Part shown: positions 1-64,000 of the stretch, in pieces | Position numbering within the stretch: position 1 is the stretch's first letter | Layout of the letters: each line of letters opens with the position of its first letter | Assembly: GCA_963732385.1 (NCBI GenBank) | Contig: CAVSZB010000005.1 | Coordinates: 39,742-103,741, forward strand | Source: an uncultured bacterium | Lineage (GTDB): Bacteria > Krumholzibacteriota > Krumholzibacteriia > LZORAL124-64-63 | Direction: 5' to 3' | DNA length: 64,000 bases | The notes under the pieces: generated by a model | What the model was told of the DNA's origin: nothing | The model's input: only the letters and a program-made list of their open reading frames with translations | Databases searched by the model: none | Translations under genes and position numbers: made by a program

Positions 1-1239
1 AGTACGTGCGTCCAACCTTCAGCGGGAAATTCCGCGGCGGCACCGGCACGTGGACCGGCACCACGCCGGGCGTGGCGGTCCGCACCAGGAAGTCGATGTT
101 GTGCGGGCTGCCGACGATCACCTGCACCGGGACCTCGTCGCGGACACGCGCCTCCGACAGTTCGCCGCTCACGCCCAGGAACCACTGGACCGACGGCTCG
201 AACAGACGCTCGTCGGCGCAGGTGCCCACGAGCACCCACTCGTCGCGCGGGGCGAGCGGGATGGCGGTGACGAGCTGGGGAATGCCCTTCTCGAGCAGTT
301 CGCGGATGGTCCGCTCCAGTTCGCCGAACACCGGGCCGAGGTTCTCGTGCTGGTAGGCCGGCAGTTCGCGGGGGCTCCGGTCGACCACGAACGTGCAGAG
401 CGCGCCCGCCAGCTGCGCCAGCGTGAGGTACGCCGGCAGCGGGTGGCCGCGCGGATTGCGCTGGTGGTGCGCCAGCAGAGGGACGAACGAGTTCGCGGTG
501 TGCAGCAGCCAGAAGTGACCCACGTCGGCGGTGCCGAAATCGACCAGCCCGCCCCCGCGCTGCCGCGTCCCCTCGCTCAGGTAGGCGCTCTTGGTCACCA
601 GCGTCTCGAGCAGGAAGCGCATGATGCCGGGCAGCGGACCGGCTGCCGCGATCGTCAGGCTCGGCGGCGCATAGTCGCGCGCGAGGATGAACCGGCCGTC
701 GCTGGCGCGTTCGATCTCGGCGATCTTCAGCACGACGTGACCGGCCAGGTTCTCGCCGCCGAAGGCGAGCTTCAGATTCAGGCGCGAAACGACGATCTCG
801 ACCTGCTTGCCGGGGTCGTTCTCGTCGATGACCCGCACCACATCGCCGAGCTGGCGCGTTTCCGCGGCGCCGGTGCGCTCGGGCAGGCGGCAGAGCGGCA
901 CGCCGGCCCGCTCCTCGGGCGTGGCCAGGAACACCTCGAACCGCGTCTGGTCGGGACCGAACGCCTCGTTGAGCGGCCGACTGGGCGGCAGCGGGTCGAC
1001 GGCGGGCGCGCGCACGATGCCGCCGTCGGGCAGGACGGCGTCCACCTCCAGCAGGGTCAGGCGGCCGTTGCCCAGCGCCTCGGTATCGATCTGCAGCGAG
1101 CGGACGCCCCAGGCGAACGGGATCAGGGCGTCCTGCCGGAACTGGATCTCGCCGAGCAGGGCGCGATCCGCCTGCTGGAAATGCTGAGGGCCGAGAAACA
1201 TGCCCTCCTGCCAGACGACGCGGTTGTGACGGCTCATGA
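1..1239 (-). CDS. tssK: T6SS baseplate protein TssK (N-terminal ~413 aa; continues beyond window start)
   Basis: Manual reverse-strand translation from the ATG at 1239 gives MSRHNRVVWQEGMFLGPQHFQQADRALLGEIQFRQ..., the canonical TssK/ImpJ N-terminus. The frame stays open to position 1. The ORF track omits it because no stop falls in the window. Confidence 0.8.
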
Positions 1240-1268
1240 TCGCTGCGGCCCCTTCGTTGTCCGCCCGC

Positions 1269-1745
1269 TCACGACTTGTCCGCGGTCAGGCAGAGCTTCT
1301 CCAGGCGGATGGCGATCCGGGCGGAACCGCCCTCGAGCCTGACCACCTTTTTCCAGCACCCCGAACGGTGATCGCAGAAATCCGCCACCACGCCGACGGC
1401 CGTCACCCCCTTGCCGCGCGCCAGCTCGAAGATCTGCGCCGGCTCGCCCGGCATGACGGTCAGCTCCCTGACCGACGCCACGGCCTCGCCCAATGCCCGG
1501 CCCCGGTCGTCCCAGAGCCGGTCGAAGGCCGCTTCGCCGAACGCCTCCGCGTCGCGCAGGCTGTAGATGCGCACGACCACGGCATGATCGGCCGGATCGT
1601 CGCACGAGTTCAGGCGGGCCGCCCCCACCACGCTGAAGGCATCCCTGGCGGCGCCGCCCAGCCCCAGCATGCTGCATCCGCTGACGCCCACGGCCAGGCC
1701 CAGGAGCGTCCCCAGCGCCAGCGCCCTACCGATTCTGACCGACAT
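1269..1745 (-). CDS. tssJ: T6SS outer-membrane lipoprotein TssJ
   Basis: 158 aa with a signal peptide and lipobox (LAVGVSGCS). AVVVRIYSLRD and the overall size match TssJ/VasD/SciN. It lies 29 nt upstream of tssK on the same strand. Confidence 0.75.
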   Translation of the reverse strand: MSVRIGRALALGTLLGLAVGVSGCSMLGLGGAARDAFSVVGAARLNSCDDPADHAVVVRIYSLRDAEAFGEAAFDRLWDDRGRALGEAVASVRELTVMPGEPAQIFELARGKGVTAVGVVADFCDHRSGCWKKVVRLEGGSARIAIRLEKLCLTADKS

Positions 1746-1826
1746 CTTCGACTCCTTCGTGCGCAGCCGCTGCGGGAAGGGCCGGCGCGCGGTCCGTATG
1801 ACCGGCGCGGCCTCGCCGCGCCAGAC

Positions 1827-2480
1827 TCAGCGGCCTGCGATGCCGGGCGGTGGCGGGAAGCCCGGCAACGGTCCGGCCGGCGTCGTTTCGCCGTCGCCGC
1901 CGCCGCCACCGAGACTCATGGCCAGACCGCCGACCACGCCGACGATCAGCGCGATGCCCAGCGGCTTGGCGAAGAACGACTTGCCGCCCTTTCCGGTCTG
2001 CACCGGCGTCGGCTGCCAGGTCGGCTGCGGCGCGGGAGCGGGCGTCGCGGGCGACACGGTCGCCGGCGCCGACTCGCTGCGGCAGCCCGCCGCGGCCTGA
2101 TCGAAGTCCACCTGCTCGTCCCTGGGCAGCACGTCGGCCTCCGGACGCCAGCCGGCGTCGATCCGGAGCGCCTCGCAGAACATGTCGCGCGCGATGCTGT
2201 GATTGCCCAGGTTCACCAGACAACGCGCCTTCAGCACGTAGGCGTCGCGCAGGGCCGCACCTTCGAGCGTGCCGCCACTGATGAACTCGTTGCAGATGTC
2301 GAGCGCCTTCTGGAAGTCCGCGAAATCATACAGATCCTGGGCCTGAGCGAGTGCCGGAGTCCCGGCCGCGAGCGCGGCCCCGATCCAGAGCCCGCCCGGA
2401 GCCACGGTGGCCAGAAAGGCGATCAGGGTCGCCAGGCCCAGAACCCGAAAAGCGTTGTGGCGACGGTAATTGCCCATCAT
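1827..2480 (-). CDS. TPR-like membrane protein (N-terminal TM, Pro-rich segment, C-terminal TM), T6SS-associated by position
   Basis: The MMGNYRR start at 2480 has an AGGAGG-like RBS about 12 nt upstream. Hydrophobic stretches occur at both ends. It sits between the kinase genes and tssJ. Confidence 0.45.
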   Translation of the reverse strand: MMGNYRRHNAFRVLGLATLIAFLATVAPGGLWIGAALAAGTPALAQAQDLYDFADFQKALDICNEFISGGTLEGAALRDAYVLKARCLVNLGNHSIARDMFCEALRIDAGWRPEADVLPRDEQVDFDQAAAGCRSESAPATVSPATPAPAPQPTWQPTPVQTGKGGKSFFAKPLGIALIVGVVGGLAMSLGGGGGDGETTPAGPLPGFPPPPGIAGR

Positions 2481-2633
2481 CTCCGGTCCCCCCTCCTGAT
2501 GACGATCTGCAGTCCGGAACGCAGCATCTGACAATCGCCCGCACGGCTCAAGGAAAATTTGGGCGGCGCAACGGTCAGGGCGCCGACAGTTCGAAGCGGA
2601 TCCGGATCTCCTGGTTCTCGGCCAGCCTGACCT

Positions 2634-4715
2634 TCACCCGCCCCTCCCCCCCGCGCCGCGGCTGAAAGTCAGCGCGCCGCCATCGCCCGCGTTCTGGGCG
2701 CCGGTCACCACGTAGCCGGGGCAGCGCGCGCCGATCGTGTGCTCGCCCGCCTCCAGCTTCACCTGCAGGAAGGGGGTCTGCTGGCCGGTGTCGATCCCGT
2801 CGATCGTCACGAACGCGGCCGGGGTGGCGGCCACGCGCAGTGAGCCGGTCCGCTCGAGGAAGCGGTGGTGCCCCAGCGCGAGCGTCTCGCCGGCCGCGAT
2901 CTGGAAAGCCGGCAGGTCGAGGCGCCCGTACGACGGTCGGTACCGCAAAGAGACGGCGTGACGCCCGGCGTTGGCGGCCATCACGGCGACCTTCGCCCCC
3001 TCCTTGACCAGCTTCCCGTCCAGATAGACGTCCGCGTACGGAGAGATCACCACCCGCGCGTAACCGCGGCCCGGCGTCGCCGCGACCGTGGCGGAAGCGG
3101 CAGGGGGGGCGGCCACCGGTCGTTGTTGCGCCGGCGCTGTCGTGGGCGCTGTCGTGGGCGCTGTCGTCGGCGCTGTGGTCGGCGCTGTGGTCGGCGGGGT
3201 CGACGCAGCCGGCGGCGGCGTCGACAGCGGCGCGTCGACCGGCGCTGCGGGCGCCGGCGTCGAAACCGCCACGGTGTCCGGCGTCACGCCCGTGCGCGCG
3301 AACCGCGGCACGGGAGAGAGCAGGCGGCCGCCGATCATGATCGCCGCGGCGGCCACGACCACCAGCACGGCCGCGGCCGCCCAGCGCGAGCCGGGCGAGG
3401 CGAACCATGAGCGGAGGCTGCTGCCGGACCCGGCGCCGGCCGTGCGGCCGGCCTTCGGCGCCGCCGCCTTCGGTTCGGGCGGGCGCGCCCTGCCAGCGGT
3501 GCGGGAGGCGGGGGCTGCGGAGGCCTTGGGCATGACGAGCGTGCGGCCGGTGGCGTCCTCGTCGGCGCGGGCCGGGCGGGCGGCGACGGCGAGGCTCTGG
3601 CCCGATTCCTCCGCCCTGCGCTTCAGTTCGCTGATCGCCTCGCTGGCCTTGCTGTTCTGCGGGTCGAGCGAGAGGACGTAGTGGAACTCGCGGATCGCAT
3701 CGCCGATGTTCTCGAGCCCCATGTTCTTGAAATGGAAGCCGGCGTTGAGGTGGGCCTTGATGTTCTGGTGCCGCAGCTCCTCGGCGAACGCCATCGGCTC
3801 CTTGGCGAAACGGGCCAGGTAATCGCGGCGGTACTTGATCAGGGCGCCCGACCGGTCGATGCTCTCCATGCACTCCTTGAGCGCCAGCAGCACCTGGTCC
3901 ATGTTCTGGTAGCGCTTCGCCGGGTCCTTCGCGAGCATCTTCTCCATCAGGGACGAGAGCTCCGCGGTCAGCAGCGGGCAGGCTTCGCGGGTCAGCGGCG
4001 CCGGCGCGTCGTTGATGATCGACTCCTGCACGGATGTCGGCGTGTCCCCCTTGAACGGCTTCTCCCCGGACAGGAGCTGGTAGGCCATCACGCCGAGCGA
4101 GAAGATGTCCGTGCGATGGTCGAGGTCGTCCCGGCCCGCCGCCTGCTCCGGCGACATGTACGACGGCGTGCCGACGACCATCCCCGGCAGCGTCAGGTTC
4201 TGGGCGGTCAGGCGCGCGAAGTCGCGGGTGTCGCGGGCGAGGCCGAAGTCGGCGATCTTGATCTCGCCGTCGTTGCTCAGCAGCACGTTGTTCGGCTTCA
4301 TGTCGCGGTGGATGATGCCGGTCGTGTGGGCGGCCTTCAGGCCGTAGGCCACCTCTTCGAGGATCAGCAGCGCGATCTCGGCGGGCAGCGGCCGCGAGCG
4401 GCCGGCGGCCTTCTGGAAATCGGCGAACAGCTTCTGCAGATCGGGGCCTTCGATGTACTCCATGACGATGAAGTACATGTCGTCTTCGGAGCCGAAGTCG
4501 ATCACGCGGGCGATGTTGTTGTTCTGCAGCGAGGAGGCGGCCCGCGCCTCACGCTCGAAGCGGGCGATGAAGCTTTCGTCTCCGGCCAGGCCGGGGTGCA
4601 GGACCTTGACGGCGACCGAATAGTGCAGCGTTCCGTGCAGTCCCCGGTAGACCGTGGACATGCCGCCGGAGCCGATCTTCTCCTTGATCTCGTAGCCGTG
4701 GAACGTCGCCCCCAC
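2634..4715 (-). CDS. Hanks-type Ser/Thr protein kinase with TM segment, (TAPT)n linker and C-terminal PEGA domains; C-terminus probably frameshifted at a poly-C run (true end may be 2575)
   Basis: Kinase motifs GxGxxSxVY, AVK, HRDMKPNNVLL, DFGLA and SPEQ are present. PEGA-like periplasmic repeats follow. The alternative frame ends ...VKVRLAENQEIRIRFELSAP, which resembles the C-terminus of the paralog. Confidence 0.85.
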   Translation of the reverse strand: MGATFHGYEIKEKIGSGGMSTVYRGLHGTLHYSVAVKVLHPGLAGDESFIARFEREARAASSLQNNNIARVIDFGSEDDMYFIVMEYIEGPDLQKLFADFQKAAGRSRPLPAEIALLILEEVAYGLKAAHTTGIIHRDMKPNNVLLSNDGEIKIADFGLARDTRDFARLTAQNLTLPGMVVGTPSYMSPEQAAGRDDLDHRTDIFSLGVMAYQLLSGEKPFKGDTPTSVQESIINDAPAPLTREACPLLTAELSSLMEKMLAKDPAKRYQNMDQVLLALKECMESIDRSGALIKYRRDYLARFAKEPMAFAEELRHQNIKAHLNAGFHFKNMGLENIGDAIREFHYVLSLDPQNSKASEAISELKRRAEESGQSLAVAARPARADEDATGRTLVMPKASAAPASRTAGRARPPEPKAAAPKAGRTAGAGSGSSLRSWFASPGSRWAAAAVLVVVAAAAIMIGGRLLSPVPRFARTGVTPDTVAVSTPAPAAPVDAPLSTPPPAASTPPTTAPTTAPTTAPTTAPTTAPAQQRPVAAPPAASATVAATPGRGYARVVISPYADVYLDGKLVKEGAKVAVMAANAGRHAVSLRYRPSYGRLDLPAFQIAAGETLALGHHRFLERTGSLRVAATPAAFVTIDGIDTGQQTPFLQVKLEAGEHTIGARCPGYVVTGAQNAGDGGALTFSRGAGGRGG
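3137..3196. repeat. 5 x 12-bp in-frame tandem repeat encoding (TAPT)5 linker inside the kinase gene
   Basis: The unit ctgtcgtgggcg/ctgtggtcggcg repeats five times. On the minus strand it translates to TAPTTAPTTAPTTAPTTAP. Confidence 0.8.
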
Positions 4716-4749
4716 GTCGCTCCCTCCCCCCTGTGCGGACGCCGTGCTG

Positions 4750-7134
4750 TCAGGTCCGCGGTTTCCGCTTCAACTGCAGGTCGATCTTCAACCGGTCCCC
4801 CTGCGCGATCGTCACGCGGAAGGAGGTGTACTTGCCGCCGGAGCTGAGCGGCGGGAGCTGTTTCTGGCTGCCGTCGGCGGCCACCTGCGACGCGGTCTGC
4901 ACGGTGAAGTCGTCGCTGCGGACCGTCAGCGTATGCTCGCCTGGCTCGAGACGGCCCGTCCACGGCGTGTTGCCGACCCGCTCCTGATCGATGTCCAGCG
5001 GGACCGGATCGGTCGCCTCGATAGCCACCTCTCCGCCACTGAGCACCATCTCCAGCCGCACGCCCAGGGTCTGCCCGCCGCTGATCCTCACCTTCTTCAT
5101 GACCGGCGCGTAACCCGGCTTCTCGGCCCGCACCTCCCAGTTGTCCGCCGCGGTCAGTTCGGTGACCACCGGAGCGGTGCCGACCGGCCGCCACGGCTCC
5201 CCGGCCTGGCGCACCAGCACGGTGGCGCCGTCGGGCGTGACGCGCACGCGGATCCGGCCGCTGGAGCTCACCGCCGGCGCGGCCGCGGCCTCGCTCGGGG
5301 TCTCGGCGATCGTGGCCGGCGCCGGCACGGCAGCCGCGGTCCCGGGCGCGCCGGTGGCCGCGACAGCGGGCGTTTCGCCCTCTCCCTCCGGAACGAGCGC
5401 GCGCAGCTGTCCGCCCACGGAGGTCGTTTCACTCCCCGCCGCCGTCACGGCGAGCACCGTGTCCGCGTACCCCGCCAGCGACAGCCGGAACTCCCAGGCG
5501 CCGACCGCCAGGTCCGCCAGCACGCAGGCGGTCTGGCGACCGGTCGGGGTGAAATCGGCGGTGCCGGCCCGCCGCATCCAGACCTGCGCCCCTGCCGGCT
5601 CGCTGGCCACCTGTACGATCGCCGTGGCCGGCGGCGCGGTCGGGCCGCGCCGCGTGAGCAGGACCGCGGCCACCGCCACGATCACCACCGCTCCGAGCGC
5701 CATCGCCACCATGCCCCGTCGCCGGCGCAGCCCCTCCAGAATACCGGCCACGGGCGACGCGGCGGCGCGATCCGGCCGCGCCTTGCGCGGCTGACGCGGC
5801 TCCCGCGGCACACGCGGCGCACGCGGCGGCGGCGGCGCAGCCGCAGCCGGCTCCGGCGCGGGCGCCGCGACCGGCTCGGCGGCGCGCCGTGGCGGGCCGG
5901 CCGCCGGCATGACCATGGTGCGTCCCGACTCCACCGGGTCGGCGGCATCGACATCGTCGGGCTCGTGCGCGCCGAGCGGACCGGCGCCCGTGGGCGGGGG
6001 CGCGGCGCGCATCGTGACCCCTGAATCCTCGGCCCGCTTGCGCAGTTCGGCCAGGGCCTGCGAAGCCTTCGGGTTGCGCGGGTCGAGGCGCATGACGTGA
6101 CGGAATTCGCGCAGCGCGTCGGACATGCTGGCCAGGCCGAGGTTCTTGAAGTGGAAGCCGAGCCGCAGGTGCGAGTTGATGGCCTGGTGGCGCAGATCAT
6201 TGGCGGTGGCGGCCGGGTCCCGGGCGAAGCGCTGGAGCAGGTCGCGCCGCAGCTTCACCAGCCCGCCCGACGAGTCGATGCTGTCCATGCACTCCCGCAG
6301 CGCGTGCAGCACCTGGTCCATCGACTGGTACCGCTTGCCGGGATCCTTGGCCAGCATCTTGCTGACCATCTCCTCCATCTCGTTCGTCAGGAGCGGGCAC
6401 GAGGTCTCGGCCAGCGGACGGGGCGAGGCGTTGATGATGCGCTCCTGCACCTCGGTCGGGCTGTCGCCCTGGAACGGCTTCTCGCCGGCGAGGAACTGGT
6501 AGGCCATGACGCCGAGCGAGAAGATGTCGCTGCGGTGATCGACGTCGTCCCGGCCGACCGCCTGCTCCGGCGACATGTACGAGGGGGTGCCGACGATCAT
6601 GCCCGGGCGCGTCAGGTCGTCCGAGGCCATCCGCGCCTGGTCGCCCGTGTTGCGCGCGAGACCGAAGTCGGCCAGCTTCACCTCGCCGCGCCGGTCGATC
6701 AGGATGTTGCTCGGCTTGATGTCGCGGTGGACGACCCCCTCGGCATGCGCCTCGCGCAGCGCGTACGCCACCTCTTCGAGGATCAGCAGGGCGATCTCGG
6801 GCGGCAGCGGCTGGGCCGCGCCGCTCTCGGCGCGCAGCATCTCGAACACCTTGGCCAGGTCGGGCCCGTCGATGAACTCCATCACGATGAAGTAGCAGTC
6901 ATCCTCGCTGCCGAAGTCGATGACCGAGGTGATATTGACGCTGCGCAGCGCCGAGGCCGCCTTGGCCTCCCGTTCGAAGCGCGCGATGAACTGCGTGTCG
7001 CCGGCGAGGCCGGGGTGGAGGATCTTGACCGCGACGGGATAGCCCAGCGTCGTGTGGACCCCCTTGTAGACGGTCGACATCCCGCCCGCGCCGATCTTCT
7101 CGTGCACTTCGAAGCCGTGAAACGCTGTAGCCAC
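4750..7134 (-). CDS. Hanks-type Ser/Thr protein kinase (paralog of the downstream kinase) with TM and PEGA domains
   Basis: Motifs HRDIKPSNILI, DFGLA and GTPSYMSPEQ are present. The N-terminal 300 aa are near-colinear with the 2634..4715 kinase. The C-terminus has two PEGA-like domains. Confidence 0.9.
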   Translation of the reverse strand: MATAFHGFEVHEKIGAGGMSTVYKGVHTTLGYPVAVKILHPGLAGDTQFIARFEREAKAASALRSVNITSVIDFGSEDDCYFIVMEFIDGPDLAKVFEMLRAESGAAQPLPPEIALLILEEVAYALREAHAEGVVHRDIKPSNILIDRRGEVKLADFGLARNTGDQARMASDDLTRPGMIVGTPSYMSPEQAVGRDDVDHRSDIFSLGVMAYQFLAGEKPFQGDSPTEVQERIINASPRPLAETSCPLLTNEMEEMVSKMLAKDPGKRYQSMDQVLHALRECMDSIDSSGGLVKLRRDLLQRFARDPAATANDLRHQAINSHLRLGFHFKNLGLASMSDALREFRHVMRLDPRNPKASQALAELRKRAEDSGVTMRAAPPPTGAGPLGAHEPDDVDAADPVESGRTMVMPAAGPPRRAAEPVAAPAPEPAAAAPPPPRAPRVPREPRQPRKARPDRAAASPVAGILEGLRRRRGMVAMALGAVVIVAVAAVLLTRRGPTAPPATAIVQVASEPAGAQVWMRRAGTADFTPTGRQTACVLADLAVGAWEFRLSLAGYADTVLAVTAAGSETTSVGGQLRALVPEGEGETPAVAATGAPGTAAAVPAPATIAETPSEAAAAPAVSSSGRIRVRVTPDGATVLVRQAGEPWRPVGTAPVVTELTAADNWEVRAEKPGYAPVMKKVRISGGQTLGVRLEMVLSGGEVAIEATDPVPLDIDQERVGNTPWTGRLEPGEHTLTVRSDDFTVQTASQVAADGSQKQLPPLSSGGKYTSFRVTIAQGDRLKIDLQLKRKPRT

Positions 7135-7156
7135 GCCGCCTCCCTTTTCGTCCGGC

Positions 7157-7930
7157 TCAGGTCCGACTCTGCCGGGCCACCACGACCGTGATGTTGTCGG
7201 GGCCGCCCTCCTTGCGCGCCCGCTCCACGAGGAGCTGGCAGGCGCGCTGGGGCAGGTGCATCGAGACGATGCGCAGGATTTCGGGGTCGTGAATCACTTT
7301 GATCAGGCCGTCCGAGCAGAGCACCAGCGTGGCCCCCTCGGCGAAGATGACCGGGTTGCCGATGTCCGGCTCCACGCCCTCCTCGTTGCCGAGCCAGCGC
7401 GTCAGGACGTTCGACAGGCTCTGCTTGTCGGGCGGCAGCGTCTGGCCCTGGCGCCGGTACTCGCCGCCGAGCGAGTGGTCTTCGGTCAGCGGGAAGAGCT
7501 GCCCGTCGTGCGCGAGATAGGCGCGGCAGTCGCCGATGTGGCCGATCACCAGCTCCTGCCCGCGGACCACGGCGGCCGTGCAGGTCGTGGCCATGTTGGC
7601 GCGCAGCGGACTGGCGGCCGCATCGGCGAGGATGGCCCGGTTGGCCTCGAGCAGCGTCTCGTAGAGGGCCGCCCGCAGGTCGGTCGGCACGCCGGCGGCG
7701 AAGAAACGCTCGCCGAAGGTCTGCACCGCGATCCGGCTCGCCACCTCGCCCGCCGCGTTGCCGCCCACGCCGTCGGCCACGACGAGCAGCAGCGCCCCGG
7801 GCGCGGTGTCGCAGGTGAAGATGCCGACCGCGTCTTCGTTCTTCTCGCGCCGGCAGCCGATGTCGCTGAGGCTGGCGTGCAGGAGTCGCAGGCCGGTGGC
7901 CGGTGACGTCGGCGGGCTGTCGTGGTTCAT
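7157..7930 (-). CDS. PP2C-family Ser/Thr phosphatase
   Basis: 257 aa from the ATG at 7930, with GGAGG upstream. It carries the PP2C hallmarks DIGCRREKNEDA, VVADGVGG, GDCRAY and LCSDGL. The start overlaps the upstream gene's stop as ATGA. Confidence 0.9.
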   Translation of the reverse strand: MNHDSPPTSPATGLRLLHASLSDIGCRREKNEDAVGIFTCDTAPGALLLVVADGVGGNAAGEVASRIAVQTFGERFFAAGVPTDLRAALYETLLEANRAILADAAASPLRANMATTCTAAVVRGQELVIGHIGDCRAYLAHDGQLFPLTEDHSLGGEYRRQGQTLPPDKQSLSNVLTRWLGNEEGVEPDIGNPVIFAEGATLVLCSDGLIKVIHDPEILRIVSMHLPQRACQLLVERARKEGGPDNITVVVARQSRT

Positions 7931-9300
7931 GAGCCTCCTCTGCGACCCGGGAGCGCGAGGCCCGCCGGACGCGTTGTCCTGCGATAGACGAGCCCGACCG
8001 CGCCGCCCAGGAGCACGCGATCGCCTTCGCCGATGGTGGCCGTCCGCACCGGCCGTTCGTTGACCTGCGTCCCGTTCGTCGAGCGCAGATCGGTGATGAT
8101 GACCGCGCCCCGCCGCACCCGCAGCACCGCGTGCTGGCGGGAGACCCGCGGCTCCGCCACGACGATCGTGTTGCCGGCCGCCGAGCCGATCGTGGCGCCC
8201 GAGCGCGGCAGGCGGTGCACGGTCTGGCGTCCGCCGGCCGTCACGACCAGTTCGCCGGCCGAGGCGAAGCGCAGCCGCGCCAGCACGACCGCCGCGACGA
8301 TCAGCACCAGGGCCGCCAGCAGCAGCGCCGGCCAGCGGCCGATGCCGCGCTCGGCGAGCGCCCGGCGGGCGCGCAGCGTGCCGTCGGCCGCGAGCTCGCC
8401 GTCGGCGCGCGTCACGCGCAGCGTCACGTCGGCCGGCAGCCCCACGCCCGGCGCGGCAAACCGCGCCGCCAGCGCGCCGTCGACGACGGCCACCAGCCGC
8501 CGCACCGCCATCCCGGCCTCGCCGGCGCCGGCGGTCAGCAGCCGGCCGCCGCTGCCGTCGGCCAGGCGCCGCAGCCGCGCCGCCTCGGCGCCCGCCGCGT
8601 CGGTATCGCCGAGCAGGACGACGTACACCGCCACCCGGGCCGAGTCGGCGGCCGCCAGGCAGCTCACCGACGAGTAGCGGCTGCCCTGCCCCTGCCGGCC
8701 GCTCGTCACCACGATGAGCGTCCGCCGCGCCGGCAGCTCCGGAAAGGCCAGCACGGCCAGCGCGTCCTTCACATTGTCCCACAACGGGACCGGCGTGTCG
8801 CCGGCGAGGTCGGCCGCGGCCGGCGGGCGGGCCGCTCCCGCGCCGCCGCCACCGCCCGGCGCCAGCCGCCGCAGCGCCCGCGGACGCGACCCCGTCGCAT
8901 AGAGTCCGCGCCAGGCGTCGGGCGCGGCCTGCCCCGCGAACGCCGCCAGCGCCTCGCCGCAGGCCGCCACGGCGTCGGCGGGCAGGCCGCGCAGATCGGC
9001 CAGCACCGCCACCGCCGACGGCGCGCCGCCCGGAGCGGGGGCGAACGGCAGCAGCGTCGGCGCGCCCACCGGCCCGCCGCCCGCCGCGAGCGTCAGCGCC
9101 GCGGCCGGCACCGCCAGCGGCAGACCGCCGGCGTCGACCAGCGTGAACGGGAGCTGGTACTGCCCGCCCGTCAGCGGCACGCCCGGCTCGAGCCGCAGCT
9201 CGGCCGCAACCCCCTGGGCCCGCGCGCCGCCCCCCGGCGCCAGCAGCGCAATCACGACGGCCGCCGCCCGCAGCGACCGGAATCCGCGGCGTGAAAGCAT
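7927..9300 (-). CDS. Membrane protein with N-terminal signal peptide and periplasmic domain, one TM, and C-terminal cytoplasmic FHA domain
   Basis: Starts MLSRRGFRSLRAAAVVIALLA (signal). A TM segment WPALLLAALVLIVAAVVLARL follows. The C-terminal FHA signature is ATIGSAAGNTIVV..SRQHA..TDLRSTNGTQVN. Confidence 0.75.
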   Translation of the reverse strand: MLSRRGFRSLRAAAVVIALLAPGGGARAQGVAAELRLEPGVPLTGGQYQLPFTLVDAGGLPLAVPAAALTLAAGGGPVGAPTLLPFAPAPGGAPSAVAVLADLRGLPADAVAACGEALAAFAGQAAPDAWRGLYATGSRPRALRRLAPGGGGGAGAARPPAAADLAGDTPVPLWDNVKDALAVLAFPELPARRTLIVVTSGRQGQGSRYSSVSCLAAADSARVAVYVVLLGDTDAAGAEAARLRRLADGSGGRLLTAGAGEAGMAVRRLVAVVDGALAARFAAPGVGLPADVTLRVTRADGELAADGTLRARRALAERGIGRWPALLLAALVLIVAAVVLARLRFASAGELVVTAGGRQTVHRLPRSGATIGSAAGNTIVVAEPRVSRQHAVLRVRRGAVIITDLRSTNGTQVNERPVRTATIGEGDRVLLGGAVGLVYRRTTRPAGLALPGRRGGS

Positions 9301-9399
9301 GTCCGCGCCGCCCCTCCCCACGGTACGACCAGGTGCGCCGGCGGGAGAATCCCGACCCGCGTGGCGGAGTCTAAGGCGCGGCGGCGGGCATCGCAATCG

Positions 9400-11193
9400 C
9401 TAGTCGACCGGCAGATCGAACTGCTGTGGGCAGCGCATCACCACGGCCGCGGCCAGGAAGCGCGACACGTACTCCCGCGTCTCCTGCGGCAGACACGGCG
9501 CGTCCTTGCGCACGAGGTCCCAGAACTTCCAGCGCGACCACCAGTCGATGTTCATGCGCCGCAGGCAGGCGCGCAGCCCGTTGTCGCCCTTGTTGTAGGC
9601 GGCCACCGCGCACATGCAGTCGTTGGAACCGTAGGCGATCATCAGGTCCTGCAGGTACTGGCAGGCCGCGGTCGTGGCCCGCACCGGGTCCTTGCGCTCG
9701 TCGACGGTGTCGTCGACCCGCAGGCCGTAGTCGCGGGCGGTGCCGCGCATGAGCTGCCACATCCCCATCGCCCCGGCCGGACTCTCGATCTCGGCCTGGT
9801 AGCCGCTCTCGATGAACGGAAGGTAGCAGAAGGCCTGCGGGATCCCCTGCGCCTCGAGCTGCGAGCGCAGCATGTCCAGGTGCGGCCGCGCCCGGCGGAG
9901 CGTGCGCAGGGTGTAGTCGCGCCGGTCGACCGTCCACATCCGCACGGCGCCTTCCACCTCCGCCACCATCGTGCCCGGCAGCGCGTCCAGCCGCGTGTCG
10001 ACCCCGAACTGGGCGAAGATCCGCGACAGCTCCTCTTCCAGGCTGAAGGCCGGCGGCGGCGGGACGGCCGGCGCCGTCTCCTCGGCCGCGGTCACCTCGG
10101 GTTCCGGCGGCGGAGGCGGCGGCGGCCGCCGCCCCTCGCGCAGCTCCTGCAGCAGCGCGAACGGATCGCGGTCCCGCAGCCGATCCCGGTCGATCCGCTT
10201 GGCGGTCTCGCGCAGCGCCTCCCGCACTTCGTCGTCGCTCTGCCGGTCGGGCGGCAGCCGGTCGGCCGCGATCAGCGAGCGGATGGCGATCTCGAACTGC
10301 GCCTTGGCCACGGTGTCGTTGGGCGGCGAAGCGTCGTAGGCCACGAGCGCGTCGTCGAGGCTGCGCCGCGCCTGCTCGACGTACATGTCTTTCGTCCAGA
10401 GCCGCTCCACCCGCTCGCCCGCCGGCCGCAGCGACGGCAGCAGCAGCACCCCCACCAGCACCAGCGCCGCGATCCCCAGCACCATCGCCCCATGCACCGA
10501 AGGCACGGGACACAACTGCACGGTGAAGACGACATCGGCGAACCCGACCCGGTCCCCCACCCGCAGTACCCGCTCCTTGACCGCCTCCCCGTTGACGGAA
10601 GTGCCGTTCCTGCTCCCGGCATCGGTGAGCAGCAGCCGGTCCCCCCGCCGCTCGATCCGCGCATGCACCCCCGAGATCTGCGCCAGCGGCAGCAGCAGAT
10701 CGGCCCCCTCGTCCCGCCCGATCACGCTCAGCTTGCGCGCCAGCAGCAGCGAGGCTCCGCCCGCCCGCGTATCGCGCGACACCAGCCGCAGACAGAGCAG
10801 CCCCGCCGGATCAGGCAGCCGCCGCCCCGCCCCCCGCGCCCGCACCGGCCGCTCGAGCGAGAACACGAACTCCCGCTCCGGCCCCAGCCGCAGCACCGCG
10901 CCGTCCCGCAACGGCGCCCGCCCCACCCGCTCCCCGTCGACAAAGGTCCCGTTGGCGCTCCCCTGGTCCTCGACGAACCAGACCGCCCCCTCCTGCACCA
11001 GCTGCGCATGCCGCCGACTGAGCGCCGCATCGTCGATACAGAGATCGCACCCCGCATCCCGCCCGATCAGCAGCCGCCCCCCGGCCGGCACGCACACGTC
11101 GGCCCCGCCCGCCCGCGGACGCACCCGCGCCCCGCAGGCCGGCCGCGCCCCCGCGCGCCCCCCCGCTCTAAGTCCGCCGGAAGTGTCAGCCAT
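9400..11193 (-). CDS. FHA-FHA-TM-SLT fusion: two N-terminal FHA domains, a TM helix, poly-Pro linker and C-terminal lytic transglycosylase (SLT) domain
   Basis: FHA motifs (GRDAGCDL..SRRHA..GSANGTFV, and IGRDEGADL..SGVHA..GSRNGTSVN), a TM AMVLGIAALVLVGVLLLPSL, a PPPPPPP linker, and the SLT catalytic region ESGYQAEIESPAGAMGMWQLM...YN. Confidence 0.8.
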   Translation of the reverse strand: MADTSGGLRAGGRAGARPACGARVRPRAGGADVCVPAGGRLLIGRDAGCDLCIDDAALSRRHAQLVQEGAVWFVEDQGSANGTFVDGERVGRAPLRDGAVLRLGPEREFVFSLERPVRARGAGRRLPDPAGLLCLRLVSRDTRAGGASLLLARKLSVIGRDEGADLLLPLAQISGVHARIERRGDRLLLTDAGSRNGTSVNGEAVKERVLRVGDRVGFADVVFTVQLCPVPSVHGAMVLGIAALVLVGVLLLPSLRPAGERVERLWTKDMYVEQARRSLDDALVAYDASPPNDTVAKAQFEIAIRSLIAADRLPPDRQSDDEVREALRETAKRIDRDRLRDRDPFALLQELREGRRPPPPPPPEPEVTAAEETAPAVPPPPAFSLEEELSRIFAQFGVDTRLDALPGTMVAEVEGAVRMWTVDRRDYTLRTLRRARPHLDMLRSQLEAQGIPQAFCYLPFIESGYQAEIESPAGAMGMWQLMRGTARDYGLRVDDTVDERKDPVRATTAACQYLQDLMIAYGSNDCMCAVAAYNKGDNGLRACLRRMNIDWWSRWKFWDLVRKDAPCLPQETREYVSRFLAAAVVMRCPQQFDLPVD

Positions 11194-11195
11194 GA

Positions 11196-11627
11196 TCACG
11201 TCGCCGCAGGCAGCGGGAAACACCGGAAGAGGAACCGCGTGCCCCCCATCTGCACCCGGTCACCATCGCGCAGCGCCTGCTCGGTAATCCGCACGTCGTT
11301 CACGAGCGTCCCGTTGGTGGAGTTGAGGTCCCGCAGCACGTACTGCCCCCCCCCGAACACCACCTCCGCATGCCGACTGGAAAGGAACCGATCATCCCCG
11401 ATGATGACATCGCACCCCGCCACCGACCCGAAGCGAAGGGTCCCGGCCGTCAACCGAAAGTCCCGCCCCCGCTGCGCCCCACTGACAGCCACGAGCCACG
11501 CCACCAACTCCTGCCGCCCCACCGGACTCATGAGGACAGCCGTCTTGTCGAGATCGTCCACCGTCATCGCCCCCGGCGCCGCCACCGGCACCACAGGAGG
11601 AGGAGCAGCAGGAGGCGCAGGCGGCAC
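11196..11627 (-). CDS. FHA-domain protein (probably the C-terminal part of a zinc-ribbon/FHA protein)
   Basis: FHA signature FRLTAGTLRFGSVAGCDVIIGDDRFLSSRHAEVVFGGGQYVLRDLNSTNGTLVN. The N-terminus is a Pro/Ala-rich low-complexity stretch. Confidence 0.7.
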   Translation of the reverse strand: MPPAPPAAPPPVVPVAAPGAMTVDDLDKTAVLMSPVGRQELVAWLVAVSGAQRGRDFRLTAGTLRFGSVAGCDVIIGDDRFLSSRHAEVVFGGGQYVLRDLNSTNGTLVNDVRITEQALRDGDRVQMGGTRFLFRCFPLPAAT

Positions 11628-11690
11628 ATAGGCCGGAGGAGCCAGCAGGCGCAGCAGGAGCCGCCGGCGGAATGACCGGCCGCGCCCCGA

Positions 11691-12158
11691 TCACCGTGAT
11701 GTCATCCCCGCCCCCACCGGGTCCCCCCACCCCCGGCCCCGTCGGCACCCGACGGATCGGTTCGGAAACCGGCCGCGCCACCGGCGCATGCTCGATCCGC
11801 CGCACCGGCTCCGGCGCCCGCTGAAAAGGTTGAGGAGCAGGCGGCACCGCGCCAAGGGAGGAGGCGCAGCAGGAGCAGCCGGACAGCAGGAGCAGCCGGC
11901 CAAGTCGGCGGCCCCGCCGCCGGCGGCAGGAGACGTATAGGCAGGAGCCCCAGCCCCCGCATGAGGCGCCGGCGGCATCGGCTCCGCCGCCCGAGCCCCC
12001 CGCCCCGCCGCCGAACTCCCCCGCTCGTCATCTACAGGGATGAAATCCCCGCTAAGATCGCTCCCCCCCTCACAATAAGGACAGCTATCCCAAGACGGAT
12101 CCAGGAGATGCCCGTTCGCACAATGCCGCACCTTGTTCTTCCGCTTCCCGAACAGCAT
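11691..12158 (-). CDS. Zinc-ribbon domain protein with Pro/Ala-rich tail (probable N-terminal part of the FHA protein, split by frame changes)
   Basis: MLFGKRKNKVRHCANGHLLDPSWDSCPYCEG (CxxGH..CPYC zinc ribbon) followed by a low-complexity linker. Three overlapping frames are open across 11390-11850. Confidence 0.5.
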   Translation of the reverse strand: MLFGKRKNKVRHCANGHLLDPSWDSCPYCEGGSDLSGDFIPVDDERGSSAAGRGARAAEPMPPAPHAGAGAPAYTSPAAGGGAADLAGCSCCPAAPAAPPPLARCRLLLNLFSGRRSRCGGSSMRRWRGRFPNRSVGCRRGRGWGDPVGAGMTSR

Positions 12159-12598
12159 GCTCCCCCATCTCCCCCGCAGGACGGCCAAGCCAGCTAACTT
12201 TGTGGCTTGAGAAGGGTTCGGGGCAGTCTACCAACGGGGGTGCGGGGATTGTCAACTTACTGGGCGGAGGACTTGTTCCCAACCCAGCTTCGATCGTAAG
12301 GCCGGCGGGCAGCGTGCTCTCGCCATTTATTGCCCAGGACGCTGCTAGGATTGCCGAGATGGCTTCGAGTCACCCGTCCGCAAGCACTTCAACACGCTGA
12401 TGGCCGTGCTCATGTCGAGCCGGAACATCTGCGGAACGCAAAGCCCCAGCCAACCTACGAGGGCAGTTGATTGCAGCCAGCCCTATAGATTTACACTGCC
12501 ATGCGCTTAGACTATGCTGGTTCAGCCTTGTGGGCCAGGGGGGCCAGCGGGCTCCGTTGCAGTCACCTGATTCATGTTAACCACCGTGGGAGTGGGCA

Positions 12599-13315
12599 GT
12601 GTTTCATTGGATGATGTCGCCGCTTTCCCGACATGTCGACGGGGGCTTCGGCGCCATCGGAGACGCCTACAAGCGCGCCGCCGACAACCTGGATGAACCC
12701 GCTTCCTTAGCGAACCCGAATGGCCACTTGCCGGTGAACTTTTTGCGCCGGCATGCGATCGAGCTCTTCCTCAAATCGATGATTATGGTGCTGCATCGTT
12801 GCTTGAGCGATCCGCAAGACGAGCGCGACGGAGATGCAATGCCGGAAATACAGGTCGATGGTCGGTCGACACCCCTGTCACGCATCCATCGTATCCAGGC
12901 GCTTTTCGACTACTTTATGCAGTTGGCTACGTCTAACCGAGATCGATTTCTGGATGCCGACAAGACGGACTGGGCTAAAGTTCCGAGCGAGCTCGCCGGC
13001 TGGATAGCCGCGATTGAACGAGCAGACGCATCAAGTACTTTCTTCCGCTATCCTGAGCCGCCCAACCGTGCCGCCGTGACAGACAAGTCCGCATGGCGCG
13101 AGGTGCATCCGGAAGACATCGATGCACGGCTGAGCAGGCCAGGTCGTAGCCCTACTGGGCTCTTCATTCTCATGGGCGAGGACGAATGCGTGCGGCTTGC
13201 TTGCGCGCACGAAGGACTTCCGCTCCAGGAACTGTCATTGTCGCTGAAGCAGGCCACCGAGATGTTGTCAGGCGCTCATATCGGACTTAGGGCCGAACTT
13301 GCAGGAGGGTGGTAG
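12599..13315 (+). CDS. Hypothetical protein (238 aa), first gene of low-GC island
   Basis: GTG start with GGGAG about 6 nt upstream. GC is ~55% versus ~70% in the flanks. No recognisable motif. It lies 240 bp upstream of the DUF262 gene. Confidence 0.55.
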   Translation: MFHWMMSPLSRHVDGGFGAIGDAYKRAADNLDEPASLANPNGHLPVNFLRRHAIELFLKSMIMVLHRCLSDPQDERDGDAMPEIQVDGRSTPLSRIHRIQALFDYFMQLATSNRDRFLDADKTDWAKVPSELAGWIAAIERADASSTFFRYPEPPNRAAVTDKSAWREVHPEDIDARLSRPGRSPTGLFILMGEDECVRLACAHEGLPLQELSLSLKQATEMLSGAHIGLRAELAGGW

Positions 13316-13556
13316 TGGCCGAGAATAGCAGCATCAACGAACCGAAGGCACCGCCAGGCGATTGACCTGCGCCAGGCCAGCGCCAATCCGGCTTCGCAAG
13401 CCTTTCTTGCGAGCCATTCGCTACGTAGGTCAGAACAAGCAGAGTACCACAACCGCCCTTCGCGAATGTAAGTGCTGACATCGCAAATTACGGCGGCAGC
13501 CACCAAGTTGGATGGAATCCCGCAATCCAACAGGCACCATTCAAGGAGCATGCTGA

Positions 13557-14654
13557 GTGGAGATCGCAAAGAAACTGACTCCCACCACAAAAACTATCGA
13601 CGAACTAACCGAATTGTTCGACAACGGGCGCCTCGACCTAACGCCGGACTTTCAGAGAAACTCCGTCTGGCCTGGCCCGGCTAAAGCATATCTTGTCGAC
13701 ACCATCCTCAACGACATGCCAATCCCCCTCCTCTTCCTCACTCGAGAGAAGGACACCAATTCCAATCGCCTTCGATACCGTGTGATTGACGGGCAACAAA
13801 GAATTCGTGCCGCCATGGCTTTTCTTCACAATAGGTTCCCGATACCAAATCAATATAACCTTCAGCGCCCCAACGGCACCAAGTTCAAGCGCGTCCGGTT
13901 CCGCAATCTCTCTGAAGCGCTCAAGGAGCGCTTCATTGGGTACAGCTTCGTTGTATCTGAGCTAAGCGGATTCACGGATGAGGAGTTGCGGGACATATTT
14001 GTTCGAATCAACAAGTATGTAGTGCGCCTCAATCCCCAGGAGTTGCGGGACGCAAAGGCACCAGGCCCCTTTAGGCACTTCATCGACCAGTGTTCGCAGC
14101 GTGACATCTGGAACAAGGTCGGCATTTTCACTGGCAAGAATCGCGACCGGAAGCGCGACAAGGAGTTCATCGCTGAGTTGGCGATTCTTCTTCTCGATGG
14201 GCCGCAAGACAAGAAGGGCTCACTCGATCTCTATTACGCAGCAGTGCCCGATCAATTTTCTGGCGACGACCTCCAAGATGACCTTATCGGAACGGCCGAG
14301 ACGATTCACCAGTTGCTAGGAGCAAGCCCCCCTTCAACTCTAATTCGCCTACCTGTGTTTTATGGGCTGGTCGGCGCAATCTACAATATTCGATCAGACG
14401 AGGACGATGCGAAGAGGCTAGATGCGTCACTAACGGAAGCATATGATGCACTGGAAGAATTGTCCGACTTGGCAGATGACGTCGCTAAGGATGGTGCGGT
14501 TCCACCGGCAGACCTCACAGAGGAAGCGAAAGCCCGCCGCACTGACGCAGGGATATTTCGTCGTTCCATCAGCCAGCAGACCGACAATGTTCGGCCTCGC
14601 ACTGCGTGCATCGAGGTCCTTGAGCGCGTGATTCGATCTGCATTCGTTGAGTAG
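13557..14654 (+). CDS. DUF262 (ParB/Srx-like nuclease/NTPase fold) domain protein, 365 aa
   Basis: GTG start with AAGGAG 8 nt upstream. DUF262 motifs DFQRNSVW, AYLVDTILNDMPIPLLF and YRVIDGQQRIRA are present. No DUF1524/HNH C-terminal domain was recognised. GC is ~50%. Confidence 0.75.
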   Translation: MEIAKKLTPTTKTIDELTELFDNGRLDLTPDFQRNSVWPGPAKAYLVDTILNDMPIPLLFLTREKDTNSNRLRYRVIDGQQRIRAAMAFLHNRFPIPNQYNLQRPNGTKFKRVRFRNLSEALKERFIGYSFVVSELSGFTDEELRDIFVRINKYVVRLNPQELRDAKAPGPFRHFIDQCSQRDIWNKVGIFTGKNRDRKRDKEFIAELAILLLDGPQDKKGSLDLYYAAVPDQFSGDDLQDDLIGTAETIHQLLGASPPSTLIRLPVFYGLVGAIYNIRSDEDDAKRLDASLTEAYDALEELSDLADDVAKDGAVPPADLTEEAKARRTDAGIFRRSISQQTDNVRPRTACIEVLERVIRSAFVE

Positions 14655-14659
14655 ATGTC

Positions 14660-15655
14660 GTGCAAGACTTCATCAATCGTTACGAAGAAACCAGAGACCG
14701 CTTGGAAAGGGCAGCCCCTCGTCTTGAGGAGCAGTTAAAGACTGCTCTAAGAGATCACCGCATTCTCTTTCTTGCGGTTTCTGTACGCGTGAAGACTCTC
14801 GAGTCGGCGCTGCGCAAAATCAGCAAGAAGAAGTACAGCGATCCCTGGCAACAGATGATGGACTTGATCGCTGGGAGAATCTTTACCTATTTTCGACCGG
14901 ACGCCACCCAAGTGGAATCAGTTATCAGAGACTATTTTGATGTTCACGAGGAACACTCCAAGAACAAGTCAGATGATCTTGAATTCAACAAGTTCGGCTA
15001 CACATCCAGACACTTGGTATGTTCTCTGCGCGAGCGGTTTCCCGACCTTCGATTGAAGTCTCTAATTCCGGAAGGGATGATGTTCGAGCTTCAGATCCGA
15101 TCCGTCCTTGAACATGGATGGGCTGAGATAGAGCACGAACTGGTCTACAAGTCCGGTACGGAACCTCCAGACGCTATCCGAAGAAGATTTGCTGCCTCTG
15201 CGGCCGCACTGGAAATAGTCGAGCGCGAGTTCGACAGCCTTCGCGACTTTGAATTTCAAATGGCGGTGGATAGGTCGTTAGTCATTTCTGGCAATCTTGG
15301 TGCTCCCCTAGATAGGGCTTGGTTTATCGCCGTGCTGATGCGGGAATATCCTAGTCGCAGCACTTGGAGTCCCGATCCGCAGAAGAATGTCTTCTTCCGC
15401 AGTTATGAGCTCGTGCTCATCGAATCGCTTCGAGCGGTCGGTGTATCTACTGTTCGGGACTTTCTCAACAGGCTTCGCAAGCCAAAGCCTAGAAGAATGG
15501 TTCGCGAGTACGCTAAGAAGCGAGGGATACTCGAGGCCGACGTTTCTCATCTTCCAATCGCGATCTTCGCGACGTTTTATGACTCTGCGATCTCCATACC
15601 TGGAGAAATCAAACAAGTTGCTGACTCCACCATGCGCGAGCTACTGGCTTTATAG
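14660..15655 (+). CDS. RelA/SpoT synthetase-fold nucleotidyltransferase (small-alarmone-synthetase / toxSAS-like) with ~150-aa C-terminal extension
   Basis: Motifs VRVKTLESALRKISKK, DLIAGRIFTYF, FGYTSRHLV and ELQIRSVLEHGWAEIEHELVYK match the RelA/SpoT (PF04607) synthetase core. GTG start lies 5 nt after the DUF262 stop. GC is ~50%. Confidence 0.8.
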   Translation: MQDFINRYEETRDRLERAAPRLEEQLKTALRDHRILFLAVSVRVKTLESALRKISKKKYSDPWQQMMDLIAGRIFTYFRPDATQVESVIRDYFDVHEEHSKNKSDDLEFNKFGYTSRHLVCSLRERFPDLRLKSLIPEGMMFELQIRSVLEHGWAEIEHELVYKSGTEPPDAIRRRFAASAAALEIVEREFDSLRDFEFQMAVDRSLVISGNLGAPLDRAWFIAVLMREYPSRSTWSPDPQKNVFFRSYELVLIESLRAVGVSTVRDFLNRLRKPKPRRMVREYAKKRGILEADVSHLPIAIFATFYDSAISIPGEIKQVADSTMRELLAL

Positions 15656-15781
15656 CGGAGAAAGCCCCCACACGTGGTGCGAGGAGCTGCCTCACTCTAC
15701 GATCGGCTCCTGAGGTGGAACCGTGTCCTCGCGGCATAAGATCTCTCTGGAGGCCTGCTTGAAACGAACCAGACGATCGGG

Positions 15782-16258
15782 CAGTCGCTGGGGCTGACGG
15801 CAAGGCAGATGCGGATCGGGCGGGTGACGGTGGCCATGCGGTACGAGGCGAAGGGTGGGGAGTATTCGCGGAAGTTCAGCCACTATGAGATCTCGCAGCA
15901 GCTCAAGTTCATCGAGGAGGATGTGGCGCGGTACGATGAGTTTCGGGAGGTGCTCCTGGGAGTGCCGGGGTTGCAGGTGAATCAAGAGTTCGAGGCGAGC
16001 GGGGCGGAGTCGGCGAAGAACGACATGATGATCGAGGCACTGCGGTCGGCCAGACGGAAGGCGGAGGCGCTGGCGGCGGTCGTGGGAGCCAATGTCGGGC
16101 GGGCGATTTCGATCAGCGAGTTCAAGCCCAATCCGACGGATCGCGACATCGACACCGTGGCCTTTCTGCGCGGAGTGCCGTTCCGCGGCCCCGAGCCGGA
16201 CGGGATCGAGATCCGGGGGCGGATCTACGCCGTGTTCGAACTCGAGTAGGCAGCGGGC
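15782..16258. repeat. Direct repeat copy 1 (~477 bp, ~97% identical to 18362..18838; offset exactly 2580 bp)
   Basis: Base-by-base comparison of 15782-16258 with 18362-18838. Mismatches cluster in the first ~30 bp. Copy 1 encodes only the C-terminal 146 aa of the SIMPL protein. Confidence 0.85.
15809..16249 (+). pseudogene. Truncated duplicate of SIMPL/DUF541 gene (3' fragment, no signal peptide)
   Basis: The 146-aa translation is near-identical to residues ~102-247 of the 18086..18829 product. Confidence 0.7.
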
Positions 16259-16327
16259 GGCGTCGCTGCCCGATCTGGTGATCTTGCCGGCAGGAGCGGA
16301 CGGCGGACATTCCAAGGAGGGCACGGC

Positions 16328-18028
16328 ATGACCGCCGAGGAGCTCGCGAGGCTGATCGAGGCCGGCGAAACGCTTGCGATCGAGTTCAAGGGCGAGGAGC
16401 GTGAGGGCCTCTCGGATGCCGAACTGGTGGAGACGGTTGTCTGCCTCGCCAACAGGCCGGGTGGTGCCGATGCAGCATGGTTGCTCGTCGGCGTCGAGGA
16501 CGACGGCCGCGTGACGGGCGCGCGCCGGCGACATGCCGACCGCACCGATCCCAATAGGCTGCAGGCACTTGTGGCGAACCGGACGAGGCCGGCGCTGTCG
16601 GTGCGAGTTGACGTGATCGATATCGAGGGCAAGCAAGTCGTTGTCATCGACGTGCCTTTCGCCCGCTCGCCGGTCGGGACGACGGATGGCAAGTACGTGC
16701 GCCGGGCGCTGGGCGGCGACGGTCGACCGGCATGCGTGCCCATGCACTTTCACGAGATGCAATCGCACCAGGCCGATCGCGGCCTGCTCGATCATTCCGC
16801 GCTCGCGCTGCCGGACGCTCGCTGGCAGGATCTCGACCCGCTCGAATTCGAGCGTTTTCGCCGCTTCGTGCGCGAGAGTCAGGGCCGAGGCGATGCGAGC
16901 CTCGTGGAGTTGGCGGATATCGAGCTTGCCAAGGCGCTGGGCGCCGTGCAGGCCAACCATGACGTGTCTGCCGTGCACGTGCTTGGCCTGCTGCTCTTCG
17001 GCCGCGAAGAGGCGCTGCGCCGGCTGCTGCCGACTCATGAGGTCGCCTTCCAGGTTCTGTCGGGCCAGAAGGTGGAGGTCAACGACTTCTTCCGCTGGCC
17101 GCTGCTGCGTGTCGTGGATGAGCTGCTGGCGCGATTCCGGGCTCGCAATCGGGAGGAAGAACTGCTGGTCGGCATGCTGCGGATCGCCGTGCCCGATTAC
17201 GCCCCCGCTGCCTTTCGGGAGGGGGCTGCGAACGCCCTGATCCACCGCGACTACACTCGGCTCGGCGCCGTGCATGTGCAGTGGCGCGAGGACAGCATCG
17301 AGATCGCCAATCCCGGAGGCTTCCCGGAGGGGGTCCGCCTCGACAATCTGCTGGTCACCCAGCCGCGGCCCCGCAATCCCCTCCTGGCCGATGCGTTCAA
17401 GCGCGCCGGCATCGTCGAGCGCACCGCTCGTGGCATCGACACCATCTTCCACGAGCAGCTTCGCAACGGCCGTCCGGCGCCGAACTACGGGCGCAGCAAC
17501 GAGAGCGGGGTCGTGCTTGTCCTGCCGGGTGGCAAGGCCAATCTGGCCTTCGCGCGTCTCGTCGCCGAAGAGAGCCAGGCCGCCCGCCCCCTGTCCTTGG
17601 ATGACCTGTTGCTCCTCAACCACCTCTGGCTGGAGCGCCGCCTGAGTACGACCGAGTCCGCAGTGCTGATACAGAAACCCGAGGCGGAGGCGCGGACCCG
17701 CCTTCAGCGCCTGGTCGAAGCGGGACTCGTCGAAGCGCGCGGCGAGCGCAAGGGCCGGACCTGGCACCTCTCGGCTCCCGCCTACCGGCGCCTTGGGGAG
17801 CCTGGCGCCTACGTCCGCCAGCGCGGATTCGAACCGCTCCAGCAGGAGCAGATGGTGCAGCAATTCGTGGAAAAGCACGGTTCCATCAGCCGCGCCCAGG
17901 TGGCCGAGCTTTGCCGGCTCACCCCTCCGCAGGCCTATCGATTGCTCCAACGGCTTGCAAAGAAAGAACTTCTGTCTCGGCTGGGCTCTCGGGGGCGGGC
18001 CGTCCGCTACGGGCTGAAGGCACGATGA
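16328..18028 (+). CDS. AlbA_2 (Schlafen-like divergent AAA) + HATPase_c_4 + wHTH protein (often annotated as a transcriptional regulator or RecG-like)
   Basis: N-terminal ETLAIEFK...LANRPGGADAAWLLVGVEDDGRVTG (AlbA_2), central ANALIHRDY (HATPase_c_4), and a C-terminal winged-helix region. Confidence 0.7.
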   Translation: MTAEELARLIEAGETLAIEFKGEEREGLSDAELVETVVCLANRPGGADAAWLLVGVEDDGRVTGARRRHADRTDPNRLQALVANRTRPALSVRVDVIDIEGKQVVVIDVPFARSPVGTTDGKYVRRALGGDGRPACVPMHFHEMQSHQADRGLLDHSALALPDARWQDLDPLEFERFRRFVRESQGRGDASLVELADIELAKALGAVQANHDVSAVHVLGLLLFGREEALRRLLPTHEVAFQVLSGQKVEVNDFFRWPLLRVVDELLARFRARNREEELLVGMLRIAVPDYAPAAFREGAANALIHRDYTRLGAVHVQWREDSIEIANPGGFPEGVRLDNLLVTQPRPRNPLLADAFKRAGIVERTARGIDTIFHEQLRNGRPAPNYGRSNESGVVLVLPGGKANLAFARLVAEESQAARPLSLDDLLLLNHLWLERRLSTTESAVLIQKPEAEARTRLQRLVEAGLVEARGERKGRTWHLSAPAYRRLGEPGAYVRQRGFEPLQQEQMVQQFVEKHGSISRAQVAELCRLTPPQAYRLLQRLAKKELLSRLGSRGRAVRYGLKAR

Positions 18029-18145
18029 AAACACACATCGTGGCACAGAAACGCACGCGTGCATTGAAAACGCACGAAGTCGACAATGCGGCGCAATGGG
18101 CGAGCGCGCATTTGGACGCACCTCCTCGCCCAAAGGAGAATCGCC

Positions 18146-18829
18146 ATGCGATCCCTGTCATTCCTGATTCTGCTGGCGTGCATCGTGACAGCCCCGACTC
18201 TGGCTTCGAGCGCCGGGACCATCACCGTCATGGGCGACGCGTCGACGGTGGTCGGCGCGGACCGCGTCATCTGGAAGCTGTCGGTGACGACGAAGGACAC
18301 GAAGCTGGAGCAGGCGACGGCGCAGGCTGATGGGCTGCTGTCCCAGGCGGTGACTATCGGGGAGTCGCTTGGGCTGGCGAAGGAGCAGATGCGGATCGGG
18401 CGGGTGACGATGGCCATGCGGTACGAGGCGAAGGGTGGGGAGTATTCGCGGAAGTTCAGCCACTATGAGATCTCGCAGCAGCTCAAGTTCATCGAGGAGG
18501 ATGTGGCGCGGTACGATGAGTTTCGGGAGGTGCTCCTGGGAGTGCCGGGGTTGCAGGTGAATCAAGAGTTCGAGGCGAGCGGGGCGGAGTCGGCGAAGAA
18601 CGACATGATGATCGAGGCACTGCGGTCGGCCAGACGGAAGGCGGAGGCGCTGGCGGCGGTCGTGGGAGCCAAGGTCGGGCGGGCGATTTCGATCAGCGAG
18701 TTCAAGCCCAATCCGACGGATCGCGACATCGACACCGTGGCCTTTCTGCGCGGAGTGCCGTTCCGCGGCCCCGAGCCGGACGGGATCGAGATCCGGGGAC
18801 GGATCTACGCCGTGTTCGAACTCGAGTAG
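18146..18829 (+). CDS. SIMPL/DUF541 (BP26/Omp28-like) periplasmic protein, full length with signal peptide
   Basis: Signal peptide MRSLSFLILLACIVTAPTLASSAG (ATG at 18146; the ORF frame is open from 18086). The 3' ~450 bp duplicate 15782-16258. Confidence 0.7.
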   Translation: MRSLSFLILLACIVTAPTLASSAGTITVMGDASTVVGADRVIWKLSVTTKDTKLEQATAQADGLLSQAVTIGESLGLAKEQMRIGRVTMAMRYEAKGGEYSRKFSHYEISQQLKFIEEDVARYDEFREVLLGVPGLQVNQEFEASGAESAKNDMMIEALRSARRKAEALAAVVGAKVGRAISISEFKPNPTDRDIDTVAFLRGVPFRGPEPDGIEIRGRIYAVFELE

Positions 18830-18838
18830 GCAGCGGGA
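18362..18838. repeat. Direct repeat copy 2 (partner of 15782..16258)
   Basis: See copy 1. Confidence 0.85.
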
Positions 18839-18839
18839 C

Positions 18840-19061
18840 ATGGCACGCAAGGGATTCCATAAGGCGCAGAAGAGCATCGAGGTCTCGGTCGGGGAATCGG
18901 TACGTATCATTCGGGAGTTGCAGGAGCTGAGCCAGAATGAGCTGGCAGAGCTTTCTGGAATTCCGCAGTCGACGATTTCTGCGATCGAGAACGATCGTGT
19001 CAGTCTTGGCAATGATCGACGCCCAGGGCGCGGCCCCCCAACGTGGCTCGCAGCAGGTTGA
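18840..19061 (+). CDS. XRE-family helix-turn-helix protein (short; C-terminus looks atypical or truncated)
   Basis: HTH_3 signature IRELQELSQNELAELSGIPQSTISAIENDR. Confidence 0.55.
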   Translation: MARKGFHKAQKSIEVSVGESVRIIRELQELSQNELAELSGIPQSTISAIENDRVSLGNDRRPGRGPPTWLAAG

Positions 19062-19148
19062 TTCCCTGAGCACTTGAACATCGGCTTTACCCGCACCGCC
19101 AGGAATCGATGAGGCGCTGCCCCAGCCGCTACAGAGACGGGAGGTTCC

Positions 19149-20237
19149 GTGTTGTCCGACCTGTCCGCACTTGAACGGATCGGCTATTCACCGCGCTGGC
19201 AGGCGCTTTTCGCGCCTCATGTCGCGGGGGGGCTGACGGCCGCGCGTGTCATTCGCTGCGATCGTGGGGGCGTGCTGGTCGCGACGGTGGGCGGGATTCT
19301 GCGGGCGAGGCTGTCCACCCGGCTTCAGAAGGCGGCGGGAGGCCCGGCGGATCTGCCGGCGGTGGGCGATTGGGTCGCCGTGCTGGCTCCGGGGGACCTG
19401 GATGCGGCGCTCATCGACGTGGTGCTCGAGCGGGCGAGCGCCATCACGCGCGGGGATCCGGGGAAGACGTCCAACGTCCAGGTGCTGGTCGCGAACATCG
19501 ACATCGTGTTTGTCGTGCAGCCGATCGCCGGGGCGCCGAATCTGCGCCGCATCGAGCGCGAGCTGTCCGTGGCGTGGGAGTCGGGGGCGCTGCCGGTGGT
19601 GGTGCTCACCAAGGCGGACCTGTCGGACGATCCGGAGGGGGCGCGGGCGGCGGTCGAGGCGATCGCGCCGGGGGCGGACGTGCATGCGCTGAATGCGCTG
19701 GCCGGAGAGGGCGTTGAGCCCCTTCTCGCCTATGTCTCGGGGCATCGCACCGCCGTTCTGATCGGGCCGTCGGGCGCGGGGAAGTCGACGCTGGTCAACG
19801 CGCTGCTCGGCGAGCGACGGCAGACCACGCGCGAGGTGCGGCTGAGCGACGGGCGGGGACGCCACGCGACGGTGGCGCGCGAGCTGATCGAGCTGCCGGG
19901 GGGCGGCGTGCTCATCGACACGCCGGGGCTGCGTGAGCTTGGGCTGACCGGGTCGGAGGAAGGGATCGCGGCGGCCTTCCCTGAGATTGAGGCGGCCGCG
20001 CAGGCGTGCCGGTTCCGCGACTGTGCGCACGGTGATGAGCCGGACTGCGCCGTCCGGGCAGCCGTCGAGTCGGGCGCGCTGTCGGCCGAGCGACTGGCGA
20101 GCTACCACAAGCTGGTGCGGGAGGCGCAGCTCGCGGCGGCGAAAACGGACGTACGGCTGCGCTCGGAAGAGAAGCGCAAGTCGAAGGTCTTTGGCCGGGC
20201 GGTCAAAGAGTTCCACAGGCGGGGCGGGCGCGACTAG
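19149..20237 (+). CDS. rsgA: Ribosome small-subunit-dependent GTPase A (RsgA/YjeQ)
   Basis: Motifs GPSGAGKSTLVNALLG, RLSDGRGRHAT and DTPG, plus a C-terminal zinc finger CRFRDCAHGDEPDCAV. Circularly permuted GTPase order. GTG start. Confidence 0.9.
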   Translation: MLSDLSALERIGYSPRWQALFAPHVAGGLTAARVIRCDRGGVLVATVGGILRARLSTRLQKAAGGPADLPAVGDWVAVLAPGDLDAALIDVVLERASAITRGDPGKTSNVQVLVANIDIVFVVQPIAGAPNLRRIERELSVAWESGALPVVVLTKADLSDDPEGARAAVEAIAPGADVHALNALAGEGVEPLLAYVSGHRTAVLIGPSGAGKSTLVNALLGERRQTTREVRLSDGRGRHATVARELIELPGGGVLIDTPGLRELGLTGSEEGIAAAFPEIEAAAQACRFRDCAHGDEPDCAVRAAVESGALSAERLASYHKLVREAQLAAAKTDVRLRSEEKRKSKVFGRAVKEFHRRGGRD

Positions 20238-20283
20238 GTGATCCCCGTGGTCCGCTCCCCCACGCCCGCCCCTGATCCGGCGA

Positions 20284-21075
20284 TCACTCCGGGATCATTC
20301 GGGGCAGCACGCCTCCGGGGCGGCCGAAGTGGGGAACGGTGTCGCCTCCATCCACCGGGTCGGGGCTCACGAAATTTCGTTTCGAAGCTGAGAAGTACAG
20401 GCATCCGGATTCGGCCGGCGGGCGACTCCGCACGAAGGCCTCGGCCTCCTGCAGCGCAGCGATCCAGGTCGCCTTGAGCTGGACGAGGTCGATCGGGACC
20501 GCCAGATCGAGGTGCGCCAGGTCCTCCGGCCGGACCCTGCCCCGTCGTCGGAGCATCTCCAGCAACGAGAGCGGCGCGTAGCCGGGGTCCTTGCCCACGG
20601 CGGCCCACACCAGGGCTCCGAGCGGCAGGACGTTTTCGTGCAGATAGACGGTGTCGAGCAGGTCCCGCGGTTCGTCGCGCCCGGCGAGGGCCAGGACCTT
20701 GTTGGTCGCCAGATCGATCGGGTGGAGCTGGTAACCGAACTCGTCACTGCGCATGACCGGCATGAAACGCCAGGCCGAGTCCTGGGCCCACTCGATTTTC
20801 GTCGCGGTCTCGCCCTGGCAGACGATGGCTCGGATATGGCCCGGCTGGCTGATCTCCGTTTCCACATTGTAGCCGTTCGCCACGAGGGTGCCGTGATCAG
20901 CCGCGAAGGCCGAGGCCACGCGGACGGCGCTGTCGTGGAAGTAGTCGAGGTCGTGGCTGAATCGGTGGGTGTTGGGGGCCACCAGAATGGCCGCCGCACC
21001 GGCGAGATAGCTGTGCTCACTGCGGTTCGTCGCGAGCAGGCGTCCCAGCCGGGCCTGGAAATCAGTCAGCGGCAC
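20284..21075 (-). CDS. AbiEii/DUF1814-like nucleotidyltransferase (type IV toxin-antitoxin toxin-like)
   Basis: N-terminal LAGAAAILV....HRFSHDLDYF resembles the DUF1814 GGTAL...R.S.D.DF motif. It is paired with a small upstream gene. Convergent with rsgA. Confidence 0.5.
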   Translation of the reverse strand: MPLTDFQARLGRLLATNRSEHSYLAGAAAILVAPNTHRFSHDLDYFHDSAVRVASAFAADHGTLVANGYNVETEISQPGHIRAIVCQGETATKIEWAQDSAWRFMPVMRSDEFGYQLHPIDLATNKVLALAGRDEPRDLLDTVYLHENVLPLGALVWAAVGKDPGYAPLSLLEMLRRRGRVRPEDLAHLDLAVPIDLVQLKATWIAALQEAEAFVRSRPPAESGCLYFSASKRNFVSPDPVDGGDTVPHFGRPGGVLPRMIPE

Positions 21076-21333
21076 AGCTGAGCCCCTTTCTCCCAGGCGT
21101 GGCGGCCGCCGTGCCGCATCAGTTGCTCGGCGACCCAGGCCACGTCGGCGGCGCCGATCTCGAGATCAGGCGGACAGGACCAGAAGCAACGGGCGTGATA
21201 GGTGCGATAGGCCCGGCGCGCCTCGCGTACCCGGACCATGGCCCGGGCTTGCGCCGGCGCAAGTTCACGGCGGCTGTTGCGGCCGCCCCGGCTGCCGATC
21301 TGAGCGAGGTACCTGCGGACTGGAGTCTTCATG
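21066..21333 (-). CDS. Small basic protein (~89 aa), putative partner or antitoxin of the AbiEii-like gene
   Basis: Begins MKTPVRRYLAQIGSRGG...; its stop overlaps the downstream gene's start by 10 nt. Local GC is low. An alternative start at 21345 conflicts with the putative -10 box. Confidence 0.4.
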
Positions 21334-21340
21334 GAATATA

Positions 21341-21369
21341 TCATAAGCGGCTTATGATCTAACGTCAAT
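21341..21369 (-). promoter_or_regulatory. Sigma70-like promoter TTGACG-17-TATGAT immediately upstream of the small gene (leaderless transcript predicted)
   Basis: Minus-strand TTGACG at 21369-21364, a 17-nt spacer, TATGAT at 21346-21341, then the ATG 7 nt downstream (21333). It sits in the only AT-rich patch of the region. Confidence 0.35.
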
Positions 21370-21548
21370 GTATGAATATTGTTATATGAATAGTATAGCT
21401 CATTTTCAGAATCCGCTCGCCCCCGTGCGTCGAGGGGGCCACCAGCCCGCGATTCACAGCGGATGGATCGCACAAAGCGTCTGGCGCTGGTCGATTCGGG
21501 GCGGAAGGCGTTAGACTCAGGGAACAACTCTCGCACCGGGAGGAAGCG

Positions 21549-22190
21549 ATGCAGGCCAGTGAGCATGAGGCGATGTGCCAGGCGGTGGTGGACGGGGACG
21601 CGGGGCGGGCCCGGGCGCTTGCGCTGGGGATCGTGGAGGCGCGGGGGGATCTCTTGGCGGCGGTGGAGCACGGTTTCGCCGCCGGGATCCGTCGGGTCGG
21701 GGAGCTCTGGGAGGAGGGCGAGTACTTCCTGCCGGAGCTGGTGCAGGGGGCGGAGGCGATGAAGGCGGCCATGGAGATCCTTAATCCGGCGTTGGTGGCG
21801 GGGCGCGGAGCGGCGCCGGCGCGGGCCGGGGTGGTCATTGGGACGGTGCGGGGGGATCTTCACGATATTGGGAAGGGGCTGGTTGCCACGCTTTTGTCGG
21901 CGCATGGGTTCGAGGTTTACGATCTGGGGAGCGATGTGCCGATCGAGGCGTTCGTGGCGCGGGCCGGGGAGACGGGGGCCAGGATCGTGGCCGCTTCGGC
22001 GCTGTTGACGACGACGATGACGGCGCAGCGGGATCTCGTGCGCGCGATCGCGGAGGCGGGGCTGGCGCCCCGGGTGCGGGTGCTGGTGGGGGGAGCGCCG
22101 ACTTCGGCGGCGTGGGCGGCGGAGATCGGGGCGGCGCATGCGGAGAATGCGCTGCGGGCGGTGGCGGTGGCGGAGGGGTTGGTCGCGTGA
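21549..22190 (+). CDS. Cobalamin-binding corrinoid protein (B12-binding_2 + B12-binding domains)
   Basis: DxHxxG motif (GDLHDIGKGLV) and a Rossmann-like C-terminus; similar to MtbC/MtgC-type corrinoid proteins. Confidence 0.8.
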   Translation: MQASEHEAMCQAVVDGDAGRARALALGIVEARGDLLAAVEHGFAAGIRRVGELWEEGEYFLPELVQGAEAMKAAMEILNPALVAGRGAAPARAGVVIGTVRGDLHDIGKGLVATLLSAHGFEVYDLGSDVPIEAFVARAGETGARIVAASALLTTTMTAQRDLVRAIAEAGLAPRVRVLVGGAPTSAAWAAEIGAAHAENALRAVAVAEGLVA

Positions 22191-23107
22191 GTGGCCGGGC
22201 GGGGCGGAGCGGACTGGGCGACCGTCTGCGGGCGGGGCCGGTGCTGCTGCTCGATGGGGGGCTCGGGTCGTCGTTGATCGAGCGGGGGTTGACGGCCGGG
22301 ATGGCCCCCGATGCCTGGAACCTCGAGCGGCCGGACGATGTCGCGGCGGTGCATCGCTCCTTCGTCGAGGCGGGGAGCGAGGCGATCCACTCGAATACCT
22401 TCGGCGGCAACCGGATCAGGCTGGCGCGCGCCGGGCTGGCCGGGCGGCTGGCGGAGGTCAACGCGGCGGCGGTGGCGCTGGCGCGCGGGGCGGGCGCGGC
22501 GTTCGTGATCGGCGACCTCGGCCCCACCGGGGAGTATCTGCCCCCGGTCGGCGCCGGGGATCCCGAGGCCTGGGCCGCGTCCTCCCTGGAGCAGGCGAAA
22601 GCGCTCGTCGCTGCCGGGGTGGACGGCATCCATCTCGAGACGATGAGCGATCTGCGCGAGGCGCGGATCGGCATCGCCGCGGTGCGCTCACTCTCGACCG
22701 ACCTCCCGCTCCTGGCCTCGCTCACCTTCGAACGCAAGAAGCGGGGGTTCTTCACGGTCATGGGCGACCGGCTCGTTCCCGCCCTGCAGGCGCTGCGTGA
22801 AGCCGGGGCCGACGTGGTCGGGGCCAACTGCACGCTCGGCAGCGACGATTTCCAGGCGCTGGCGGCGGAGGCGCTCTCGGCCGGGTTGCCGATCGTCCTC
22901 CAGCCGAACGCCGGGCAGCCCGAGGTGGTGGCGGGGCGCGTGGTCTACCGGCAGGCGCCCGAGGCGTTCGCCGACGACCTGGCCGCGGTCCTGTCCCTGC
23001 CCGCGGACGGCGGCGGGCGGATCGCGGCGGTGGGCGGTTGCTGCGGCTGCGACGCCCGTTTCATCGCGGCGCTGCGTGGCCGGATTTCCGGGGCGCCGCC
23101 TCCATGA
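22187..23107 (+). CDS. Homocysteine S-methyltransferase-domain protein (Pfam S-methyl_trans; MetH N-terminal-module-like)
   Basis: GTG start overlaps the upstream stop. Motifs LLLDGGLGSSLIERGL, IHSNTFGGN and a Cys-rich GGCCGC near the C-terminus. Confidence 0.7.
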   Translation: MSGRAGRSGLGDRLRAGPVLLLDGGLGSSLIERGLTAGMAPDAWNLERPDDVAAVHRSFVEAGSEAIHSNTFGGNRIRLARAGLAGRLAEVNAAAVALARGAGAAFVIGDLGPTGEYLPPVGAGDPEAWAASSLEQAKALVAAGVDGIHLETMSDLREARIGIAAVRSLSTDLPLLASLTFERKKRGFFTVMGDRLVPALQALREAGADVVGANCTLGSDDFQALAAEALSAGLPIVLQPNAGQPEVVAGRVVYRQAPEAFADDLAAVLSLPADGGGRIAAVGGCCGCDARFIAALRGRISGAPPP

Positions 23108-23775
23108 TCGACGCCCTGTCCATCGAGACCCCGCTGGCGGAGGTGCATCGCCTGCTGGGATACCCCGCGGGACGCGTCGTGCCGGAGCGCGTGCGGTCGC
23201 GGCTGGAGGCGCTCCTGGCGGAGAGCCGGAGCCTGATCGAGGCGCGCGGGGCCCACGCGCGGTTTCCCGTGGCCGAGGCCGACGCCGTGCAGCTGACCCG
23301 GCCGGGGCCCGCGAGCGCTTTGGGGGAATTTGCGCTCGGGCTGGTCACGATCGGCCCGGGGGTCGAGACGCGCGCCGCCGCCATGCTGCGCGCGGGCGAC
23401 ACGAGCGGCGCCCTGTTGCTCGACGCGATCGGATCGGCGGCGGCCGAGGCGGCGGCCGATGCGCTCGGCAGCCTCATCGCGGGCGGGACGGCGGCCGGCG
23501 GTGTCGGGGAGCTGGCGCTTTCCCCCTGCCGCGTCAGTCCCGGCTACGGGGACTGGCCGCTGTTTGCGCAGGAGGCGATCTTCGCGCGTCTCCCCCACGA
23601 GGAACTCGGCGTGCGGCTCCTCCCCTCGCTGCTCATGACGCCACGCAAATCGATCACCTTCGCCCTCTGGTTCGACGCCGCCGGACACGCCCTCGGCGAC
23701 CTGCGCGGCTGCTCGTGCTGCCCGCTGGATCACTGTCCGCGGCAGGATGCACGGCAGAGAGGAAAACCGGCATGA
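23104..23775 (+). CDS. MetH activation-domain-like protein (vitamin-B12-dependent methionine synthase activation region family), low confidence
   Basis: ATGA overlap with the upstream gene. C-terminal CSCCPLDHC. Assigned mainly from position in the corrinoid cluster and size. Confidence 0.4.
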   Translation: MIDALSIETPLAEVHRLLGYPAGRVVPERVRSRLEALLAESRSLIEARGAHARFPVAEADAVQLTRPGPASALGEFALGLVTIGPGVETRAAAMLRAGDTSGALLLDAIGSAAAEAAADALGSLIAGGTAAGGVGELALSPCRVSPGYGDWPLFAQEAIFARLPHEELGVRLLPSLLMTPRKSITFALWFDAAGHALGDLRGCSCCPLDHCPRQDARQRGKPA

Positions 23776-25239
23776 ACTCCGCGTATCGTCCCCTCGTCCG
23801 CGTTCTCGATCCTGAGGAGCCGTCGCGCATCGTCGACGAGGCGATCGCCGTGCTCGAGATCATCGGCGTGCGCGTCGACAGCGAGGCCGGGCGGACCCTG
23901 CTCCTGGACGCCGGGGCTACGGCCGACGGCGACCGGGTGCTGATTCCCGAAACGCTGGTACGGCAGGCGCTGGCCACGGTCCCGCACGCGATCCATCTGT
24001 TCGACCGCGACGGGCGCGAGGCCGCCGATCTGTCCGGGGACCGGGTGCATTTCGACCCGGGCTCGGCGGCGATCCAGGTGCTCGACCCGCGCACCGGGCA
24101 GCGACGCGCAGCCGTCACCGCCGACGTCGTGGACCTGGTGCGTCTCGTCGACGGCCTCCCCCACTACGCGATCCAGTCGACGGCCCTCCTCGCCGCCGAC
24201 GTCCCCGCGGAGGTGGCCGACCGCTACCGGCTCTACCTGGCCCTGCGGCAACGGCCGCAAGCCGATCGTGACCGGCACCTTCCGGACCGACGGCTTCGCG
24301 CCGATGCGCGACCTGCTCGTGGCGGCGCGGGGCGGCGCGTCCGCGCTGGCCGAGCGTCCGCTGGCCATCTTCGACTGCTGCCCGAGCCCGCCTCTGGCCT
24401 GGAGCGATCTCACCTGCCAGGCGCTGCTCGACTGCGCGCGCGCGGGGATCCCGGCCAACCTGATCTCGATGCCGCTGGCCGGCGCCACCGCGCCGGTGAC
24501 GCTGCGCGAGTCGGTGGTGCAGCATGCGGCCGAGAGCCTCTCGGGGATCGTCCTCCACCAGCTGGCGGCGCCCGGCGCGCCGATCTCGTGGGGCGGCGCA
24601 CCGGCGGCGTTCGACATGCGCCACGGGACGACCCCCATGGGGTCGATGGAGACGATGCTCCTGAACCTCGCCAACGCCCAGGTCGGCAAGCACCTCGGCC
24701 TGCCGGTCCACGGGTACCTCGCCCTCTCCGACGCCAAGACTCCCGACTACCAGGCCGGCATGGAGACCGGCATGGGAGCGGTGCTGGCCGCGCTGGCCGG
24801 AATCAACCTCGTCTCGGGACCGGGAATCCTCGACTACATCCTCACCCAGTCGCCCGAGAAGCTCGTGCTCGACCATGAGGCCTGCGGGATGGCGCTGCGG
24901 CTGGTGCGCGGCGTGGCGACGAACCCGGTCGACATGCTCGCCCTCTTCGCCGACCTGGTGCGGACCGGAGAGTTCCTCTCGCATCCGCACACGCGGGCCA
25001 ACTGGAAGTCGGAACTGACCGTGCCCTCGGCCGTGATCGACCGCGACACCTGGGCCGACTGGGAAGCGAAAGGGACCCTCGACGCGGCCGCGCGGGCGCG
25101 GGCGGAAGTGGCGCGCCGACTCGCGCAAGCGCCGGACTCTGCCGCGCCGGATCCGCTCGCGGCAGAGCTCGACCGCATCATGCTGGCGGAGCTCTCCCGC
25201 CATGGGATGACGCGGTTGCCGGGGATGGGGCGGGGTTAG
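23772..25239 (+). pseudogene. MttB-superfamily (non-pyrrolysine) quaternary-amine:corrinoid methyltransferase with an apparent 1-nt frameshift near 24240-24250
   Basis: The N-terminal part MNSAYRPLVRVLDPEE... (frame of 23772) and the C-terminal part ...RKPIVTGTF...HGYLALSDAKTPDYQAG... (frame of 24268) are colinear with MttB. Leu sits at the Pyl position, and there is no in-frame TAG. Confidence 0.65.
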
Positions 25240-25339
25240 CGCGGCGGCGGACGATCGCGGCAAGGCAGGACGACATCCACTACGTTCGCGGCGGCCGCGC
25301 CGGCGGCGGCGGGCGTCAAGACCCCGTGAGCGGAGCGCC

Positions 25340-25933
25340 ATGGCCGGCCTGAAACCTCGCTTCTTCCCCACCCCCGCCGCCTTCCGGGCGTGGCTCGAAT
25401 CGCATCACGCCTCGACCGGCGAGCTGCTGGTCGGCTTCTACAAGAAGGGCTCGGGCAAGCCGAGCATCACCTGGCCGGAGTCGGTCGACGAGGCGCTCTG
25501 CTTCGGGTGGATCGACGGGATCCGGCGGAGCATCGACGAGGTCAGCTACTCGATCCGGTTCACGCCGCGCAGGACCGGGAGCATCTGGAGCAGCGTCAAC
25601 ATCGCGCGGGCCGAGGCGCTCATCGCGCAGGGGCGGATGCGGGCGACGGGGCTGGCAGCCTATGCCGTCAGGAAAGAGAACCGGTCGGGCGTCTACTCCT
25701 ACGATCAGCGCGGCGTGGAGCTGCCTCCCCCCTACGATCGGCTCCTGAAGCGGGACCGGGCGGCGTGGGAGTTCTTCCGGGCGCAGCCGGCCTCGTATCG
25801 CAAGGCGGTCTGCTGGTGGGTGGTCAGCGCGAAACGGGAAGAGACGCGGTTGAAGCGGCTGGAGAAGCTCGCCGAGCATGCGGCCCGGGGGGAGCGGCTG
25901 CCGGCGATGGCGCCGCGAAAACCTGCTCGCTAG
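25340..25933 (+). CDS. YdeI/OmpD-associated (bacteriocin-protection) family protein
   Basis: Motifs EALCFGWIDGIRRSIDEVSYSIRFTPRRTGSIWS and a GRM motif typical of PF13376. Confidence 0.55.
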   Translation: MAGLKPRFFPTPAAFRAWLESHHASTGELLVGFYKKGSGKPSITWPESVDEALCFGWIDGIRRSIDEVSYSIRFTPRRTGSIWSSVNIARAEALIAQGRMRATGLAAYAVRKENRSGVYSYDQRGVELPPPYDRLLKRDRAAWEFFRAQPASYRKAVCWWVVSAKREETRLKRLEKLAEHAARGERLPAMAPRKPAR

Positions 25934-26003
25934 CCGGTGGCCCGCCCGCGACTCGCCCGTGGGCACCCGAGAGGACCACGCCCAGAAAGACAGGAGGGGA
26001 AAG

Positions 26004-26432
26004 ATGAGTTTCGCTCGCGAGGCGACGCTGTCGATCCTGGCCGGGGCGGCGGCCGGGGCTTGCGTTCTGGGGCTGGTCGGGCGGGCCGCCATGGCGGCCG
26101 TGGCGCTCGTCACCGGGAACGCTCTCAATCCGAGCCTGCGGGGCCTGCTCGAGGTGGCCGCCGCCGGGACGTTGCTGGGCATCCTTGGCGGACTGCTGCT
26201 TCTGGCCTGCAGAAGGATGCGGCGCATCAGGGACCTGGCGCCTGGCCGGATCGTCGGCGTCACATTGTTCCTGTGCTCGGTGCTTGCTTTCGGGGCGAAG
26301 GGCCGCATCGATTTCGGCTCGCCGGTCTCACTGCTGACGCTCGCCGTGGCGGCCATGATCTTCCTGGCCTACGGAATCGCCGCCGACAGCCTGCTGACCC
26401 GCTTCGCGGGCGGGGCCGGCGAAAAACGCTGA
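26004..26432 (+). CDS. Small hydrophobic membrane protein (~143 aa, 4 predicted TM segments)
   Basis: Hydrophobic segments run throughout. No recognisable motif. Confidence 0.4.
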   Translation: MSFAREATLSILAGAAAGACVLGLVGRAAMAAVALVTGNALNPSLRGLLEVAAAGTLLGILGGLLLLACRRMRRIRDLAPGRIVGVTLFLCSVLAFGAKGRIDFGSPVSLLTLAVAAMIFLAYGIAADSLLTRFAGGAGEKR

Positions 26433-26588
26433 CCAGCACAATCCAACGGCGGCGCCTGGACCGTTCCGTCCTGCGCTTGATCCTTGGCGTGTCCGGCGTT
26501 AGGATGCCCGCTCCGTTCGGGGTGTGCCCCACCGCCCGTCGACGGCCGGCGCAACACGTTGACCGCCCTATCTGAAAAGGACCTCCCC

Positions 26589-26909
26589 ATGCCACCCATG
26601 GGCCGTTTAGGCGACAAGTCGCAGGCTCCGGTCGATGTGCACGGGTGCCCGGCCTGTCCGCATCCGGTGATCGGGCCGGCCATCGTCGGGTCGCCGAACG
26701 TCATGGTGAACGGGATGCCGGCGCTGCGGGTCGGGGACAAGGGGATCCATGCCGTCTGCTGCGGGCCGAACACCTGGACCGCGACCGCCGGCAGCGCCAC
26801 GGTCATGATCAACAACCTGCCGGCGCATCGGATGGGTGACCAGGACCAGCATTGCGGCGGGCCCGGGACCCTCATCGAGGGCAGTCCGGACGTGATCGTC
26901 GGGGGCTGA
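26589..26909 (+). CDS. PAAR-domain protein (T6SS spike tip)
   Basis: Three PAAR-like repeats (PALRVGDK, PAHRMGDQ, GSPDVIVGG). 107 aa. Confidence 0.85.
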   Translation: MPPMGRLGDKSQAPVDVHGCPACPHPVIGPAIVGSPNVMVNGMPALRVGDKGIHAVCCGPNTWTATAGSATVMINNLPAHRMGDQDQHCGGPGTLIEGSPDVIVGG

Positions 26910-26921
26910 GACGGGGGGGCC

Positions 26922-27752
26922 ATGCCGGCACCGAATGCGCAGATGTTTTCCCAGCTCACCCGCACGAATTTCAGCGCGAAGGGCATTCTGATTCCGCTGG
27001 ACTGGGCGCCGCCGGGCGAGCAGTTCCCCGACGCGTTCGCGCCGGCGGAGCGGCAGGTCGCGCCAGGGTCGCCCACCGAGCTGTTCCATGCGGCCACCCT
27101 CAACAAATACCATGTCGATGCCGCCAGCGGCATGAGCGACAGGCTCGGCACCTACATCGACGGGGTCTGCGGGGCGATCTGCGGGGCGATCGGCAACTGG
27201 ATGCAGACCGCGATGGTCGCCGGGGCGCTCATCAACGGGCCGGTCGGGACGCTGCTGCCGGGCGGGGTCGTGGGGCCGCCTCTGCTGCCGCTCATTTTGG
27301 GGCAGGCGCCCAGGACGACGCCGCTCGAGACGCAGTACTCGCTGGCGATCGCCAACGCGTTCAGTTCGGCCTGGCAGGCGTGGCAGACGGGGCTGACCGG
27401 GATGCTGAGCTATCCGGCATTCGCGGCGGTGCCGTCGCCGGTGGCGCCGCCGATGCCCAACGTGCCGATGCCGCTGGTGACCTTCCCGTCGGCCGGCGAG
27501 GCGATGCTCTCCCCCGCCACGCTGCAGGCCTCGATGGTCGGGATGCTGGGCAATCCGACGGCGCAGCACGCGCCCGAGCTGTTCGACGCGCTGGCGCAGG
27601 CGTTCGGCATGGTGTTCCAGATGTTCAAGTCGACGACCATCGTGCAGAATGTGCTCGGCACCGGGCCGGTGCCGACGTTCGCGCCGCCGTTCGTGCCGGT
27701 GGGTCCGGTGCTGGCCGGCACCGTCATCCCCACGCCCGGGGTGTTCGTGTGA
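26922..27752 (+). CDS. Hypothetical protein (276 aa) between PAAR and DUF2169; candidate PAAR-associated cargo or chaperone
   Basis: No signal peptide. Pro/Ala-rich C-terminal half. Position only. Confidence 0.45.
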   Translation: MPAPNAQMFSQLTRTNFSAKGILIPLDWAPPGEQFPDAFAPAERQVAPGSPTELFHAATLNKYHVDAASGMSDRLGTYIDGVCGAICGAIGNWMQTAMVAGALINGPVGTLLPGGVVGPPLLPLILGQAPRTTPLETQYSLAIANAFSSAWQAWQTGLTGMLSYPAFAAVPSPVAPPMPNVPMPLVTFPSAGEAMLSPATLQASMVGMLGNPTAQHAPELFDALAQAFGMVFQMFKSTTIVQNVLGTGPVPTFAPPFVPVGPVLAGTVIPTPGVFV

Positions 27753-27777
27753 GCGACCGGCGGAGGGTCGCAGCGAC

Positions 27778-28902
27778 ATGAAGATCGTCAACGAGACGCC
27801 GTTCATCGCCGAGGCGCTGCCGTTTGTCTGGCCGGACGGACGGGCCGCGCTGACGATCATCCTCAAGGGGACGTTCACGATCCGTCCGGATGAGCCGGCC
27901 GAGCCGGCGATCGAGCAGCTGCCGATCCTGTTCGCCGACGCGCCGCTCGACCCGGAGAACCCGGCGCTGGGCGCCCGGTTCGAGGCCGACGTCGTCCCGT
28001 TCAAGCCGCGCGCCGACATCGTGCTGGTGGGCAAGGCGCACGCGCCGCCGCGCAAGCTGGCGCGGGCGCTCGACGCGGCGCTGCGCGTGGGCAAGGTGAA
28101 GAAGGTCGTGCGGGTGATCGGCGACCGCCACTGGACCTGCGGCGGACGCCTGCTGCCGGCCGCGTTCTCGGCGGCGGAGCCGTTCAAGAGCATGGACCTG
28201 GTCTACGCGCGCGCCTTCGGTGGCATCGACCAGAAGGGGGGCGGCTACTGCCGCTACAACCCCATCGGCCGCGGCTACATGGCCAAGAAGAGCAAGAGCG
28301 CGGTCGACGGCACGCCGCTGCCGAACGTGGAAGACCCGCGCCACCTGATCAGGAAGTGGGACAGCCGTCCGCGCCCCGCCGGTTTCGGCTTCACCGGCCG
28401 CGGCTGGCTGCCCCGCCTGCGCTACCTCGGCACCTACGACGAACGGTGGCGCAAGGAGCGGGCGCCGGCGCCGCCGGAGGACTTCCGCTTCGAGGCGTAC
28501 AACGGCGCGCATCCCGACCTGCAGGTGAAGGAATACCTGCGCGGCGACGAGGACGTGGAGCTGGTCCACCTCACGCCGGAGCCGCGCCTGCGCTTTTTGC
28601 TGCCGGCGGTGACGCCGGTCTGCGCGGTGCTGCGTCACGGCGCGGCGGTCGATCCGGTGCTCGCGCGAAAAGACGACGAGAAGGTCGACGAACCGCCGCC
28701 GCCCATCCCGCGCGACGGCGAAGAGCAGGTCGTCGACGAGCCGACGCCGGGCTCGTCGGCCGGCGAGCGGGTCGCGCTGAATCTCGACACGCTCGTGTTC
28801 GACCCCGAAGAGATGCGTTTCTATCAGGTCTGGCGGGGCGTCTTCCCGCTGGCCGACCCTGCGGCGCGCGAAGTGGCGGAGATCGGCGTCTGGCTGGCGT
28901 GA
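27778..28902 (+). CDS. DUF2169-domain protein (T6SS effector adaptor family)
   Basis: The N-terminus MKIVNETPFIAEALPFVWPDGRAALTIILKGTF is typical of DUF2169. It sits between PAAR and the PLD effector. Confidence 0.7.
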   Translation: MKIVNETPFIAEALPFVWPDGRAALTIILKGTFTIRPDEPAEPAIEQLPILFADAPLDPENPALGARFEADVVPFKPRADIVLVGKAHAPPRKLARALDAALRVGKVKKVVRVIGDRHWTCGGRLLPAAFSAAEPFKSMDLVYARAFGGIDQKGGGYCRYNPIGRGYMAKKSKSAVDGTPLPNVEDPRHLIRKWDSRPRPAGFGFTGRGWLPRLRYLGTYDERWRKERAPAPPEDFRFEAYNGAHPDLQVKEYLRGDEDVELVHLTPEPRLRFLLPAVTPVCAVLRHGAAVDPVLARKDDEKVDEPPPPIPRDGEEQVVDEPTPGSSAGERVALNLDTLVFDPEEMRFYQVWRGVFPLADPAAREVAEIGVWLA

Positions 28903-28951
28903 CGCGCCCGGCGTGCCGGCCGTCCGCCGTTTCGCGGCACGGAGTTGAGCG

Positions 28952-31900
28952 ATGGCGAACGAGGTCCACCTCACCGGGCAGAACGTCCTCGACCCGCCCC
29001 CCCGGGACCGCTGGTTCGTCGACTACCTGCCGCTGTGCGGCGGCGACGAACTCACCTACTACGTCGACGGCGAGAGCTATGCCACCGACCTGCACGCCGC
29101 CCTCACCGGGGCCGCGCAGGAGATCTGCCTGACCGGCCTGCACTTCAGCGGCCACTTCCACCTCAAGCGGCCGGGCGGCTGCGATCCCCTGAAGCAGGAC
29201 GATCCCGACACGCTGCAGGAGATCCTGGCGGCCCGCAGCAAGGCCGGCTGCGAGATCTATCTGCTGGTGAACCAGTTCTGGCCGGACGAAGGGAAGCTCG
29301 CCGCCAACTACTGGCGCGCCTACCGGGATCTCGACAAGCTGCTCTGGAAGATGCCCAGCGCGATCCGCGGCACGATCATGGCCTCGGGCGGGATTCCCGA
29401 CTACCTGGAGCGGACGTTCGCCTTCTTCAAGTACCTCAAAGACCACGGCAACGCGGCGAAGATCCACTGCTACACCGACATCCACCAGGGCTACATCTTC
29501 CACAGCAACCACCAGAAGACGATCATCGTCGACCGCAAAACCGCCTTCTGGGGCGGCATCGACCTGACCGACATCGACGGCGACCGTTGGGACGCCGCCG
29601 CCCATACGCCGGGCAACAAGCTGCGCAACTTCGACAAGCCCGAGCGCAACTGGCACGACCTGCAGATGCGGGCCGTCAAGCCGCAGGGCGCCAAAGTCAG
29701 CGCCGTCGACTACGTCTACGCCAACTTCCTGGCGCGCTACAACCACGGCTACCTCTACACGCCGTGGCGCAACGGGCAGGGCGTGCTCGAGGCGAAGCAG
29801 GAGAGCGGCTTCCCCAGGCTGTCGCCGCCCGGCGGCAAGACCGCGCAAGACTACGTGCCGAAGAAGCATTGGTACTACCCGCGGCAGCGCGAGCGCTACC
29901 AGAAGCAGAACGTGCTGGCGTGGCCGCTCGTCCAGGTGGTCCGCTCCATGCCGGCGGGCGCCGGCGGCAACTACGCCCGCAACCAGCATCCGCTCTGGAA
30001 CGAGCTGCGGGTCGCGGTGCAGCCCGACCCGGATTTCCCGCCGCAGTACGTCAACCCCGCGTTCGAGCACTCCGCGCGCGACGCCTACCTCAAGGGGATC
30101 GCCGCCGCCGAGAAGTTCATCTACCTCGAGAACCAGTGGGTGGCCGACGACAGGATCTGGGCCGCGCTGTTCGCCGCCGCCGAGAAGCATGGCGCCGAGG
30201 CCGACTTCCGGCTGCTCGTCGTCCTGCCCAAGAAGTTCCTGGCCGCGGCCGGCTTCGGCAGCGAGCAGACGATCGACCTCAACCCGTACGTGGAGAAGCT
30301 CGCCCGCATCTTCAAGGCCAAGGGGCGGCCGGAGAACTTCGGCCTGTTCAGCATTTTGCAGCCGGCGGCCCACCAGGACCCGGTGCGCGATCAGACGCAG
30401 GTGCCGGAGTGCGTCTGGGACTACATGTACGTGCACTCCAAGCTGCTGATCGTGGACGACTGCTGGGCGCTGCTCGGCTCGGCCAACGCCGGCGGCATCT
30501 CGCTGACCGGCCTGGGCACGACGAGCGAGCCCGACACGGAGCTGTCGGCCATCGTGCTCGACGAACGGGACGACGGCTCGCTCGTCAAACAGCTGCGCAA
30601 GAAGCTCTGGGCCGAGCACCTCGGGGTGGCCGAAGGGAACGTGGCCGACTACAAGACCGGCGCCGACCTGTTCCACAAGCAGGCGAAGGAGCAGGCGTTC
30701 AACACGACGAGCGCCAGGCGCGCGCACTACAACCTGCTCTACTACCCCTCCTCCCCCAAGGCCGCCGCCGCGCCCAACCAGGGGGTGTGGCGCCACCTCA
30801 AGTGGGCGCAGATCCAGCACCAGGTGAAGGCGCGCGTGGCCGACCCCGACGCCATCCACCAGACCTACTACAACCTGAGCGGCCCGCTCACGGCCGTGCA
30901 CATGCTGCTCGAGCGCGATCCGTCGCGGTACGAGAAGCTGGTGGCCAATCTCTACAAGACCGGCGTCGACAAGGCGTGCGACGTGCGCCTGCAAATGCCC
31001 AACCCCCACCTGCACGACGTGCCGGTCCTGGTGCGGCCGCAGGAGCTGGTCGAGTTCGCCGTCGAATCCGAGCACCCGATCCTCGAGGTCGACTGGATGG
31101 TCGGCGGCGCGCTCACCGACAGCGCCAACTGGGTGCTCGACTACCAGGGCTCCGTGTCCGAGACCACGGCCACGGTCTGCTCCAACGGCGACATGGTGCG
31201 GCACCTCAAGAAGACCATCCCCTGCCAGGGCGGCGTCACCCACCTGAGCTGCGAGAGCTACGGCGAGCTGAAGGAGGCGCAGAAGGCGAGCCTGCTGCTG
31301 GGCACCGGCGCGCCGACGAAGCCGCACACGGTGTTCGGCGCGGTCAAGATCGGCACGGCGCTGCTGCTGCAGCGCGACGACGCGGCGGTCGAGCGCGACA
31401 AGGGCGTGGCCAACCGCGACCTGGGCGACCCGAAGTACTGGATCAGCCGCGTGACCGACAACCCGTGGCTGCAGCTCAGGCGCGACCGCGCCTACCCGCT
31501 CTACCCCGGCGTGCTGACCCCGTACGACGTGAAGCACATCCTGGGCGACCGGATGTACGTGCGCCTGCTCCAGCCGCTCGAGTTCAAGTACGACGGCGAC
31601 AAGATCACCCACGTGCGGATGAGCTTCTGGACCTGGGGCCACCGCTCCACGCTCGAGGTGCCGGCCGCGCTGTTCGCCAAGCAGGTCTACGGCTTCTTCA
31701 TCGGCTACTACACCAACGGCGCGCGCGCGCGGGCCGAAGAGAAGTTCCGGCTGCGCGCCGACAGGGTGAAGCTCAAGGCCGGCTGGCAGCGCGACTACGT
31801 GCACGACGACTGCGACGGCAGCAAGCTGACCGTGACCTGCGTCAGCGGCTCGCTGCGGGTGGAGCTGGCGCGGGCCGTCTGGTCGACGTGGGAGGTCGTG

Positions 31901-32041
31901 CGGACCGTCACCGTCGGCGCGGGGCAGTCGGTCCCGCTGGAGATCGGCGAGGCCTCGAAGGTCAACGACCAGGACGACCGGGCCAGGATCACGGCCCTGG
32001 CGGATGCGGAATACTCGCTCGACATGAAGAGCTGGACCTAG
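28952..32041 (+). CDS. Phospholipase D superfamily protein with two HKD motifs (Tle5/PldA-like T6SS lipase effector), 1029 aa
   Basis: HKD motif 1 HQKTIIVD...GGIDL and motif 2 HSKLLIVDD..GSANAGGIS. The size and PAAR/DUF2169 context match T6SS PLD effectors. Confidence 0.8.
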   Translation: MANEVHLTGQNVLDPPPRDRWFVDYLPLCGGDELTYYVDGESYATDLHAALTGAAQEICLTGLHFSGHFHLKRPGGCDPLKQDDPDTLQEILAARSKAGCEIYLLVNQFWPDEGKLAANYWRAYRDLDKLLWKMPSAIRGTIMASGGIPDYLERTFAFFKYLKDHGNAAKIHCYTDIHQGYIFHSNHQKTIIVDRKTAFWGGIDLTDIDGDRWDAAAHTPGNKLRNFDKPERNWHDLQMRAVKPQGAKVSAVDYVYANFLARYNHGYLYTPWRNGQGVLEAKQESGFPRLSPPGGKTAQDYVPKKHWYYPRQRERYQKQNVLAWPLVQVVRSMPAGAGGNYARNQHPLWNELRVAVQPDPDFPPQYVNPAFEHSARDAYLKGIAAAEKFIYLENQWVADDRIWAALFAAAEKHGAEADFRLLVVLPKKFLAAAGFGSEQTIDLNPYVEKLARIFKAKGRPENFGLFSILQPAAHQDPVRDQTQVPECVWDYMYVHSKLLIVDDCWALLGSANAGGISLTGLGTTSEPDTELSAIVLDERDDGSLVKQLRKKLWAEHLGVAEGNVADYKTGADLFHKQAKEQAFNTTSARRAHYNLLYYPSSPKAAAAPNQGVWRHLKWAQIQHQVKARVADPDAIHQTYYNLSGPLTAVHMLLERDPSRYEKLVANLYKTGVDKACDVRLQMPNPHLHDVPVLVRPQELVEFAVESEHPILEVDWMVGGALTDSANWVLDYQGSVSETTATVCSNGDMVRHLKKTIPCQGGVTHLSCESYGELKEAQKASLLLGTGAPTKPHTVFGAVKIGTALLLQRDDAAVERDKGVANRDLGDPKYWISRVTDNPWLQLRRDRAYPLYPGVLTPYDVKHILGDRMYVRLLQPLEFKYDGDKITHVRMSFWTWGHRSTLEVPAALFAKQVYGFFIGYYTNGARARAEEKFRLRADRVKLKAGWQRDYVHDDCDGSKLTVTCVSGSLRVELARAVWSTWEVVRTVTVGAGQSVPLEIGEASKVNDQDDRARITALADAEYSLDMKSWT

Positions 32042-32051
32042 GCGGCGGACA

Positions 32052-32663
32052 ATGGCACGCATCGAAATCGATCAGGGCGACTGCATCTCCAGTCTCGCGG
32101 CACGGCACGGGGTGCCGTGGGAGGCCATCTGGGACCATCCGGACAACGCCGACCTCAAGTCGCGGCGCGGGGATCCCAACGCCCTGCTGCCGGGCGACGT
32201 CGTGATCGTGCCCGATCCGCAGCTGAAGCAGGAATCGGGCGGCTCCGACACCCGGCATCGCTTCCGGCGCAAGGGGGCCGCTCCGCTGCTGCGGGTGCGC
32301 CTGCTCAAGGGGGGCGAGGCGTGGGCGAACGAGAAGTTCCGCGCCGTGATCGACGGGGCCTGGCAGGAGGGGACGACCGGCCCGGACGGGATGGCCGAGC
32401 TCAAGGTGCCGCCGGCCGCGCAAGGCGGCGCCATCCACATCGGCCCGGCCGACCGGCAGGACATCTACCACTTCCGGCTCGGGCACCTCGACCCGCTCGA
32501 CACCGACTCGGGCGTCCGCCAGCGGCTGGCCTGCCTCGGCTACGCCGTGGGCGAGGAAGCGGCCGGCGCGATCCGGGCCTTCCAGGCGGCCGAGGGGCTG
32601 ACCGAGTCGGGCCAGGCCGACGGCGCCATGCAGGCCAGACTCAAGGAGCGTTACGGGCGATGA
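32052..32663 (+). CDS. LysM + PG_binding_1 protein, paralog 1
   Basis: N-terminal LysM (IEIDQGDCISSLAARHGVPWEAIW...LLPGDVVIVP), C-terminal peptidoglycan-binding repeat (GVRQRLACLGY..AIRAFQAAEGL). No signal peptide. Confidence 0.7.
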   Translation: MARIEIDQGDCISSLAARHGVPWEAIWDHPDNADLKSRRGDPNALLPGDVVIVPDPQLKQESGGSDTRHRFRRKGAAPLLRVRLLKGGEAWANEKFRAVIDGAWQEGTTGPDGMAELKVPPAAQGGAIHIGPADRQDIYHFRLGHLDPLDTDSGVRQRLACLGYAVGEEAAGAIRAFQAAEGLTESGQADGAMQARLKERYGR

Positions 32664-33172
32664 ACGACCTGCCGCTCGGCAAGACGGTGCCGAAAGGGAA
32701 GGCGCACGGCGCGCTCGACGCACCGGTGATCGAAGTGTTCTTCCAGAAGTCGCCGGGCCGGGGCCTGGCACCCGACCAGGGCATCGCCGACCTTGAATAC
32801 GAGGTCCGCATCGGCGGCAAGACAACGCAGACCGGCAAGACCGGCAAGGACGGGCTGATCAAGGTGACGGCCACGGGCCCGGAGATCACGCTCGACCTGC
32901 GCGCGGGGGGCAGGACCGTCGCGAGCTACAAGCTGACCTGGACCGACGACCCGCTGGAGGCGGCCGCCACCCTGGAGGGACGGCAGCGGCGCCTGCGGCT
33001 GCTCGGCTACCAGATCGGGCACGCCGGAGCCGACGGGAGCGGCGTGGACGGCGTCACCGGCGGGGCGACCGAGCGCTCGATCCTCGATTTCCAGGTCGAC
33101 CACGGGCTCGCCGCGGACGCGGCCGTCGGGAACAACACGCAGAAGCGCCTGGTGAAGGAAGCGGGGGCCTGA
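32660..33172 (+). CDS. PG_binding_1-domain protein (170 aa)
   Basis: ATGA overlap with the upstream gene. C-terminal LLGYQIGHAGADGSGVDGVTGGATERSILDFQVDHGL. No signal peptide. Confidence 0.6.
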   Translation: MNDLPLGKTVPKGKAHGALDAPVIEVFFQKSPGRGLAPDQGIADLEYEVRIGGKTTQTGKTGKDGLIKVTATGPEITLDLRAGGRTVASYKLTWTDDPLEAAATLEGRQRRLRLLGYQIGHAGADGSGVDGVTGGATERSILDFQVDHGLAADAAVGNNTQKRLVKEAGA

Positions 33173-33176
33173 AGCG

Positions 33177-34319
33177 ATGGACACGATCTCCGTCAGGGTC
33201 TTCCGGAAGCTGCAGGTCGTGGCGCCGGTGCGCTTCGCGCGCGCGGCCACCGGCAACCCGCGGCGGGACCGCCCCGATCCCGACGACCGCGGCTTCGCCA
33301 TGGGCCACCGGCCGGGATCGTGGCAGAAGTCCGACGCGCGCGGCCCGATGCTCGGCCTGACCGCCGGCGACGAGGTCACGCTGAAGGTCCTGCGCGAGGA
33401 CATCAGCGCCGACGCCCCCATCCACATCACCAGCAGCGAGCCGGGCGTGGTGACCGTCACCTCCCCTGTCGCGGGCACCCCCGTCGGGGCCGACGGCGAG
33501 TTCACGATCAAGGCGGCCGACAAGCCGGCCAACGCGCCGGCCAAGATCCAGGCGCGGCTCGGTTCCGCGACCGGGCCGGTGCTCGGCGAGCTGGAGCCGC
33601 ACGTCTTCGCGCTGCGCTGGGTGCGGGTGCTCGCCCACCTGGTGACGATCGACGGCACGGCGACCACCCGCACCGCGGATTCGCTCGTGGCGCACTTCCG
33701 GCAGGTGAACGACATCTGGCGCCCGTGCGGGGTGCAGTTCATCTACGTGAAGGCCGCGACCGTCACCGAGCGGATCACCGGCACGCGGTACCGGCGCCGG
33801 GACGGCACCATGGCCGCCCTGCCGGCACCGCTCGGCCCGGGCGGCAGCTACGCCGCCGCCGGCACGGTCACCACGAACCTCGGCGCCTCGCACTGGGAGG
33901 AATTCTCCACCCTGCTGCAGATCTACCCGGCGGCCAACGCGGTGAACGTCTACTTCGTCGGCGCGGCGCCCGAGTGGAACGGCCTGACGTACGATCACGA
34001 CATCCCGCGGCCCAACGGCTACGGCATCGCGATCGCCGACGCGGCCTCCGCCACGGACACGGCGCACGAGCTCGGGCACTTCCTGAACCTCGACCGCCAC
34101 TCGGACGAGAACGCCACGGGCGCGATCGTCCGTCGCGACATGTGGAACATCCGGCGTCTCATGTACAGCGTCTGGCCCCCGGCGACCCCGGCGCACAGGC
34201 ACGACGTCGGCTACGGTCCCAACCGCTACGGGGCGGTGATCTCCCTGAAAGACCTGCCGCGTGAGGCCAGCGACGGCGAGTGCCAGCGGGCGCGCAGTCG
34301 GGCCGCCAACCCCTACTGA
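33177..34319 (+). CDS. HExxH zinc-metallopeptidase-like protein, candidate T6SS effector
   Basis: TAHELGHFLNLDRHSDE (HExxH plus a downstream His/Asp). No signal peptide. It lies 5 nt after the PG-binding gene. Confidence 0.55.
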   Translation: MDTISVRVFRKLQVVAPVRFARAATGNPRRDRPDPDDRGFAMGHRPGSWQKSDARGPMLGLTAGDEVTLKVLREDISADAPIHITSSEPGVVTVTSPVAGTPVGADGEFTIKAADKPANAPAKIQARLGSATGPVLGELEPHVFALRWVRVLAHLVTIDGTATTRTADSLVAHFRQVNDIWRPCGVQFIYVKAATVTERITGTRYRRRDGTMAALPAPLGPGGSYAAAGTVTTNLGASHWEEFSTLLQIYPAANAVNVYFVGAAPEWNGLTYDHDIPRPNGYGIAIADAASATDTAHELGHFLNLDRHSDENATGAIVRRDMWNIRRLMYSVWPPATPAHRHDVGYGPNRYGAVISLKDLPREASDGECQRARSRAANPY

Positions 34320-34369
34320 GCGGCGGAGAGGGCGCGCGGCGCCGGGCCGCGCGCAGACGGTGGAAACGG

Positions 34370-35281
34370 ATGCAGAAACGCTTGCGAAGCGGTGAACTGG
34401 CGGTCGCGGCCCTGGCGCTGCTGGTCCTCTCCTGCGGGGGGAACCGCGATCACGCGGATCGGCGCGACACGAAAGGCGACGCGGCGACGTCGGCAAGCCC
34501 GAAGGGAACAGCCATGCAACAGGCACAGATCATCGAGCGCATCCGGCAGGGGGACGGCTCCGTCATCGACGAGGTCGCCCCGCTCGGCCCCGGCATCACG
34601 CGGGACCTCATCCCCCTGACAAGCGACGCCGACCCCGAGGTGCGCGAACTGGCCCTCTACTGCCTCAACGAGGCGGGCGGCCCCGAGGCGCCGGCCGTGT
34701 TCGCCGCCGCGCTGCGCGACACGGTGGACACCGTCCGCTACCGGGCCTGCCTCTTCCTGCACCGCCACCACACCCCGTCGCAGGGCCCCGAACTGCTGCG
34801 GCTGCTGCGCGACGAGCCCGATCCGTACGTGCGCGGCGAGCTGGCGCTGATCCTCGCGGAGATGGGCGACCGGGAGGCCACGCCGCTGCTGCGGGCGCGC
34901 CTGCCCCACGAGCCCGACCCGGAAGCGCGCGACAAGCACCGGCTGGCCCTGGCCCGTCTGGAGGACGGCCAGGAGCGTCGCGACATCCACGCGGCCCTCG
35001 CCGACGCCAGCGTGGAGGTCCGTTACCGGGCGCTGCGGGACTTCGCCTACCTGGGCGACCGGACGCAGGCGTCGCGCCTGCTGCCGCTGCTCGACGACGA
35101 GCGGCCGGCCGAGAACGTGGCGCCCGGAGGCCACGCCCGTTTTGTCCGCCTGTGCGACGTCACGGTGCGCACGCTCGACGCGCTGCTCGCGCACCCGTTC
35201 CCGTTCCCGGTGGAGTTCACGAAGCAGTACTCGCCGGAGGAGATCCGGCAGGCGAAGGAAGTGCTGGCCACGCCCCGCTGA
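34370..35281 (+). CDS. HEAT-repeat lipoprotein (candidate periplasmic immunity protein)
   Basis: Signal peptide plus lipobox (LLVLSCGG). Repeated DPEVRELALYCL / DPYVRGELALILAEMG HEAT/PBS-lyase-like repeats. Confidence 0.55.
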   Translation: MQKRLRSGELAVAALALLVLSCGGNRDHADRRDTKGDAATSASPKGTAMQQAQIIERIRQGDGSVIDEVAPLGPGITRDLIPLTSDADPEVRELALYCLNEAGGPEAPAVFAAALRDTVDTVRYRACLFLHRHHTPSQGPELLRLLRDEPDPYVRGELALILAEMGDREATPLLRARLPHEPDPEARDKHRLALARLEDGQERRDIHAALADASVEVRYRALRDFAYLGDRTQASRLLPLLDDERPAENVAPGGHARFVRLCDVTVRTLDALLAHPFPFPVEFTKQYSPEEIRQAKEVLATPR

Positions 35282-35302
35282 GCCGCGCGGCGCGCGGCCG
35301 CC

Positions 35303-36043
35303 TCAGCAGCCGTGCAGCTCGACGAGCTTGTCGCGGACGGCCTGGTCGATCTCGCCGCTGGCCTCGAGCCCGTTGCGCTCCTGGAACTCCCTCAGGGCGG
35401 CCCGCAGTTCCGGTGTCATCTCGTCGCTCCGGCCGCAGCGATAGCCGAGGTTCTCGAGGCGCTTGCACACGCCGGCGATCTGGTCGACCGGGTCCATGTC
35501 CCCCAGCCTCAGCGCGAAGACCTCCTGCCGGCTCGTGCCGGGCCGCACGACCAGCCGCCCCCGGCGCGCGCCGGGCGGGATGCGGCATTCGATGCGGCCG
35601 TCGCCGTCGGTGGTGCCGTCGGTGAGGATCCCGTCGACCTCCAGCACGTACGGCACGTTGGCGCGGGGCGACGGCGCGGCCGGGGCGGACGCGGCGGCGC
35701 CGGTTCCGCCTGACGCGGCCGCCGCGGGGTCCCTGAGCTGGAAGCGGAGCATGCCGGTCTCGCCGCGCCGCCTGAAGCGGTGCAGGCTGCCGGCCGGGCC
35801 CGTCTCCTGTTTCGGTCGCGGCTCCGGTATCGTGATCCGGTCGCCCGCCAGCAGGACGTGCGGGTTCCCGCGCACCCGCTTCAGCTCGGCGTTCTCCGGC
35901 AGGTCCCACAGGGTCCGCCAGAAGAAGCCGTGGCTCGCGGCGATGCTGTCGAGGCAGTCGCCCGCCTCGACGACGTAGTCCCCCTGCCCCACCGGGCCGG
36001 ACGGGGGCGGTGAAGCGGCGCCGGGCGCGGAATTGCCGGTCAT
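35303..36043 (-). CDS. LysM + PG_binding_1 protein, paralog 2
   Basis: Same architecture as paralogs 1 and 3 (YVVEAGDCLDSIAASHGF ... GVCKRLENLGY..ALREFQERNGL). Confidence 0.7.
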   Translation of the reverse strand: MTGNSAPGAASPPPSGPVGQGDYVVEAGDCLDSIAASHGFFWRTLWDLPENAELKRVRGNPHVLLAGDRITIPEPRPKQETGPAGSLHRFRRRGETGMLRFQLRDPAAAASGGTGAAASAPAAPSPRANVPYVLEVDGILTDGTTDGDGRIECRIPPGARRGRLVVRPGTSRQEVFALRLGDMDPVDQIAGVCKRLENLGYRCGRSDEMTPELRAALREFQERNGLEASGEIDQAVRDKLVELHGC

Positions 36044-36053
36044 CGACGGCTCC

Positions 36054-37400
36054 TCAGAAGTCGTACATCACATCGGGCTCGGGCGGCGCGATGGAGGCCC
36101 GGATCGTCAGCCGGGTCAGGAACGGGCTGTGCGTGTGGCCGATCACGTAGACGGCGAAGTTAGGATTGGCGACGTAGGCCAGCGCGGCGGTGGTCAGGTA
36201 GTAGTCGCGCCGGCTCGGATCCCACTGGCGTATGCTCGGGGTCGTGAACACGCGGTTCGTGATCGACTGGCCGCTGACGGCCCCGTCGCGGTTGGCGCTG
36301 TCGCAGCGGTGGCCGTGCTCGATGTACACGCCATCCGCGCGGTACTCGCGCCGGCGCGCCGGCACGCCGGGCGGCACGTGCGCGGCCAGGTAGCAGTCGT
36401 GGTTCCCCCACAGCCACGACTTGTGGCCGACCGCGAGGGAGTGCAGCCCCGTGATGGCCTCGGGGTTCACCGCCGCCGTCCGGCGCATCCAGTAGTCGAT
36501 GAACTCGACCGCCCCGAGGACCACCTCGCCGCCCCGGGCGCGCAGGTCCTGCAGCCGCACCTCGTGGGCGTCGCGCTCCTGGAAGAACCGGTCGAGGCCG
36601 ATCCACAGGTCGTACATGTCACCGGCCTGGACGAAGTGGATGCGGTCGCGCACGCCGGAGGCGCCGAGCAGCCGGGCGAAGAGCGCCAGGTCCGCCCCCG
36701 CGCCGCCGAAGATGTCCCCGGCAAGGTAGCGGTCGTACCAGGTCAGGACGCTGCCGGTGCGGTTCGGGTCGAAATCGAAGCGCCCCATCCGGTACTCCGG
36801 CTCGACCAGTTCCTGCCAGGCCACGAACTGGCCGCCCCGTTCGCCCCAGTGCTCCTGCGTGGCGGGGCGGCAGTCGACGAGCGGCAGGTGCAGGTCGCCC
36901 AGGATGACATGGACCTGGTCCCAGCTCACGGGGGCCCGGGACGGCGACCAGACGCGCTTGACGAGGCGGACGGAGCTGTGCGGCCCGCAGAGGGCCGCGA
37001 TCACGTCGTTCATGGGACGGGCATTGACGGCCACGGTCGGCGGCGCGCCGCCGGCGCGGCTGCGGAATTCGCAGAGCGCGACCCACTGTCCCCAGACGAG
37101 CCCGAAGCTCCGCTGGGGGTTGGACCCGTCGCCCCAGCGGCCGACATCCATGAACGCCAGCACCGGCGGCGAGGTGATGAGGGTGTTGACGACCTGCGCG
37201 TCGGTGCGGCCCCGCGCCACGCACACCTCGCCCTGGTAGGTCAGCTCGGTCCAGACCGTGGCGATCACGCCCTGCCACGTGTCGGGCCAGTCTCCGACCG
37301 GCGCGTCGCACCGGGAGAGGTGGCCCGTCTCGGTGAACGTCAACTCGGCCGTGACGTCGTCCGGAATGGTCTCGCCGTAGCCATTGGGAATGTCAGGCAT
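36054..37400 (-). CDS. Calcineurin-like metallophosphoesterase (448 aa), candidate T6SS effector
   Basis: Metallophosphatase motifs ILGDLHLP, GDMYDLW, GNHD, EHGHRCD and GHTHSP. No signal peptide. Flanked by LysM-PGB paralogs downstream of vgrG. Confidence 0.7.
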   Translation of the reverse strand: MPDIPNGYGETIPDDVTAELTFTETGHLSRCDAPVGDWPDTWQGVIATVWTELTYQGEVCVARGRTDAQVVNTLITSPPVLAFMDVGRWGDGSNPQRSFGLVWGQWVALCEFRSRAGGAPPTVAVNARPMNDVIAALCGPHSSVRLVKRVWSPSRAPVSWDQVHVILGDLHLPLVDCRPATQEHWGERGGQFVAWQELVEPEYRMGRFDFDPNRTGSVLTWYDRYLAGDIFGGAGADLALFARLLGASGVRDRIHFVQAGDMYDLWIGLDRFFQERDAHEVRLQDLRARGGEVVLGAVEFIDYWMRRTAAVNPEAITGLHSLAVGHKSWLWGNHDCYLAAHVPPGVPARRREYRADGVYIEHGHRCDSANRDGAVSGQSITNRVFTTPSIRQWDPSRRDYYLTTAALAYVANPNFAVYVIGHTHSPFLTRLTIRASIAPPEPDVMYDF

Positions 37401-37434
37401 GGGCCCTTCCTGCCACCGGCGGCGATCGTCCGCC

Positions 37435-38100
37435 TCAGGATCCGTGCTCCGCGGCCAATTTGTCGCGCGTCTTCTGGTCCGGCTCGCCCGTCGCCTCGAG
37501 ATCGCAGGCCCGCTGGAAGTCGCCGAGCGCGGCGCGCGTCGGCTCGTCCAGCGCGCCCGACGCCGGGCACGGATAGCCCAGGTTCTCGAGCCGCTGCTGA
37601 ACGCCGGTAAGCGACTCGACCGGATCGAGCCCGCTCAGCCGCAGCTCGAACGTCTGCTGGTCCTGCTCGTCCTGCCCCACGACCAGGGTGCCGCGCTGCG
37701 CGTTCGGCGGCACCGGCACCTCGACCACGCCATCGCCGTCGGTGCTGCCCTGACTCAGCCTGCCGTCGATGTTGAGCGTGTACGGCTCGTTCTTGCGCGG
37801 CTCGCCATCGCGCAGGATCCGCACGCGCAGCTTCGACGGCAGCCCCTTGCGGTGGAAGCGGTGCTTGCGGCCGTCGGCCCCGGGCTCCTGCTTCGGGCGC
37901 GGGTCGGGAACCTGCACGCGGTCGCCCGGCAGCAGCAGCGACGGGTCCTTGCGCTCCCGCTTGAGCTGCGCGTTGTCGGGGTGGTTCCAGAGGGTGTCGG
38001 GCAGGTAGCCGTGCGCCAGGGCGATGCTCTCGATGCACTCGCCCTGCTTCACGACGTAATTCCCGCCGCCCACCGGTTTCGCCGTCGCGCCGTCGGCCAT
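37435..38100 (-). CDS. LysM + PG_binding_1 protein, paralog 3
   Basis: The ATG abuts the vgrG stop with zero gap. YVVKQGECIESIALAHGY...LLPGDRVQVP plus C-terminal GVQQRLENLGY..ALGDFQRACDL. Confidence 0.7.
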   Translation of the reverse strand: MADGATAKPVGGGNYVVKQGECIESIALAHGYLPDTLWNHPDNAQLKRERKDPSLLLPGDRVQVPDPRPKQEPGADGRKHRFHRKGLPSKLRVRILRDGEPRKNEPYTLNIDGRLSQGSTDGDGVVEVPVPPNAQRGTLVVGQDEQDQQTFELRLSGLDPVESLTGVQQRLENLGYPCPASGALDEPTRAALGDFQRACDLEATGEPDQKTRDKLAAEHGS

Positions 38101-40419
38101 CTAGGCCTTCTCCCAGGTGTCCTGGTCCAGGTCGGGGAAGGTGATCTGGCAGTTGCCCGGCTCGATCCCCTCCACCCGCGCGAGCCCCTTCTCGTCGAGC
38201 GTGCCCTCGGCCGTGGAGCCGTCGGGCAGCTCGATCCGGTAGCGCTCGCCCGGCACCGGCTGGTTGTCGTCATCCACCAGTTCGATCTCGATCCAGCTCG
38301 TCTTGCGCGCCTTCTCCTCGGACGTCTTGGGCGGCTTGTGCGGCGTGACCTGCGTCATGGCGCCGGCCACCGCGTCGCCCGCGACGACCGCCGCGATCGG
38401 CACCGCCGGCGGCACCAGGCCGAGCGCGCTGATGGCGTCGGCCGCGGAGCCGGGACCCGAGTTGATCTTGGTCATCCCGCCGTCGATGGTGACGACCGAG
38501 CCCTTCAGCGTCACGCCGGCCGGATCGATGACCACGCTGTTGCCGCCGCACTTCAGGGTGATCTTCGTCATCCCCTCCACGACGATGCCCATCGCCTTCA
38601 GGTGCAGGTTCTGCCCCACCTCGGCGAAATAGTTCGCGTTGTAGGCCTCGCTCACGTCGCCCTTGACCTTCAGCGAGCGGCTGCCGCCGATCTCGATCGC
38701 CTCCTTGCCGACGACCTTGCGGTGGCGGTCCTTGCCGATCTCCTCGACGTGGTCGGCGCCCACCTTCTCCTGGCGGTTGTTGTCGACCTGCTCGATCTGG
38801 TCCTTCTTGACGTACAGGTGACGGTCGTTGCCGATCCACTCGCGGGCGTCGTTGCCGACGCGCAGATCCTCGTCCCGCTCGGCGCGCACGAACAGCTGCT
38901 CGGCGCCCTTCTTGTCCTCGAAGCGGATCTCGTTGAAACCGCCCCCGCCCTTGCTGGACAGGCTCTTGAGGGCCGACATCGTGGCGTTGGCCGGCAGGTC
39001 GTACGGCGGCATGGCGGCGCTGTTGTAGACCCCGCCGGTGATGAGCGGGCGGTCCGGATCCCCTTCCAGGAATTCGACCACCACCTCGTGTCCGATGCGC
39101 GGGATGAACAGCCCGCCCCACTGCTTGCCGGCCCACGGCTGGGCGACGCGGATCCAGCACGAGCTGGTCTCGTCGGCCTGGCCCTGCCGGTCCCAGTGGA
39201 ACTGCACCATCACGCGGCCGTGCTTGTCGACGTGGATCTCCTCCCCCTTGGGGCCGACCACGAAGGCGGTCTGCGGCCCGGGCACGCGCGGCTTGGGCGT
39301 CAGGCGCGCCGGCCGGTACGGCACCGCGTGGGGCATGCAGACGAAGCGGTTCTCGTACTTGCTGGTCCAGCGATCGATGGCGCCGCCGCTCTCGAACACC
39401 GCCTCCTGGGTCAGCTCGTGCCGCACCTCCGTCAGCAGGTAGCTCTGCGCGAAGTCGGCGCGGGGATGCTCCGCCAGGTCGAAGCGGTGGCCCGGCAGGA
39501 AGGCGCGGCAGTCGCTCTCGCCCCGCACCTGGACGGCCAGCTGGTCGCCCTCCTGGCGGCGCAGCTTGAGCCGGGCCTCGCCGAGGTTGAGCTTGCCGGC
39601 CTGCTCGGACCCCAGCGTGGCGTAGGCGCCGGGGTAGTCGAAGATCTCCAGCCGCCGGTCGCCCCCCTCGGGCACGGTGCTGTTGGCCGAAACCAGCAGG
39701 CTCGTGCCGGGATCCAGGAAGTTGAAATCGCACAGGCTGTAGGCGCCGGGCTGCAGCGTGTGCTCGGCCGTCCAGGCCCGCACCGAGTCGGTGTTCTCGT
39801 GCCGGTCGGCCCCCGGGTCGAAGCTGGCGATCGGCTGGTCGGGACAGGGGGGATTGCGGCCCGGCGCGTCGGCCAGCACCAGCTTGTGCATCGACGGGCC
39901 GTGCTCGAAGAAGTAGAAGATCCCCTCCTCCTCGAGCAGCCGCGACACGAAGCTGAAGTCCGACTCGCGGTACTGGACGCAGTAGACCCACGGCTCGTAG
40001 GTCCCGTCGAGCCGCAGCTCGAAATCGTTGAGCTTGAGCCCGGTGAACACCTTCTTGACGATGTCGGGCACGGTCTCATTCTGGAAGATGCGGCAGTCCG
40101 TGCGCCGCGTGAGCAGCCACGGCCACGGCACGAGCTCCGCGTGATAGACCGTCAGACGGCGGTCCGAACCGGCCTGCGCGAAGCGCGAGATCAGGCCATG
40201 GATGCGGCGCTTGCCGCCGTCGGCGAGCGCGATCTCGATCAGCGCCGGCTGGCCGATGAGGGCCTTGAAATCGATGGCGTCGTCCTCGGCCAGCAGCTCG
40301 AGCTGGAACTGGAACGGACGCGAAACGCCTTCCCAGCCCGTCAGCCGCCGCACCAGCAGCTTGTCCTCGCCCAGCGGCGTGCTGATGTTACAGATCCGGC
40401 CTTCCTGCTGGAAAAACAT
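38101..40419 (-). CDS. vgrG: T6SS spike protein VgrG (TssI)
   Basis: 772 aa. N-terminal gp27-like/gp5-like regions with canonical VgrG blocks (RLTGWEGVSRPFQFQLEL, VVEFLEGDPDRPLITGGVYN). Confidence 0.9.
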   Translation of the reverse strand: MFFQQEGRICNISTPLGEDKLLVRRLTGWEGVSRPFQFQLELLAEDDAIDFKALIGQPALIEIALADGGKRRIHGLISRFAQAGSDRRLTVYHAELVPWPWLLTRRTDCRIFQNETVPDIVKKVFTGLKLNDFELRLDGTYEPWVYCVQYRESDFSFVSRLLEEEGIFYFFEHGPSMHKLVLADAPGRNPPCPDQPIASFDPGADRHENTDSVRAWTAEHTLQPGAYSLCDFNFLDPGTSLLVSANSTVPEGGDRRLEIFDYPGAYATLGSEQAGKLNLGEARLKLRRQEGDQLAVQVRGESDCRAFLPGHRFDLAEHPRADFAQSYLLTEVRHELTQEAVFESGGAIDRWTSKYENRFVCMPHAVPYRPARLTPKPRVPGPQTAFVVGPKGEEIHVDKHGRVMVQFHWDRQGQADETSSCWIRVAQPWAGKQWGGLFIPRIGHEVVVEFLEGDPDRPLITGGVYNSAAMPPYDLPANATMSALKSLSSKGGGGFNEIRFEDKKGAEQLFVRAERDEDLRVGNDAREWIGNDRHLYVKKDQIEQVDNNRQEKVGADHVEEIGKDRHRKVVGKEAIEIGGSRSLKVKGDVSEAYNANYFAEVGQNLHLKAMGIVVEGMTKITLKCGGNSVVIDPAGVTLKGSVVTIDGGMTKINSGPGSAADAISALGLVPPAVPIAAVVAGDAVAGAMTQVTPHKPPKTSEEKARKTSWIEIELVDDDNQPVPGERYRIELPDGSTAEGTLDEKGLARVEGIEPGNCQITFPDLDQDTWEKA

Positions 40420-40441
40420 GGTGGCTCCTGTCGCTGGATCG

Positions 40442-43105
40442 TCAGGTCATCCGGTACTGGAACGTCCCCTGGTCCACGAGCACCTCGACGCGCGAGAACG
40501 GCTCGCTCGCCGCCATCCGCGTCAGAAACTCCACCGAGATCTGCGGCAACAGCGTCTGGGTGAGGATGTGATCGATGGCCCGGGCCCCGCTTTCCGCCTC
40601 GGTGCAGCGCGCGGCGATCGCCTCGAGCAGGTCGTCGCCATAGACGAAGTCGACCCGGTGGTTCTGCCGCACGCGGCGGGCGATCCGCCCGAGCTGCAGG
40701 CTGATGATGCGCCGCAGCGGCTCGCCCTGGATCGGATAGTACGGCACGACGACCATGCGTCCGAGCAGCGCGGCCGGGAACTGCCGCAGCAGCTCGGGGC
40801 GGATCGCGTCGGCCAGCCCTGCCGGCTCCGGGCAGGTCTCCGGGTCGGCGCACAGCTTCATGATCGTATCCGAACCGACGTTGGAGGTGAGCAGGATCAC
40901 GGTGTTCTTGAAGTCGATCTCCCGCCCCTGGCCGTCTTCGAGCATCCCCTTGTCGAACACCTGGTAGAACAGCTCCATCACGTCGGGGTGGGCCTTCTCC
41001 ACCTCGTCGAGCAGGACCACGGCGTACGGACGCCGACGCACCGCCTCGGTGAGCACGCCCCCCTCGCCGTAGCCGACGTAGCCGGGCGGCGCCCCCTTCA
41101 GGCTCGAAACCGTGTGCGCCTCCTGGTACTCCGACATGTTGATCGTGATCAGATTGCGCTCGCCGCCGTAGAGCGCCTCGGCCAGCGCCAGGGCGGTTTC
41201 GGTCTTGCCCACGCCGCTCGGACCGACGAGCAGGAAGACCCCCACCGGCCGCGACGGGTTGTCGAGGCCGGCGCGCGCGGTGCGGATCCGGCGCGCCACC
41301 GCCTCGAGGCCGTGGTCCTGGCCGATCACCCGCTCGCGCAGCCGGTCGCCGAGATTGAGCACGGTCTGGATCTCGTCGGCCACCATGCGGCCGGTCGGGA
41401 TGCCGGTCCAGCCGGAGATCACCTCGGCGATGGTCTGGTCGCTGACCTCGCAGCCGACGAGCGGCTGCTCCCCCTGGAGCCTGGCGAGCTGGCCGCGCAG
41501 CTTGTCCAGCTCGGCGCGCAGCTTCTTCTGCTCGGCGGCCTTGAGCGGCTCGCTCCCCTCCTCCCCCTCCAGCCGGGTGCGGACGGCCACGAGCTTGTCC
41601 ACCAGCTCCAGCTCCTGCTTCCAGCGCGTCTCCATCTCGGCCAGGCGCGTGGCGCTGTCGGCGCGGGCGGCGGCGATCTCGGCCAGCCGCTCCGCATGGT
41701 CGACGCCCAGGGCGCTCTCGCGCTGGAGGATGCGCGTCTCGGTGTCGAGCGCGTCGAGCCGCCGGTGGAGATCCTCCACCGGCGCCGGCGTGGCGCTGCG
41801 GCCGATGGCCACCCGCGCGCAGGCCGTGTCGAGCACGCTGACCGACTTGTCGGGCAGCTGGCGGGCCGGGATGTAGCGGTGCGACAGCTTCACGGAGGCG
41901 GACACCGCGCCGTCCAAAATGCGCACCCCGTGGTGCTTCTCGAGCTTCGGCGAGAGACCGCGCATCATCTCCACGGCGGAGCTTTCGGTCGGCTCGTCCA
42001 CCTTGACCACCTGGAACCGCCGCGACAGCGCGGGGTCCTTCTCGAAATAGCGTTTGTACTCCGCCCAGGTGGTGGCGGCGATCGTGCGCAGCTCGCCGCG
42101 CGCGAGGGCCGGCTTGAGCAGGTTCGCGGCGTCATTCTGCCCCTCCTGGCCGCCGGCGCCGATCATGGTGTGCGCCTCGTCGATGAACAGGATGATCGGC
42201 CGCGGCGACGTTTTGACCTCGGAGATGACCTGCTTGAGCCGGTTCTCGAACTCGCCCTTGACCCCGGCCCCGGCCTGCAGCAGCCCGAGATCGAGCGTGC
42301 GCAGCGCCACGCCCTGCAGGATCGGCGGCACGTCGCCCGCCGCGATGCGCAGCGCGAACCCCTCCACGACGGCCGTTTTGCCCACGCCGGCCTCGCCGGT
42401 CAAAATCGGGTTGTTCTGGCGGCGACGCGTGAGGATGTCGATGATCTGGCGGATCTCCGCGTCGCGCCCCAGGACCGGGTCGACGCGTCCGGCCTGCGCT
42501 TCGGCCGTGAGGTCGATCGTGAACTGGTCCAGGGCCGGCGTGCCGGCCCCGGCCACCGCGCCGGCGGCCCCGCCGGCCGCACCGGCGCCGCCGACCGGCG
42601 CGCCCGCGCCGAGCGCGAACACCTCGCGATCCTCGGGCGAGCCCGCCACGATCGCGGCGAACTCGTGCTCGAGCGTCTCGAGCTTGATGCGACGCAGGTC
42701 GGGCGAGGCGTCGAGCAGGCGGCGCTGCAGCTGCCGATCGCCGAGCGCCCCCAGCAGCAGGGCTCCCGAGCGCACCCGGGCGGTGCCGAGATTGATCGAC
42801 GAAAGCACCCACCCCTCCCGCATCACGTCCTCCAGGCTCGGCGAGAGCTGGGGCCGGCCGCCATTGCCGGTCTTGTACTGGTCGAGCGACCGCTCGAGGT
42901 CGCGCAGGAAGCGGTCAGGCTCGATCTCGAACCGGCGCAGGATGCGGTCGAAATCGCCGCCGGTCCCCTCGCCCAGCTTCATGAACCAGTGCTCGAGCTC
43001 CACCTCGTAGTGGGTGCGTGAAAGACAGAGCCCCGCCGCGCCCTCCAGCCCGCGCCGGGCATTGTCCGTCAGCTTCCCGACCAGCGACTTCAGGTTCAGA
43101 CTCAC
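40442..43105 (-). CDS. clpV: T6SS AAA+ ATPase ClpV (TssH)
   Basis: 887 aa. Two AAA+ modules (GEAGVGKTAVVEG; GPSGVGKTETALALAE) and a ClpV-type N-domain. Confidence 0.9.
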   Translation of the reverse strand: MSLNLKSLVGKLTDNARRGLEGAAGLCLSRTHYEVELEHWFMKLGEGTGGDFDRILRRFEIEPDRFLRDLERSLDQYKTGNGGRPQLSPSLEDVMREGWVLSSINLGTARVRSGALLLGALGDRQLQRRLLDASPDLRRIKLETLEHEFAAIVAGSPEDREVFALGAGAPVGGAGAAGGAAGAVAGAGTPALDQFTIDLTAEAQAGRVDPVLGRDAEIRQIIDILTRRRQNNPILTGEAGVGKTAVVEGFALRIAAGDVPPILQGVALRTLDLGLLQAGAGVKGEFENRLKQVISEVKTSPRPIILFIDEAHTMIGAGGQEGQNDAANLLKPALARGELRTIAATTWAEYKRYFEKDPALSRRFQVVKVDEPTESSAVEMMRGLSPKLEKHHGVRILDGAVSASVKLSHRYIPARQLPDKSVSVLDTACARVAIGRSATPAPVEDLHRRLDALDTETRILQRESALGVDHAERLAEIAAARADSATRLAEMETRWKQELELVDKLVAVRTRLEGEEGSEPLKAAEQKKLRAELDKLRGQLARLQGEQPLVGCEVSDQTIAEVISGWTGIPTGRMVADEIQTVLNLGDRLRERVIGQDHGLEAVARRIRTARAGLDNPSRPVGVFLLVGPSGVGKTETALALAEALYGGERNLITINMSEYQEAHTVSSLKGAPPGYVGYGEGGVLTEAVRRRPYAVVLLDEVEKAHPDVMELFYQVFDKGMLEDGQGREIDFKNTVILLTSNVGSDTIMKLCADPETCPEPAGLADAIRPELLRQFPAALLGRMVVVPYYPIQGEPLRRIISLQLGRIARRVRQNHRVDFVYGDDLLEAIAARCTEAESGARAIDHILTQTLLPQISVEFLTRMAASEPFSRVEVLVDQGTFQYRMT

Positions 43106-43137
43106 GAATCCCCTCCTCGCATCCGGGATCGTTGCGC

Positions 43138-44193
43138 TCAGGCCACGGCGCTTGCCGGCGCCTGCGCGTCGATGAGGATTTCCGCCGACGCCTCCCGCGT
43201 CCGCGCCGACTGGAGCCAGGTGGACCAGCCGAGCCAGGGCGCGCCGTGCGCGTCGGCCACGCCCAGGCGCAGGCCGGGCACCGCCTCGGGCCGCAGCACG
43301 AGCTGCAGGTCGAAATCGTGCTCCGCGCCGGCGCCCAGCCGCACCATCTCGACCAGCGGCCGGAAGGCCTGGCCGGTGGGCAGCAGCTCCTGGAACGCCG
43401 GCCAGTCGAGCGGGCCGAGGCGCAGCCGGAAGCGCGCCTGCGCCACCTGCACGCGGCCGCCGAGCGTCAGATCGCAGCCCAGCTGGTTCGCGTACCGGCC
43501 GAGCCGGCTGCGCTCCTCCTCACCGATGACATACCACTCGGGAACGAACTGCTCCACGGCGACCGGCACGCCGAAATAGCTCTCCAGCAGGTCCGCCAGC
43601 CCGACGGCGGTGACGCGACCGCGCCGGAACGCCGACGCCCGCGCCAGCAGGGCGCGCGCGTCGAACGGCAGCTCGTGCCCCGTGTCGGGCGCACCCAGAC
43701 CGAGCAGCGAGAGCAGAGCGCGCTCGAACACGCCCGGCTTGTCGCTGTCATCCCGTTCGTAGGTGATCGGAAAGCGGTACTTGGCCCAGGCGCGGTAGAA
43801 GAGCGAGACCAGCCGATGGTTGAACAGGTCGAAGAAGTCGCGCAGCGCCGTGTCGCGCTCACGCAGCCGGGTCAGCAGCAGCTCCACGTACGGCGTCGGC
43901 AGGCTGCCGAAGCTGGCGGGGGTGGCGAGGCCCATGAAGGCGACCGTGAGCTGCGCCGGCCCCTCGCCGGTCGGAGCGGTCACGGACCTGACGTCGCTTG
44001 GCGGGAAGGCCAGCGAGACATCGGAGAGGAAGCGAACCGTCTCGCGACGCGGATCGTCCCCTTCGCCGACAGGCACGGCTGCCGACGCCCCGAGCTGCAG
44101 CAGGCGCACCGCCTGGAAGAACTCGAAGCGGTATCCGTGCGCGAACAGCAGTTCGCTCAGGTCAGCGTGACTTGTCCGGCGCGAGGCGGCCAC
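43138..44193 (-). CDS. tssG: T6SS baseplate protein TssG
   Basis: N-terminal ELLFAHGYRFEFFQAVRLLQ matches the TssG/ImpH family. Overlaps the end of tssF. Confidence 0.8.
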   Translation of the reverse strand: MAASRRTSHADLSELLFAHGYRFEFFQAVRLLQLGASAAVPVGEGDDPRRETVRFLSDVSLAFPPSDVRSVTAPTGEGPAQLTVAFMGLATPASFGSLPTPYVELLLTRLRERDTALRDFFDLFNHRLVSLFYRAWAKYRFPITYERDDSDKPGVFERALLSLLGLGAPDTGHELPFDARALLARASAFRRGRVTAVGLADLLESYFGVPVAVEQFVPEWYVIGEEERSRLGRYANQLGCDLTLGGRVQVAQARFRLRLGPLDWPAFQELLPTGQAFRPLVEMVRLGAGAEHDFDLQLVLRPEAVPGLRLGVADAHGAPWLGWSTWLQSARTREASAEILIDAQAPASAVA

Positions 44194-46055
44194 CGCTTCA
44201 TCACCCCTTCCGCCTGGCGGCCGACGGCCACCGTCTGGGTGAACGAGTTCACCGTCGTGTAGAGCCCGAAGAAGCGCTCCAGGACCGACGCGAAGAGGAA
44301 CGCGCTGCTGCCGGCGTACTTCGCCTCGTCGAACTCCAGCGTGACCTCCAGGCCCCGCACGAACAGGCGTCCGCTGCCCGTCGCCACGCGCCTCAGCGCG
44401 CGCTGCGCGCGCACGCCGACCAGGCCGGAAATACGTTTGCGGGTCGCCTCGGAGTTGACGTAGTCGAGCAGCGAAAGCAGCTCCCGCAGCGCGACCGGAT
44501 CGCTGGCGGGCGTGGCGGATGACGCGCCGCCCTCCTCCTCGGTCGTGGCCTCGGGCGCCAGACCGGACAGCGAGAGATGGTTGAGCTGGAGCATCGACAC
44601 CAGACGCCAGTGTCCCTCGCGCCGCAGCGGCAGGCGCAAGGTGGGCGTCGGCTTGCGCAGGGCGCGGACCCGCGTCACGCCGGGCTGCCCTTCGATCTGG
44701 AAATCGCCGCGCTCGTCACCCAGGAGCAGGCCGGCCGGCACGTCGCGGTTGCTGCAGACGGCGCGGACCATCAGGGTCTCGCTCGGCATCTCCTGCAGCG
44801 GACGCCCGTTGCGGTCCGCCAGCATCAGGAACAGGTCCGTGCCCGGGTCGCCCTCCCGCGGCGACGGGCGTCGCGTGGCGCTCCAGAAGGCCGGCTCGTG
44901 CCCGCGCGGGTCGCCGTGACGCAACGAGTAGAAGGGGCGGTAGCTCGTGACCGCGCCCGTACCCGGCTCCACCGACTCCACATCCTGCACCGCGATGACC
45001 TCGTAGGCGTGAGCGGCGTGCAGGTCGGGAACGACCGCGTACTCCGACACGGCGTGGGTCAGCCGGATCGGCTCGGCCTGGTAGGGGAACAGGTTGACGG
45101 CGGGCGCGCAGCCGAGCCGCAGGCTCTCGGGACCGAGCGCGCTGGCCAAAGCGAGCGGCGGCTGTTCGAGCAGGACCAGCAGCTCGAGATCCGGTCCGCA
45201 ACCGGCGAGCACGTCGGGAGTCAGACCGGCGATGTCGACGAACAGGAACTTGTCGGGGAAACAGAAATAGTCCTGCAGCAGGCCGTAGCCGACCTGCGAC
45301 GCGGGCGTGCTTTCGAGCAGCATCTCGTCCGGGCCGAAGCCGACGGCCTGCAGCCGGTCGGGCGGCAGGAAACGGCCCGGCGTACGGCGCCCGGCCGGAG
45401 CGTTCGTGGCCTGGCCGTTCTGCACCAGCACGCCCAGAGGATTCCGCATCAACTGGCCGTAGAGCTGGTGGGCGATGTCGGGCGATCCGTCCACGAAGAA
45501 GCGCAGGGAGCCCAGCGGCAGTTGCGCGAAATTCTGCGCGCCGATCGTGCGCAGCCTGATGCGGATCGCGCCCGCCGCCCCGGCGGGAGCGCCGGGGTGA
45601 CCGCGATCCAGGGGCGCGACGTCCACGCCGGTCACCTGGATCGGCCAGAGCGTGACCGGGTAGCAGGTGCGGAACCGGCAGCGCACCCCGCCGACGGGGC
45701 GGGTGTGCAGCAGGGAGTGGCGCGGCAACCGGATGCCGGTCGTCGCCTCGGCGCGGCTGGCGTCGGGCGTGAACTGCGCGATGGTGAGCGAGGGCACCGG
45801 CGCGAGCAGCTGCGGGTAGAGCGCGCCCAGAAATGCATTGGTGATCTCGGGGAACTCGTCGTCGAGGCGCAGCTGCACGCGCGCCGTCAGGACCGCGAAC
45901 GCCTCGATCATCCGCTCCACGTGCGGATCCTCGCACCGGTCGGGCTCCAGGAGGAGCTGGCTGGCGATGCCGGGATGCTTGGCGGCGAACTCCGCCGCCA
46001 GGCGCCGGATGAAACGCAGTTCGCGCTCGTAGTACTGCTGCAATTCGTCGGACAT
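44157..46055 (-). CDS. tssF: T6SS baseplate protein TssF
   Basis: Starts MSDELQQYYERELRFIRRLAAEFAAKHPGIASQL. ATG at 46055 with a 1-nt ATGA overlap with tssE. The upstream 345 nt of the ORF frame are antisense read-through. Confidence 0.85.
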   Translation of the reverse strand: MSDELQQYYERELRFIRRLAAEFAAKHPGIASQLLLEPDRCEDPHVERMIEAFAVLTARVQLRLDDEFPEITNAFLGALYPQLLAPVPSLTIAQFTPDASRAEATTGIRLPRHSLLHTRPVGGVRCRFRTCYPVTLWPIQVTGVDVAPLDRGHPGAPAGAAGAIRIRLRTIGAQNFAQLPLGSLRFFVDGSPDIAHQLYGQLMRNPLGVLVQNGQATNAPAGRRTPGRFLPPDRLQAVGFGPDEMLLESTPASQVGYGLLQDYFCFPDKFLFVDIAGLTPDVLAGCGPDLELLVLLEQPPLALASALGPESLRLGCAPAVNLFPYQAEPIRLTHAVSEYAVVPDLHAAHAYEVIAVQDVESVEPGTGAVTSYRPFYSLRHGDPRGHEPAFWSATRRPSPREGDPGTDLFLMLADRNGRPLQEMPSETLMVRAVCSNRDVPAGLLLGDERGDFQIEGQPGVTRVRALRKPTPTLRLPLRREGHWRLVSMLQLNHLSLSGLAPEATTEEEGGASSATPASDPVALRELLSLLDYVNSEATRKRISGLVGVRAQRALRRVATGSGRLFVRGLEVTLEFDEAKYAGSSAFLFASVLERFFGLYTTVNSFTQTVAVGRQAEGVMKRWPPRAGQVTLT

Positions 46056-46537
46056 CAATCCCCCGTCGTGACCTGGACCGCGCCGCTGGCCGTTTCGACG
46101 CTCGTATCGAAGGAGATCGGTTCGCGCACCGGATCGACGTTGAGCAGCGCGTGGATGCTGAACTTCAGGCGCGCGTGCCCCTCTTCGCGCCCCGACACGG
46201 ACTCCACCTTGATCGAGCGCGGCAGCAGCCGGGGCTCGAACGTGCGCAGCGCCTCTTCGATGTGCACGCAGATGCGCTGACGGTCCGCATGGCTGCTGGA
46301 AAAGAGGGTCAGGTCGGGTATCCCGTAGGCGAGGATCGAACTGCGGGCCTCGGGCAGGTCCGACAGATCCAGCAGCGGCTGGCGCGAATTGAGCAGCCAC
46401 TCGATGTCACGGCGCACCGACTGCTTCAGTTCCTCCACGCCGATGCGCAGATCGCCCTGACGGCGCCCGCCGCCGGTCGACACCAGCCGATCGAGCACGG
46501 AGTGACGCAGAACATCCCTGGGCCGCGAGTCCGCCAT
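46055..46537 (-). CDS. tssE: T6SS baseplate protein TssE (gp25-like)
   Basis: SVLDRL...SVRRDIEWLLNSR...SILAYGIPDL. ATG at 46537. Confidence 0.85.
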   Translation of the reverse strand: MADSRPRDVLRHSVLDRLVSTGGGRRQGDLRIGVEELKQSVRRDIEWLLNSRQPLLDLSDLPEARSSILAYGIPDLTLFSSSHADRQRICVHIEEALRTFEPRLLPRSIKVESVSGREEGHARLKFSIHALLNVDPVREPISFDTSVETASGAVQVTTGD

Positions 46538-46565
46538 CGCCGTCCCCTTGCGCCGACACCCGGCG

Positions 46566-47381
46566 CTAGGCGGCCGGGCCGAATTCCAGCGAGCGCACCG
46601 CGAGCAGGCCCGCATCGCGCTCTTCTCCGTCAAGACCCACGCAGGCCAGCAACCGCTGGCCGAGGCCGCGGAAGAACGGCCCTTCGTCCTGCCAGTCGGT
46701 CTGCCGACCCAGGCAAAGCTGCTCGTCGGGCGCCGCGGCCGACCCGGCGTAGAGCACGGGCAGATGCACCGCGGCCGTCTCCCCGTCGATCCCCTCCAGG
46801 CGGGCCGGCAGCCAGAGCAGGTCCAGCAGATGCCCCGGTTCGTCGATCGTCAGCCGGCCGATCCGCTCGAATGGCAGCCAGAGGTAGCGACCGCCCGCGA
46901 AAACCTCGAGCACGGAGCCGAGCAGATCGTCCAGATCCCGCAGCCCCGCGAACTCGCGGCCGTCGAGCCGCCCGACCAGCGCGGGCTGCGCGGCGACCGC
47001 CGCCTCGAGGCGGCGACCGGCCTCGGCCGCATTGCCGCCACGCCAGGCAGCCAGCGCCGCCTGGCGCTCCCGTGCATGCGCCGGCGCGTCGGGAGGAAGC
47101 AGGGGCGCCTCCTCCCCGCCGAAGACCGCCACCCGGTGGCGTTCCGCCGCCAGCAGTCCGCCGTAGACCCCTGCCGACGTGGTCAGCTGGGGGTCCTGGT
47201 GGACCAGAACGTCAAGCTGGCGAGCGGCGCGGTCCCACTCGCCAGCAAAACAGAGCAGGCCGAACAGCAGGTAACGCTCCCCCGCGTCGAGCGGCCGTGT
47301 CTTGACCGCCGCCTGCTGCGCCGCGACGGCCTCGGCGAGACGGCCGGCCTGCAGCAATGTCCGGGCGTCGGATCCCGCCAT
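46566..47381 (-). CDS. tagJ: T6SS accessory protein TagJ (ImpE family)
   Basis: MAGSDARTLLQAGRLAEAVAAQQAAVKTRPLDAGERYLLFGLLCFAGEWDRAARQLDV closely parallels the ImpE/TagJ N-terminus. Confidence 0.8.
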   Translation of the reverse strand: MAGSDARTLLQAGRLAEAVAAQQAAVKTRPLDAGERYLLFGLLCFAGEWDRAARQLDVLVHQDPQLTTSAGVYGGLLAAERHRVAVFGGEEAPLLPPDAPAHARERQAALAAWRGGNAAEAGRRLEAAVAAQPALVGRLDGREFAGLRDLDDLLGSVLEVFAGGRYLWLPFERIGRLTIDEPGHLLDLLWLPARLEGIDGETAAVHLPVLYAGSAAAPDEQLCLGRQTDWQDEGPFFRGLGQRLLACVGLDGEERDAGLLAVRSLEFGPAA

Positions 47382-47404
47382 CACCCACCGCCCCCTTGCC
47401 GGCC

Positions 47405-47893
47405 TTACTTGGTGGCGTTGGTCTGCAGGTTCCAGGAGCCGGCGGTGTTGCCGCCGCCGCCGCCGCCTTCGCGCTTCTGGATCGTGTACTTCCACTCGAT
47501 CTTGCCGTAATTGAAGCCGACGTTCTCGATCGGCAGGCCCTGGCTCGACCCGCCCACGGAGACGTTCGAGATGATGGCGTTGGTCAGCTTGTACTCCATG
47601 TACTGGACCTGCCCGCCCTCGGTGGAACGGCAGAGCGTGAGCGTGATCTGCTTCAGGTGCGCCCCCTCACTGCACTTCTGGGCCAGGATGGGCGACGCCT
47701 TGTCGAGCTCCTTGGTGATCGTGAAATCGCCGTGCTCGCAACGACCGACCGAGGCGCCGCCCGCGGTGCTGGCCGAGGCGGCAGCCGGCTGGCTGACGCC
47801 GTGCGAGAACGACAGGATCTCGATCCAGTCCTTGAAATTGGCGGCGGTGCTCTCCCCCGGAATGCCCTCGATCTTCAGATACGCATCGGTCAT
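47405..47893 (-). CDS. hcp: T6SS tube protein Hcp (TssD)
   Basis: MTDAYLKIEGIPGES...ILSFSHGVSQP...EHGDFTITKELDKASP. 162 aa. Confidence 0.9.
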   Translation of the reverse strand: MTDAYLKIEGIPGESTAANFKDWIEILSFSHGVSQPAAASASTAGGASVGRCEHGDFTITKELDKASPILAQKCSEGAHLKQITLTLCRSTEGGQVQYMEYKLTNAIISNVSVGGSSQGLPIENVGFNYGKIEWKYTIQKREGGGGGGNTAGSWNLQTNATK

Positions 47894-47983
47894 GACGTTA
47901 CATCCTTTCGGCACGGCGGGCGCCCTCAGGACGCACCGCCCTCCTCCATCACGCCGTGGACGACGGGCCCTGCCCGCCGCCCC

Positions 47984-49480
47984 TTACTTGGCCGCCGCGG
48001 GCAGGTCCGCCACCAGCCGCAGCGAAACATTCAACTCCTCGAGCTGGAAGTGCGGTCGCAGATGCGCCACGGCCCGGTAGCAGCCGGGCCGCGCCTTGTC
48101 CTCGACCACCTCGATGCTCGCCTCGCGCAGCGGGAACTTGGCCTTCTGCTCCTGCGTGGCGTCGTCCTGGTCGAGCACGTAGTGGCTGATCCAGTTGTTC
48201 AGGAACGTCTGCACCTGCGAACGCGACGCGAAGGCGCCGATCTTGTCCCGGCAGATCGCCTTCAGATAGTGCGCGATGCGCGAGGTGGCCATCAGGTACG
48301 GCAGGCGCCGCGACAGATCCGCGTTGGCCGAGGCCGCCGCGTCCTGGTAGGTCTTGGGCCGCTGCGCGGTGTAGCCGCTGAAGAACGCCGCATAGTCGGT
48401 GTTCTTGCAGTTGACCAGGCCGATGAAGCCGAGGTCGGACAGCTCCTTGTCGCGCGTGTCGGGGATCAGCACCTCGGTCGGGCACTTGCTGCCGACGTCG
48501 CCCTCGCGCGTCTTGAAGACGTGGATCGGCAGCCCCTCGACCAGGCCGCCACCCTCCGGTCCGCGGATCGCCACGCACCAGTGGTGACGGGAAAACGCCT
48601 CGGTCATGCGCCCCGCCATGGCGTAGGACGCATTGCTCCACAGGTACTTGTCATGGTCGGCCCCGTCCACGTCCTCCTCGAAGTCGAACGCGTCGACCGG
48701 GGTCGTGGCGCGCCCGTAGGGGAGGCGCGCGAGCGTGTGGGGCAGGGTCAGCGCCACGAAGCGGGCGTCCTCGGAGTCGCGGAACGACAGCCACTTCGTG
48801 TTTTCAGGGTTGCTCTTGTCGAAGATCTTGGCCAGGTCGCGCGGGTCGGGCAGCTGGGAGTAGCTCTCGAGGCCGAACATCTCCGCGCCGGCCGCCGAGA
48901 TGAACGGCGCATGCGCCGCAGCGGCGACATGCGAGACGTTCTCGAGCAACTCCATGTCCTGCGGGCCCTTGCCAAACTCGTAGTCCCCCACGAGCAGGCC
49001 GTACGGGTCGCCGCCATAGAGGCCGAACTCGTACTCGTAGACCTTCTTCCAGAGCGCGCTCTCGGTGAACTCGGGCGCCGCCTGGAAGTCACGCAACAGG
49101 TCCTTCTTCGAGATGTTCAGCACCCGGACCTTGAGGGTCTCGCTGGTTTCGCTCTTGTGCACCATCTGGTGCAGCCCGCGCCACGACGCTTCGAGTTTCT
49201 GGAACGGCTCGGCGTGGATGATCTCGTTGAGCTGCTGCGAAATCAGCGCGTCGATGGCGGCGATACGCTGGTTGACCGTCCGGGTGACCCCCTTGGCCAC
49301 CACCGTACCGGGATCGAGGAGCTGGCCGACGAGCGTCTTGATGAGCTGCTCGCCGTACTCCCGCGCGGTCTCGTCGCGCGGCTTGATGCCGGTGGCGAGG
49401 ATCTCCTTCAGGACATCCGCGCCATCGAGCTGGACGAGCTCTTTGGCCGGGATCGGCTTCGATTTCCTGGACTCTGCCAT
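47984..49480 (-). CDS. tssC: T6SS sheath large subunit TssC (VipB)
   Basis: 498 aa from the ATG at 49480. Canonical TssC blocks (LNISKKDL, ESALWKKVYEYEFG, LPYLMATSRIAHYLK). Confidence 0.9.
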   Translation of the reverse strand: MAESRKSKPIPAKELVQLDGADVLKEILATGIKPRDETAREYGEQLIKTLVGQLLDPGTVVAKGVTRTVNQRIAAIDALISQQLNEIIHAEPFQKLEASWRGLHQMVHKSETSETLKVRVLNISKKDLLRDFQAAPEFTESALWKKVYEYEFGLYGGDPYGLLVGDYEFGKGPQDMELLENVSHVAAAAHAPFISAAGAEMFGLESYSQLPDPRDLAKIFDKSNPENTKWLSFRDSEDARFVALTLPHTLARLPYGRATTPVDAFDFEEDVDGADHDKYLWSNASYAMAGRMTEAFSRHHWCVAIRGPEGGGLVEGLPIHVFKTREGDVGSKCPTEVLIPDTRDKELSDLGFIGLVNCKNTDYAAFFSGYTAQRPKTYQDAAASANADLSRRLPYLMATSRIAHYLKAICRDKIGAFASRSQVQTFLNNWISHYVLDQDDATQEQKAKFPLREASIEVVEDKARPGCYRAVAHLRPHFQLEELNVSLRLVADLPAAAK

Positions 49481-49481
49481 G

Positions 49482-50012
49482 TTACTTCGCCTCCCCGTCG
49501 CCGGCGCCGCCCGGCTGCCCGGCGTCCAGCGCGCCCCGGAGCTTCTCGCGCAGTTCCTTGTTGTCCATGATCGTCTCGAGCAGCTCCTCGAGCCGGTCAT
49601 TCCCCTCGGTCTTGCTCAGCAAGGCCTTGAGCTGCGTGCGGATCTCGAGAAGATCGTTGAGCGGCTTCACCTGCCGCACGACGTTCTCGGGCTGGAAGTC
49701 CGCCATCTTCTCGAAGTTCAGCTCCACCGACAGCTCGCTGCCGTCGTCGGCCAGCTGGTTCGGGACCTTGTAGGCGAGCCGCGGCTGCATGCTCTTGAGG
49801 ACCGAATCGAAATTGTCGGGATCGACATCGACGAACTTGCGATCCTTCGGCTTGGCCAACGGGGTCCTGGGCTGCCCTGAAAGGTCGGACATCACCCCGA
49901 CGACGAAGGGCAGCTCCTTCATCGTCGGCACGCCGTTAAGCTCCACCTCGTAGGAGATGTGCACACGCGGCGGCCGCACCCGCTCCTTCTTCTTGTAGAT
50001 GCTCTCACCCAT
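49482..50012 (-). CDS. tssB: T6SS sheath small subunit TssB (VipA)
   Basis: VHISYEVELNGVPTMKELPFVVGVMSDLSG is the TssB signature. Confidence 0.9.
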   Translation of the reverse strand: MGESIYKKKERVRPPRVHISYEVELNGVPTMKELPFVVGVMSDLSGQPRTPLAKPKDRKFVDVDPDNFDSVLKSMQPRLAYKVPNQLADDGSELSVELNFEKMADFQPENVVRQVKPLNDLLEIRTQLKALLSKTEGNDRLEELLETIMDNKELREKLRGALDAGQPGGAGDGEAK

Positions 50013-50027
50013 CTTGGTCCCTCCCTC

Positions 50028-51116
50028 TCAGGCGTCCCCGGGGGGCTGCAGGCCCAGCAGGTCCTGCACCTGGCCCCGCACGTCCTCGTTCTTGACGAAA
50101 TCCCTGAACAGCGACTCGAACGGCAGATCTCCCCACTTGACGGCGCGCTCGATCAGCAGAGCGACCGGGCTGTGCGGCTCGGTGCGGCGCAGAAATTCGG
50201 CCACGACGCGCAACTGCCGATAGGCCTGCTCGCGCGTGGCGATCGGCCCCGCGGCGGTTGCGACCCCGCCCCCGCCCCCGCCGGGCGACGACGCGCCGGG
50301 CGATGCCCCGGCCGACATCGCGGCAGCGGCTCCGTCGACCGGCTGGTCGCCGCTGCCAGCCTGATCCAGCTGCGCCTGGCACGCCTCGAGCAGATTGCGC
50401 AGGTCGAGCAGGTGCGGCGCCTCGGGTCCGAATTTCGACTCGCAGGCGTCGCCAAGAGCCGTCAGTTCGGCGGCGCAGGCCGCGATCGCCTCGCGCAGCG
50501 CCGCCAGCCGGACAGGCGGCGTCCGGCCCAGCGCCGTGCGCCACTGCTCGCCGGTGATCAGGCCGGCGTCGATCATCTCCTGGTACTGCTGACGGTCGGA
50601 CCGCCGTGCCGCCTCTTCGACCCGACGCGACTGCTCGAAGTCGAACAGGCTGCGCGGCGAGTCCCCCGGCGCTCCGGCCAGGGGGATCTGACGGACCGCG
50701 GTCAGGAAGTCGCGCGAGGCGCCGAGCCAGGCCAGCGGCCGGGCCCGGATCGCCAGGTCGATCCCGTCCTCGTCGCAGCCCGGATAGAGGGTGTCCCAGA
50801 AGCGGTCGATCAGCTCCCGGATCAGCCGCAACCCCGCGGCCAGCCCCGGGAACCCCTCCGTGCGCGCCAGCGCCAGGGTGAGCGTGGCGGCAAGCTCCAG
50901 GTCCTTGCTCCGCTCGCGCAGGGCGGCGGTGCTCTCGCGCAGCACGGCCGGCCAGTCGGCGTTGCGGCCCTGCCCCTCGGGATCGGTCGTCGCATCGACT
51001 TCCCGGCGCAGCTCCGCGAGGCGGCGGAAGGTCGTGTCGCCCGCGATCAGGCGCAGATCGACGCCGGCCGGATGCTCGGCGGAAATGGGCAGCAGGAAAC
51101 TCTCGAGATCAACCAT
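50028..51116 (-). CDS. tssA: T6SS protein TssA (ImpA_N domain)
   Basis: N-terminal LLPISAEHPAGVDLR...FRRLAELRRE matches the ImpA_N domain. Confidence 0.8.
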   Translation of the reverse strand: MVDLESFLLPISAEHPAGVDLRLIAGDTTFRRLAELRREVDATTDPEGQGRNADWPAVLRESTAALRERSKDLELAATLTLALARTEGFPGLAAGLRLIRELIDRFWDTLYPGCDEDGIDLAIRARPLAWLGASRDFLTAVRQIPLAGAPGDSPRSLFDFEQSRRVEEAARRSDRQQYQEMIDAGLITGEQWRTALGRTPPVRLAALREAIAACAAELTALGDACESKFGPEAPHLLDLRNLLEACQAQLDQAGSGDQPVDGAAAAMSAGASPGASSPGGGGGGVATAAGPIATREQAYRQLRVVAEFLRRTEPHSPVALLIERAVKWGDLPFESLFRDFVKNEDVRGQVQDLLGLQPPGDA

Positions 51117-51340
51117 GGCGGAACGGCCGGATCTTGTCGTGCACCCTTTACCTGACGCGGTCGGCGCAGCACAAACCGCGACGTGGCGCTCGGACGACCC
51201 GCCGGCACCCCCCTTGTGCCGCGCAGCTTAGCCGCCTCGATACCATGAGTCAACCCGCGGCTTGGCGCCGTTCAGGAGCCTTCAAATCGCGCCCCGGCAG
51301 CCTTGTGCATCCCCCGCGCCTGTCCTATCCTCCTGCGTCC

Positions 51341-52789
51341 ATGTCCAGTGAATACGCACATCCGGCCAGCCGCCCCACCGTGCGGTCGCTCCTGACCGTC
51401 CACCACGGACGCGAAATCTCGCGCCTGGCGTACCCGACCATCCTCACGATGCTCTCGCAGACCCTCATGTGGACGATCGACACGGCGCTGCTCGGCCGCG
51501 TGTCGAGCACGGCGCTGGCGGCCGCGGGCCTGGGCGGGATGATCACCTGGGCCGGCTACAGCCTCTGCAACCAGCTCAGCCGCATCACCGGCACGTTCGT
51601 GGCGCAGGCGCACGGCAAGGGGGACGACGAGGCGGTCGGCGACTACGTCTGGCAGGGGATCTGGCTGGCGCTGACCGGCGGCCTCGTCCTGCAGGCGATC
51701 GGTTATTTCAGCTACCTCGGCCTGCCGCTGACCCGCAACCCGGCCGAGGTGCAGACGCTCGCCTACACCTACATCAAGTGGCGCTCGGCCAGCGCCGTCG
51801 GCACGCAGCTCTCGTTCGCCCTGATGGGCTTCTTCCAGGGTCGCCGCGACGTGCACGTGCCGATGTGGGCCGGCGTCGTGGCCAACGTGATGAACCTGGT
51901 GCTCGACCTCTGGCTGATCTTCGGCTGGTCCGGCTTCGAGCTGGGCGGCCACCGCTGGCTCGCCATGGCGCCGCACGGCGTGGCGGGCGCCGCCATCGCC
52001 ACGAGCGTGAGCATCTTCGCCAACGCCGCGATCCTGGCCGCCTGGCTCTGGCTACCCCGGATGCACCGCCTGCGCTACCGGATCCATGTGCCGCGCCGTC
52101 CCCGCCCCCGCGAGATCCGCGACCTGGTGCGCGTGGGCAGCCCCTCCGCCGGCGAGAACTTCATCGACATGGCGTCGTTCGTGGTCTTCAGCTCCCTGAT
52201 CGGCCGGGCCGGAGCCGCCCAGCTCGCCGCCAGCCAGATCACGATCAACCTGCTGTCGTTCTCGTTCATGCCGATCTGGGGCCTGACGATCGCCGGCTCC
52301 GTGCTGGTCGGCAACTGGATCGGCGCCGGCAACCCCGAAGCCGCCGAGCGCTACGGACGGCAGGTCTACAAGCTGGGCGTCTACTACACCCTCGCCCTGG
52401 GCGCCCTGCTCGTGCTGCTGCGCGGCCAGCTGTTCCGCGTCTTCACCCCCGACCCCGCCGTGATCGCCCTCGGCTCCGGTCTCGCCCTCGTGGCCGCCGC
52501 CTTCCAGTTCGGCGACGGCCTGCGCATGATCGGCGGCGGCCTCCTCAACGGCGCCGGCGACACCCGCTTCCCCATGATCCAGAGCCTGTTCGTGCTGTGG
52601 GGCCTCTTCCTGCCGCTGACCTGGTGGATCATCGTCCGCCAGGGGGGAGACGTGCGCGCCGCCTGGCTCGGCGGCGCCGTGATCTACCTGCTGCAGGCGG
52701 CGGGGCTGTGGTGGCGGGTCAGATCGGGGAAGTGGAAAAGGGTGCGCATCTTTACGGCGCGGCCGGACGGCGACGCGCCTGCCTCCTAG
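51341..52789 (+). CDS. MATE-family efflux transporter
   Basis: 12-TM profile with NorM/MatE-like blocks (PTILTMLSQTLMWTIDTALLG, GAGDTRFPM). Divergent from tssA. Confidence 0.8.
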   Translation: MSSEYAHPASRPTVRSLLTVHHGREISRLAYPTILTMLSQTLMWTIDTALLGRVSSTALAAAGLGGMITWAGYSLCNQLSRITGTFVAQAHGKGDDEAVGDYVWQGIWLALTGGLVLQAIGYFSYLGLPLTRNPAEVQTLAYTYIKWRSASAVGTQLSFALMGFFQGRRDVHVPMWAGVVANVMNLVLDLWLIFGWSGFELGGHRWLAMAPHGVAGAAIATSVSIFANAAILAAWLWLPRMHRLRYRIHVPRRPRPREIRDLVRVGSPSAGENFIDMASFVVFSSLIGRAGAAQLAASQITINLLSFSFMPIWGLTIAGSVLVGNWIGAGNPEAAERYGRQVYKLGVYYTLALGALLVLLRGQLFRVFTPDPAVIALGSGLALVAAAFQFGDGLRMIGGGLLNGAGDTRFPMIQSLFVLWGLFLPLTWWIIVRQGGDVRAAWLGGAVIYLLQAAGLWWRVRSGKWKRVRIFTARPDGDAPAS

Positions 52790-52900
52790 CACGGGGATCC
52801 TCGGCCGAGGCTCCGTGCGCGACAGGGCAGAGCGAGAGAGAGCGGCGGCCAGCCCGCCGGTTGCGCAATACCGCCACGTGCCCCGGCCTCGCCGCCGCCA

Positions 52901-55900
52901 TCATTTGACCAAAGTCATGCGCCTCGTCTCGCCGAACGAGTCGGCCTCCATACGGCAGACGTACACGCCCGAGGCCACCTGCTGCCCGTGGTCGCCCGTC
53001 CCGTCCCATTGGATCTCGTGACTCCCGGCGGCCCTCACCTCGTTCATGAGCACGCGGACCAGATGGCCACTCAGGTCATATACGGCCAGCCGAACCGGTC
53101 CGGTCCGGGGCAGCGTGAAACAGATCGTCGTCAGGGGATTGAACGGGTTGGGGCGCGCCGTCTCGAGCACGAGGCCGTCGGGAGCCGGGCGGTCCGGCGC
53201 CGCGGTCACCTTCTGCAGGGTGAAGCGCTGGCTGCGGACGTATACCACGTGGCCTGCGGTATCGATGACCCGCAGGCGCAGGACCGCCTCCTCAGAGGAC
53301 GCCATCGGGACGGTCCAGAAGTACCGCTCACCCTTGATCTCCTCCGGGGTCAGATCGGTGTCGATCGGGACGTAGGTCGCGCCGGCGTCGAGCGAGTAGT
53401 CGAGCCGGCCGCTCTGGGCCGCCGGCGGTCCGCCGTCGTACAGCTCCCAGCGGATCGAATAGACCGTCCCCTCCACCAGCACGTTGCCGCGGAGGGGGGC
53501 CAGGAAGTAGATGCCGAAAAGGCTGGGATCGATCGTGATCGGGCCGTGGGTGAGAACCGTGCTGCCCAGTCCGGCCACGTCCACGCCCCGCACGTGGAAG
53601 TAGTTGGCCCCCTCCTTGCCAAGGGTGCTGGTGGCCGTCAGGTCCGTGGTCTCGACGGTGTTGTCGAGGGTGACCGGCGGCGTGGCGCCCCCGCCGACCA
53701 GGTAGGAGTAGCCGGCGACCCCGCTGGTGGCGTCGGTCGAGGGCAGCCAGTCGATCGACAGCTGCGTCGGGCCCAGCGTCTGGCCGCCGTCGAGCGTCGC
53801 GTAGTCATAGCCTGGCGCCGTCGGCGGCGCCATGTCGATCCAGAACGGACCCAGGTGCAGGGTTTCCGCGGCGTAGTTGCCCGCGTAGTCGACGGTCCGC
53901 ACGTGGAACCAGTGGTCGTTCCCGTCGGGCAGCGGCGGGCTCGTCTCCGCAGTGAACTCGCCGTAGGTCGTCACGACCGTCGGCGCGGTCGCCGCTGACC
54001 GGTCCCACAGGGTGGCGTACTGCGGCCAGGAACCGGCGCAGTTGTCGTAGCCCCAGTTCCACTGCGCGCTGACCGTGTTGTCGGTGGTCGACCAGACCCC
54101 CACCGTGTGCGAGCTGCTGGTCAGGCTCGTGGGATTCGTGGGCGGCTCGAGGTCGAGGCTGAAGCTCCAGCAGGAGGTCCAGTCGCTGACCAGGCCGCAC
54201 TCGTGGAAAGCGCGGACCCGCCAGTAGTAGACGAGGCCCGACTGCAGCCCGGACGGCGTATAGGTGTTGGACGTGGTTGTGCCGACACTGCCGACCCCGC
54301 AGCTCGTGCCGATCTGTACCTCGTAGTGGTCCCAGTCGTCGATATGGTTCCAGCTCAGAACGGTACTTGACGATCCGCAGGCCGTGCCGTCGCCAGGGCC
54401 GATGCGGACAGGGGCCGCGACGAGCACGGGTGCGGTCTTGAACGTCCAGCAGAAGCCGGGCGTGCTGCTCCAGTCGGTCGTCTGCCCGCAGACGGTGTGG
54501 GCCCGCACGCGCCAGTAGTAGGTGGTGTTGGGCAGCAGACCCGGCATGGCCAGAGTCGTGCCGGTGATTCCCGTGGTGATGCTCCCCTCATAGCAATAGA
54601 CCGGGCTGAGCTGGAGGTCGTAGGTGGCCGCGTCGGGCAGGGGCGACCAGTCGAGAACGAAGCGCGATCCGCCCTGGCAATGCTCGCCGTCATCCGGGCT
54701 GACCACCGTACTGACCACCGCGGGATTGGGCGCCGTGCGGAAGGAACGGCACGCGCTCCAGACGCCCCAGTCGCCACAGTCGGCGCGCGTGCGCACGCGC
54801 CAGTAGTAGGTCGTCCCGAGCGATAGCCCGTACCAGCTGTGGGAAGTCATCGAGGTTTCGACGACCGTCCCCCCGTCGCAGGACTCGCCCACCTGGAGCT
54901 GGTAGTCGGCGTACGGCGCCACGGGATTCCAGGTGAACAGCACGTCCGGCGCGACGCAGATCTGCCCGTCGATCGGCATGCCGAGGGCCGGCGGCCAGGC
55001 AGGAGGGCAGATCACGACGATTTGGTGGGCGTTCCAGCCGTTGCCGGTGTTGTTGGCGTTGTTCCAGTCCGGAGCCACCAGGCTCACGATGACGAAGTAG
55101 GTGCCGCTTTGCGTGACGGGGGGGATCAGCGGCGGCACGTCGGCCGTGATCCTCGCCCCGCTCTGCGGCGCGAAGGTGCGCACGAAACTGCCGGGTCCCA
55201 TGTCGACGTCGTCCATCGACCAGCTGTCATCGGTGGACAGGTAGGCGCGATACGTCCAGGTCCCGCTGACTGCCGCGGACGAGTAGTTGAAGACCGCGAA
55301 ATCGAGCCAGGCCATGCGGTTGCCGGACTCGATCTCCTCCGGACCGTTGGCGTCCATGACGATGAGATCCGGCTCCGGCGGCGTGTCCTCGGCGATCATC
55401 TGCCCGATCTGGGCGAACTTGGTTTCGGTCACCTTGCAGTCGACCGTGACCGTGGAACGATCGCTCGTCGAGAGGACGGCGTAGATGGCCCCCGTCGTCG
55501 TCTTCAGGGCTCCCGAGCCGCTCGTGCCGCCCCAGGTGGGACCGTCCCAGCTCGCGCGGTTGTCCCAGCCGTCCTGGCTGCAGTCGTCGAAGGAGCCGGC
55601 GTTCTCGTACATCAGCTCGCCGGTGTAGGGAGCCTCGGCCGGGTACCCCTCGTGCCGCCAGATACTGCTTTCCCAGGAGTCGCAGTCGTTGTCGTAGCCC
55701 CAGCCCCACCAGCCGGTCAGGGCGCCGATGGGGTGGTCGAGGTCGATGACCGCCACGTCGTGGTCGTAGTCGTAGTCCTCGGTCCAGAGCGTCCAGACAT
55801 GGATCTGGGCTTCCCTCGCGGTGCCGAACGGCCTCTGCCCCTGCTCGTAGCCCGGAATCACCTGGACCGAGTCGATGAAGGCGGAGAGATCCTGTTTGTA

Positions 55901-56434
55901 GACGCAGTGCGCCGCCGTGAGGACGTGCTGGGGGTCGATCAGGGTGCCGGAGCAATGGCCCCCGGATGTGTTGCCGCCATAGTAGAGGAACAGCTTGACC
56001 CGCCGCGGGTAATATCCGATCGCGGGATTGGCCACTTCGCTCCAGGTGGAGAAGTTCTTGGCCACCCCCTCGGGGTCGTCGAGCAGCTGGTCGATGCCGA
56101 ACCCTGCGCGGGTGTAGGGCTCGATCAGCCCCTTCAGGCCGTCGACGCTCCGCTCCCTGACGAGACCGGTGGCGCGATCCAGCGTCAGGATGCGGCTCTC
56201 GTCCTCCGGCGCGCCGGGCGCGCGGCGCGGCGGCGGCGGCGGCTCCATCGGCATGAGCGTGGCCAGCGGGCTCTGCAGGCGGTCGTCCGCCGTAGCTCCG
56301 GCCGCAGGATTCGGCTCCTGATCTCCAGGATCCGCCCCGGCGCCCCGCGGCAGGACAGCGATGATGAGCAGGAAGAGAGACGCCACGCCTGCGAAGGTCG
56401 ACAGGAGGGAGGCGCGGAAACGCACCGGCTGCAT
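52901..56434 (-). CDS. Secreted trypsin-like (S1) serine protease, multi-domain, with C-terminal T9SS-type sorting domain (Por_Secre_tail / FlgD-Ig-like)
   Basis: Signal peptide. GTLIDPQHVLTAAHC (S1 His motif). Repeated beta-rich domains. C-terminus NPFNPLTTICFTLPRTGPVRLAVYDLSGHLVRVL...SGVYVCRM is typical of the T9SS C-terminal domain. Confidence 0.75.
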   Translation of the reverse strand: MQPVRFRASLLSTFAGVASLFLLIIAVLPRGAGADPGDQEPNPAAGATADDRLQSPLATLMPMEPPPPPRRAPGAPEDESRILTLDRATGLVRERSVDGLKGLIEPYTRAGFGIDQLLDDPEGVAKNFSTWSEVANPAIGYYPRRVKLFLYYGGNTSGGHCSGTLIDPQHVLTAAHCVYKQDLSAFIDSVQVIPGYEQGQRPFGTAREAQIHVWTLWTEDYDYDHDVAVIDLDHPIGALTGWWGWGYDNDCDSWESSIWRHEGYPAEAPYTGELMYENAGSFDDCSQDGWDNRASWDGPTWGGTSGSGALKTTTGAIYAVLSTSDRSTVTVDCKVTETKFAQIGQMIAEDTPPEPDLIVMDANGPEEIESGNRMAWLDFAVFNYSSAAVSGTWTYRAYLSTDDSWSMDDVDMGPGSFVRTFAPQSGARITADVPPLIPPVTQSGTYFVIVSLVAPDWNNANNTGNGWNAHQIVVICPPAWPPALGMPIDGQICVAPDVLFTWNPVAPYADYQLQVGESCDGGTVVETSMTSHSWYGLSLGTTYYWRVRTRADCGDWGVWSACRSFRTAPNPAVVSTVVSPDDGEHCQGGSRFVLDWSPLPDAATYDLQLSPVYCYEGSITTGITGTTLAMPGLLPNTTYYWRVRAHTVCGQTTDWSSTPGFCWTFKTAPVLVAAPVRIGPGDGTACGSSSTVLSWNHIDDWDHYEVQIGTSCGVGSVGTTTSNTYTPSGLQSGLVYYWRVRAFHECGLVSDWTSCWSFSLDLEPPTNPTSLTSSSHTVGVWSTTDNTVSAQWNWGYDNCAGSWPQYATLWDRSAATAPTVVTTYGEFTAETSPPLPDGNDHWFHVRTVDYAGNYAAETLHLGPFWIDMAPPTAPGYDYATLDGGQTLGPTQLSIDWLPSTDATSGVAGYSYLVGGGATPPVTLDNTVETTDLTATSTLGKEGANYFHVRGVDVAGLGSTVLTHGPITIDPSLFGIYFLAPLRGNVLVEGTVYSIRWELYDGGPPAAQSGRLDYSLDAGATYVPIDTDLTPEEIKGERYFWTVPMASSEEAVLRLRVIDTAGHVVYVRSQRFTLQKVTAAPDRPAPDGLVLETARPNPFNPLTTICFTLPRTGPVRLAVYDLSGHLVRVLMNEVRAAGSHEIQWDGTGDHGQQVASGVYVCRMEADSFGETRRMTLVK

Positions 56435-56670
56435 GGCGCGACTCCTTTGCAGACGCGCGTGTGGCCGAAACGCGGCCGGACGGACAGGGTCGCCGGAGGC
56501 GAGATCCAGGCACGAGTGTAGCACGGATGACGAGGGCGCGACAAATCTCCCCGCGATTTGAACCCCTCCCGACCGCGACCGGCATGTGGCGGTGGCGAGG
56601 TGGCGGCCGGAGAAGATCAGGGCGGGTCGCTGACGTAGAAACGGGGGCGTCGGGCCGGAAGCTTACGAAC

Positions 56671-57708
56671 TCATGCTCCACCCGCGCCCCCGGCGGCAGG
56701 CGGGTCGGCTTCGTCGCGGTCGGGCCGCGGCCGCAGCCTGCGGTCCGTGAACAGGACGACAACGGCCGCCAGCGCCATGAGCAGCAGGAGGATGCCAACC
56801 GACCGCAGGTAGCGGGCCGGATCGCACATCGCGAAATCGGGCACGGCGTTGAGCGTCGTGTGGACGGCGATCGGCACGAGCAGGCTGCCGCCGCCGCGGA
56901 TGGTGATCCAGGTGAACAGCACTGTGACCGGCAGCGTCCACGCCTGTCGCAGGATCACCGCGCCGAGTCCTCCCCAGCGGGGGTCCGCCGTCAGGTCGAT
57001 CGGCGCGTGCCAGAACGCCCACCAGAAGCTGATGATGAGGCTCGCCTCGAACGGACTGCGCGTGCGCAGCAGGCGCGGCAGCCAGACGCCGCGCCACCCC
57101 AGCTCCTCGCCGAGCGAGCCGCCGTACAGCAGATTCACGGCGAGCGAGGTGACGATCGCCCCCGCGGCCAGCGGCGACACGGCCACGCCGGCGATCGGCG
57201 CCGAGCCGGCCCCGCCGTCGGCCGCCAGCAGCCACGACAGCCAGGCGCAGCCGGCGCAGGCGAGTGCGCCGCCCGCCGCCCAGACCGCCACTGTCCGCGC
57301 CCGCGCCGATCCATCCGGCCACGGCACGAGCCGGTTGCCGCCGCGCGCGAAATGGAACAGGACCCAGGCACCGAACGCAACGAGCGCCGCCGTCCACCGC
57401 GGCCCGATCTCCGCCAGCGACGGGAATCCCCGCGTCGCGATCAGCGCGCCCAGCCCCACGGCCGGCAGGTAGACGAGCGCCAGCGTGCGCCAGGCGCGCC
57501 GCGCTGCCCCCGCCTCGCTCCACGCGGCGACGATCAGGCCGGCGAAGGCCGGCGCGAACACCCCGACCTGCGCCACCAGCCAGTGGAGGTCCGGCGTCCG
57601 GATGTTCGGGCGCCCCAGCGCCCCCGACAGCAGCCAGAGAGGCCACGACAACGCGTACGTCAGCACGAGGAATACCGCCGTGCCGTGACGGGCGATCAGA
57701 CGGGTCAT
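56671..57708 (-). CDS. CPBP-family (CAAX/Abi) intramembrane metalloprotease
   Basis: EELGWRG, FWWAFWH and HTTLN motifs. Multi-TM. Confidence 0.75.
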   Translation of the reverse strand: MTRLIARHGTAVFLVLTYALSWPLWLLSGALGRPNIRTPDLHWLVAQVGVFAPAFAGLIVAAWSEAGAARRAWRTLALVYLPAVGLGALIATRGFPSLAEIGPRWTAALVAFGAWVLFHFARGGNRLVPWPDGSARARTVAVWAAGGALACAGCAWLSWLLAADGGAGSAPIAGVAVSPLAAGAIVTSLAVNLLYGGSLGEELGWRGVWLPRLLRTRSPFEASLIISFWWAFWHAPIDLTADPRWGGLGAVILRQAWTLPVTVLFTWITIRGGGSLLVPIAVHTTLNAVPDFAMCDPARYLRSVGILLLLMALAAVVVLFTDRRLRPRPDRDEADPPAAGGAGGA

Positions 57709-57991
57709 GTCGCTTCTTTCGCGCCGGGCAACCGGGTCGGGGTCCGGAGCGGATTATAGGGCGGGACCGGCCGACAGCCGACCCCTGTCTTCAGTCGACC
57801 GCGCTCGCACAGCCCGGAATCCGTGACGCGAGCGCGATGCGACCCGTCATGCCGCGCAGGAGAACCGGCTCCTGCGCGTTGTTGTCTGATGGCACCGGTC
57901 GGGACGCTGCCGCCGACGCGCCTGGAGCGGATCACCGGGACCGGAACGACGACGCGCCGCGATCTTCGGTCCGTTCTGGGGGGAGGACGAA

Positions 57992-58339
57992 ATGCAGACC
58001 CTCAAGTTCAGAGTCCTTTTGCTGGCCGGGACCGTGCTGGTCGCCATCTGCGGGGGTTGCGCGCCCATGCCGTATTACGACGCTGAAGTCGTGGTCTTCG
58101 CGCCGGGGCCCGACGTCTATCCGTGCCCGCCGTCCCGGCCGCCCCACGGCAGACCGTCGGCCACGGGGACCTCGCAGCCGACGCAGCGGGACACCCCCCT
58201 CGCTCACGGCCAGATCACGTCCGACTCCGCAACCGGGACCCGCGAATTGCGGCCGGAAGTCCGGGTCCGGGTTCCGCGTCCCGAGCCGGAAAGCACTCCT
58301 GAACGGGTCGCCCCCAGCGGCCGCACCCGCACGCGCTGA
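57992..58339 (+). CDS. Small lipoprotein (115 aa)
   Basis: Signal peptide plus lipobox AICGGC. Pro-rich. Confidence 0.4.
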   Translation: MQTLKFRVLLLAGTVLVAICGGCAPMPYYDAEVVVFAPGPDVYPCPPSRPPHGRPSATGTSQPTQRDTPLAHGQITSDSATGTRELRPEVRVRVPRPEPESTPERVAPSGRTRTR

Positions 58340-58368
58340 GACTCCGCCGGCCCCGGCCGGCACGTAGT

Positions 58369-60153
58369 TCAGTAGTAGTACCAGATCGAGGCGTACTCCT
58401 CCAGGTTCTCGCCGAGGGCATCCAGGCGTTCCAGATAGCCGAGGATCGGGACATCGGCGCCGACGTAGGAGTTGAACTCCGTAATGCCCTTCTCCCAGGA
58501 GTGGTACTCGTAGACGCGGGCGCCGTCGGGCAGCACCGAGATGAGATCACGATCCTGGCTGGAGCGCAGGTAGTTCTTGCCGAGGCCGGGCAGGTTGAAG
58601 ACCGGCTCGTCGGTGCGGCGCAGGCCCGGCAGGAGCCGGGCCTCCTCCTTCTGTTCCTGCACGAGGCGCGCGATCGGCACGCGATACGTCCTGGTCTCCT
58701 CCTTCCCCTTGGGCGCGAACGTGTAATAGGGATCGATGCCGCAGCGGCGCAGGAGCATGCGCAGGCGGGCCGCCTCGAAACGGCGTGAGACGAAAAATGT
58801 GAACACCAGCTGATTGTAGATGCCGACCCCCTGGCGCCGCAGGCGGTCCACGGCGGCCACCAGCTCCGGCGTGATCTCGTACGGGTGCTGCACGTGGGTC
58901 ACGAGGCAGACTTCGCGCCGTCCCGGCCGCCGCGCCGAGCCGATGATCCGCGCCAGCTTGTCGGTGATCCTCAGCGGCAGGGTGACCGGAACACGGCTGC
59001 CGATCCGGATCAGATCGAGGCTCGGCACGCGATCCAGCCGCTCGAGCAGGGCCGCGATCGCCTCGTCCGGCATGGCCAGCGGGTCGCCGCCCGTCACGAG
59101 CACCTCGCGCACGGAGGGATGCGTTTCGAGCCAGCGGCAGGCCTCCTCCAGGGTCCGGGCGGACGGGAACGCGTCCGGCGCCATCGCCTCGTCGATCTCC
59201 CAGTTGCGCTGGCAATAGACGCAGATCTGCGGGCAGGTGTTGAACGGCTTGAGGATCGCCACGGCGGGATAGCGACGTGTGACGAGATCGATGGGCGAGG
59301 TGTCGCGCTCGAGCATGAAGTCGCACGCCTGATCCTGGGCGCCGCGGTGCGCGGTCATCTCGCGCACGTAATCGCGGGGCGGCAGCACCTGCGCGCGCAG
59401 GGACCGGTCGCGTCCTGCCTCCGGATCGTCGTCCAGAAGCGCGGCGTAGAAGGGGGTGACGCCGAACGGCAATGCCGCCGCGCGGGCCGCGCGCGCGCTC
59501 GCCAGCTCCTCCGCGCTCAGGGTGGCCGCGCGCGCAAGCTGGTCCGGTTCGACGATCACGTTGGCGAGGTGCCAGCGCCAGTCGGACCAGTCGGCCGCGC
59601 TGCCGCCGAGCGCCTGCAGCACCTTCTCACGTCGGGCGGCGCGGCGCGCGATCGCCTCCGCCGCCAGTCCGTCGGCGTACCGCGCCATCGTGGTCTCGAC
59701 CCGGTCCCAGAGCAGATCGAGATCGTCGGAACGTGCGCGCGATGCCTCGCGGCCGGCCAGCGGCGGCCGCGGCTCCGGCTCGGGCGGAGCCTGGTTCAGC
59801 CAGGCCGCCAGACCACGCGCCAGGGCGAGCATCTCGGCGTAGAAGCCCGGGGTGAGATCGGGGCGCGGCCGGCCGCGCGCCAGATCCCACAGGGCCCCGG
59901 CCACGCTGAAGCCCGAGAGTTTTTCGGAGTTCTCCGTCAGCATGCCGCGCAGGGCGCGGGCGCAGTCGCGCGCCCGCACGTAGCGCAGGCTCTCGTGGCC
60001 GGCGCTCGCTTCCATGACATCATGCTGGAGTCGGGTCACCAGAACGTACAGGCGGCGGCGGGCCGTGGCCGATGTGGCGCAGTCGGCAATGCGGACGAGC
60101 AGAGGGGCGGCCTCCGCGAGGAAGGTCGCGCGGTCGGTGCCGGGGATCGGCAT
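58369..60153 (-). CDS. KamA-family radical SAM protein (lysine-2,3-aminomutase-like) with ~200-aa N-terminal extension
   Basis: Motif CPQICVYCQRNW (CxxxCxxC). The downstream KamA-type C-terminal region is conserved. Confidence 0.7.
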   Translation of the reverse strand: MPIPGTDRATFLAEAAPLLVRIADCATSATARRRLYVLVTRLQHDVMEASAGHESLRYVRARDCARALRGMLTENSEKLSGFSVAGALWDLARGRPRPDLTPGFYAEMLALARGLAAWLNQAPPEPEPRPPLAGREASRARSDDLDLLWDRVETTMARYADGLAAEAIARRAARREKVLQALGGSAADWSDWRWHLANVIVEPDQLARAATLSAEELASARAARAAALPFGVTPFYAALLDDDPEAGRDRSLRAQVLPPRDYVREMTAHRGAQDQACDFMLERDTSPIDLVTRRYPAVAILKPFNTCPQICVYCQRNWEIDEAMAPDAFPSARTLEEACRWLETHPSVREVLVTGGDPLAMPDEAIAALLERLDRVPSLDLIRIGSRVPVTLPLRITDKLARIIGSARRPGRREVCLVTHVQHPYEITPELVAAVDRLRRQGVGIYNQLVFTFFVSRRFEAARLRMLLRRCGIDPYYTFAPKGKEETRTYRVPIARLVQEQKEEARLLPGLRRTDEPVFNLPGLGKNYLRSSQDRDLISVLPDGARVYEYHSWEKGITEFNSYVGADVPILGYLERLDALGENLEEYASIWYYY

Positions 60154-60349
60154 CGGGCATCTCTCCTGTGCGCTTGCCGGTGAGGAGCCGGCGACGAGGG
60201 CTCCGTTCGGAATCGCCCGGGAGAGGGCGCGACGGAGGCCGTTACGTGTAGAGTAGCGCGAACGACGGCCCGGGGCAACGCCAGCCCGGACAAACGAACG
60301 GGGGCGGCGTCCGCCGCCGCCCCCCTCCGCACTTCGGACGGTGTCCGCC

Positions 60350-61562
60350 TCAGGGCAGCAGCGTTCCGCCCCATTCGACGACCGTCGCGCCGTTTCTCAC
60401 GAACGTATTCACCGGCGGCTCCGGCAGCGTCTCGCGCGTATCGCACCCCTGGAAAACGAACCACAGCCGCAGCAGCGAAGCGGGCGTCGGCGTGATGGCG
60501 AGTTCGACCCAGGGATCCAGGTCCGCCCCCACGAGGGGATGCACCCGATAGAAGGGCCGCTGGCCGAGCCTCTCGAGCCAGTAGACGAGGAAATCGCGCC
60601 GCTCGGCCGCGGTGAGACCGTATCGGGTCAGCAGAGCGTCCAGACCCGGCTCCAGGTCGGCCGCGGCCAGGCACCACCCCCGGGACAGGGCCGGCAGACG
60701 CGACAGGGAGGCCTCGTAGAAGAGATAGTCGTACCGGTCGTTGATGCGCCCGGTCGGCTCGACCTGCACGACCCAGCCCTGGCCGTAGTCGGGAATGCTC
60801 CTGGTCAGGCGCGTCCCCTGGTGCAGGGCGAGACAGACCTGAAAGCGGCCGGCCGTCTCCGGATAGATGTAGATGGCCGGCTTGTCGACATTGATGTCCT
60901 GCAGCCAGAGCGTGTCTAGTCCCGCGGCCGAAAGACCGTCGCAGAAGAAAACGTCGCTCTCCGCCGACACGAACGCGGGTCCGGTCTCCCCGGTCGCCAG
61001 CGTGGCCGACACACAGTAGTTGCCCGTGGCCACCGTCGTGAAGGCATACGCACCGTCAGCCGCCGCCAGCGTGCTGTCGGTGGCCACGAAACGCGCGCCG
61101 GCGAGGCGATGGAGTTTCACGCTGGCCTGCCCGGCCGGCTCTCCGGTGATCCCTTGCATCGCCGTCCCGCCGACCTCTCCGGCCACATCGATCGCCTGCA
61201 GCCGCAGACACAGATCTCCAGCGATCTTTCCGTCGACCGTCACCGGCGCCGAGCACGGGCTGACATAGGAGGGACGCGCAGCGTAAAGCGTATAAGATCC
61301 GCCATTGAGACCGCCGAACGCAAAACGACCGCGAAAATCGGCGAGGGTGCTGTCGATAACGGTCACGTACGGAGCGAACCACGAGATGAGCGGCAGCAGG
61401 TACACGGTCGTGCCTTCGGGAGAAGCAAGCGGAGCGGGCATCTCGATCGTGCCGGTGATGTCGGGGGGCGTGGTTCCGGTGGGGGTGCTGTCGCAGCCTG
61501 CGGCCAGCAGAGCGCCGATGAGGACGAGGAGGACGAGGGTGAATATCGGTCGGTAATTCATG
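60350..61562 (-). CDS. Lipoprotein of unknown function (404 aa)
   Basis: ATG at 61562. Signal peptide plus lipobox (LLAAGCDS). No catalytic motif recognised. Confidence 0.5.
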
Positions 61563-61716
61563 GCATCTCCCTCTGCGATGCCGCGCACCAGGCTGGGCGA
61601 CGCCCGCTCCACGGCGGTCCGGGGGACAAGGATCCCCCTGAAGATTCCCCCGCCAAAACGTACGGGATGCCCGGCATTCGCGCCAGCCCGGGAGGGCGAC
61701 CGGCGCCGGGCCGTCC

Positions 61717-62094
61717 CTATGACTCCGGTGTCGGCCGATCCGAAGTCGGCAGCTCGTGCTGCCGCAGAAAGGAAAGCTGGTCCCAATACCCGCGCTGGAA
61801 ACGGATGCGACCACCAACGACGTGGAAGAATCCGCATCCCCGAAGTCCCCCGGGGTCCCGCCATTCGAGAATCGCCCAGTCGCCGTCCGCGAAGAGATTC
61901 TCCACGATGCACACCATCTCCGCCCGCGCGAATTCGCGCTGAAACATGGCCGCGATGGCGGCCCGCCCTGCGGTGGGCTCCCACATGACCTGGTGGTTGA
62001 TCGCGTCATCCTCGTAGAGTGCGGCGAGGCCCGCAACATCGGCGCGATTGAAAGCATCGACCCACGCGCGAACAACGTCTTTCGGTGCTTGCAT
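61717..62094 (-). CDS. SnoaL-like / NTF2-fold protein
   Basis: VRAWVDAFNRADVAGLAALYEDDAI... is typical of the SnoaL_2/DUF4440 fold. Confidence 0.55.
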   Translation of the reverse strand: MQAPKDVVRAWVDAFNRADVAGLAALYEDDAINHQVMWEPTAGRAAIAAMFQREFARAEMVCIVENLFADGDWAILEWRDPGGLRGCGFFHVVGGRIRFQRGYWDQLSFLRQHELPTSDRPTPES

Positions 62095-62435
62095 CTCTCT
62101 CCCGGCGGCAGACTTCCATCTCCCGCGGATGGCCTGGTTGGTTCGCCGATGTGCTCGAGGATCCGCGCGGATTCGCCGCGATCGACCGGGAACTCATCCG
62201 CGTCTTCGCCAGCCAGTTGGCGGTGTCGCTGGAGAATCTACGTCTCAGCCACGAGATCGTCGAGCCCCAGAAGGAGGCCGTCCTCACGCTCGGCGGCGTA
62301 ATCGAAACCCGCTCCAAGGAGACCGCGGGCACGTGCCGCGCATCGTGGAGTGCGCGGCCCTGCTCCGGATGGTGTGACGCCGGCCGGCGGGCAGCCGCCG
62401 TTCCCGCTCCCCAGCGCACGCAACACAACGGATGA
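62085..62435 (+). pseudogene. Gene fragment resembling the GAF-to-HD-GYP junction of a signalling protein
   Basis: IDRELIRVFASQLAVSLENLRLSHEI...EAVLTLGGVIETRSKETAG resembles the end of a GAF domain and the start of an HD-GYP domain. The frame then degenerates. Confidence 0.35.
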
Positions 62436-62590
62436 CTCCGGGACCCCTCTGCTCTATAATGATCCGTCGGTCGACCATGGTCGGCCAAAGTGTAGATGCG
62501 GGGGAAGGCATGAGCCTCGCTCGGCTGCTGCACGCCCGCAGCGCCAGACCGGGCTTCCAATGCTGATCGTGCGGGCCGGAGGGATCGGAC

Positions 62591-64000
62591 CATGATACCG
62601 TCCCGACCCGGCATCGACCTGCGCTCCTCTCTGCTCTACGCGCTGCTCGGCGGCGCGTGGATCCTCTTCTCGGACCGCCTCTTACTCTCTATGAGCCGCG
62701 ATCCCGTGGCGTTTGCGCGCGTGCATAGCTGGGAGGGCTGGGTCTTCGTGCTCGGCAGTGCGCTCTTCATCTTTGCTCTCCTGCGGGTCGAATTGATCAG
62801 GCGTCACCGCACCGAAACCGCCCTGTACGCCAGAGAGGAACGTTTCCGCCACATCGCCGAGCGGATTTCCGACGTCGTCTCCGTCTGGGACGAACGGTCG
62901 CGCATCACCTACGTCTCGCCTTCGGTCACCCGCGTGCTGGGATACGAACCGCAGGAGATCCTCGCCTGGCGCAACCCGTCCGCTTTCATCCACGCGGAGA
63001 GCCAACCGGACTTCAAGGCCCTCCGGGAGAGGATCCTGACCGGGGCCGTCTCAGACATCGAGCGACTGGAAATCCGCTTCAAGCGCAAGGACGGGACCTG
63101 GGCCTGGCTGGATCTGGAGGCCACGCCGTTCCAGGCCGACAAACGGTTCGGGGGCCTGCAGGTCATCGCCCGCGACGTCACCGAACGCAAACTGGCGGAG
63201 GATGCGCTGCGCCAGAGCGCACGCAGCTATCGGGGCATTTTCAATGCCGCCACGGACGCCATCTTCGTGCACGACGCCGCGACCGGGACCATTCTCGACG
63301 TCAACGACGCCGCACTGCGCCTGTTCGAGGTCGACCGGGCGGAAGCTCTGAACCTGACTCCCGACGCGGCCAACCTCGGCGTCAGCCCCTATTCGGCGGT
63401 CGAGGCGAGACAGTGGATGGCCAGGGCGATCGCCGAGGGACCCCAGCTGTTCGAGTGGCTGGCCAGGAAGAAGAGCGGCGAGCTGTTCTGGGTCGAAACC
63501 GCCCTGAAATGCGCCGAACTTGACGGTCAGCAACGCGTGCTGGCGCTCGTGCGCGACATCAGCGAGCGCAAGCGCACCGCGGAGGTGTTGCAGGAGAAGC
63601 ACGAGGAACTGGAGCGCTTCTTCGGCCTCACGCTCGATCTGATGTGCATCGCCGACATGGACGGCCACCTCCTGCGCGTGAACCATTCCTGGAAACTGAT
63701 GCTCGGCCATGATCTGCAGCAGATGCAGGGGCGGAAGTTCCTCGAGTTCATCCACCCCGATGATGTCCAACCGACGCTCCAGGCGATCGCCGCCCTGTCC
63801 GCGGGCCGGGATGTTGTCGACTTCAGCAATCGATATCGCGGCCAGGACGGCAGCTACCGCTGGATCGAGTGGCGCGCGACCCCCTATCAGGGCAGGCTGA
63901 TCTACGCCGTGGCCCGCGACATCACAGAGCGCAAGCGCGCGGAACACCAGTTGATCCTGCAGCGCGATCTCGGCCTCGCCCTGGGCAACTCCCGCGACCT
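62591..64000 (+). CDS. Membrane-anchored multi-PAS sensor protein (N-terminal part; continues past window end)
   Basis: ATG at 62591, two TM segments, then at least 3 PAS repeats (ERKLAEDALRQS..., ERKRTAEVLQEK..., ERKRAEHQL...). The frame is open to the window end. Confidence 0.75.

Follow-up and report, generated by a model that had tools for sequence, protein, structure and literature searches.

For the T6SS to assemble, the peptidoglycan has to be remodelled locally, a task of TagX or of TssM-recruited MltE, and assembly is licensed by PpkA/Fha1 phosphosignalling (PMC13584744, PMC10482370). In Pseudomonas the gene order is fha1-tssJ-tssK-tssL-tssM...pppA-ppkA (PMC10482370). Pathways of the TagE/PpkA-TagG/PppA-TagH/Fha1 type, as in P. 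aeruginosa H1, Serratia and Agrobacterium, combine a bitopic Hanks kinase, a PP2C phosphatase and one or more FHA readers. PpkA itself is reportedly a kinase with a periplasmic vWA domain. As for the wall enzymes, TssM of EAEC recruits MltE, a housekeeping lipoprotein whose gene lies elsewhere, and TagX of Acinetobacter and Burkholderia is a VanY-type L,D-endopeptidase; both are without cytoplasmic FHA domains, with no known link to phosphorylation.

Here we describe a locus in a window of 64,000 nucleotides, the whole stretch of DNA analysed, that shares the three components of these pathways, their position beside tssJ-tssK-tssL-tssM and, presumably, post-translational licensing of assembly. 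Its host belongs, unlike theirs, to an uncultured Krumholzibacteria/Eisenbacteria group. We put at roughly 0.6 the probability that it encodes a T6SS-dedicated Thr-phosphorylation module of a previously undescribed type, in which phosphothreonine steers a wall-cutter and scaffolds to the TssJLM site.

Organization of the locus

GC3 and frame analysis together with Pfam and NCBIfam scans delineate a single minus-strand gene array across positions 1-12188 (Table 1), in agreement with a first-pass annotation of this DNA, which had also noted ATGA coupling at 7927/7930. The array runs in the order small FHA, FHA-FHA-TM-SLT, vWA-like-TM-FHA, PP2C, two Hanks kinases, TPR-like, TssJ and TssK. It thus holds seven accessory genes besides TssJ and TssK, so that the nine-gene cluster of the annotation has to be reduced; its "three or four FHA proteins" are three, carrying four FHA domains. 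A Ser/Thr-phosphorylation cluster is physically tied to T6SS membrane-complex genes, as had been proposed.

Table 1. Features of the window
Feature	Position	Strand	Evidence
Candidate promoter	12225-12255	-	TTGACA, 19 nt, TAGACT, TGg just 5' of -10; sequence reading
Small soluble FHA protein, interrupted here	11196-12158	-	FHA Pfam 1.5e-17
FHA-FHA-TM-SLT, 597 aa	9400-11193	-	Pfam FHA x2 1.8e-37, SLT 9e-21 (PF01464)
vWA-like-TM-FHA, 457 aa	7927-9300	-	FHA Pfam 1.1e-16
PP2C Ser/Thr phosphatase, 257 aa	7157-7930	-	PP2C_2 1.1e-20, PP2C 7.8e-13
STK_B, bitopic Hanks kinase, 794 aa	4750-7134	-	Pkinase 3.7e-50, PEGA 1.3e-15
STK_A, tandem paralogue of STK_B, 693 aa	2634-4715	-	Pkinase 3.1e-50, PEGA 2e-4
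TPR-like small bitopic protein, 217 aa	1827-2480	-	Alignment of orthologues, AlphaFold
TssJ outer-membrane lipoprotein	1269-1745	-	PF12790 8.3e-22; lipobox VSGC
TssK baseplate subunit, partial, runs off window	1-1237	-	PF05936 5.8e-99
Remaining T6SS core genes, same system	38101-51227	-	Pfam, tblastn
VgrG	38101-40446	-	Pfam
ClpV	40442-43519	-	Pfam
TssF	44157-46406	-	Pfam
Hcp	about 47405-47983	-	tblastn of L089 Hcp against window
TssC	47984-49615	-	Pfam
TssB	about 49482-50027	-	tblastn of window TssB against L089
TssA	50028-51227	-	Pfam
Putative effector/adaptor cassette: DUF2169, 1030-aa PLD-like, HEAT-repeat protein	27481-35281	+	Pfam

The ATGA stop/start overlap at 7930-7927 places the start of the PP2C gene on the stop of the vWA-like-TM-FHA gene. 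With RBS-supported starts, the remaining intergenic gaps measure, in array order, 2, 99, 22, 34, 153, 81 and 31 nt, and no terminator-like sites were found on the minus strand within the array. A candidate promoter some 67 nt before the ATG at 12158 is recognized by consensus resemblance alone, its 19-nt spacer exceeding the range used in the promoter scan. Co-transcription, as claimed in the annotation, is plausible here, where we infer it, but is not a conserved property of relatives: the module and tssJKLM are divergently oriented in L003, L006, L008 and L093, and in L089 it is placed among tssA/B/C/E and hcp.

Both membrane-complex assignments are above their NCBIfam cut-offs (TssK, 315.6 bits against TIGR03353, cut-off 100; TssJ, 73.5 bits against TIGR03352, cut-off 31.6). 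The window contains the N-terminal 412 aa of TssK, the full gene encoding 451 aa on contigs with an identical TssJ. The expected continuation into tssL and tssM past tssK is present: DotU/TssL follows TssK on those contigs, and TssL and TssM follow it in every relative whose contig reaches far enough beyond TssK. L001 has a DUF2169/HEAT cassette similar to that of the window, flanked by VgrG on one side and the FHA module on the other.

The small FHA gene is interrupted in the window. The ORFs at 11196-11627 and 11691-12188 both belong to it; its reading frame shifts at about 11850-11940 and again, in compensation, at about 11647, and it also meets an in-frame stop at 11691-11693. In L005 the gene is intact beside an FHA-FHA-SLT gene whose product is 83% identical to that of the window, and the intact ORF includes a DDITVIGARP segment that is read in another frame in the window. 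In orthologues one uninterrupted ORF encodes 236-314 aa.

A predicted lytic transglycosylase with cytoplasmic FHA domains

The distinctive element of the locus, as predicted from its sequence, is a lytic transglycosylase linked to the T6SS that carries two canonical FHA domains on its cytoplasmic side; we found no description of such a protein in the literature searched. The predicted topology comprises the two FHA domains, one TM helix (residues 247-265, numbered on the 607-aa ORF), a periplasmic helical region and the SLT domain. Both FHA domains carry the G-R, S-x-x-H and N-G-T signatures. Among 28 homologues, G169-R170, S184, H187 and N206-G207-T208 of FHA2 are invariant, as are E472-S473 (catalytic Glu-Ser), GxWQ (G487/W489/Q490) and AYN (A541/Y543) of the SLT domain. 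The latter has the motifs that define family-1 SLT lytic transglycosylases, and this points to membership in that family; 8rhe is the closest solved LTG (8e-18). Like MltE and TagX, the protein would be a periplasmic peptidoglycan-cleaving enzyme tied to TssJLM assembly. It resembles TagX in being anchored in the inner membrane and encoded in the T6SS locus, and MltE in being of the SLT type.

The vWA-like-TM-FHA protein is predicted to consist of a signal peptide, a periplasmic beta-sandwich with a vWA-like alpha/beta domain, a TM helix and a cytoplasmic FHA domain. Its AlphaFold model (pLDDT 78) has alternating beta/alpha elements, which Foldseek matches to the vWA-containing ITIH1 (6fpy; 7.5e-8 over 330 columns) in addition to FHA structures. 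BLASTP relates the protein to a Pfam-VWA/FHA protein of L091 (9e-16), and NCBIfam gives a weak acidobact_VWFA match; Pfam gives no VWA match, and the DxSxS MIDAS motif is absent, with LADLRG instead. The small FHA protein has an N-terminal Zn-ribbon-like CxxxH...CxxC, a Pro-rich disordered linker and a C-terminal FHA domain. FHA domains fused to periplasmic modules had been recognized in the first pass; the identity of one such module as an SLT lytic transglycosylase had been missed. In the FHA domains of the vWA-like and small proteins, G-S replaces the canonical G-R and is kept in orthologues. Two of the four FHA domains therefore do not have the canonical phosphate-binding Arg, and their pThr binding is uncertain.

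Comparison with PpkA/PppA/Fha1

The array had been read as encoding regulators of the PpkA/PppA/Fha1 type. We reject this identity, and with it orthology: the three FHA proteins of the window score 29.6, 67.3 and 43.7 bits against TIGR03354 (TagH; cut-off 120.25), an intact small FHA orthologue scores 38.5 bits, all alignments cover the FHA domain alone, and the kinases are PknB-like with PEGA sensors and without vWA. The vWA-like domain is instead on a separate TM-FHA protein. Further differences are the two kinases, the number of FHA proteins (three, of which two are bitopic membrane proteins) and the C-terminal position of the FHA domain in the small protein. Neither the genes of 1-12188 nor the called genes of related loci include TagQRST, RtkS or TagF.

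An ordinary pathway of this type might nevertheless operate, in which kinase, phosphatase and small FHA protein act on the T6SS through phosphorylation of that FHA protein or of TssL, and the SLT and vWA-like-FHA proteins are passengers without a phospho-dependent role in wall opening. The placement relative to tssJKLM mirrors that in Pseudomonas, and an S/T-[AG]-R element recurs at the N-terminus of TssL in relatives; the supposed passengers, however, are kept as strictly as the phosphatase gene, and L089 retains the SLT protein and the kinase with neither a PP2C nor a vWA-like gene next to them. The small protein resembles Fha1 in being soluble and in combining an FHA domain with a long stretch of disorder, but it is without the canonical Arg, whereas the pThr-binding residues of FHA2 in the SLT protein are invariant, and no protein reaches the TagH cut-off. 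We consider an ordinary pathway quite improbable.

Kinases, phosphatase and TPR-like protein

The earlier identification of two paralogous PEGA Hanks kinases and one PP2C is confirmed by Pfam. STK_B contains a kinase domain, a conserved helical juxtamembrane domain, a linker with the motif GRTMVMP (T406), a TM helix (475-493) and periplasmic PEGA repeats; STK_A has the corresponding GRTLVMP (T392), a TM helix (448-466), a Pro/Thr-rich linker and PEGA. Each kinase has one TM helix and intact VAVK, HRD, DFG and SPE motifs. The best PDB match of STK_B is PknB (2e-47), and in Pfam the extracytoplasmic parts of both kinases match PEGA/CarboxypepD_reg only. Cytoplasmic parts are 65% identical and extracytoplasmic parts 25%; the sensor domains of the two copies have strongly diverged. 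By identity matrix and NJ tree, the duplication is common only to the window and its close relative L004, and the second kinase is, on this comparison, a recent tandem duplicate. The module described as expanded does have two kinases, but only in these two loci; a single kinase belongs to the conserved core, and in L001 no kinase gene is adjacent. The candidate docking Thr is missing from the kinases of L003, L006 and L008, which have a different Thr motif. The PP2C protein scores 194.6 bits against the Stp1/IreP model, below the cut-off of 230.

The TPR-like protein is predicted to have a signal sequence, a periplasmic TPR-like helical domain, a Pro-rich linker and a C-terminal TM helix, with four invariant Cys and an invariant LPGFP tail. 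AlphaFold is confident at residues 42-132, and the fold matches only generic TPR. Its gene always follows the kinase gene, as in L003, L004, L006, L008, L090, L093 and L094 and is absent in L001, which is also without an adjacent kinase, so that the two are present or absent together.

Conservation and association with the T6SS

The conserved core comprises six genes, encoding the small IDR-FHA, FHA-FHA-TM-SLT, vWA-like-TM-FHA, PP2C, one PEGA kinase and the TPR-like protein, and is placed beside tssJKLM or within a T6SS cluster. The module is kept across Krumholzibacteria, Eisenbacteria and uncultured lineages related to them; the Eisenbacteria contig L090 has the gene order of the window module. 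It adjoins T6SS genes in all nine loci with enough flank (the window, L001, L003, L004, L006, L008, L089, L093 and L094), with identity falling to 27% (L089) and in at least five layouts: a co-oriented arrangement with a single adjacent kinase, a pair or none, a divergent one relative to tssJKLM that comes in two downstream contexts, and embedding between tssA/B/C/E and hcp. For these reasons the link between module and T6SS is well supported, much more so than the first pass could tell from the window. The informative loci are mostly from one broad lineage, and the synteny may therefore be partly inherited rather than selected.

This last point bears on a different reading, a general envelope or cell-wall Ser/Thr module resembling FhaA/FhaB-PstP-PknA/PknB, which would control peptidoglycan turnover or growth without regulating the T6SS, the adjacency being inherited synteny. 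Like the actinobacterial operon FhaA-FhaB(FipA)-PstP-RodA-PbpA-PknA-PknB, the array has the order FHA, FHA, PP2C, two paralogous Hanks kinases and a cell-wall-related output, and its best sequence and structure matches for kinases, phosphatase and FHA domains are to proteins of that kind (PknB/PknA, Stp1, FhaB/GarA-type FHA). Unlike in that operon, a lytic wall enzyme is itself the FHA protein, and the locus is T6SS-linked and from a didermic lineage. We rejected membership in the actinobacterial module on sub-cut-off scores (PknB_PASTA_kin, 297 and 291 bits, kinase domain only, cut-off 450; FhaB, at most 93 bits, cut-off 125) and because Pfam and NCBIfam detected no PASTA domains, rodA or pbpA in the module. 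Adjacent pairs of kinase and FHA-SLT genes do occur outside T6SS contexts, in Chitinivibrionales, Fibrobacterota and Myxococcales, and no T6SS genes were found within 10 kb of the pairs L010, L044, L057 and L060. The pairing is thus not intrinsically T6SS-specific, and at the same time the pairs of Chitinivibrionales and Fibrobacterota support a direct kinase-to-FHA-SLT relationship. In L010, L044 and L057 (Chitinivibrionales/Fibrobacterota) a single-pass FHA-TM-SLT protein is encoded immediately downstream of a membrane Hanks kinase, as here, but it has one FHA domain, the kinase sensor region is different, and neither PP2C nor vWA-FHA genes were detected within 10 kb. Within the tandem-FHA clade, by contrast, none of nine loci with adequate flank is without T6SS genes, and the genes stay adjacent when the block is inverted, when the kinase is lost or duplicated, and when the flanking genes are entirely different. 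A general wall module is unlikely on this evidence, if a little less so than an ordinary PpkA-type pathway.

Proposed mechanism

In the T6SS-dedicated module that we favor, the PEGA kinases, probably with the TPR-like protein as partner, would sense a periplasmic or envelope cue, STK_A and STK_B probably sensing different ones. The kinases would autophosphorylate on Thr, the candidate site being the conserved G-R-T-[LM]-V-M-P in the juxtamembrane linker. As readers of the phosphothreonines, both canonical FHA domains of the bitopic lytic transglycosylase would concentrate or activate its periplasmic SLT domain on the spot; local opening of the peptidoglycan would then allow the TssJ-TssL-TssM membrane complex to insert. 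The vWA-like-TM-FHA and soluble Pro-rich FHA proteins may be scaffolds analogous to Fha1/TagH, one across the envelope and one in the cytoplasm, to which the TssK baseplate is recruited, and removal of the phospho-marks by PP2C would permit disassembly and repositioning. This mechanism is supported by the domain content and intact catalytic residues, by the one TM helix that separates cytoplasmic FHA and kinase domains from periplasmic SLT, vWA-like and PEGA domains, by the remainder of the T6SS in the same window, and by the needs of the T6SS for wall remodelling and phospho-licensing (PMC13584744, PMC10482370). Against it speak the G-S of two FHA domains, the frameshifted small FHA gene, the missing adjacent kinase of L001, the different Thr motif in the kinases of L003, L006 and L008, the narrow lineage range of most informative loci and the kinase/FHA-SLT pairs with no T6SS gene within 10 kb. 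The fusion of phosphothreonine readers to a wall-cutter and to a vWA-like domain suggests that phosphorylation would choose the site at which the wall is opened for the T6SS.

An FHA/kinase gene array continuous with tssJ and tssK

With a window G+C content of ~71%, six-frame ORF lists are full of spurious frames. The gene set of positions 1–12188 was therefore chosen by third-position G+C, which gave one coherent minus-strand set. Genes were identified with Pfam and NCBIfam, and start codons are RBS-supported. Seven accessory genes precede tssJ and tssK, and their three FHA proteins carry four FHA domains. The FHA/PP2C/kinase content given in a first-pass annotation of this DNA was recovered, but not its count of nine genes.

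Predicted genes and side features of the window
Feature	Position	Strand	Evidence or remark
TssK, partial, off window edge	1–1237	-	PF05936 5.8e-99; TIGR03353 315.6 bits vs cut-off 100
TssJ	1269–1745	-	PF12790 8e-22; TIGR03352 73.5 vs 31.6; lipobox
217-aa protein	1827–2480	-	sub-threshold TPR_8 match only; no sequence-level family
STK_A, Hanks kinase	2634–4715	-	Pkinase 3.1e-50; PEGA
STK_B, Hanks kinase	4750–7134	-	Pkinase 3.7e-50; PEGA 1.3e-15
PP2C phosphatase	7157–7930	-	PP2C_2 1.1e-20
N-terminal domain/TM/FHA protein	7927–9300	-	FHA 1.1e-16
FHA-FHA-TM-SLT protein	9400–11193	-	FHA x2 1.8e-37; SLT 9e-21
Small FHA gene	11196–12158	-	FHA 1.5e-17
TTGACA-19 nt-TAGACT element	12225–12255		candidate promoter, ~67 nt upstream of first ATG
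Defence-like island	12599–21165		G+C 54–57% over ~12–16 kb
DUF2169/1030-aa PLD-like/HEAT-repeat cassette	27481–35281	+	putative effector/adaptor cassette
PG_binding_1 protein	35303–36067		after VgrG
526-aa ORF	36054–37634		after VgrG; no assigned family
VgrG, ClpV, TssF, Hcp, TssC, TssB, TssA	38101–51227	-	rest of T6SS machine; TssE and TssG not assigned explicitly
1253-aa secreted-type protein	52901–56662	-	trypsin, fn3, Ig-like, FlgD_ig (C-terminal sorting-like) domains
Multi-PAS sensor gene, off window end	62514–63998	+

The ATGA overlap reported earlier was found at 7930–7927, the remaining intergenic gaps measure 2–153 nt, and a scan of the array found no terminator-like hairpin on the minus strand. 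One transcript across the array is plausible on this sequence evidence. The proposed co-transcription is not conserved in relatives, where some modules are divergent from tssJKLM. Beyond the partial tssK, the expected tssL was found on two short contigs with an identical TssJ, which show TssK (451 aa) and then DotU/TssL. Among the relatives, TssJ-TssK-TssL-TssM was present in all loci whose contig reaches far enough past TssK.

In one homologous locus, L001, a ClpV-VgrG-effector cassette directly abuts the FHA module; in the window, ~13.6 kb (12.2–25.8 kb) lie between the module and the remainder of the T6SS genes. Based on the contiguity of the two T6SS halves in L001, this stretch looks like an insertion. 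The defence-like island located here encodes a 238-aa ORF without known family, a GmrSD_N/DUF262 protein (PADLOC NsnA 5.5e-37), a RelA_SpoT-domain protein (PADLOC PDC-S33 3e-8), an AbiEii-like gene and, between two SIMPL/DUF541 ORFs of which one is partial, a Schlafen-AlbA_2/HATPase_c_4 protein (ATPase).

A predicted bitopic lytic transglycosylase with tandem FHA domains

The first-pass annotation described the array as a regulatory cluster. Its phospho-signalling character was supported, but an FHA-fused lytic transglycosylase had been overlooked. In this protein, a single TM helix separates the FHA pair from the SLT domain. An alignment of 28 homologues showed that the pThr-binding signature of FHA2 (G169-R170, S184, H187, N206-G207-T208) is invariant, as are the SLT motifs E472-S473 (catalytic) and GxWQ and AYN (substrate). 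The signature of FHA1 is canonical, too. The closest solved structure is the LysM-type lytic transglycosylase 8rhe.

A library-wide search with the FHA-FHA-SLT protein among 1.84 billion representatives returned 142 at E<=1e-30, and the matches listed were mostly SLT-only or FHA-only. Within the 150 top-ranking hits, no more than roughly a dozen 50%-identity clusters gave a near-full-length alignment. Judged from these searches, FHA-FHA-SLT is a small, rare protein family.

Two PEGA kinases and a TPR-like protein

Catalytic motifs are intact in both STK_A and STK_B, which share 65% identity in their cytoplasmic part and 25% outside the membrane. A kinase tree groups them with the two L004 kinases, in a branch that arises after the single kinases of the other loci; this points to a recent duplication in tandem, after which the sensor parts diverged. 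The two kinases earlier taken as an expansion are indeed present, but as a recent duplication common only to the window and L004 according to the identities and the tree.

Many FHA domains prefer pThr with a hydrophobic residue at position +3. The juxtamembrane linkers of both kinases contain a G-R-T-[LM]-V-M-P motif (STK_A T392, STK_B T406) that fits this preference and might serve for autophosphorylation and FHA docking, for which it is a candidate only. The motif recurs in the kinases of L004, L094 and L090; those of L003, L006 and L008 have T-[RK]-V-x-G instead, which in two of these kinases comes directly after a K.

For the 217-aa protein, a TPR-like periplasmic domain with four invariant cysteines was modelled confidently. 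A TM helix is located at the C-terminus, and the LPGFP tail of the protein is invariant. Its gene always follows a kinase gene and is missing in L001, which lacks the kinase as well. A fold search gave generic TPR matches only, with no link to TagR, TagQ or RtkS.

The other FHA proteins

An AlphaFold model of the 7927–9300 protein (pLDDT 78) shows a signal sequence, a beta-sandwich, an alternating beta/alpha domain, a beta stalk, a TM helix and an FHA domain, in this order. Foldseek matched the model to FHA domains and to the vWA-containing ITIH1, and the protein aligns (E 9e-16) with its counterpart in L091, which is VWA+FHA by Pfam. A MIDAS motif is absent from the 7927–9300 protein. In its FHA domain, as in that of the small FHA protein, G-S replaces the phosphate-binding G-R and is conserved among orthologues, so that the phospho-binding capacity of these two domains is uncertain.

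Orthologue comparison identified ORFs 11196–11627 and 11691–12188 as one gene, and the latter was rejected as a separate Zn-ribbon gene or fourth FHA-related gene. The orthologues are single proteins of 236–314 aa with an MxFGKxK... start, a Pro-rich linker and the FHA domain at the end. In L005, whose adjacent FHA-FHA-SLT protein is 83% identical, an uninterrupted ORF carries the same Zn-ribbon-like motif. Both ends of the window gene share one frame, with an in-frame stop at 11691–11693, and its middle part (...RRIEHAP...DDITVIGARP...) is readable only if the frame changes, implying two frameshifts that compensate each other, near 11850–11940 and near 11647, which are either MAG assembly errors in a G+C-rich, low-complexity stretch of Pro codons or mark a real pseudogene.

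Linkage of the module to T6SS genes

We examined every retrievable homologous locus with enough flanking sequence. Close homologues are labelled Krumholzibacteriia, and there is a related contig, Krumholzibacteria_VGXI01. T6SS genes adjoin the module in 9/9 loci with sufficient flank, in at least five arrangements, which supports the earlier proposal of a T6SS-linked phospho-signalling module.

Arrangement of the module relative to T6SS genes in homologous loci
Locus	Orientation	Kinase genes	Neighbouring genes
Window, L004	co-oriented with tssJK...	two
L094	as window and L004	one	ackA precedes
L001/L002	co-oriented	none adjacent	ClpV-VgrG-effectors precede
L003, L006/L007, L008	divergent from tssJKLM		then thiolase/SAM_HAT/sigma-54 activator
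L093	divergent		then sugar-nucleotide genes
L089 (27% identity)			FHA-FHA-SLT and STK-PEGA between tssE-tssC-tssB-tssA-FHA and hcp

On two further contigs the flanks lie beyond the contig ends: L090, from Eisenbacteria, keeps the six-gene order, and L091 contains FHA-SLT (with a single FHA), FHA, VWA-FHA, PP2C and the start of a kinase gene.

A few kilobases downstream of the module, L003 (20566–21812) and L006 (20999–21746) contain a large gene encoding TPR and sigma-54-activator (AAA+/HTH_8) domains, which may be a T6SS transcriptional regulator. A sigma-54 promoter search of the window gave fewer matches than random expectation; upstream of the operon there was no match. The N-terminal tails of TssL have an S/T-[AG]-R element in common at about residues 8–12 (L001 15995–16690, L003 6404–7099, L006 6459–7157, L008 6405–7118). 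By analogy to Thr14 of Agrobacterium TssL this could be a phosphosite, but the evidence is very weak, and the element was not accepted as one.

In Chitinivibrionales/Fibrobacterota, a single-FHA FHA-TM-SLT gene lies ~30 nt after the gene of a 770–784-aa sensor-TM-Hanks kinase (L010 7482–11530, L044 7621–11629, L057), with no T6SS genes detectable within 10 kb. By gene content, these look like free-standing kinase/lytic-transglycosylase pairs. A Myxococcales FHA-SLT example is likewise T6SS-free. A profile search of genome contigs with generic SLT motifs gave at least 80 loci, mostly MltD-like housekeeping genes and none of those listed with T6SS genes; FHA-SLT proteins occur in only five of those listed (L010, L031, L044, L057, L060). 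In our reading, kinase-to-FHA-SLT would be a more general pairing that one clade turned into a dedicated T6SS accessory module.

Discussion

The module resembles the T6SS threonine phosphorylation pathway in its presumed mode of action but differs from it in defining features. The FHA proteins scored 30–67 bits against the TagH cut-off of 120.25 and were rejected as members of that family; the kinases have PEGA ectodomains in place of the vWA ectodomain of the pathway kinase; and TagQRST, RtkS and TagF are absent from the operon. Based on the TagH scores and the ectodomains, the module is not a PpkA/Fha1 orthologue set. There is a domain-level likeness to the actinobacterial FhaA/FhaB-PstP-PknA/PknB operon, with PknB, PknA, Stp1, FhaB and GarA as best matches. 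Unlike that operon, the module here contains neither PASTA domains nor rodA/pbpA.

It is understood only in part how the T6SS membrane complex passes through peptidoglycan and what determines the place where it does so. To our knowledge, neither MltE nor TagX has been connected to the threonine-phosphorylation pathway. Insertion of the complex requires local peptidoglycan remodelling, by MltE recruited through TssM in EAEC and by the locus-encoded endopeptidase TagX in Acinetobacter and Burkholderia. In Pseudomonas, Serratia and Agrobacterium, it is the PpkA/PppA/Fha pathway that gives the post-translational licence for assembly (PMC13584744, PMC10482370). A 2026 review of T6SS accessory genes has no FHA-fused or locus-encoded lytic transglycosylase in its list. 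Our literature search, of incomplete coverage and thus no proof of absence, found neither an FHA-SLT T6SS accessory protein nor a Krumholzibacteria T6SS.

The anatomy of the FHA-FHA-TM-SLT protein suggests that the wall-remodelling and the phospho-licensing layer are fused here. From the domains present, their topology, the conserved residues and the gene linkage, we infer each step of a possible mechanism. The PEGA kinases would respond by autophosphorylation to an envelope cue, sensed together with their TPR-like partner. The resulting pThr sites would be bound by the tandem canonical FHA domains of the bitopic SLT protein, whose periplasmic lytic domain would thereby be concentrated or activated at the future assembly site of TssJLM. 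On the periplasmic and the cytoplasmic side, the vWA-like-TM-FHA protein and the Pro-rich FHA protein would serve as scaffolds, and PP2C would reset the system. We tentatively propose, with a probability of about one in three (0.35), an inside-out, pThr-gated lytic transglycosylase: cytoplasmic kinase activity, read by the tandem FHA domains, would position or switch on the periplasmic SLT domain, and the wall would be opened solely at the site licensed for assembly of a T6SS membrane complex.

If this is correct, a locus-encoded lytic transglycosylase that is also an FHA phospho-reader would unite both control layers in one protein, and Ser/Thr phosphosignalling would for the first time be linked directly, at the molecular level, to peptidoglycan breaching for the assembly of a trans-envelope machine. 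Through the duplicated kinases, the same wall opening would respond to two different envelope cues, and in the T6SS-free kinase/FHA-SLT pairs of Fibrobacterota this switch would exist in a general form. The module also indicates that T6SS phospho-control exists, in a structurally different form, in the poorly studied Krumholzibacteria and Eisenbacteria, and the FHA-FHA-SLT family offers a place to look for wall hydrolases under kinase control.

Follow-up and report, generated by a model that had tools for sequence, protein, structure and literature searches.

[quoted passage not shown] Recent T6SS reviews deal separately with the remodelling of peptidoglycan by MltE and TagX and with threonine phosphorylation. 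In the stretch of DNA analysed here, 64,000 nucleotides from an uncultured bacterium of the Krumholzibacteriota lineage to which we refer as the window, a single gene joins tandem FHA domains through a transmembrane (TM) helix to a lytic transglycosylase (LTG). Its location near T6SS genes raises the question of whether the protein is an accessory component of this machine, tying kinase signalling to the opening of the cell wall as the first-pass annotation had suggested, or whether the enzyme serves the secretion system in another way or not at all. The gene and its parts are located as follows:

9400..11193, (-): whole gene, FHA-FHA-TM-helical domain-Pro linker-MltD-type LTG, 597 aa plus stop
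10855..11130, (-): FHA domain 1, residues 22-113 (Pfam, alignment, AF2 model, Foldseek)
10501..10797, (-): FHA domain 2, residues 133-231 (Pfam, alignment, AF2 model)
10429..10497, (-): single TM helix, residues 233-255 (Kyte-Doolittle 2.64; AF2 helix 233-255)
10129..10410, (-): clade-specific helical domain, predicted periplasmic, residues 262-355, with an LWTxxMY motif (alignment, AF2)
10042..10128, (-): Pro-rich linker, residues 356-384 (low model confidence; length varies among homologues)
9403..10041, (-): MltD-type (family 1) LTG domain, residues 385-597 (Pfam, NCBIfam, PDB sequence and structure matches)
9808..9810, (-): codon for E462, the catalytic Glu within F-I-E-S-G-Y (aligns with I-E-S of P. 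aeruginosa MltD)

Domain structure of the fusion protein

The open reading frame begins with an ATG 2 nt past the stop of the upstream gene, a second possible start being the GTG at 11223. The possibility that the ORF at 9400..11193 is an artefact was ruled out by its GC3 of 0.92, usual for coding frames in this window of 71% GC, and by more than 45 full-length homologues. Sequence conservation was assessed in an alignment of 29 homologues with 42-87% identity to the window protein. All relatives used are MAGs of uncultured bacteria, assigned to Ca. Krumholzibacteriia/-ota, some of which carry the labels Fibrobacteraceae, Gemmatimonadota or "bacterium". The AlphaFold2 (AF2) model of the 597-aa protein (mean pLDDT 88.6) features two FHA beta-sandwiches, the TM helix, a helical domain spanning residues 268-353 and a lysozyme-like domain. 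The order proposed in the first-pass annotation, namely two FHA domains, one TM helix, a poly-Pro linker and a C-terminal SLT domain, is confirmed by Pfam, hydropathy and the AF2 model, the enzyme being of the MltD type.

Pfam recognizes two FHA domains in the N-terminal part (PF00498, E 1.8e-37, 128 bits versus a cutoff of 20.7). Across the 29 homologues, the pThr-binding residues of the first domain (G44-R45, S59-R60..H62, N81-G82-T83) as well as those of the second (G159-R160, S174..H177, N196-G197) are invariant or nearly so, and both domains display the pThr-type pattern of PF00498, consisting of Gly-Arg at beta3-4, Ser-x-x-His at beta4-5 and Asn-Gly-Thr/Ser at beta6-7. In Foldseek comparisons they resemble the pThr-binding domains of GarA, OdhI, FhaA and Rv1747 with an rmsd of 1.3-1.9 A. 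By these features both FHA domains are of the canonical pThr-binding type, binding itself being a prediction. A conserved Thr that could serve as phospho-acceptor was sought in the inter-FHA linker of the 29-homologue alignment and none was found. In Agrobacterium TssL the phospho-acceptor is Thr14; the TssL N-terminus of the related loci contains no conserved Thr.

Exactly one hydrophobic segment is present in all 29 aligned homologues. Because the FHA-FHA-TM-LTG protein has no N-terminal signal peptide, because its lone TM helix is preceded by ~230 folded residues, and because all five conserved Cys columns fall within the LTG domain, we predict, also in view of the biology of such domains, an N-in/C-out topology with a periplasmic LTG domain, in agreement with the periplasmic placement in the first-pass annotation. 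With 1.7 versus 2.3 K/R residues in the TM flanks, the positive-inside rule is uninformative. The helical domain of ~90 residues, in which W266, M270, Y271, L279, A303, L307 and D311 are invariant, follows the TM helix and precedes the linker. Among the database matches profiled, this domain is confined to the close clade, amounting to ~10 of the best 150 cluster representatives, and the single member of that clade with locus context (P0006/L007) is T6SS-linked. It is the part of the protein that had been overlooked in the earlier description.

The C-terminal region is matched by the Pfam SLT family (PF01464) over residues 452-541 with 74 bits versus a cutoff of 21.3 (E 9.1e-21), and the motif ESGYQAEIESPAGAMGMWQLM is located at residues 462-482. 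In the 29 sequences, E462-S463, Q480, M482, A531-A532-Y533-(N534)-K535-G536, E571 and Y575 are invariant or conserved to at least 90%, the catalytic Glu expected from the first reading of the sequence being the invariant E462. Pseudo-enzymes normally lose their catalytic motifs. The complete conservation of these motifs indicates that enzyme activity itself is under selection and, judged from the intact motifs, the domain is catalytically competent. Most of residues 385-592 are modelled with a pLDDT above 90, and P. aeruginosa MltD, a membrane-bound LTG of family 1D, is the best PDB match of the domain both in structure (Foldseek, 8rhi/8rhf/8rhe, E 7e-9) and in sequence (E 3.6e-18). The likeness to MltD (8RHE/8RHF/8RHI) extends to the catalytic fold and the motifs I-E-S, GxWQ[FL]M and AYNxG. 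In contrast to MltD, the window protein has no LysM domain by Pfam and no lipoprotein signal, as the lipobox is absent and the N-terminus is occupied by FHA; instead, it carries a TM anchor in the inner membrane and adds the novel helical domain, the poly-Pro spacer and the cytoplasmic FHA fusion. It is not an MltD orthologue, as its score against the MltD equivalog NF008050 (82.9 bits) is far under the cutoff of 508.

The operon and its conservation next to T6SS genes

The gene is part of a tightly packed operon, in which the intergenic gaps at the kinase genes are 35 nt or less. Its order is Zn-ribbon-FHA, FHA-FHA-TM-LTG, vWA-like-TM-FHA, PP2C, two PEGA Ser/Thr kinases, an unknown gene, tssJ and tssK. 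The genes surrounding the fusion gene are:

11196..12188, (-): module gene upstream of the fusion gene, encoding a Zn-ribbon and an FHA domain joined by a Pro-rich linker; one intact ORF in relatives
7927..9300, (-): partner membrane protein, 457 aa, with signal peptide, periplasmic beta-sandwich and tentative vWA-like domain, TM helix and cytoplasmic FHA
7157..7930, (-): PP2C Ser/Thr phosphatase, its start overlapping the stop of the partner gene (ATGA)
4750..7134, (-): Ser/Thr kinase of the Hanks type that carries a PEGA domain at its C-terminus
2634..4715, (-): another Ser/Thr kinase of this type, also with a PEGA domain
1826..2633, (-): conserved unknown protein in the interval between the kinases and tssJ, kept in 11 of the 14 orthologous loci
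1269..1826, (-): TssJ (T6SS-SciN lipoprotein)
2..1285, (-): TssK (T6SS_VasE), running past the window end

In the window, two frameshifts that compensate each other and an in-frame stop (11691-11693) interrupt the Zn-ribbon-FHA gene. For the partner protein, the homologue search provided 5 usable sequences and the AF2 model is mediocre (pLDDT 64.7); together with a weak TIGR03436 match, the model points tentatively to a vWA-like periplasmic domain. Pfam and NCBIfam searches with the protein encoded at 1826..2633 returned nothing beyond a weak sub-threshold TPR hint. The window contains no further MltD-like LTG; TagQRST and TagF were not detected, and no T3SS genes were seen in it.

The neighbourhood was compared across 14 species-representative loci with enough flanking sequence, belonging to Ca. 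Krumholzibacteriota and relatives. The module adjoins tssJKLM in 13 of them, co-directionally in eight and divergently in five, while in the fourteenth (L017) tssF-clpV is located directly upstream and the contig stops before the expected tssJ position. Two loci (L015, L018) carry clpV-vgrG directly upstream, so that the module sits between clpV/vgrG and tssJKLM; in L018 and L027 the module occurs without a kinase gene. On all five long contigs, with homologues of 43-48% identity, genes for a small FHA protein, FHA-FHA-LTG, an X-TM-FHA protein of ~460 aa and PP2C are found beside TssJ-K-L-M, accompanied in four of the five by a PEGA kinase, which is absent in L001. That the T6SS linkage is kept through inversion and down to ~42% identity argues for selection; as all 14 syntenic loci come from one phylum-level lineage, part of this conservation reflects shared ancestry. 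A distant FHA-FHA-TM-LTG protein (P0064 in L086; 128 bits) is encoded between tssA-B-C-E and hcp with a PEGA kinase alongside and lacks the helical domain; going by its sequence and its neighbours, it represents an independent lineage inside another T6SS cluster. Co-localization with core tss genes, the hallmark of T6SS accessory (Tag) genes, is thus recurrent, and linkage of the FHA-FHA-TM-LTG gene to the T6SS in the Krumholzibacteriota lineage is well supported by gene order. The T6SS context claimed at the outset for the window therefore extends from the tssJ/tssK operon to the related loci and to the distant lineage. In combination with the domain structure, this leads us to regard the gene product as probably a T6SS accessory component, that is, a competent MltD-type LTG anchored in the inner membrane and equipped with a tandem pThr-binding FHA tail.

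The wider FHA-TM-LTG family

The FHA(-FHA)-TM-LTG architecture is shared by 74 of the best 150 cluster representatives at 50% identity, all of these proteins currently being annotated only as "FHA domain-containing protein". In T6SS loci and elsewhere, FHA-TM-LTG genes are consistently accompanied by a vWA/X-TM-FHA partner. Triads of FHA-TM-LTG, X-TM-FHA and small FHA genes are found in Silvanigrellaceae, Ignavibacteria, Zixibacteria and others, and no T6SS genes were detected within 10 kb of them by tblastn with the T6SS proteins of the window, a search that may miss very divergent genes. Pfam analysis of the neighbours of distant loci covered L035, L037 and L067; the T6SS-free triad of L035 is also without a nearby kinase. 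Since FHA-TM-LTG genes are found without nearby T6SS genes, the architecture would appear to be a generic device that was recruited to the T6SS in the Krumholzibacteriota lineage. Judged by these gene neighbourhoods, the FHA-TM-LTG architecture alone does not imply a T6SS role, and the T6SS coupling proposed in the first-pass annotation is specific to certain lineages and not intrinsic to the device.

An alternative reading is that the protein acts as a general wall-remodelling enzyme under Ser/Thr-kinase control, similar to the actinobacterial FhaA/FhaB-PstP-PknA/B system, and that its proximity to the T6SS is inherited gene order to which the enzyme is uncoupled. This would fit with the occurrence of the core triad in housekeeping neighbourhoods of other phyla (L035, L037, L067, L088, all without T6SS genes within 10 kb), with the contribution of this clade to the best 150 cluster representatives, only ~10, and with FhaB/FipA being the top NCBIfam FHA match of the window protein. 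We nevertheless consider it unlikely: T6SS linkage extends to all 14 orthologous loci, in 13 of them through tssJKLM in two orientations and in one through tssF-clpV; the module is flanked by tssJKLM on one side and by clpV/vgrG or tssF/clpV on the other (L015, L018, and L017 as far as the contig runs); the distant independent lineage likewise places the gene inside a T6SS cluster; the window gene is co-operonic with tssJ-tssK; and the combination of Ser/Thr kinase, PP2C and FHA in T6SS loci is a known regulatory module. Our preferred reading remains that of a T6SS accessory component.

Proposed function and related systems

The fusion of FHA and LTG domains in a gene located beside kinase, phosphatase and T6SS genes suggests that kinase signalling probably directs the site at which the wall is opened, and from domain content and neighbours we infer that the LTG is phospho-gated. 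The membrane kinases would autophosphorylate, or phosphorylate a component of the module or the T6SS, at the place of future T6SS assembly. Docking of the tandem FHA domains on those pThr sites would concentrate and possibly activate the enzyme there, and the LTG domain would reach the sacculus by means of the spacer of ~130 residues formed by the helical domain and the poly-Pro linker. Local cutting of glycan strands could then allow the TssJLM membrane complex to be inserted, and the PP2C phosphatase would reset the system. A demand for such a wall-directed function is also suggested by TssL of these loci, which has no PG-binding domain, and by the absence of a second MltD-like LTG from the 64-kb window. 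The FHA-TM-LTG and vWA-TM-FHA pair may in this mechanism be a general transmembrane device, coupled here to the T6SS threonine-phosphorylation module. As a broader proposal, which we put forward tentatively and hold to be possible rather than probable, FHA-TM-LTG, an obligate vWA/X-TM-FHA protein and a small soluble FHA protein could together constitute an unrecognized device that turns kinase marks into localized PG cleavage and that is wired into the T6SS pathway in Krumholzibacteriota and in one or more further lineages.

With pThr readers and a wall cutter residing in one polypeptide, the protein would provide a concrete physical link from the phospho-control of the T6SS to the breaching of PG. 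If the proposal is correct, the choice of the firing site and the opening of the wall would physically be one step in these T6SSs, and the protein would be the first instance in which a wall-lytic enzyme is placed under inside-out phospho-control so that a secretion machine can be assembled, as well as a rare case of cytoplasmic control over a periplasmic autolysin. The wider family of FHA-TM-LTG and vWA-TM-FHA proteins hints at a general and unstudied way in which Hanks kinases could bring about local wall remodelling. Literature searches found no description of an FHA-TM-LTG fusion, consistent with the novelty assumed in the first-pass annotation.

An alternative in which the output is cytoplasmic would regard the protein as the equivalent of TagH/Fha1, with FHA domains that are phosphorylated and/or nucleate baseplate and membrane complex, and with an LTG that mainly fixes the nucleation point in a gap of the wall. 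The 64-kb window indeed contains no canonical TagH, its FHA domains being restricted to the three module genes, and the setting typical of TagH/Fha1, a T6SS locus with Hanks kinase and PP2C, is present in the window operon and in related loci; furthermore, Fha is needed for assembly in P. aeruginosa, Agrobacterium and Serratia. The match of the window protein to the TagH/Fha1 model TIGR03354 is weak, however, with 67.4 bits over residues 147-404 staying under the cutoff of 120.25, and the two other FHA proteins of the module, which likewise score under this cutoff (29.6 and 43.7 bits), could take the TagH role. Conservation of all LTG catalytic motifs, moreover, indicates selection on the enzyme activity itself. 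We judge a TagH equivalent to be improbable and favour the accessory LTG with an enzymatic output in the periplasm. A C-terminal domain acting as a non-catalytic, TagL-like PG anchor is very unlikely: TssL of the related loci consists of DotU and a TM helix, followed by ~10 residues in the periplasm, and has no PG-binding (OmpA/MotB-like) domain, a lack for which such an anchor could make up, and no TagL-, TagN- or TagP-like gene is among the genes with Pfam matches in these loci, but the E462-S463, GxWQxM, AAYNxG and E/Y motifs are invariant in 29 sequences of 42-87% identity and the domain is nearest to an active enzyme, MltD. A T6SS effector or immunity protein was rejected, the protein being TM-anchored, free of PAAR, VgrG or MIX features and surrounded by regulatory genes.

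Amongst known systems, the module resembles PpkA/PppA/Fha1 (TagE/TagG/TagH) in combining Hanks kinase, PP2C phosphatase and FHA genes with a T6SS locus and in including a periplasmic vWA-type domain. In P. aeruginosa such a domain is carried by PpkA itself, whereas the vWA-like domain of the window is found on the FHA partner protein. The window module also differs in that two of its three FHA proteins span the membrane and one is fused to a wall hydrolase, in the PEGA ectodomains of its kinases, and in that no protein attains the TagH cutoff. With MltE and TagX the protein shares the proposed local opening of PG for the T6SS complex or tube, and with TagX also a location in or beside the T6SS locus; TagX, however, is an L,D-endopeptidase and not an LTG, and both enzymes are without a cytoplasmic signalling domain. 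MltE, as Santin & Cascales 2017 is summarized in PMC13584744 and PMC9251886, is recruited by TssM in EAEC; this outer-membrane lipoprotein has a housekeeping role, its gene lies outside the T6SS locus, and it is activated via the periplasmic part of TssM.

A tandem FHA on a membrane protein encoded beside a kinase is likewise found in Rv1747 of M. tuberculosis, an FHA-FHA-ABC transporter regulated by PknF, and FHA-mediated kinase control of cell-wall processes in FhaA-MviN and FhaB(FipA) under PknB. In contrast to Rv1747 and FhaA, the effector here is a periplasmic LTG and not a transporter or flippase, and the context is the T6SS and not growth or division; FHA-FHA-ABC proteins are present among the sequence matches. 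The T3SS inner-ring proteins YscD, PrgH, MxiG and EscD, likewise found in the context of a secretion system, have the same topology, with an FHA fold in the cytoplasm linked by a single TM helix to a domain in the periplasm. FHA folds of the YscD type generally lack the residues for pThr binding, and the periplasmic portion of these proteins consists of ring-building motifs, whereas the window protein has invariant or near-invariant pThr residues and a periplasmic part made of a helical domain and an enzyme. A YscD-like ring protein was therefore rejected as well, the match to PF16697 (91 bits versus a cutoff of 33) reflecting only the shared FHA fold. SLT-family enzymes that open a local gap are encoded in the loci of other trans-envelope machines (secretion systems, pili and flagella), such as EtgA/IpgF (T3SS), VirB1 (T4SS) and SltF/FlgJ (flagella). 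These are soluble periplasmic proteins or lipoproteins that are targeted through periplasmic protein contacts, and we know of no machine-dedicated LTG with a cytoplasmic phosphopeptide reader. The window protein itself shows a weak NCBIfam match to the flagellar-assembly LTG BB0259.

Domain architecture and membrane orientation

The ORF is counted from an ATG located 2 nt past the stop codon of the preceding gene (with an alternative GTG at 11223), and its third-position GC of 0.92 is like that of the other coding frames in the approximately 71% GC window. In the encoded protein, Pfam detects FHA twice (E 1.8e-37) and SLT, the domain of lytic transglycosylases (LTGs), once (E 9.1e-21), in every case far over gathering thresholds. 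A search for an N-terminal signal peptide showed that it is absent. The gene and the parts between the Pfam domains of its product are:

9400..11193, minus strand: FHA-FHA-LTG gene, 597 aa
Residues 233-255: single strong hydrophobic segment, C-terminal to the second FHA domain (Kyte-Doolittle 2.64)
Residues 262-355: conserved helical domain of ~90 residues, between transmembrane (TM) helix and linker
Residues 356-384: poly-Pro linker

Since Pfam domains, the one hydrophobic segment and the lack of a signal peptide agree, the order FHA, FHA, TM, poly-Pro, SLT proposed in the first-pass annotation is correct, although that annotation overlooked the helical domain. In the AlphaFold2 model computed from the alignment (mean pLDDT 88.6, confident), a pair of beta-sandwiches precedes the TM helix, after which come a helical bundle and a lysozyme-like domain.

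Analysis of an alignment of 29 full-length homologues (42-87% identity) shows that the canonical residues contacting phospho-threonine (pThr) are kept in FHA1 (G44-R45, S59-R60..H62, N81-G82-T83) as well as in FHA2 (G159-R160, S174..H177, N196-G197). In the LTG domain, the catalytic E462-S463, Q480/M482, A531-A532-Y533-N534-K535-G536 and E571/Y575 are invariant or near-invariant, so that the catalytic glutamate on which the earlier reading depended is in place. The nearest solved protein by sequence is Pseudomonas aeruginosa MltD (8rhe, E 3.6e-18), whose I-E-S motif lines up with residues 461-463. Foldseek likewise matches the C-terminal domain to MltD, and the N-terminal domains to the pThr-binding FHA domains of GarA, OdhI, FhaA, EmbR and Rv1747. 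With 83 bits versus an equivalog cutoff of 508, the protein does not qualify as an MltD orthologue, and it carries neither LysM repeats nor a lipobox. Membership in the TagH family was also rejected (score 67, cutoff 120).

All 29 homologues possess exactly one hydrophobic segment, at the same place, and its flanks carry on average 1.7 and 2.3 K/R residues, which makes the positive-inside rule uninformative. We infer, short of proof, an N-in/C-out orientation with cytoplasmic FHA domains and a periplasmic LTG, because no signal peptide precedes the ~230 folded N-terminal residues, because FHA domains need cytoplasmic kinases while the LTG needs a periplasmic substrate, and because the LTG domain contains every one of the five Cys columns that are conserved (456, 511, 528, 543, 567).

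Operon context and linkage to the T6SS

The gene belongs to a tightly packed minus-strand operon that reaches the TssJ and TssK genes:

11196-12188, minus strand: Zn-ribbon, Pro-rich linker, FHA
7927-9300, minus strand: 457-aa partner protein
7157-7930, minus strand: PP2C phosphatase, ATGA start/stop overlap with the partner gene
4750-7134, minus strand: Hanks kinase with PEGA domain
2634-4715, minus strand: Hanks kinase with PEGA domain
1826-2633, minus strand: conserved unknown protein
1269-1826, minus strand: TssJ
2-1285, minus strand: TssK

This upholds the T6SS setting assumed at first pass. A second T6SS block is found at 38-51 kb (38101-51227; VgrG, ClpV, TssF, TssC, TssB, TssA). Outside the module (small FHA, FHA-FHA-LTG, X-TM-FHA partner, PP2C and PEGA kinase genes), no further FHA or MltD-like domains were found across the 64-kb window.

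From N- to C-terminus, the partner has a signal peptide, a periplasmic part made up of a beta-sandwich and a vWA-like domain, a TM helix and an FHA domain. Its vWA-like domain is a tentative assignment from a model of no more than moderate confidence (pLDDT 64.7), supported by Foldseek similarity to ITIH1, to integrin I domains and to the CMG2 vWA, and by a weak TIGR03436 match. At residues 372-373 of its FHA domain, Gly-Ser replaces the canonical pThr-contacting Gly-Arg, invariantly in the 5 available homologues, while S387..H390 and N409-G410-T411 are kept; this FHA domain may have another mode of binding or no affinity for pThr at all.

In the protein database, the close family comprises ~47 clusters at 90% identity (including a few truncated fragments), all from MAGs and named at most "FHA domain-containing protein", whose members carry FHA domains, two in most cases, ahead of the helical domain and LTG. 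Five long contigs were examined (43-48% identity), and on each of them the module immediately adjoins tssJ-tssK-tssL-tssM. They share the small FHA, FHA-FHA-LTG, ~460-aa X-TM-FHA and PP2C genes, followed in four by genes for a PEGA kinase and for an unknown protein of ~213 aa, both missing from L001. Scanning one genome per species yielded ~20 orthologue loci, mostly Ca. Krumholzibacteriia/-ota, 14 of them with enough flank for the arrangement to be counted. The module is followed by co-directional tssJKLM in 8/14, including L015 and L018, where clpV-vgrG lie directly upstream and the module is therefore inside the T6SS cluster; tssMLKJ diverge from it in 5/14. In the remaining locus (L017) tssF-clpV are directly upstream, and the contig ends after the kinase, before tssJKLM could be observed. 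The module is thus T6SS-adjacent in 14/14 loci, by tssJKLM in 13. The same module on an Eisenbacteria contig runs to the contig end. A far more distant FHA-FHA-TM-LTG protein, P0064 (128 bits, 59% GC), lacks the helical domain, keeps the catalytic QESGY and is encoded between tssA-tssB-tssC-tssE and hcp, beside a PEGA kinase; it is an independent T6SS-embedded lineage. Linkage kept through inversion and down to ~42% identity argues for functional coupling of module and T6SS, and it appears unlikely to us that the protein is a general wall enzyme under kinase control which shares no more than its gene position with the T6SS.

A possible role in T6SS assembly

MltE, recruited by TssM in EAEC, opens peptidoglycan (PG) for the membrane complex, and TagX was proposed to do likewise in Acinetobacter (PMC13584744, PMC9251886). 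The same job is proposed here for the LTG: as the best overall explanation, and one we hold to be probable, pThr marks would position or activate wall cutting for TssJLM insertion. The PEGA-domain kinases would create pThr marks at the prospective assembly site, with the vWA-like partner possibly contributing by sensing something in the envelope. The tandem FHA domains would dock on these marks and so gather, and perhaps also activate, the enzyme, whose LTG domain, on a spacer of ~130 residues, could open the glycan mesh, and PP2C would reset the system. The observed base of this mechanism is the domain composition, the intact catalytic and pThr-binding residues, the single TM helix, the co-operonic kinases and phosphatase and the T6SS adjacency. 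The functional claims themselves are in silico predictions for uncultured bacteria.

We give little weight to the alternative of a membrane-anchored TagH equivalent with cytoplasmic nucleation as its main output, a chance no better than that of mere synteny. In the module-linked loci, TssL consists of DotU and a TM segment alone, without PG-binding extension, for which a non-catalytic PG anchor might make up, but the invariant catalytic motifs render this very improbable.

Family-1 LTGs, pThr-binding FHA domains, the T6SS TPP module and dedicated secretion-system LTGs are known kinds; what is new is that FHA and LTG are fused, that the fusion spans the membrane as it does, and that it has this partner. 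Our literature searches returned no paper with both "FHA domain" and "SLT domain" and none linking Krumholzibacteriota to T6SS, and the reviews and papers that they returned on T6SS, lytic transglycosylases and FHA or PpkA keep phosphorylation control and PG remodelling separate. A T6SS accessory-gene catalogue from 2026 (TagH, TagL, TagN, TagP, TagW, TagX, MltE) holds no FHA-LTG fusion, in line with the first-pass remark that such a coupling had not been seen described.

Related loci and accompanying genes

Searched exhaustively with HMMER, 1.84 billion cluster representatives yielded 142 matches at E <= 1e-30. Among the top 150 representatives profiled, 74 have the FHA(-FHA)-[TM]-LTG architecture, only ~10 of these with the clade-specific helical domain. 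No T6SS genes occur within 10 kb of the FHA-TM-LTG gene in Silvanigrellaceae (L029, L035, L054), unclassified Pseudomonadota/"bacterium" MAGs (L036, L037), Zixibacteria (L049), Ignavibacteria (L067) or a metagenome contig (L088). An X-TM-FHA gene adjoins it in all four loci whose neighbours were examined (pair or triad at L035, 7627-11146; L037, 5275-8950; L067, 8075-11855; L088, 2482-5807), its product carrying VWA in L088 and both NHL and VWA in L067; L035, L037 and L088 also encode the small FHA protein, and the L035 neighbourhood consists of housekeeping genes. The conserved core is therefore formed by two or three FHA membrane proteins, and T6SS linkage is a lineage-specific trait that the lineage of this window has. 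The FHA-TM-LTG / X(vWA)-TM-FHA / small FHA triad is apparently unstudied. In other phyla (Silvanigrellaceae, Ignavibacteria and others) the FHA-TM-LTG gene is shorter.

The 11196-12188 gene is one ORF in relatives (L009, 83% identity; L007, 280 aa, Zn_ribbon_3 plus FHA) and broken in the window, where the frame shifts at ~11850 and back at ~11640 with an in-frame stop at 11691-11693, reflecting either an assembly error in the GC-rich Pro-codon run or recent pseudogenisation. The conserved unknown at 1826-2633 (268 aa, ~213 aa in relatives), between kinases and tssJ, recurs in 11/14 orthologous loci and is a candidate T6SS accessory gene; it matched no Pfam/NCBIfam family, with a sub-threshold TPR hint only.

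The T6SS genes of the window are split, with tssJ and tssK at the left edge and vgrG-clpV-tssF...tssC-tssB-tssA 36-50 kb off. As clpV-vgrG directly adjoin the module in L015 and L018, ~26 kb appear to have been inserted in between, including a low-GC island (0.54-0.57 versus ~0.70; ~12000-16000) directly upstream of the operon. With its genes for a GmrSD_N-domain and a RelA/SpoT-domain protein (13557-14654 and 14660-15655, both plus strand), the island resembles an insertion with a defence or toxin function; 20284-21075 holds an AbiEii-like gene. The 1029-aa product of 28952-32041 (plus strand), which has PLD active-site motifs, is probably a T6SS phospholipase effector, because its 1014-aa PLDc counterpart in L007 (942-3986) adjoins DUF2169 and PAAR genes. 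Genes near T6SS or module encode very large secreted proteins whose C-termini are of FlgD_ig or Por_Secre_tail type, both in the window (52901-56662, minus strand; trypsin and fn3 domains) and in relatives (L003, 17420-20410; L006, 17203-21743; FG-GAP and ASPIC domains).

Follow-up and report, generated by a model that had tools for sequence, protein, structure and literature searches.

A compositionally foreign island beside type VI secretion genes carries a DUF262–RelA/SpoT gene pair that looks like a sensor-toxin module

What is a short low-GC stretch with three genes doing beside the type VI secretion system (T6SS) genes of a very GC-rich genome, and do its genes form one system? The question was raised by a first-pass annotation of the window (the whole 64,000-nucleotide stretch analysed here), in which a horizontally acquired three-gene island was proposed to lie between two T6SS segments.

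Composition and Setting of the Island

GC content drops from about 0.70 to about 0.55 between ~12.04 and ~15.77 kb. In 400-bp windows, values were 0.69–0.84 left of ~12.0 kb, 0.49–0.61 at 12.0–15.8 kb and 0.65–0.70 beyond, and the region 12189–15790 as a whole had a GC of 0.548, compared to 0.703 in the remainder of the window. The 1-kb windows inside the island (n = 11) averaged 0.542 with a maximum of 0.587, while those outside (n = 234) averaged 0.704 (sd 0.030), which corresponds to z = −5.4 for the island; no 1-kb window elsewhere in the 64 kb fell below 0.625. Tetranucleotide distance in 3.6-kb windows also peaked over the island (0.588, median 0.173), and GC3 was 0.65, 0.61 and 0.56 in the three island ORFs, compared to ~0.85–0.97 in host ORFs. 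The GC drop described initially was thus borne out, composition was not uniform, and the 3.7-kb stretch is clearly foreign in composition. At a resolution of 100 bp, the left drop was located at ~12040, among the opening codons of the adjacent Zn-ribbon/FHA gene, and recovery at ~15770, yielding the following refined limits:

12040–15771, no strand: low-GC segment, GC about 0.55 against 0.70 in the host, with the top tetranucleotide distance of the window

The proposed position between two T6SS segments was only partly correct. The left segment, with TssK, two Ser/Thr kinases and three FHA proteins, ends at ~12.16 kb, and the island adjoins its edge. The right segment (DUF2169, PLD, VgrG, ClpV, TssF, TssC, TssB and TssA), however, starts at 27.5 kb, and about 11.7 kb of host-GC genes intervene between it and the right edge of the island: a SIMPL fragment, AlbA_2, SIMPL, RsgA, an AbiEii-like gene and methyltransferases. 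The island alone therefore does not split otherwise contiguous T6SS blocks. Both defence-type neighbours named at first are indeed close by, AlbA_2 with a clear match (Pfam 4e-14) and the AbiEii-like gene with a marginal one (Pfam 9e-5; PADLOC 3e-4).

Genes of the Island

Three co-directional ORFs were present on the plus strand, and the original DUF262 and RelA/SpoT domain calls proved correct by Pfam:

12490–12518, plus strand: weak sigma-70-like promoter match, ~80 nt upstream of p238
12599–13315, plus strand: p238, a standalone HEPN-fold protein of 238 aa from an unclassified family
13390–13412, plus strand: weak terminator-like hairpin with a T-run, in the 241-bp gap past p238
13557–14654, plus strand: NsnA-like ParB-DUF262 protein, 365 aa (Pfam GmrSD_N/DUF262, 1.1e-20)
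14660–15655, plus strand: RelA/SpoT-type nucleotide pyrophosphokinase, here Rel, 331 aa (Pfam RelA_SpoT, 3.8e-18)

In an independent run, one Logan short-read contig holds p238 together with the DUF262 gene, and another spans the 3′ part of the DUF262 gene, Rel and ~180 bp past the Rel stop. The island is not a misassembly peculiar to one contig.

For p238, public-database gene calls place the start at the ATG at 12614 (233 aa). No match was obtained in Pfam, NCBIfam or PADLOC, PD-T4-2_B included. No Rel gene was found near members of its family (0/81 loci), and a DUF262 gene occurred near only one of them, distant and on the opposite strand; conversely, a p238 homologue was absent from all 16 other DUF262–Rel loci. 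Gene p238 is independent of the pair downstream, and the view of the three genes as one set did not hold. Its GC of ~0.59 compares with 0.52 for the pair, and the putative terminator in the 241-bp gap weakly suggests a transcription unit of its own, terminator-like matches being not significantly above those in shuffled sequence. The candidate promoter is a suggestion only, because the regional match count was no higher than in shuffles.

The DUF262 protein consists of a ParB-DUF262 NTPase domain (residues ~17–166) followed by a conserved C-terminal half, with no DUF1524 or other nuclease domain detected by Pfam. At least 1353 proteins belong to its family. Among 13 partners compared, QRxxxW (Q33, R34, W38), DGQQR (D78–R82) and FxRxN (F148, R150, N152) were invariant, as were EGPQDKK and RQTDNxxPR; the three NTP-binding motifs are intact. 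When the proteins were searched against defence-system profiles, the DUF262 protein matched NsnA in PADLOC at 5.5e-37 (residues 9–228 against profile positions 48–260 of 385) and PD-T4-2_A at 3e-21. Part of the C-terminal half thereby aligns with the DNA-binding region of NsnA; as the alignment ends at residue 228 of 365, equating the C-terminal half with the ParBDB domain of NsnA is only partly supported. No solved structure of a relative was found by profile search.

Rel starts 5 nt past the DUF262 stop. In its AF2 model, an N-terminal small-alarmone-synthetase (SYNTH) domain (~1–165) is followed by a long helix (171–194) and a helical C-terminal domain (~197–331). Every SYNTH motif is invariant, as is the G-loop Tyr. 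Structural comparison places the N-terminal domain nearest to RelP and RelQ, which synthesise (p)ppGpp, a closeness that does not prove nucleotides to be the substrate; the NCBIfam YjbM score was 53 bits, far under the 320-bit cutoff. The C-terminal domain was detectable only in the DUF262-linked Rel clade and had no PDB match. Its net charge ranged from −17 to +9 across members and did not complement that of the DUF262 partner.

Conservation of the DUF262–Rel Pair

Rel was found immediately downstream and on the same strand in 17/17 loci with this DUF262 family; wherever the start codon could be assigned unambiguously, the intergenic distance was −4 to +14 nt. The hosts include Acidobacteriota, Actinomycetota, Alphaproteobacteria, Armatimonadota and others, many of them soil bacteria. 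Pairwise identities of the two proteins correlated (r = 0.86, 91 pairs), and a neighbour-joining tree built from 125 Rel relatives grouped the DUF262-linked Rels into a single clade of 19. DUF262–Rel is a conserved, co-evolving two-gene module. Any other gene family was shared by at most 3 of the 13 neighbourhoods compared, and no third conserved gene was observed.

The suggestion of foreign, accessory genes was upheld: besides the atypical GC observed here, the pair is patchily distributed and lay below flank GC in all 16 other loci measured. Some copies adjoin mobile-element genes, namely a tyrosine integrase and an excisionase (L216), a DDE transposase with toxin-antitoxin (TA) genes (L001), or relaxases; at L003 and L217, the neighbours include helicases and type IIG/III restriction-modification genes. 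Neighbourhoods were heterogeneous, many being made up of housekeeping genes such as tRNA synthetase, RNR, FtsH and sugar transporters, so they do not establish an enrichment of the pair in defence islands. Among the 50 viral contigs carrying Rel relatives, none had the pair. Taken together, the island is best explained as two unrelated, horizontally acquired accessory modules, the lone p238 and the DUF262–Rel operon.

Full-length orphan Rels of the same clade, with no DUF262 gene nearby, were found at two loci, one keeping all motifs (L084) and one with a single His-to-Gln substitution in the GYxSxH motif (L025). These orphans suggest that Rel is not constitutively lethal when its partner is missing, so that a model of activation or licensing fits better than a classical antitoxin. 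Frameshifted copies at three further loci, of DUF262 in L017 and of Rel in L054 and L217, carry little weight because either long-read assembly errors or decay could account for them.

Comparison with Known Systems

No description of a DUF262 protein paired with an alarmone synthetase was found in the literature or among PADLOC systems. The closest defence-database match is to Menshen (NsnABC), whose proposed sensor, NsnA, is likewise encoded by the first gene; NsnA and the DUF262 protein both combine a ParB-DUF262 domain bearing QRxxxW, DGxQR and FxxxN with a non-nuclease C-terminal region (PMC12065111). In contrast to Menshen, the pair has two genes rather than three, with Rel in place of the NsnB ABC-ATPase and the NsnC inPIN-nuclease, and its effector is predicted to pyrophosphorylate nucleotides instead of cleaving RNA or DNA.

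PANGU type I consists of the nucleoid-associated protein Pag1A and the toxSAS Pag1B/GRel; in this toxSAS, a helical linker joins the N-terminal SYNTH domain to a partner-binding domain at the C-terminus, and pppGpp is made only on partner binding (bioRxiv 10.64898/2026.04.06.716658). The resemblance lies in a two-gene operon encoding first a DNA-binding protein (putatively so for DUF262) and second a toxSAS of ~340 aa, in partners that co-evolve, and in a SYNTH domain joined by a helical linker to a non-catalytic C-terminal domain, a likeness of architecture drawn from the AF2 model of Rel. An enzyme non-toxic alone is reported for PANGU and suggested here by the orphan Rels. Unlike in PANGU, the partner is a ParB-DUF262 NTPase and not a YejK-like protein, and the C-terminal domain of Rel is not consistently acidic; given its variable charge, it is no conserved DNA mimic.

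With the toxSAS modules and CapRel (FaRel, FaRel2, PhRel, PhRel2, CapRel), which act as effectors in TA and anti-phage systems, the pair shares a SYNTH-only RelA/SpoT enzyme with conserved catalytic motifs, G-loop Tyr included, a conserved bicistron and a location on accessory DNA (PMC7229694, PMC9712102). In GmrSD, BrxU and SspE, a DUF262 NTPase domain with the same DGQQR pocket likewise forms the N-terminus, where it senses modified DNA and controls the effector domain (PMC10952713); these enzymes differ in their DUF1524/HNH nuclease, whereas the effector proposed here is a separate protein of another enzyme class.

Proposed Mechanism and Alternatives

The pair looks like an undescribed sensor-toxin module, probably anti-phage. 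In the preferred reading, which draws on homology and gene linkage and which we consider evenly balanced between right and wrong, it would be a sensor-effector growth-arrest operon, most likely acting by abortive infection. By analogy with Menshen and PANGU, a DNA-sensing DUF262 protein is proposed to control a toxic alarmone synthetase; DUF262 proteins are sensing and regulating NTPases in GmrSD/BrxU and SspE (PMC12065111; PMC10952713). As the sensor or regulator, the DUF262 protein would bind DNA and nucleotides and detect an infection-linked DNA state, for instance damage, modification or a foreign origin. By contacting the C-terminal domain restricted to this clade, it could then switch on or release Rel, the presumed effector, which would move pyrophosphate from ATP onto a purine nucleotide. 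A toxic (p)ppGpp- or (p)ppApp-type alarmone may result, with depletion of ATP and GTP, and growth would stop ahead of completion of the phage cycle. Pyrophosphorylation of tRNA 3′ ends is a less likely output.

A classical type II (or IV) TA system, in which Rel is a constitutive toxSAS and DUF262 an antitoxin that binds it directly or hydrolyses the toxic nucleotide through its NTPase site, would serve addiction or the stabilisation of mobile DNA, with no sensing involved. It is consistent with the co-evolution of the two proteins, the location near other TA genes on mobile DNA, and the tight bicistron with the putative antitoxin gene first, conserved bicistrons being the criterion by which toxSAS TA systems were identified (PMC7229694). 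Known toxSAS antitoxins, however, are far smaller and less like enzymes than this partner, which measures 336–365 aa, carries three invariant NTP motifs and is conserved in its C-terminal half; the orphan Rels, the disrupted DUF262 beside an intact Rel in L017 (possibly an assembly error) and the comparable PANGU pair, which is explicitly no TA system (bioRxiv 10.64898/2026.04.06.716658), also argue against it, and we regard it as rather unlikely. An ordinary stringent-response synthetase with a DNA-bound DUF262 regulator and no role in conflict would agree with the RelP/RelQ-like catalytic domain and the many housekeeping neighbourhoods, but appears improbable given the patchy distribution across phyla, the atypical GC, the low YjbM score, the integrase- or transposase-linked copies and the fact that characterised DUF262 proteins so far all come from defence systems (PMC12065111, PMC10952713).

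PD-T4-2, composed of a DUF262 and a HEPN protein (PMC10952713), suggests a system of all three genes, PD-T4-2-like but with an acquired alarmone synthetase, in which p238 is a second, RNase-type effector. The PD-T4-2_A match, the HEPN fold of p238 and three adjacent, co-directional, low-GC genes favour this, yet it was judged very improbable: p238 lacks a PD-T4-2_B match, the two genes stand in the opposite order, their adjacency is conserved nowhere else, and the gap with its terminator-like hairpin and the GC difference separate p238 from the pair. Finally, Rel as a Tas1-like (p)ppApp toxin of the adjacent T6SS, with DUF262 and/or p238 as immunity protein or adaptor, is hardly credible. A delivery domain, be it PAAR, MIX, Rhs or another, is missing from Rel, whose synthetase fold begins with the first residues and which is more similar to RelP/RelQ than it is to Tas1; its conserved partner, a cytoplasmic ParB-like NTPase, does not resemble known immunity proteins; island GC and GC3 are far from those of the T6SS genes; and the pair recurs at 16 other loci, with no T6SS family among the 25 commonest neighbour families.

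Borders of the Island

As stated in the first-pass annotation, neither an integrase or transposase ORF nor a tRNA gene was present at the island borders. The single ARAGORN call in the 64 kb (8281–8351) falls within an FHA ORF and is likely spurious, and Rfam gave no matches in 11.5–19.5 kb. On its right side, the low-GC segment directly meets one copy of a 487-bp direct repeat:

15772–16258, plus strand: left copy, 3′ part of a SIMPL/DUF541 gene (truncated ORF 15809–16249)
18352–18838, plus strand: right copy, inside the full-length SIMPL gene (18086–18829)

The truncated ORF covers only positions 60–161 of the Pfam SIMPL profile. Past the first ~35 bp, which are rich in mismatches, the copies are ~99% identical, and they bracket the AlbA_2/HATPase_c_4 gene (16328–18028).

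Composition and limits of the low-GC island

The first-pass annotation had described a segment of low GC at this site, and its claim was confirmed by sliding-window GC, GC3 and tetranucleotide distance. In 400-bp windows, GC was 0.69–0.84 up to about 12.0 kb, 0.49–0.61 between 12.0 and 15.8 kb, and 0.65–0.70 beyond. Over 12189–15790 it was 0.548, compared with 0.703 in the remaining window. Eleven 1-kb windows inside the island had a mean GC of 0.542, and none of the 234 outside fell below 0.625 (z = -5.4). The tetranucleotide distance to the remainder was by far highest in the island windows (0.588, against a median of 0.173), and GC3, about 0.85–0.97 in host ORFs, was 0.65, 0.61 and 0.56 in the three island ORFs. 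At 100-bp resolution, low GC set in at about 12040, in the first codons of a divergent Zn-ribbon/FHA gene, and ended at about 15770. The shift in composition is genuine and abrupt.

Independent short-read contigs from another run carried p238 with the DUF262 gene, as well as the 3' part of the DUF262 gene with Rel and about 180 bp past Rel; it follows that the island is no chimera confined to this assembly. As an island it is unremarkable, a short stretch gained by horizontal transfer, and real foreign cargo could be told apart from the T6SS cluster around it. The island had been placed between two T6SS segments; it does adjoin the left block, but the right block lies 11.7 kb away. The following ORFs were found in it:

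12599–13315, + strand: p238, 238 aa, no match in Pfam, NCBIfam or PADLOC
13557–14654, + strand: DUF262 protein, 365 aa; Pfam GmrSD_N/DUF262 (1.1e-20), PADLOC NsnA (5.5e-37) and PD-T4-2_A (3e-21)
14660–15655, + strand: Rel, 331 aa; Pfam RelA_SpoT (3.8e-18), NCBIfam YjbM (2.9e-14, far under the cutoff), PADLOC candidate PDC-S33 (3e-8)

The three co-directional genes of the first-pass annotation were thus recovered on the + strand, but they form two modules, as the p238 family is unlinked to DUF262 and Rel. The defence-system search suggested there was productive for the DUF262 protein (NsnA, PD-T4-2_A) and Rel (PDC-S33), but not for p238.

Borders and insertion

No integrase or transposase ORF, tRNA or Rfam element was found at the island borders by ORF calls, ARAGORN and Rfam, in agreement with what had been noted from the sequence. 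The marks of an integrase-mediated island, namely a site-specific recombinase gene, short direct repeats on either side and a target in a tRNA/tmRNA or gene 3' end, were not found at these borders. The only repeat was a duplication on the right-hand side, which does not flank the island:

15772–16258 and 18352–18838: direct repeat of 487 bp, the copies about 99% identical beyond a mismatch-rich start of ~35 bp
15809–16249: truncated SIMPL/DUF541 fragment, right of the island
16328–18028: AlbA_2 + HATPase_c_4 gene with C-terminal wHTH
18086–18829: full-length SIMPL gene

The repeat is the duplicated 3' part of the SIMPL/DUF541 gene, with the AlbA_2/HATPase_c_4 gene between the copies, and its left copy starts exactly at the end of the low-GC DNA. 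Its geometry fits neither attL/attR sites nor simple Campbell integration, as the full SIMPL gene stands on the far side. A tandem duplication of [AlbA_2-SIMPL], the first copy of which was mostly replaced on arrival of the foreign DNA, would fit. In the genome collection, the closest Rel identity was only 33–42%, and no island-free relative was found there; searches for identical AlbA_2 and SIMPL proteins yielded short contigs at most.

At the left border, the Zn-ribbon/FHA gene (11196–12158, - strand) is broken by an in-frame TGA at 11691–11693, and a different frame suits its middle part better, which points to a pseudogene or to assembly indels. GC3 is already low in its first ~40 codons (12040–12158). 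To the right, the AlbA_2 (Schlafen-like) protein gave only partial PADLOC matches, to pAgo- and SIR2-Aga-associated domains (1e-12 to 1e-8). The single ARAGORN hit, a tRNA-Ser(GCT) at 8281–8351 (- strand) within an FHA-domain ORF of about 80% GC, is far from the island borders. With 71 nt it falls short of class II tRNA-Ser length, and it is probably a false positive.

p238 as an independent gene

p238 has the four-helix up-down HEPN fold. In its family, residues R51, H52, E55, K59, H66, H97, D143, R150, Y151 and K163 are invariant and H227 nearly so; judged from the alignment, no Rx4-6H RNase motif spacing was evident among the invariant residues. The gap of 241 bp to the DUF262 gene holds a terminator-like hairpin, and a promoter-like match lies upstream of p238, both signals being weak.

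Among 81 loci of the p238 family (80 metagenomic loci and one other, L004), a Rel gene was present in none, and a DUF262 gene in one, where it was distant and on the opposite strand. A system of p238, DUF262 and Rel together was rejected from this linkage, as p238-family loci lack DUF262 and Rel; p238 is an independent accessory gene. Its commonest neighbour was a ~295-aa PD-(D/E)xK-like ORF, yet in just 7 of 39 loci, and resolvase and relaxase genes occurred nearby in a few. At one locus (L132:6715–7596) and six others, the ~295-aa ORF has a D...ELK signature and follows the HEPN gene by a few nucleotides; the two may be a bicistronic system of their own inside the family.

Linkage and distribution of the DUF262-Rel pair

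The DUF262 and Rel genes are 5 nt apart in the window, and a GmrSD_N gene was directly upstream of all Rel homologues on long contigs. In species-representative genomes, 80 relatives of Rel were found; 11 of them had both a match into the C-terminal part and a recognisable DUF262 gene, which was directly upstream in every case. A DUF262 profile search gave at least 1353 relatives at E ≤ 1e-10, so the DUF262-Rel family is not rare; more than 120 were near full length (~336 aa). Rel was immediately downstream in all three profile-found loci that were looked up, including that of Paenarthrobacter sp. A20. In total, this DUF262 family was paired with Rel at 17 of 17 loci, a conserved bicistron as in toxSAS systems. 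Some of the counts reported here rest on our own ORF calls in high-GC or error-prone MAG contigs.

Pairwise identities of DUF262 and Rel were correlated (r = 0.86, 91 pairs), and at all 16 loci compared, GC of the pair was below that of its flanks, by a mean of 0.079. At three loci (L017, L054, L217) one gene was frameshifted, through either long-read assembly error or decay. The Rel profile returned 2009 proteins at E ≤ 1e-30 from a representative library of 1.84 billion proteins; among the best 150 of these (clusters at 50% identity), about 100 were near full length at 335–350 aa. Most pair-family members came from soil Acidobacteriota, Actinomycetota and Proteobacteria, groups poorly covered by experimental defence screens.

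In 13 pair neighbourhoods, no third conserved gene was found, no other family occurring in more than three, and no uniform defence-island context was found. The neighbours varied and included integrases, relaxase, Prim-Pol, transposase, restriction-modification and toxin-antitoxin genes, and also housekeeping genes. A phage origin was considered and rejected, with a DUF262 partner in none of 50 viral (IMG/VR) contigs carrying Rel relatives. At one locus (L216:4051–10071), the pair has a tyrosine integrase, an HTH_17 excisionase-like gene and a DUF3644 gene 2 kb away, and it is probably part of an integrative element there. The pair can be tested directly, since it occurs intact in a cultured isolate, Paenarthrobacter sp. 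A20 (JALJWH010000001.1; L215:8001–10032; GC 0.49, flanks 0.61), next to a divergent AAA_15/AAA_21 ATPase and a 278-aa gene; this pair is a handy experimental source.

Anatomy of the two proteins

The motifs QRxxxW, DGQQR and FxRxN of the DUF262 protein were all invariant among partners, and further invariant blocks (QELR, EGPQDKK, RQTDNxxPR) were observed in the C-terminal half. GmrSD_N was the sole Pfam match at E ≤ 0.1, with no DUF1524 nuclease in the 365 aa, and single-sequence and profile searches gave no significant PDB match.

Rel has the fold of an RSH synthetase (SYNTH) domain and keeps all its catalytic motifs: RxKxxxSxxxK, DxxGxR, GYxSxH, ExQxR[ST] and the G-loop tyrosine Y114. Its structural model (pLDDT 83) comprises an N-terminal α/β synthetase domain, a long helix (171–194) and a helical C-terminal domain (197–331), the last with no match among solved structures. 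By sequence, the C-terminal domain was detectable in the DUF262-linked clade only. In a tree of 125 relatives this clade was nearly monophyletic, with 14 of its 19 tips DUF262-linked. The five exceptions were one protein starting at a contig end (L010), two longer proteins (L018, L082) and two full-length orphans that include the C-terminal domain but have no DUF262 gene nearby. One orphan (L084:7875–9041) keeps every motif and comes after two Ser/Thr kinase genes, with overlapping gene ends; the other (L025:7959–9020) has H-to-Q in GYxSxH and follows an MFS transporter. As judged from sequence, such orphans hint against constitutive toxicity.

Upstream genes of the other ~350-aa Rel relatives were mutually unrelated (transporters, HemL, ParE/GyrB and others), and no YejK-type partner was seen among them. 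A conserved acidic, DNA-mimicking C-terminal domain as in PANGU was ruled out, the net charge ranging from -17 to +9. Charge complementarity between this domain and the partner was also ruled out, the correlation being weakly positive (Spearman 0.52, p = 0.09).

Comparison with known systems

The DUF262 protein shares with Menshen the NsnA-type DUF262 domain and the motifs QRxxxW, DGxQR and FxxxN. Menshen NsnA also has a C-terminal ParBDB domain; the PADLOC alignment to NsnA spans only residues 9–228 of 365. NsnB, the ABC-type ATPase (AAA_15 + DUF3696) directly downstream of NsnA, is replaced here by the RelA_SpoT gene; no ATPase was found in the island, and none was conserved across the 13 neighbourhoods. 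Nor does a gene like NsnC (inactive-PIN N-terminal domain and nuclease effector) accompany the pair. In GmrSD, BrxU and SspE, DUF262 goes with a DUF1524 His-Me finger nuclease, as a fusion or as a separate partner, whereas the pair lacks DUF1524. The partner in PANGU type I is a YejK-like nucleoid-associated protein, whereas that of the pair is GmrSD_N/DUF262, and no nucleoid-associated protein family was among the top neighbour families.

PADLOC v2 contained no system model covering the pair. In the literature searched, DUF262 was not found together with alarmone or RelA SpoT, and co-mentions of DUF262 and ppGpp were incidental. The Menshen survey mentions further, unnamed DUF262-centred systems, and earlier unnamed sightings of the pair are therefore possible. 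From these comparisons, the pair is classified as a putative DUF262-sensor system with a toxSAS effector; both kinds are already known, and their combination appears to be new.

Proposed mechanism and alternatives

DUF262 is the nucleotide-dependent sensing or regulating module of GmrSD/BrxU and SspE, and NsnA has been put forward as the Menshen sensor (PMC12065111, PMC10952713). NsnA was the closest PADLOC match of the DUF262 protein. RelA/SpoT enzymes with only a SYNTH domain, encoded in conserved bicistrons, are toxins that make ppGpp/ppApp or pyrophosphorylate tRNA, with anti-phage roles (PMC7229694, PMC9712102). In PANGU type I, a DNA-bound protein is combined with a toxSAS consisting of N-terminal SYNTH, helical linker and C-terminal domain, which is inert until the partner binds the C-terminal domain, whereupon pppGpp is made (bioRxiv 10.64898/2026.04.06.716658). 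Rel has the same three-part layout.

From these precedents of DUF262 sensing, toxSAS toxicity and PANGU, DUF262-licensed alarmone synthesis is proposed. The DUF262 protein would sense a DNA or nucleotide cue and act on Rel via the Rel C-terminal domain, licensing alarmone synthesis, which would arrest the infected cell. Drawn by analogy, this course of events is given an even chance. More tentatively, and as a possible rather than a probable reading, the pair may represent an unrecognised immune or conflict class in which a ParB-family NTP-dependent DNA sensor directly licenses an alarmone synthetase, so that modified, foreign or damaged DNA would trigger a rapid rise in (p)ppGpp, (p)ppApp or some non-canonical pyrophosphorylated nucleotide.

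As an RSH synthetase in a conserved bicistron, the pair has the generic features of toxSAS/RSH systems, and the leading alternative is an ordinary toxin-antitoxin pair. This is considered unlikely, as the upstream DUF262 protein is large and conserved in an enzyme-like way and orphan Rel genes exist. A housekeeping SAS is given a low probability. The same low standing is accorded to a Tas1-like T6SS effector: effectors of this type have an N-terminal delivery domain (PAAR/DUF4150-like), an immunity gene and conserved T6SS linkage, whereas Rel has no extra N-terminal domain and the pair occurs in non-T6SS contexts elsewhere. The adjacency of p238 and DUF262 recalls PD-T4-2 (DUF262 + HEPN; PMC10952713), and the DUF262 protein does match PD-T4-2_A (3e-21), though more weakly than NsnA. 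This adjacency is not conserved, however: at 80 of 81 loci p238 had no DUF262 gene linked to it, and it was missing from the 16 other pairs. The cognate HEPN protein PD-T4-2_B was not matched by p238, which has a HEPN fold yet no PADLOC match, and a three-gene PD-T4-2-like system is likewise held improbable.

If DUF262-licensed alarmone synthesis is correct, it would connect a ParB/DUF262 switch with RSH enzymes for the first time, and would give DNA-bound proteins another way, separate from that of PANGU, to control toxSAS effectors. The alarmone synthetase would then be a new effector class for DUF262-centred defence systems, all of which, to our knowledge, have so far had nuclease effectors, and the ParB-like NTPase a new sensor class for toxSAS systems.

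Surrounding T6SS genes

Beside TssK, left of the island and also on the - strand, lies an unusual regulatory block (2634–11259). It is made up of two Ser/Thr kinases with PEGA domains and three FHA proteins, of which one carries an SLT domain. Together with the 70% GC, the PEGA-domain kinases and the abundance of FHA proteins may tentatively suggest a Myxococcota-like host. Coordinates left of the island are:

2–1285, - strand: TssK
9400–11259, - strand: two FHA domains fused to an SLT lytic transglycosylase domain

Right of the SIMPL genes follow RsgA, a marginal AbiEii-like gene and methyltransferases, and from 27.5 kb on DUF2169, a PLD-domain protein, VgrG, ClpV, TssF, TssC, TssB and TssA. 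The DUF2169 gene and the 1030-aa PLD-domain protein after it (27481–32041), upstream of VgrG/ClpV/TssF/TssCBA, are likely a T6SS adaptor and phospholipase effector pair.
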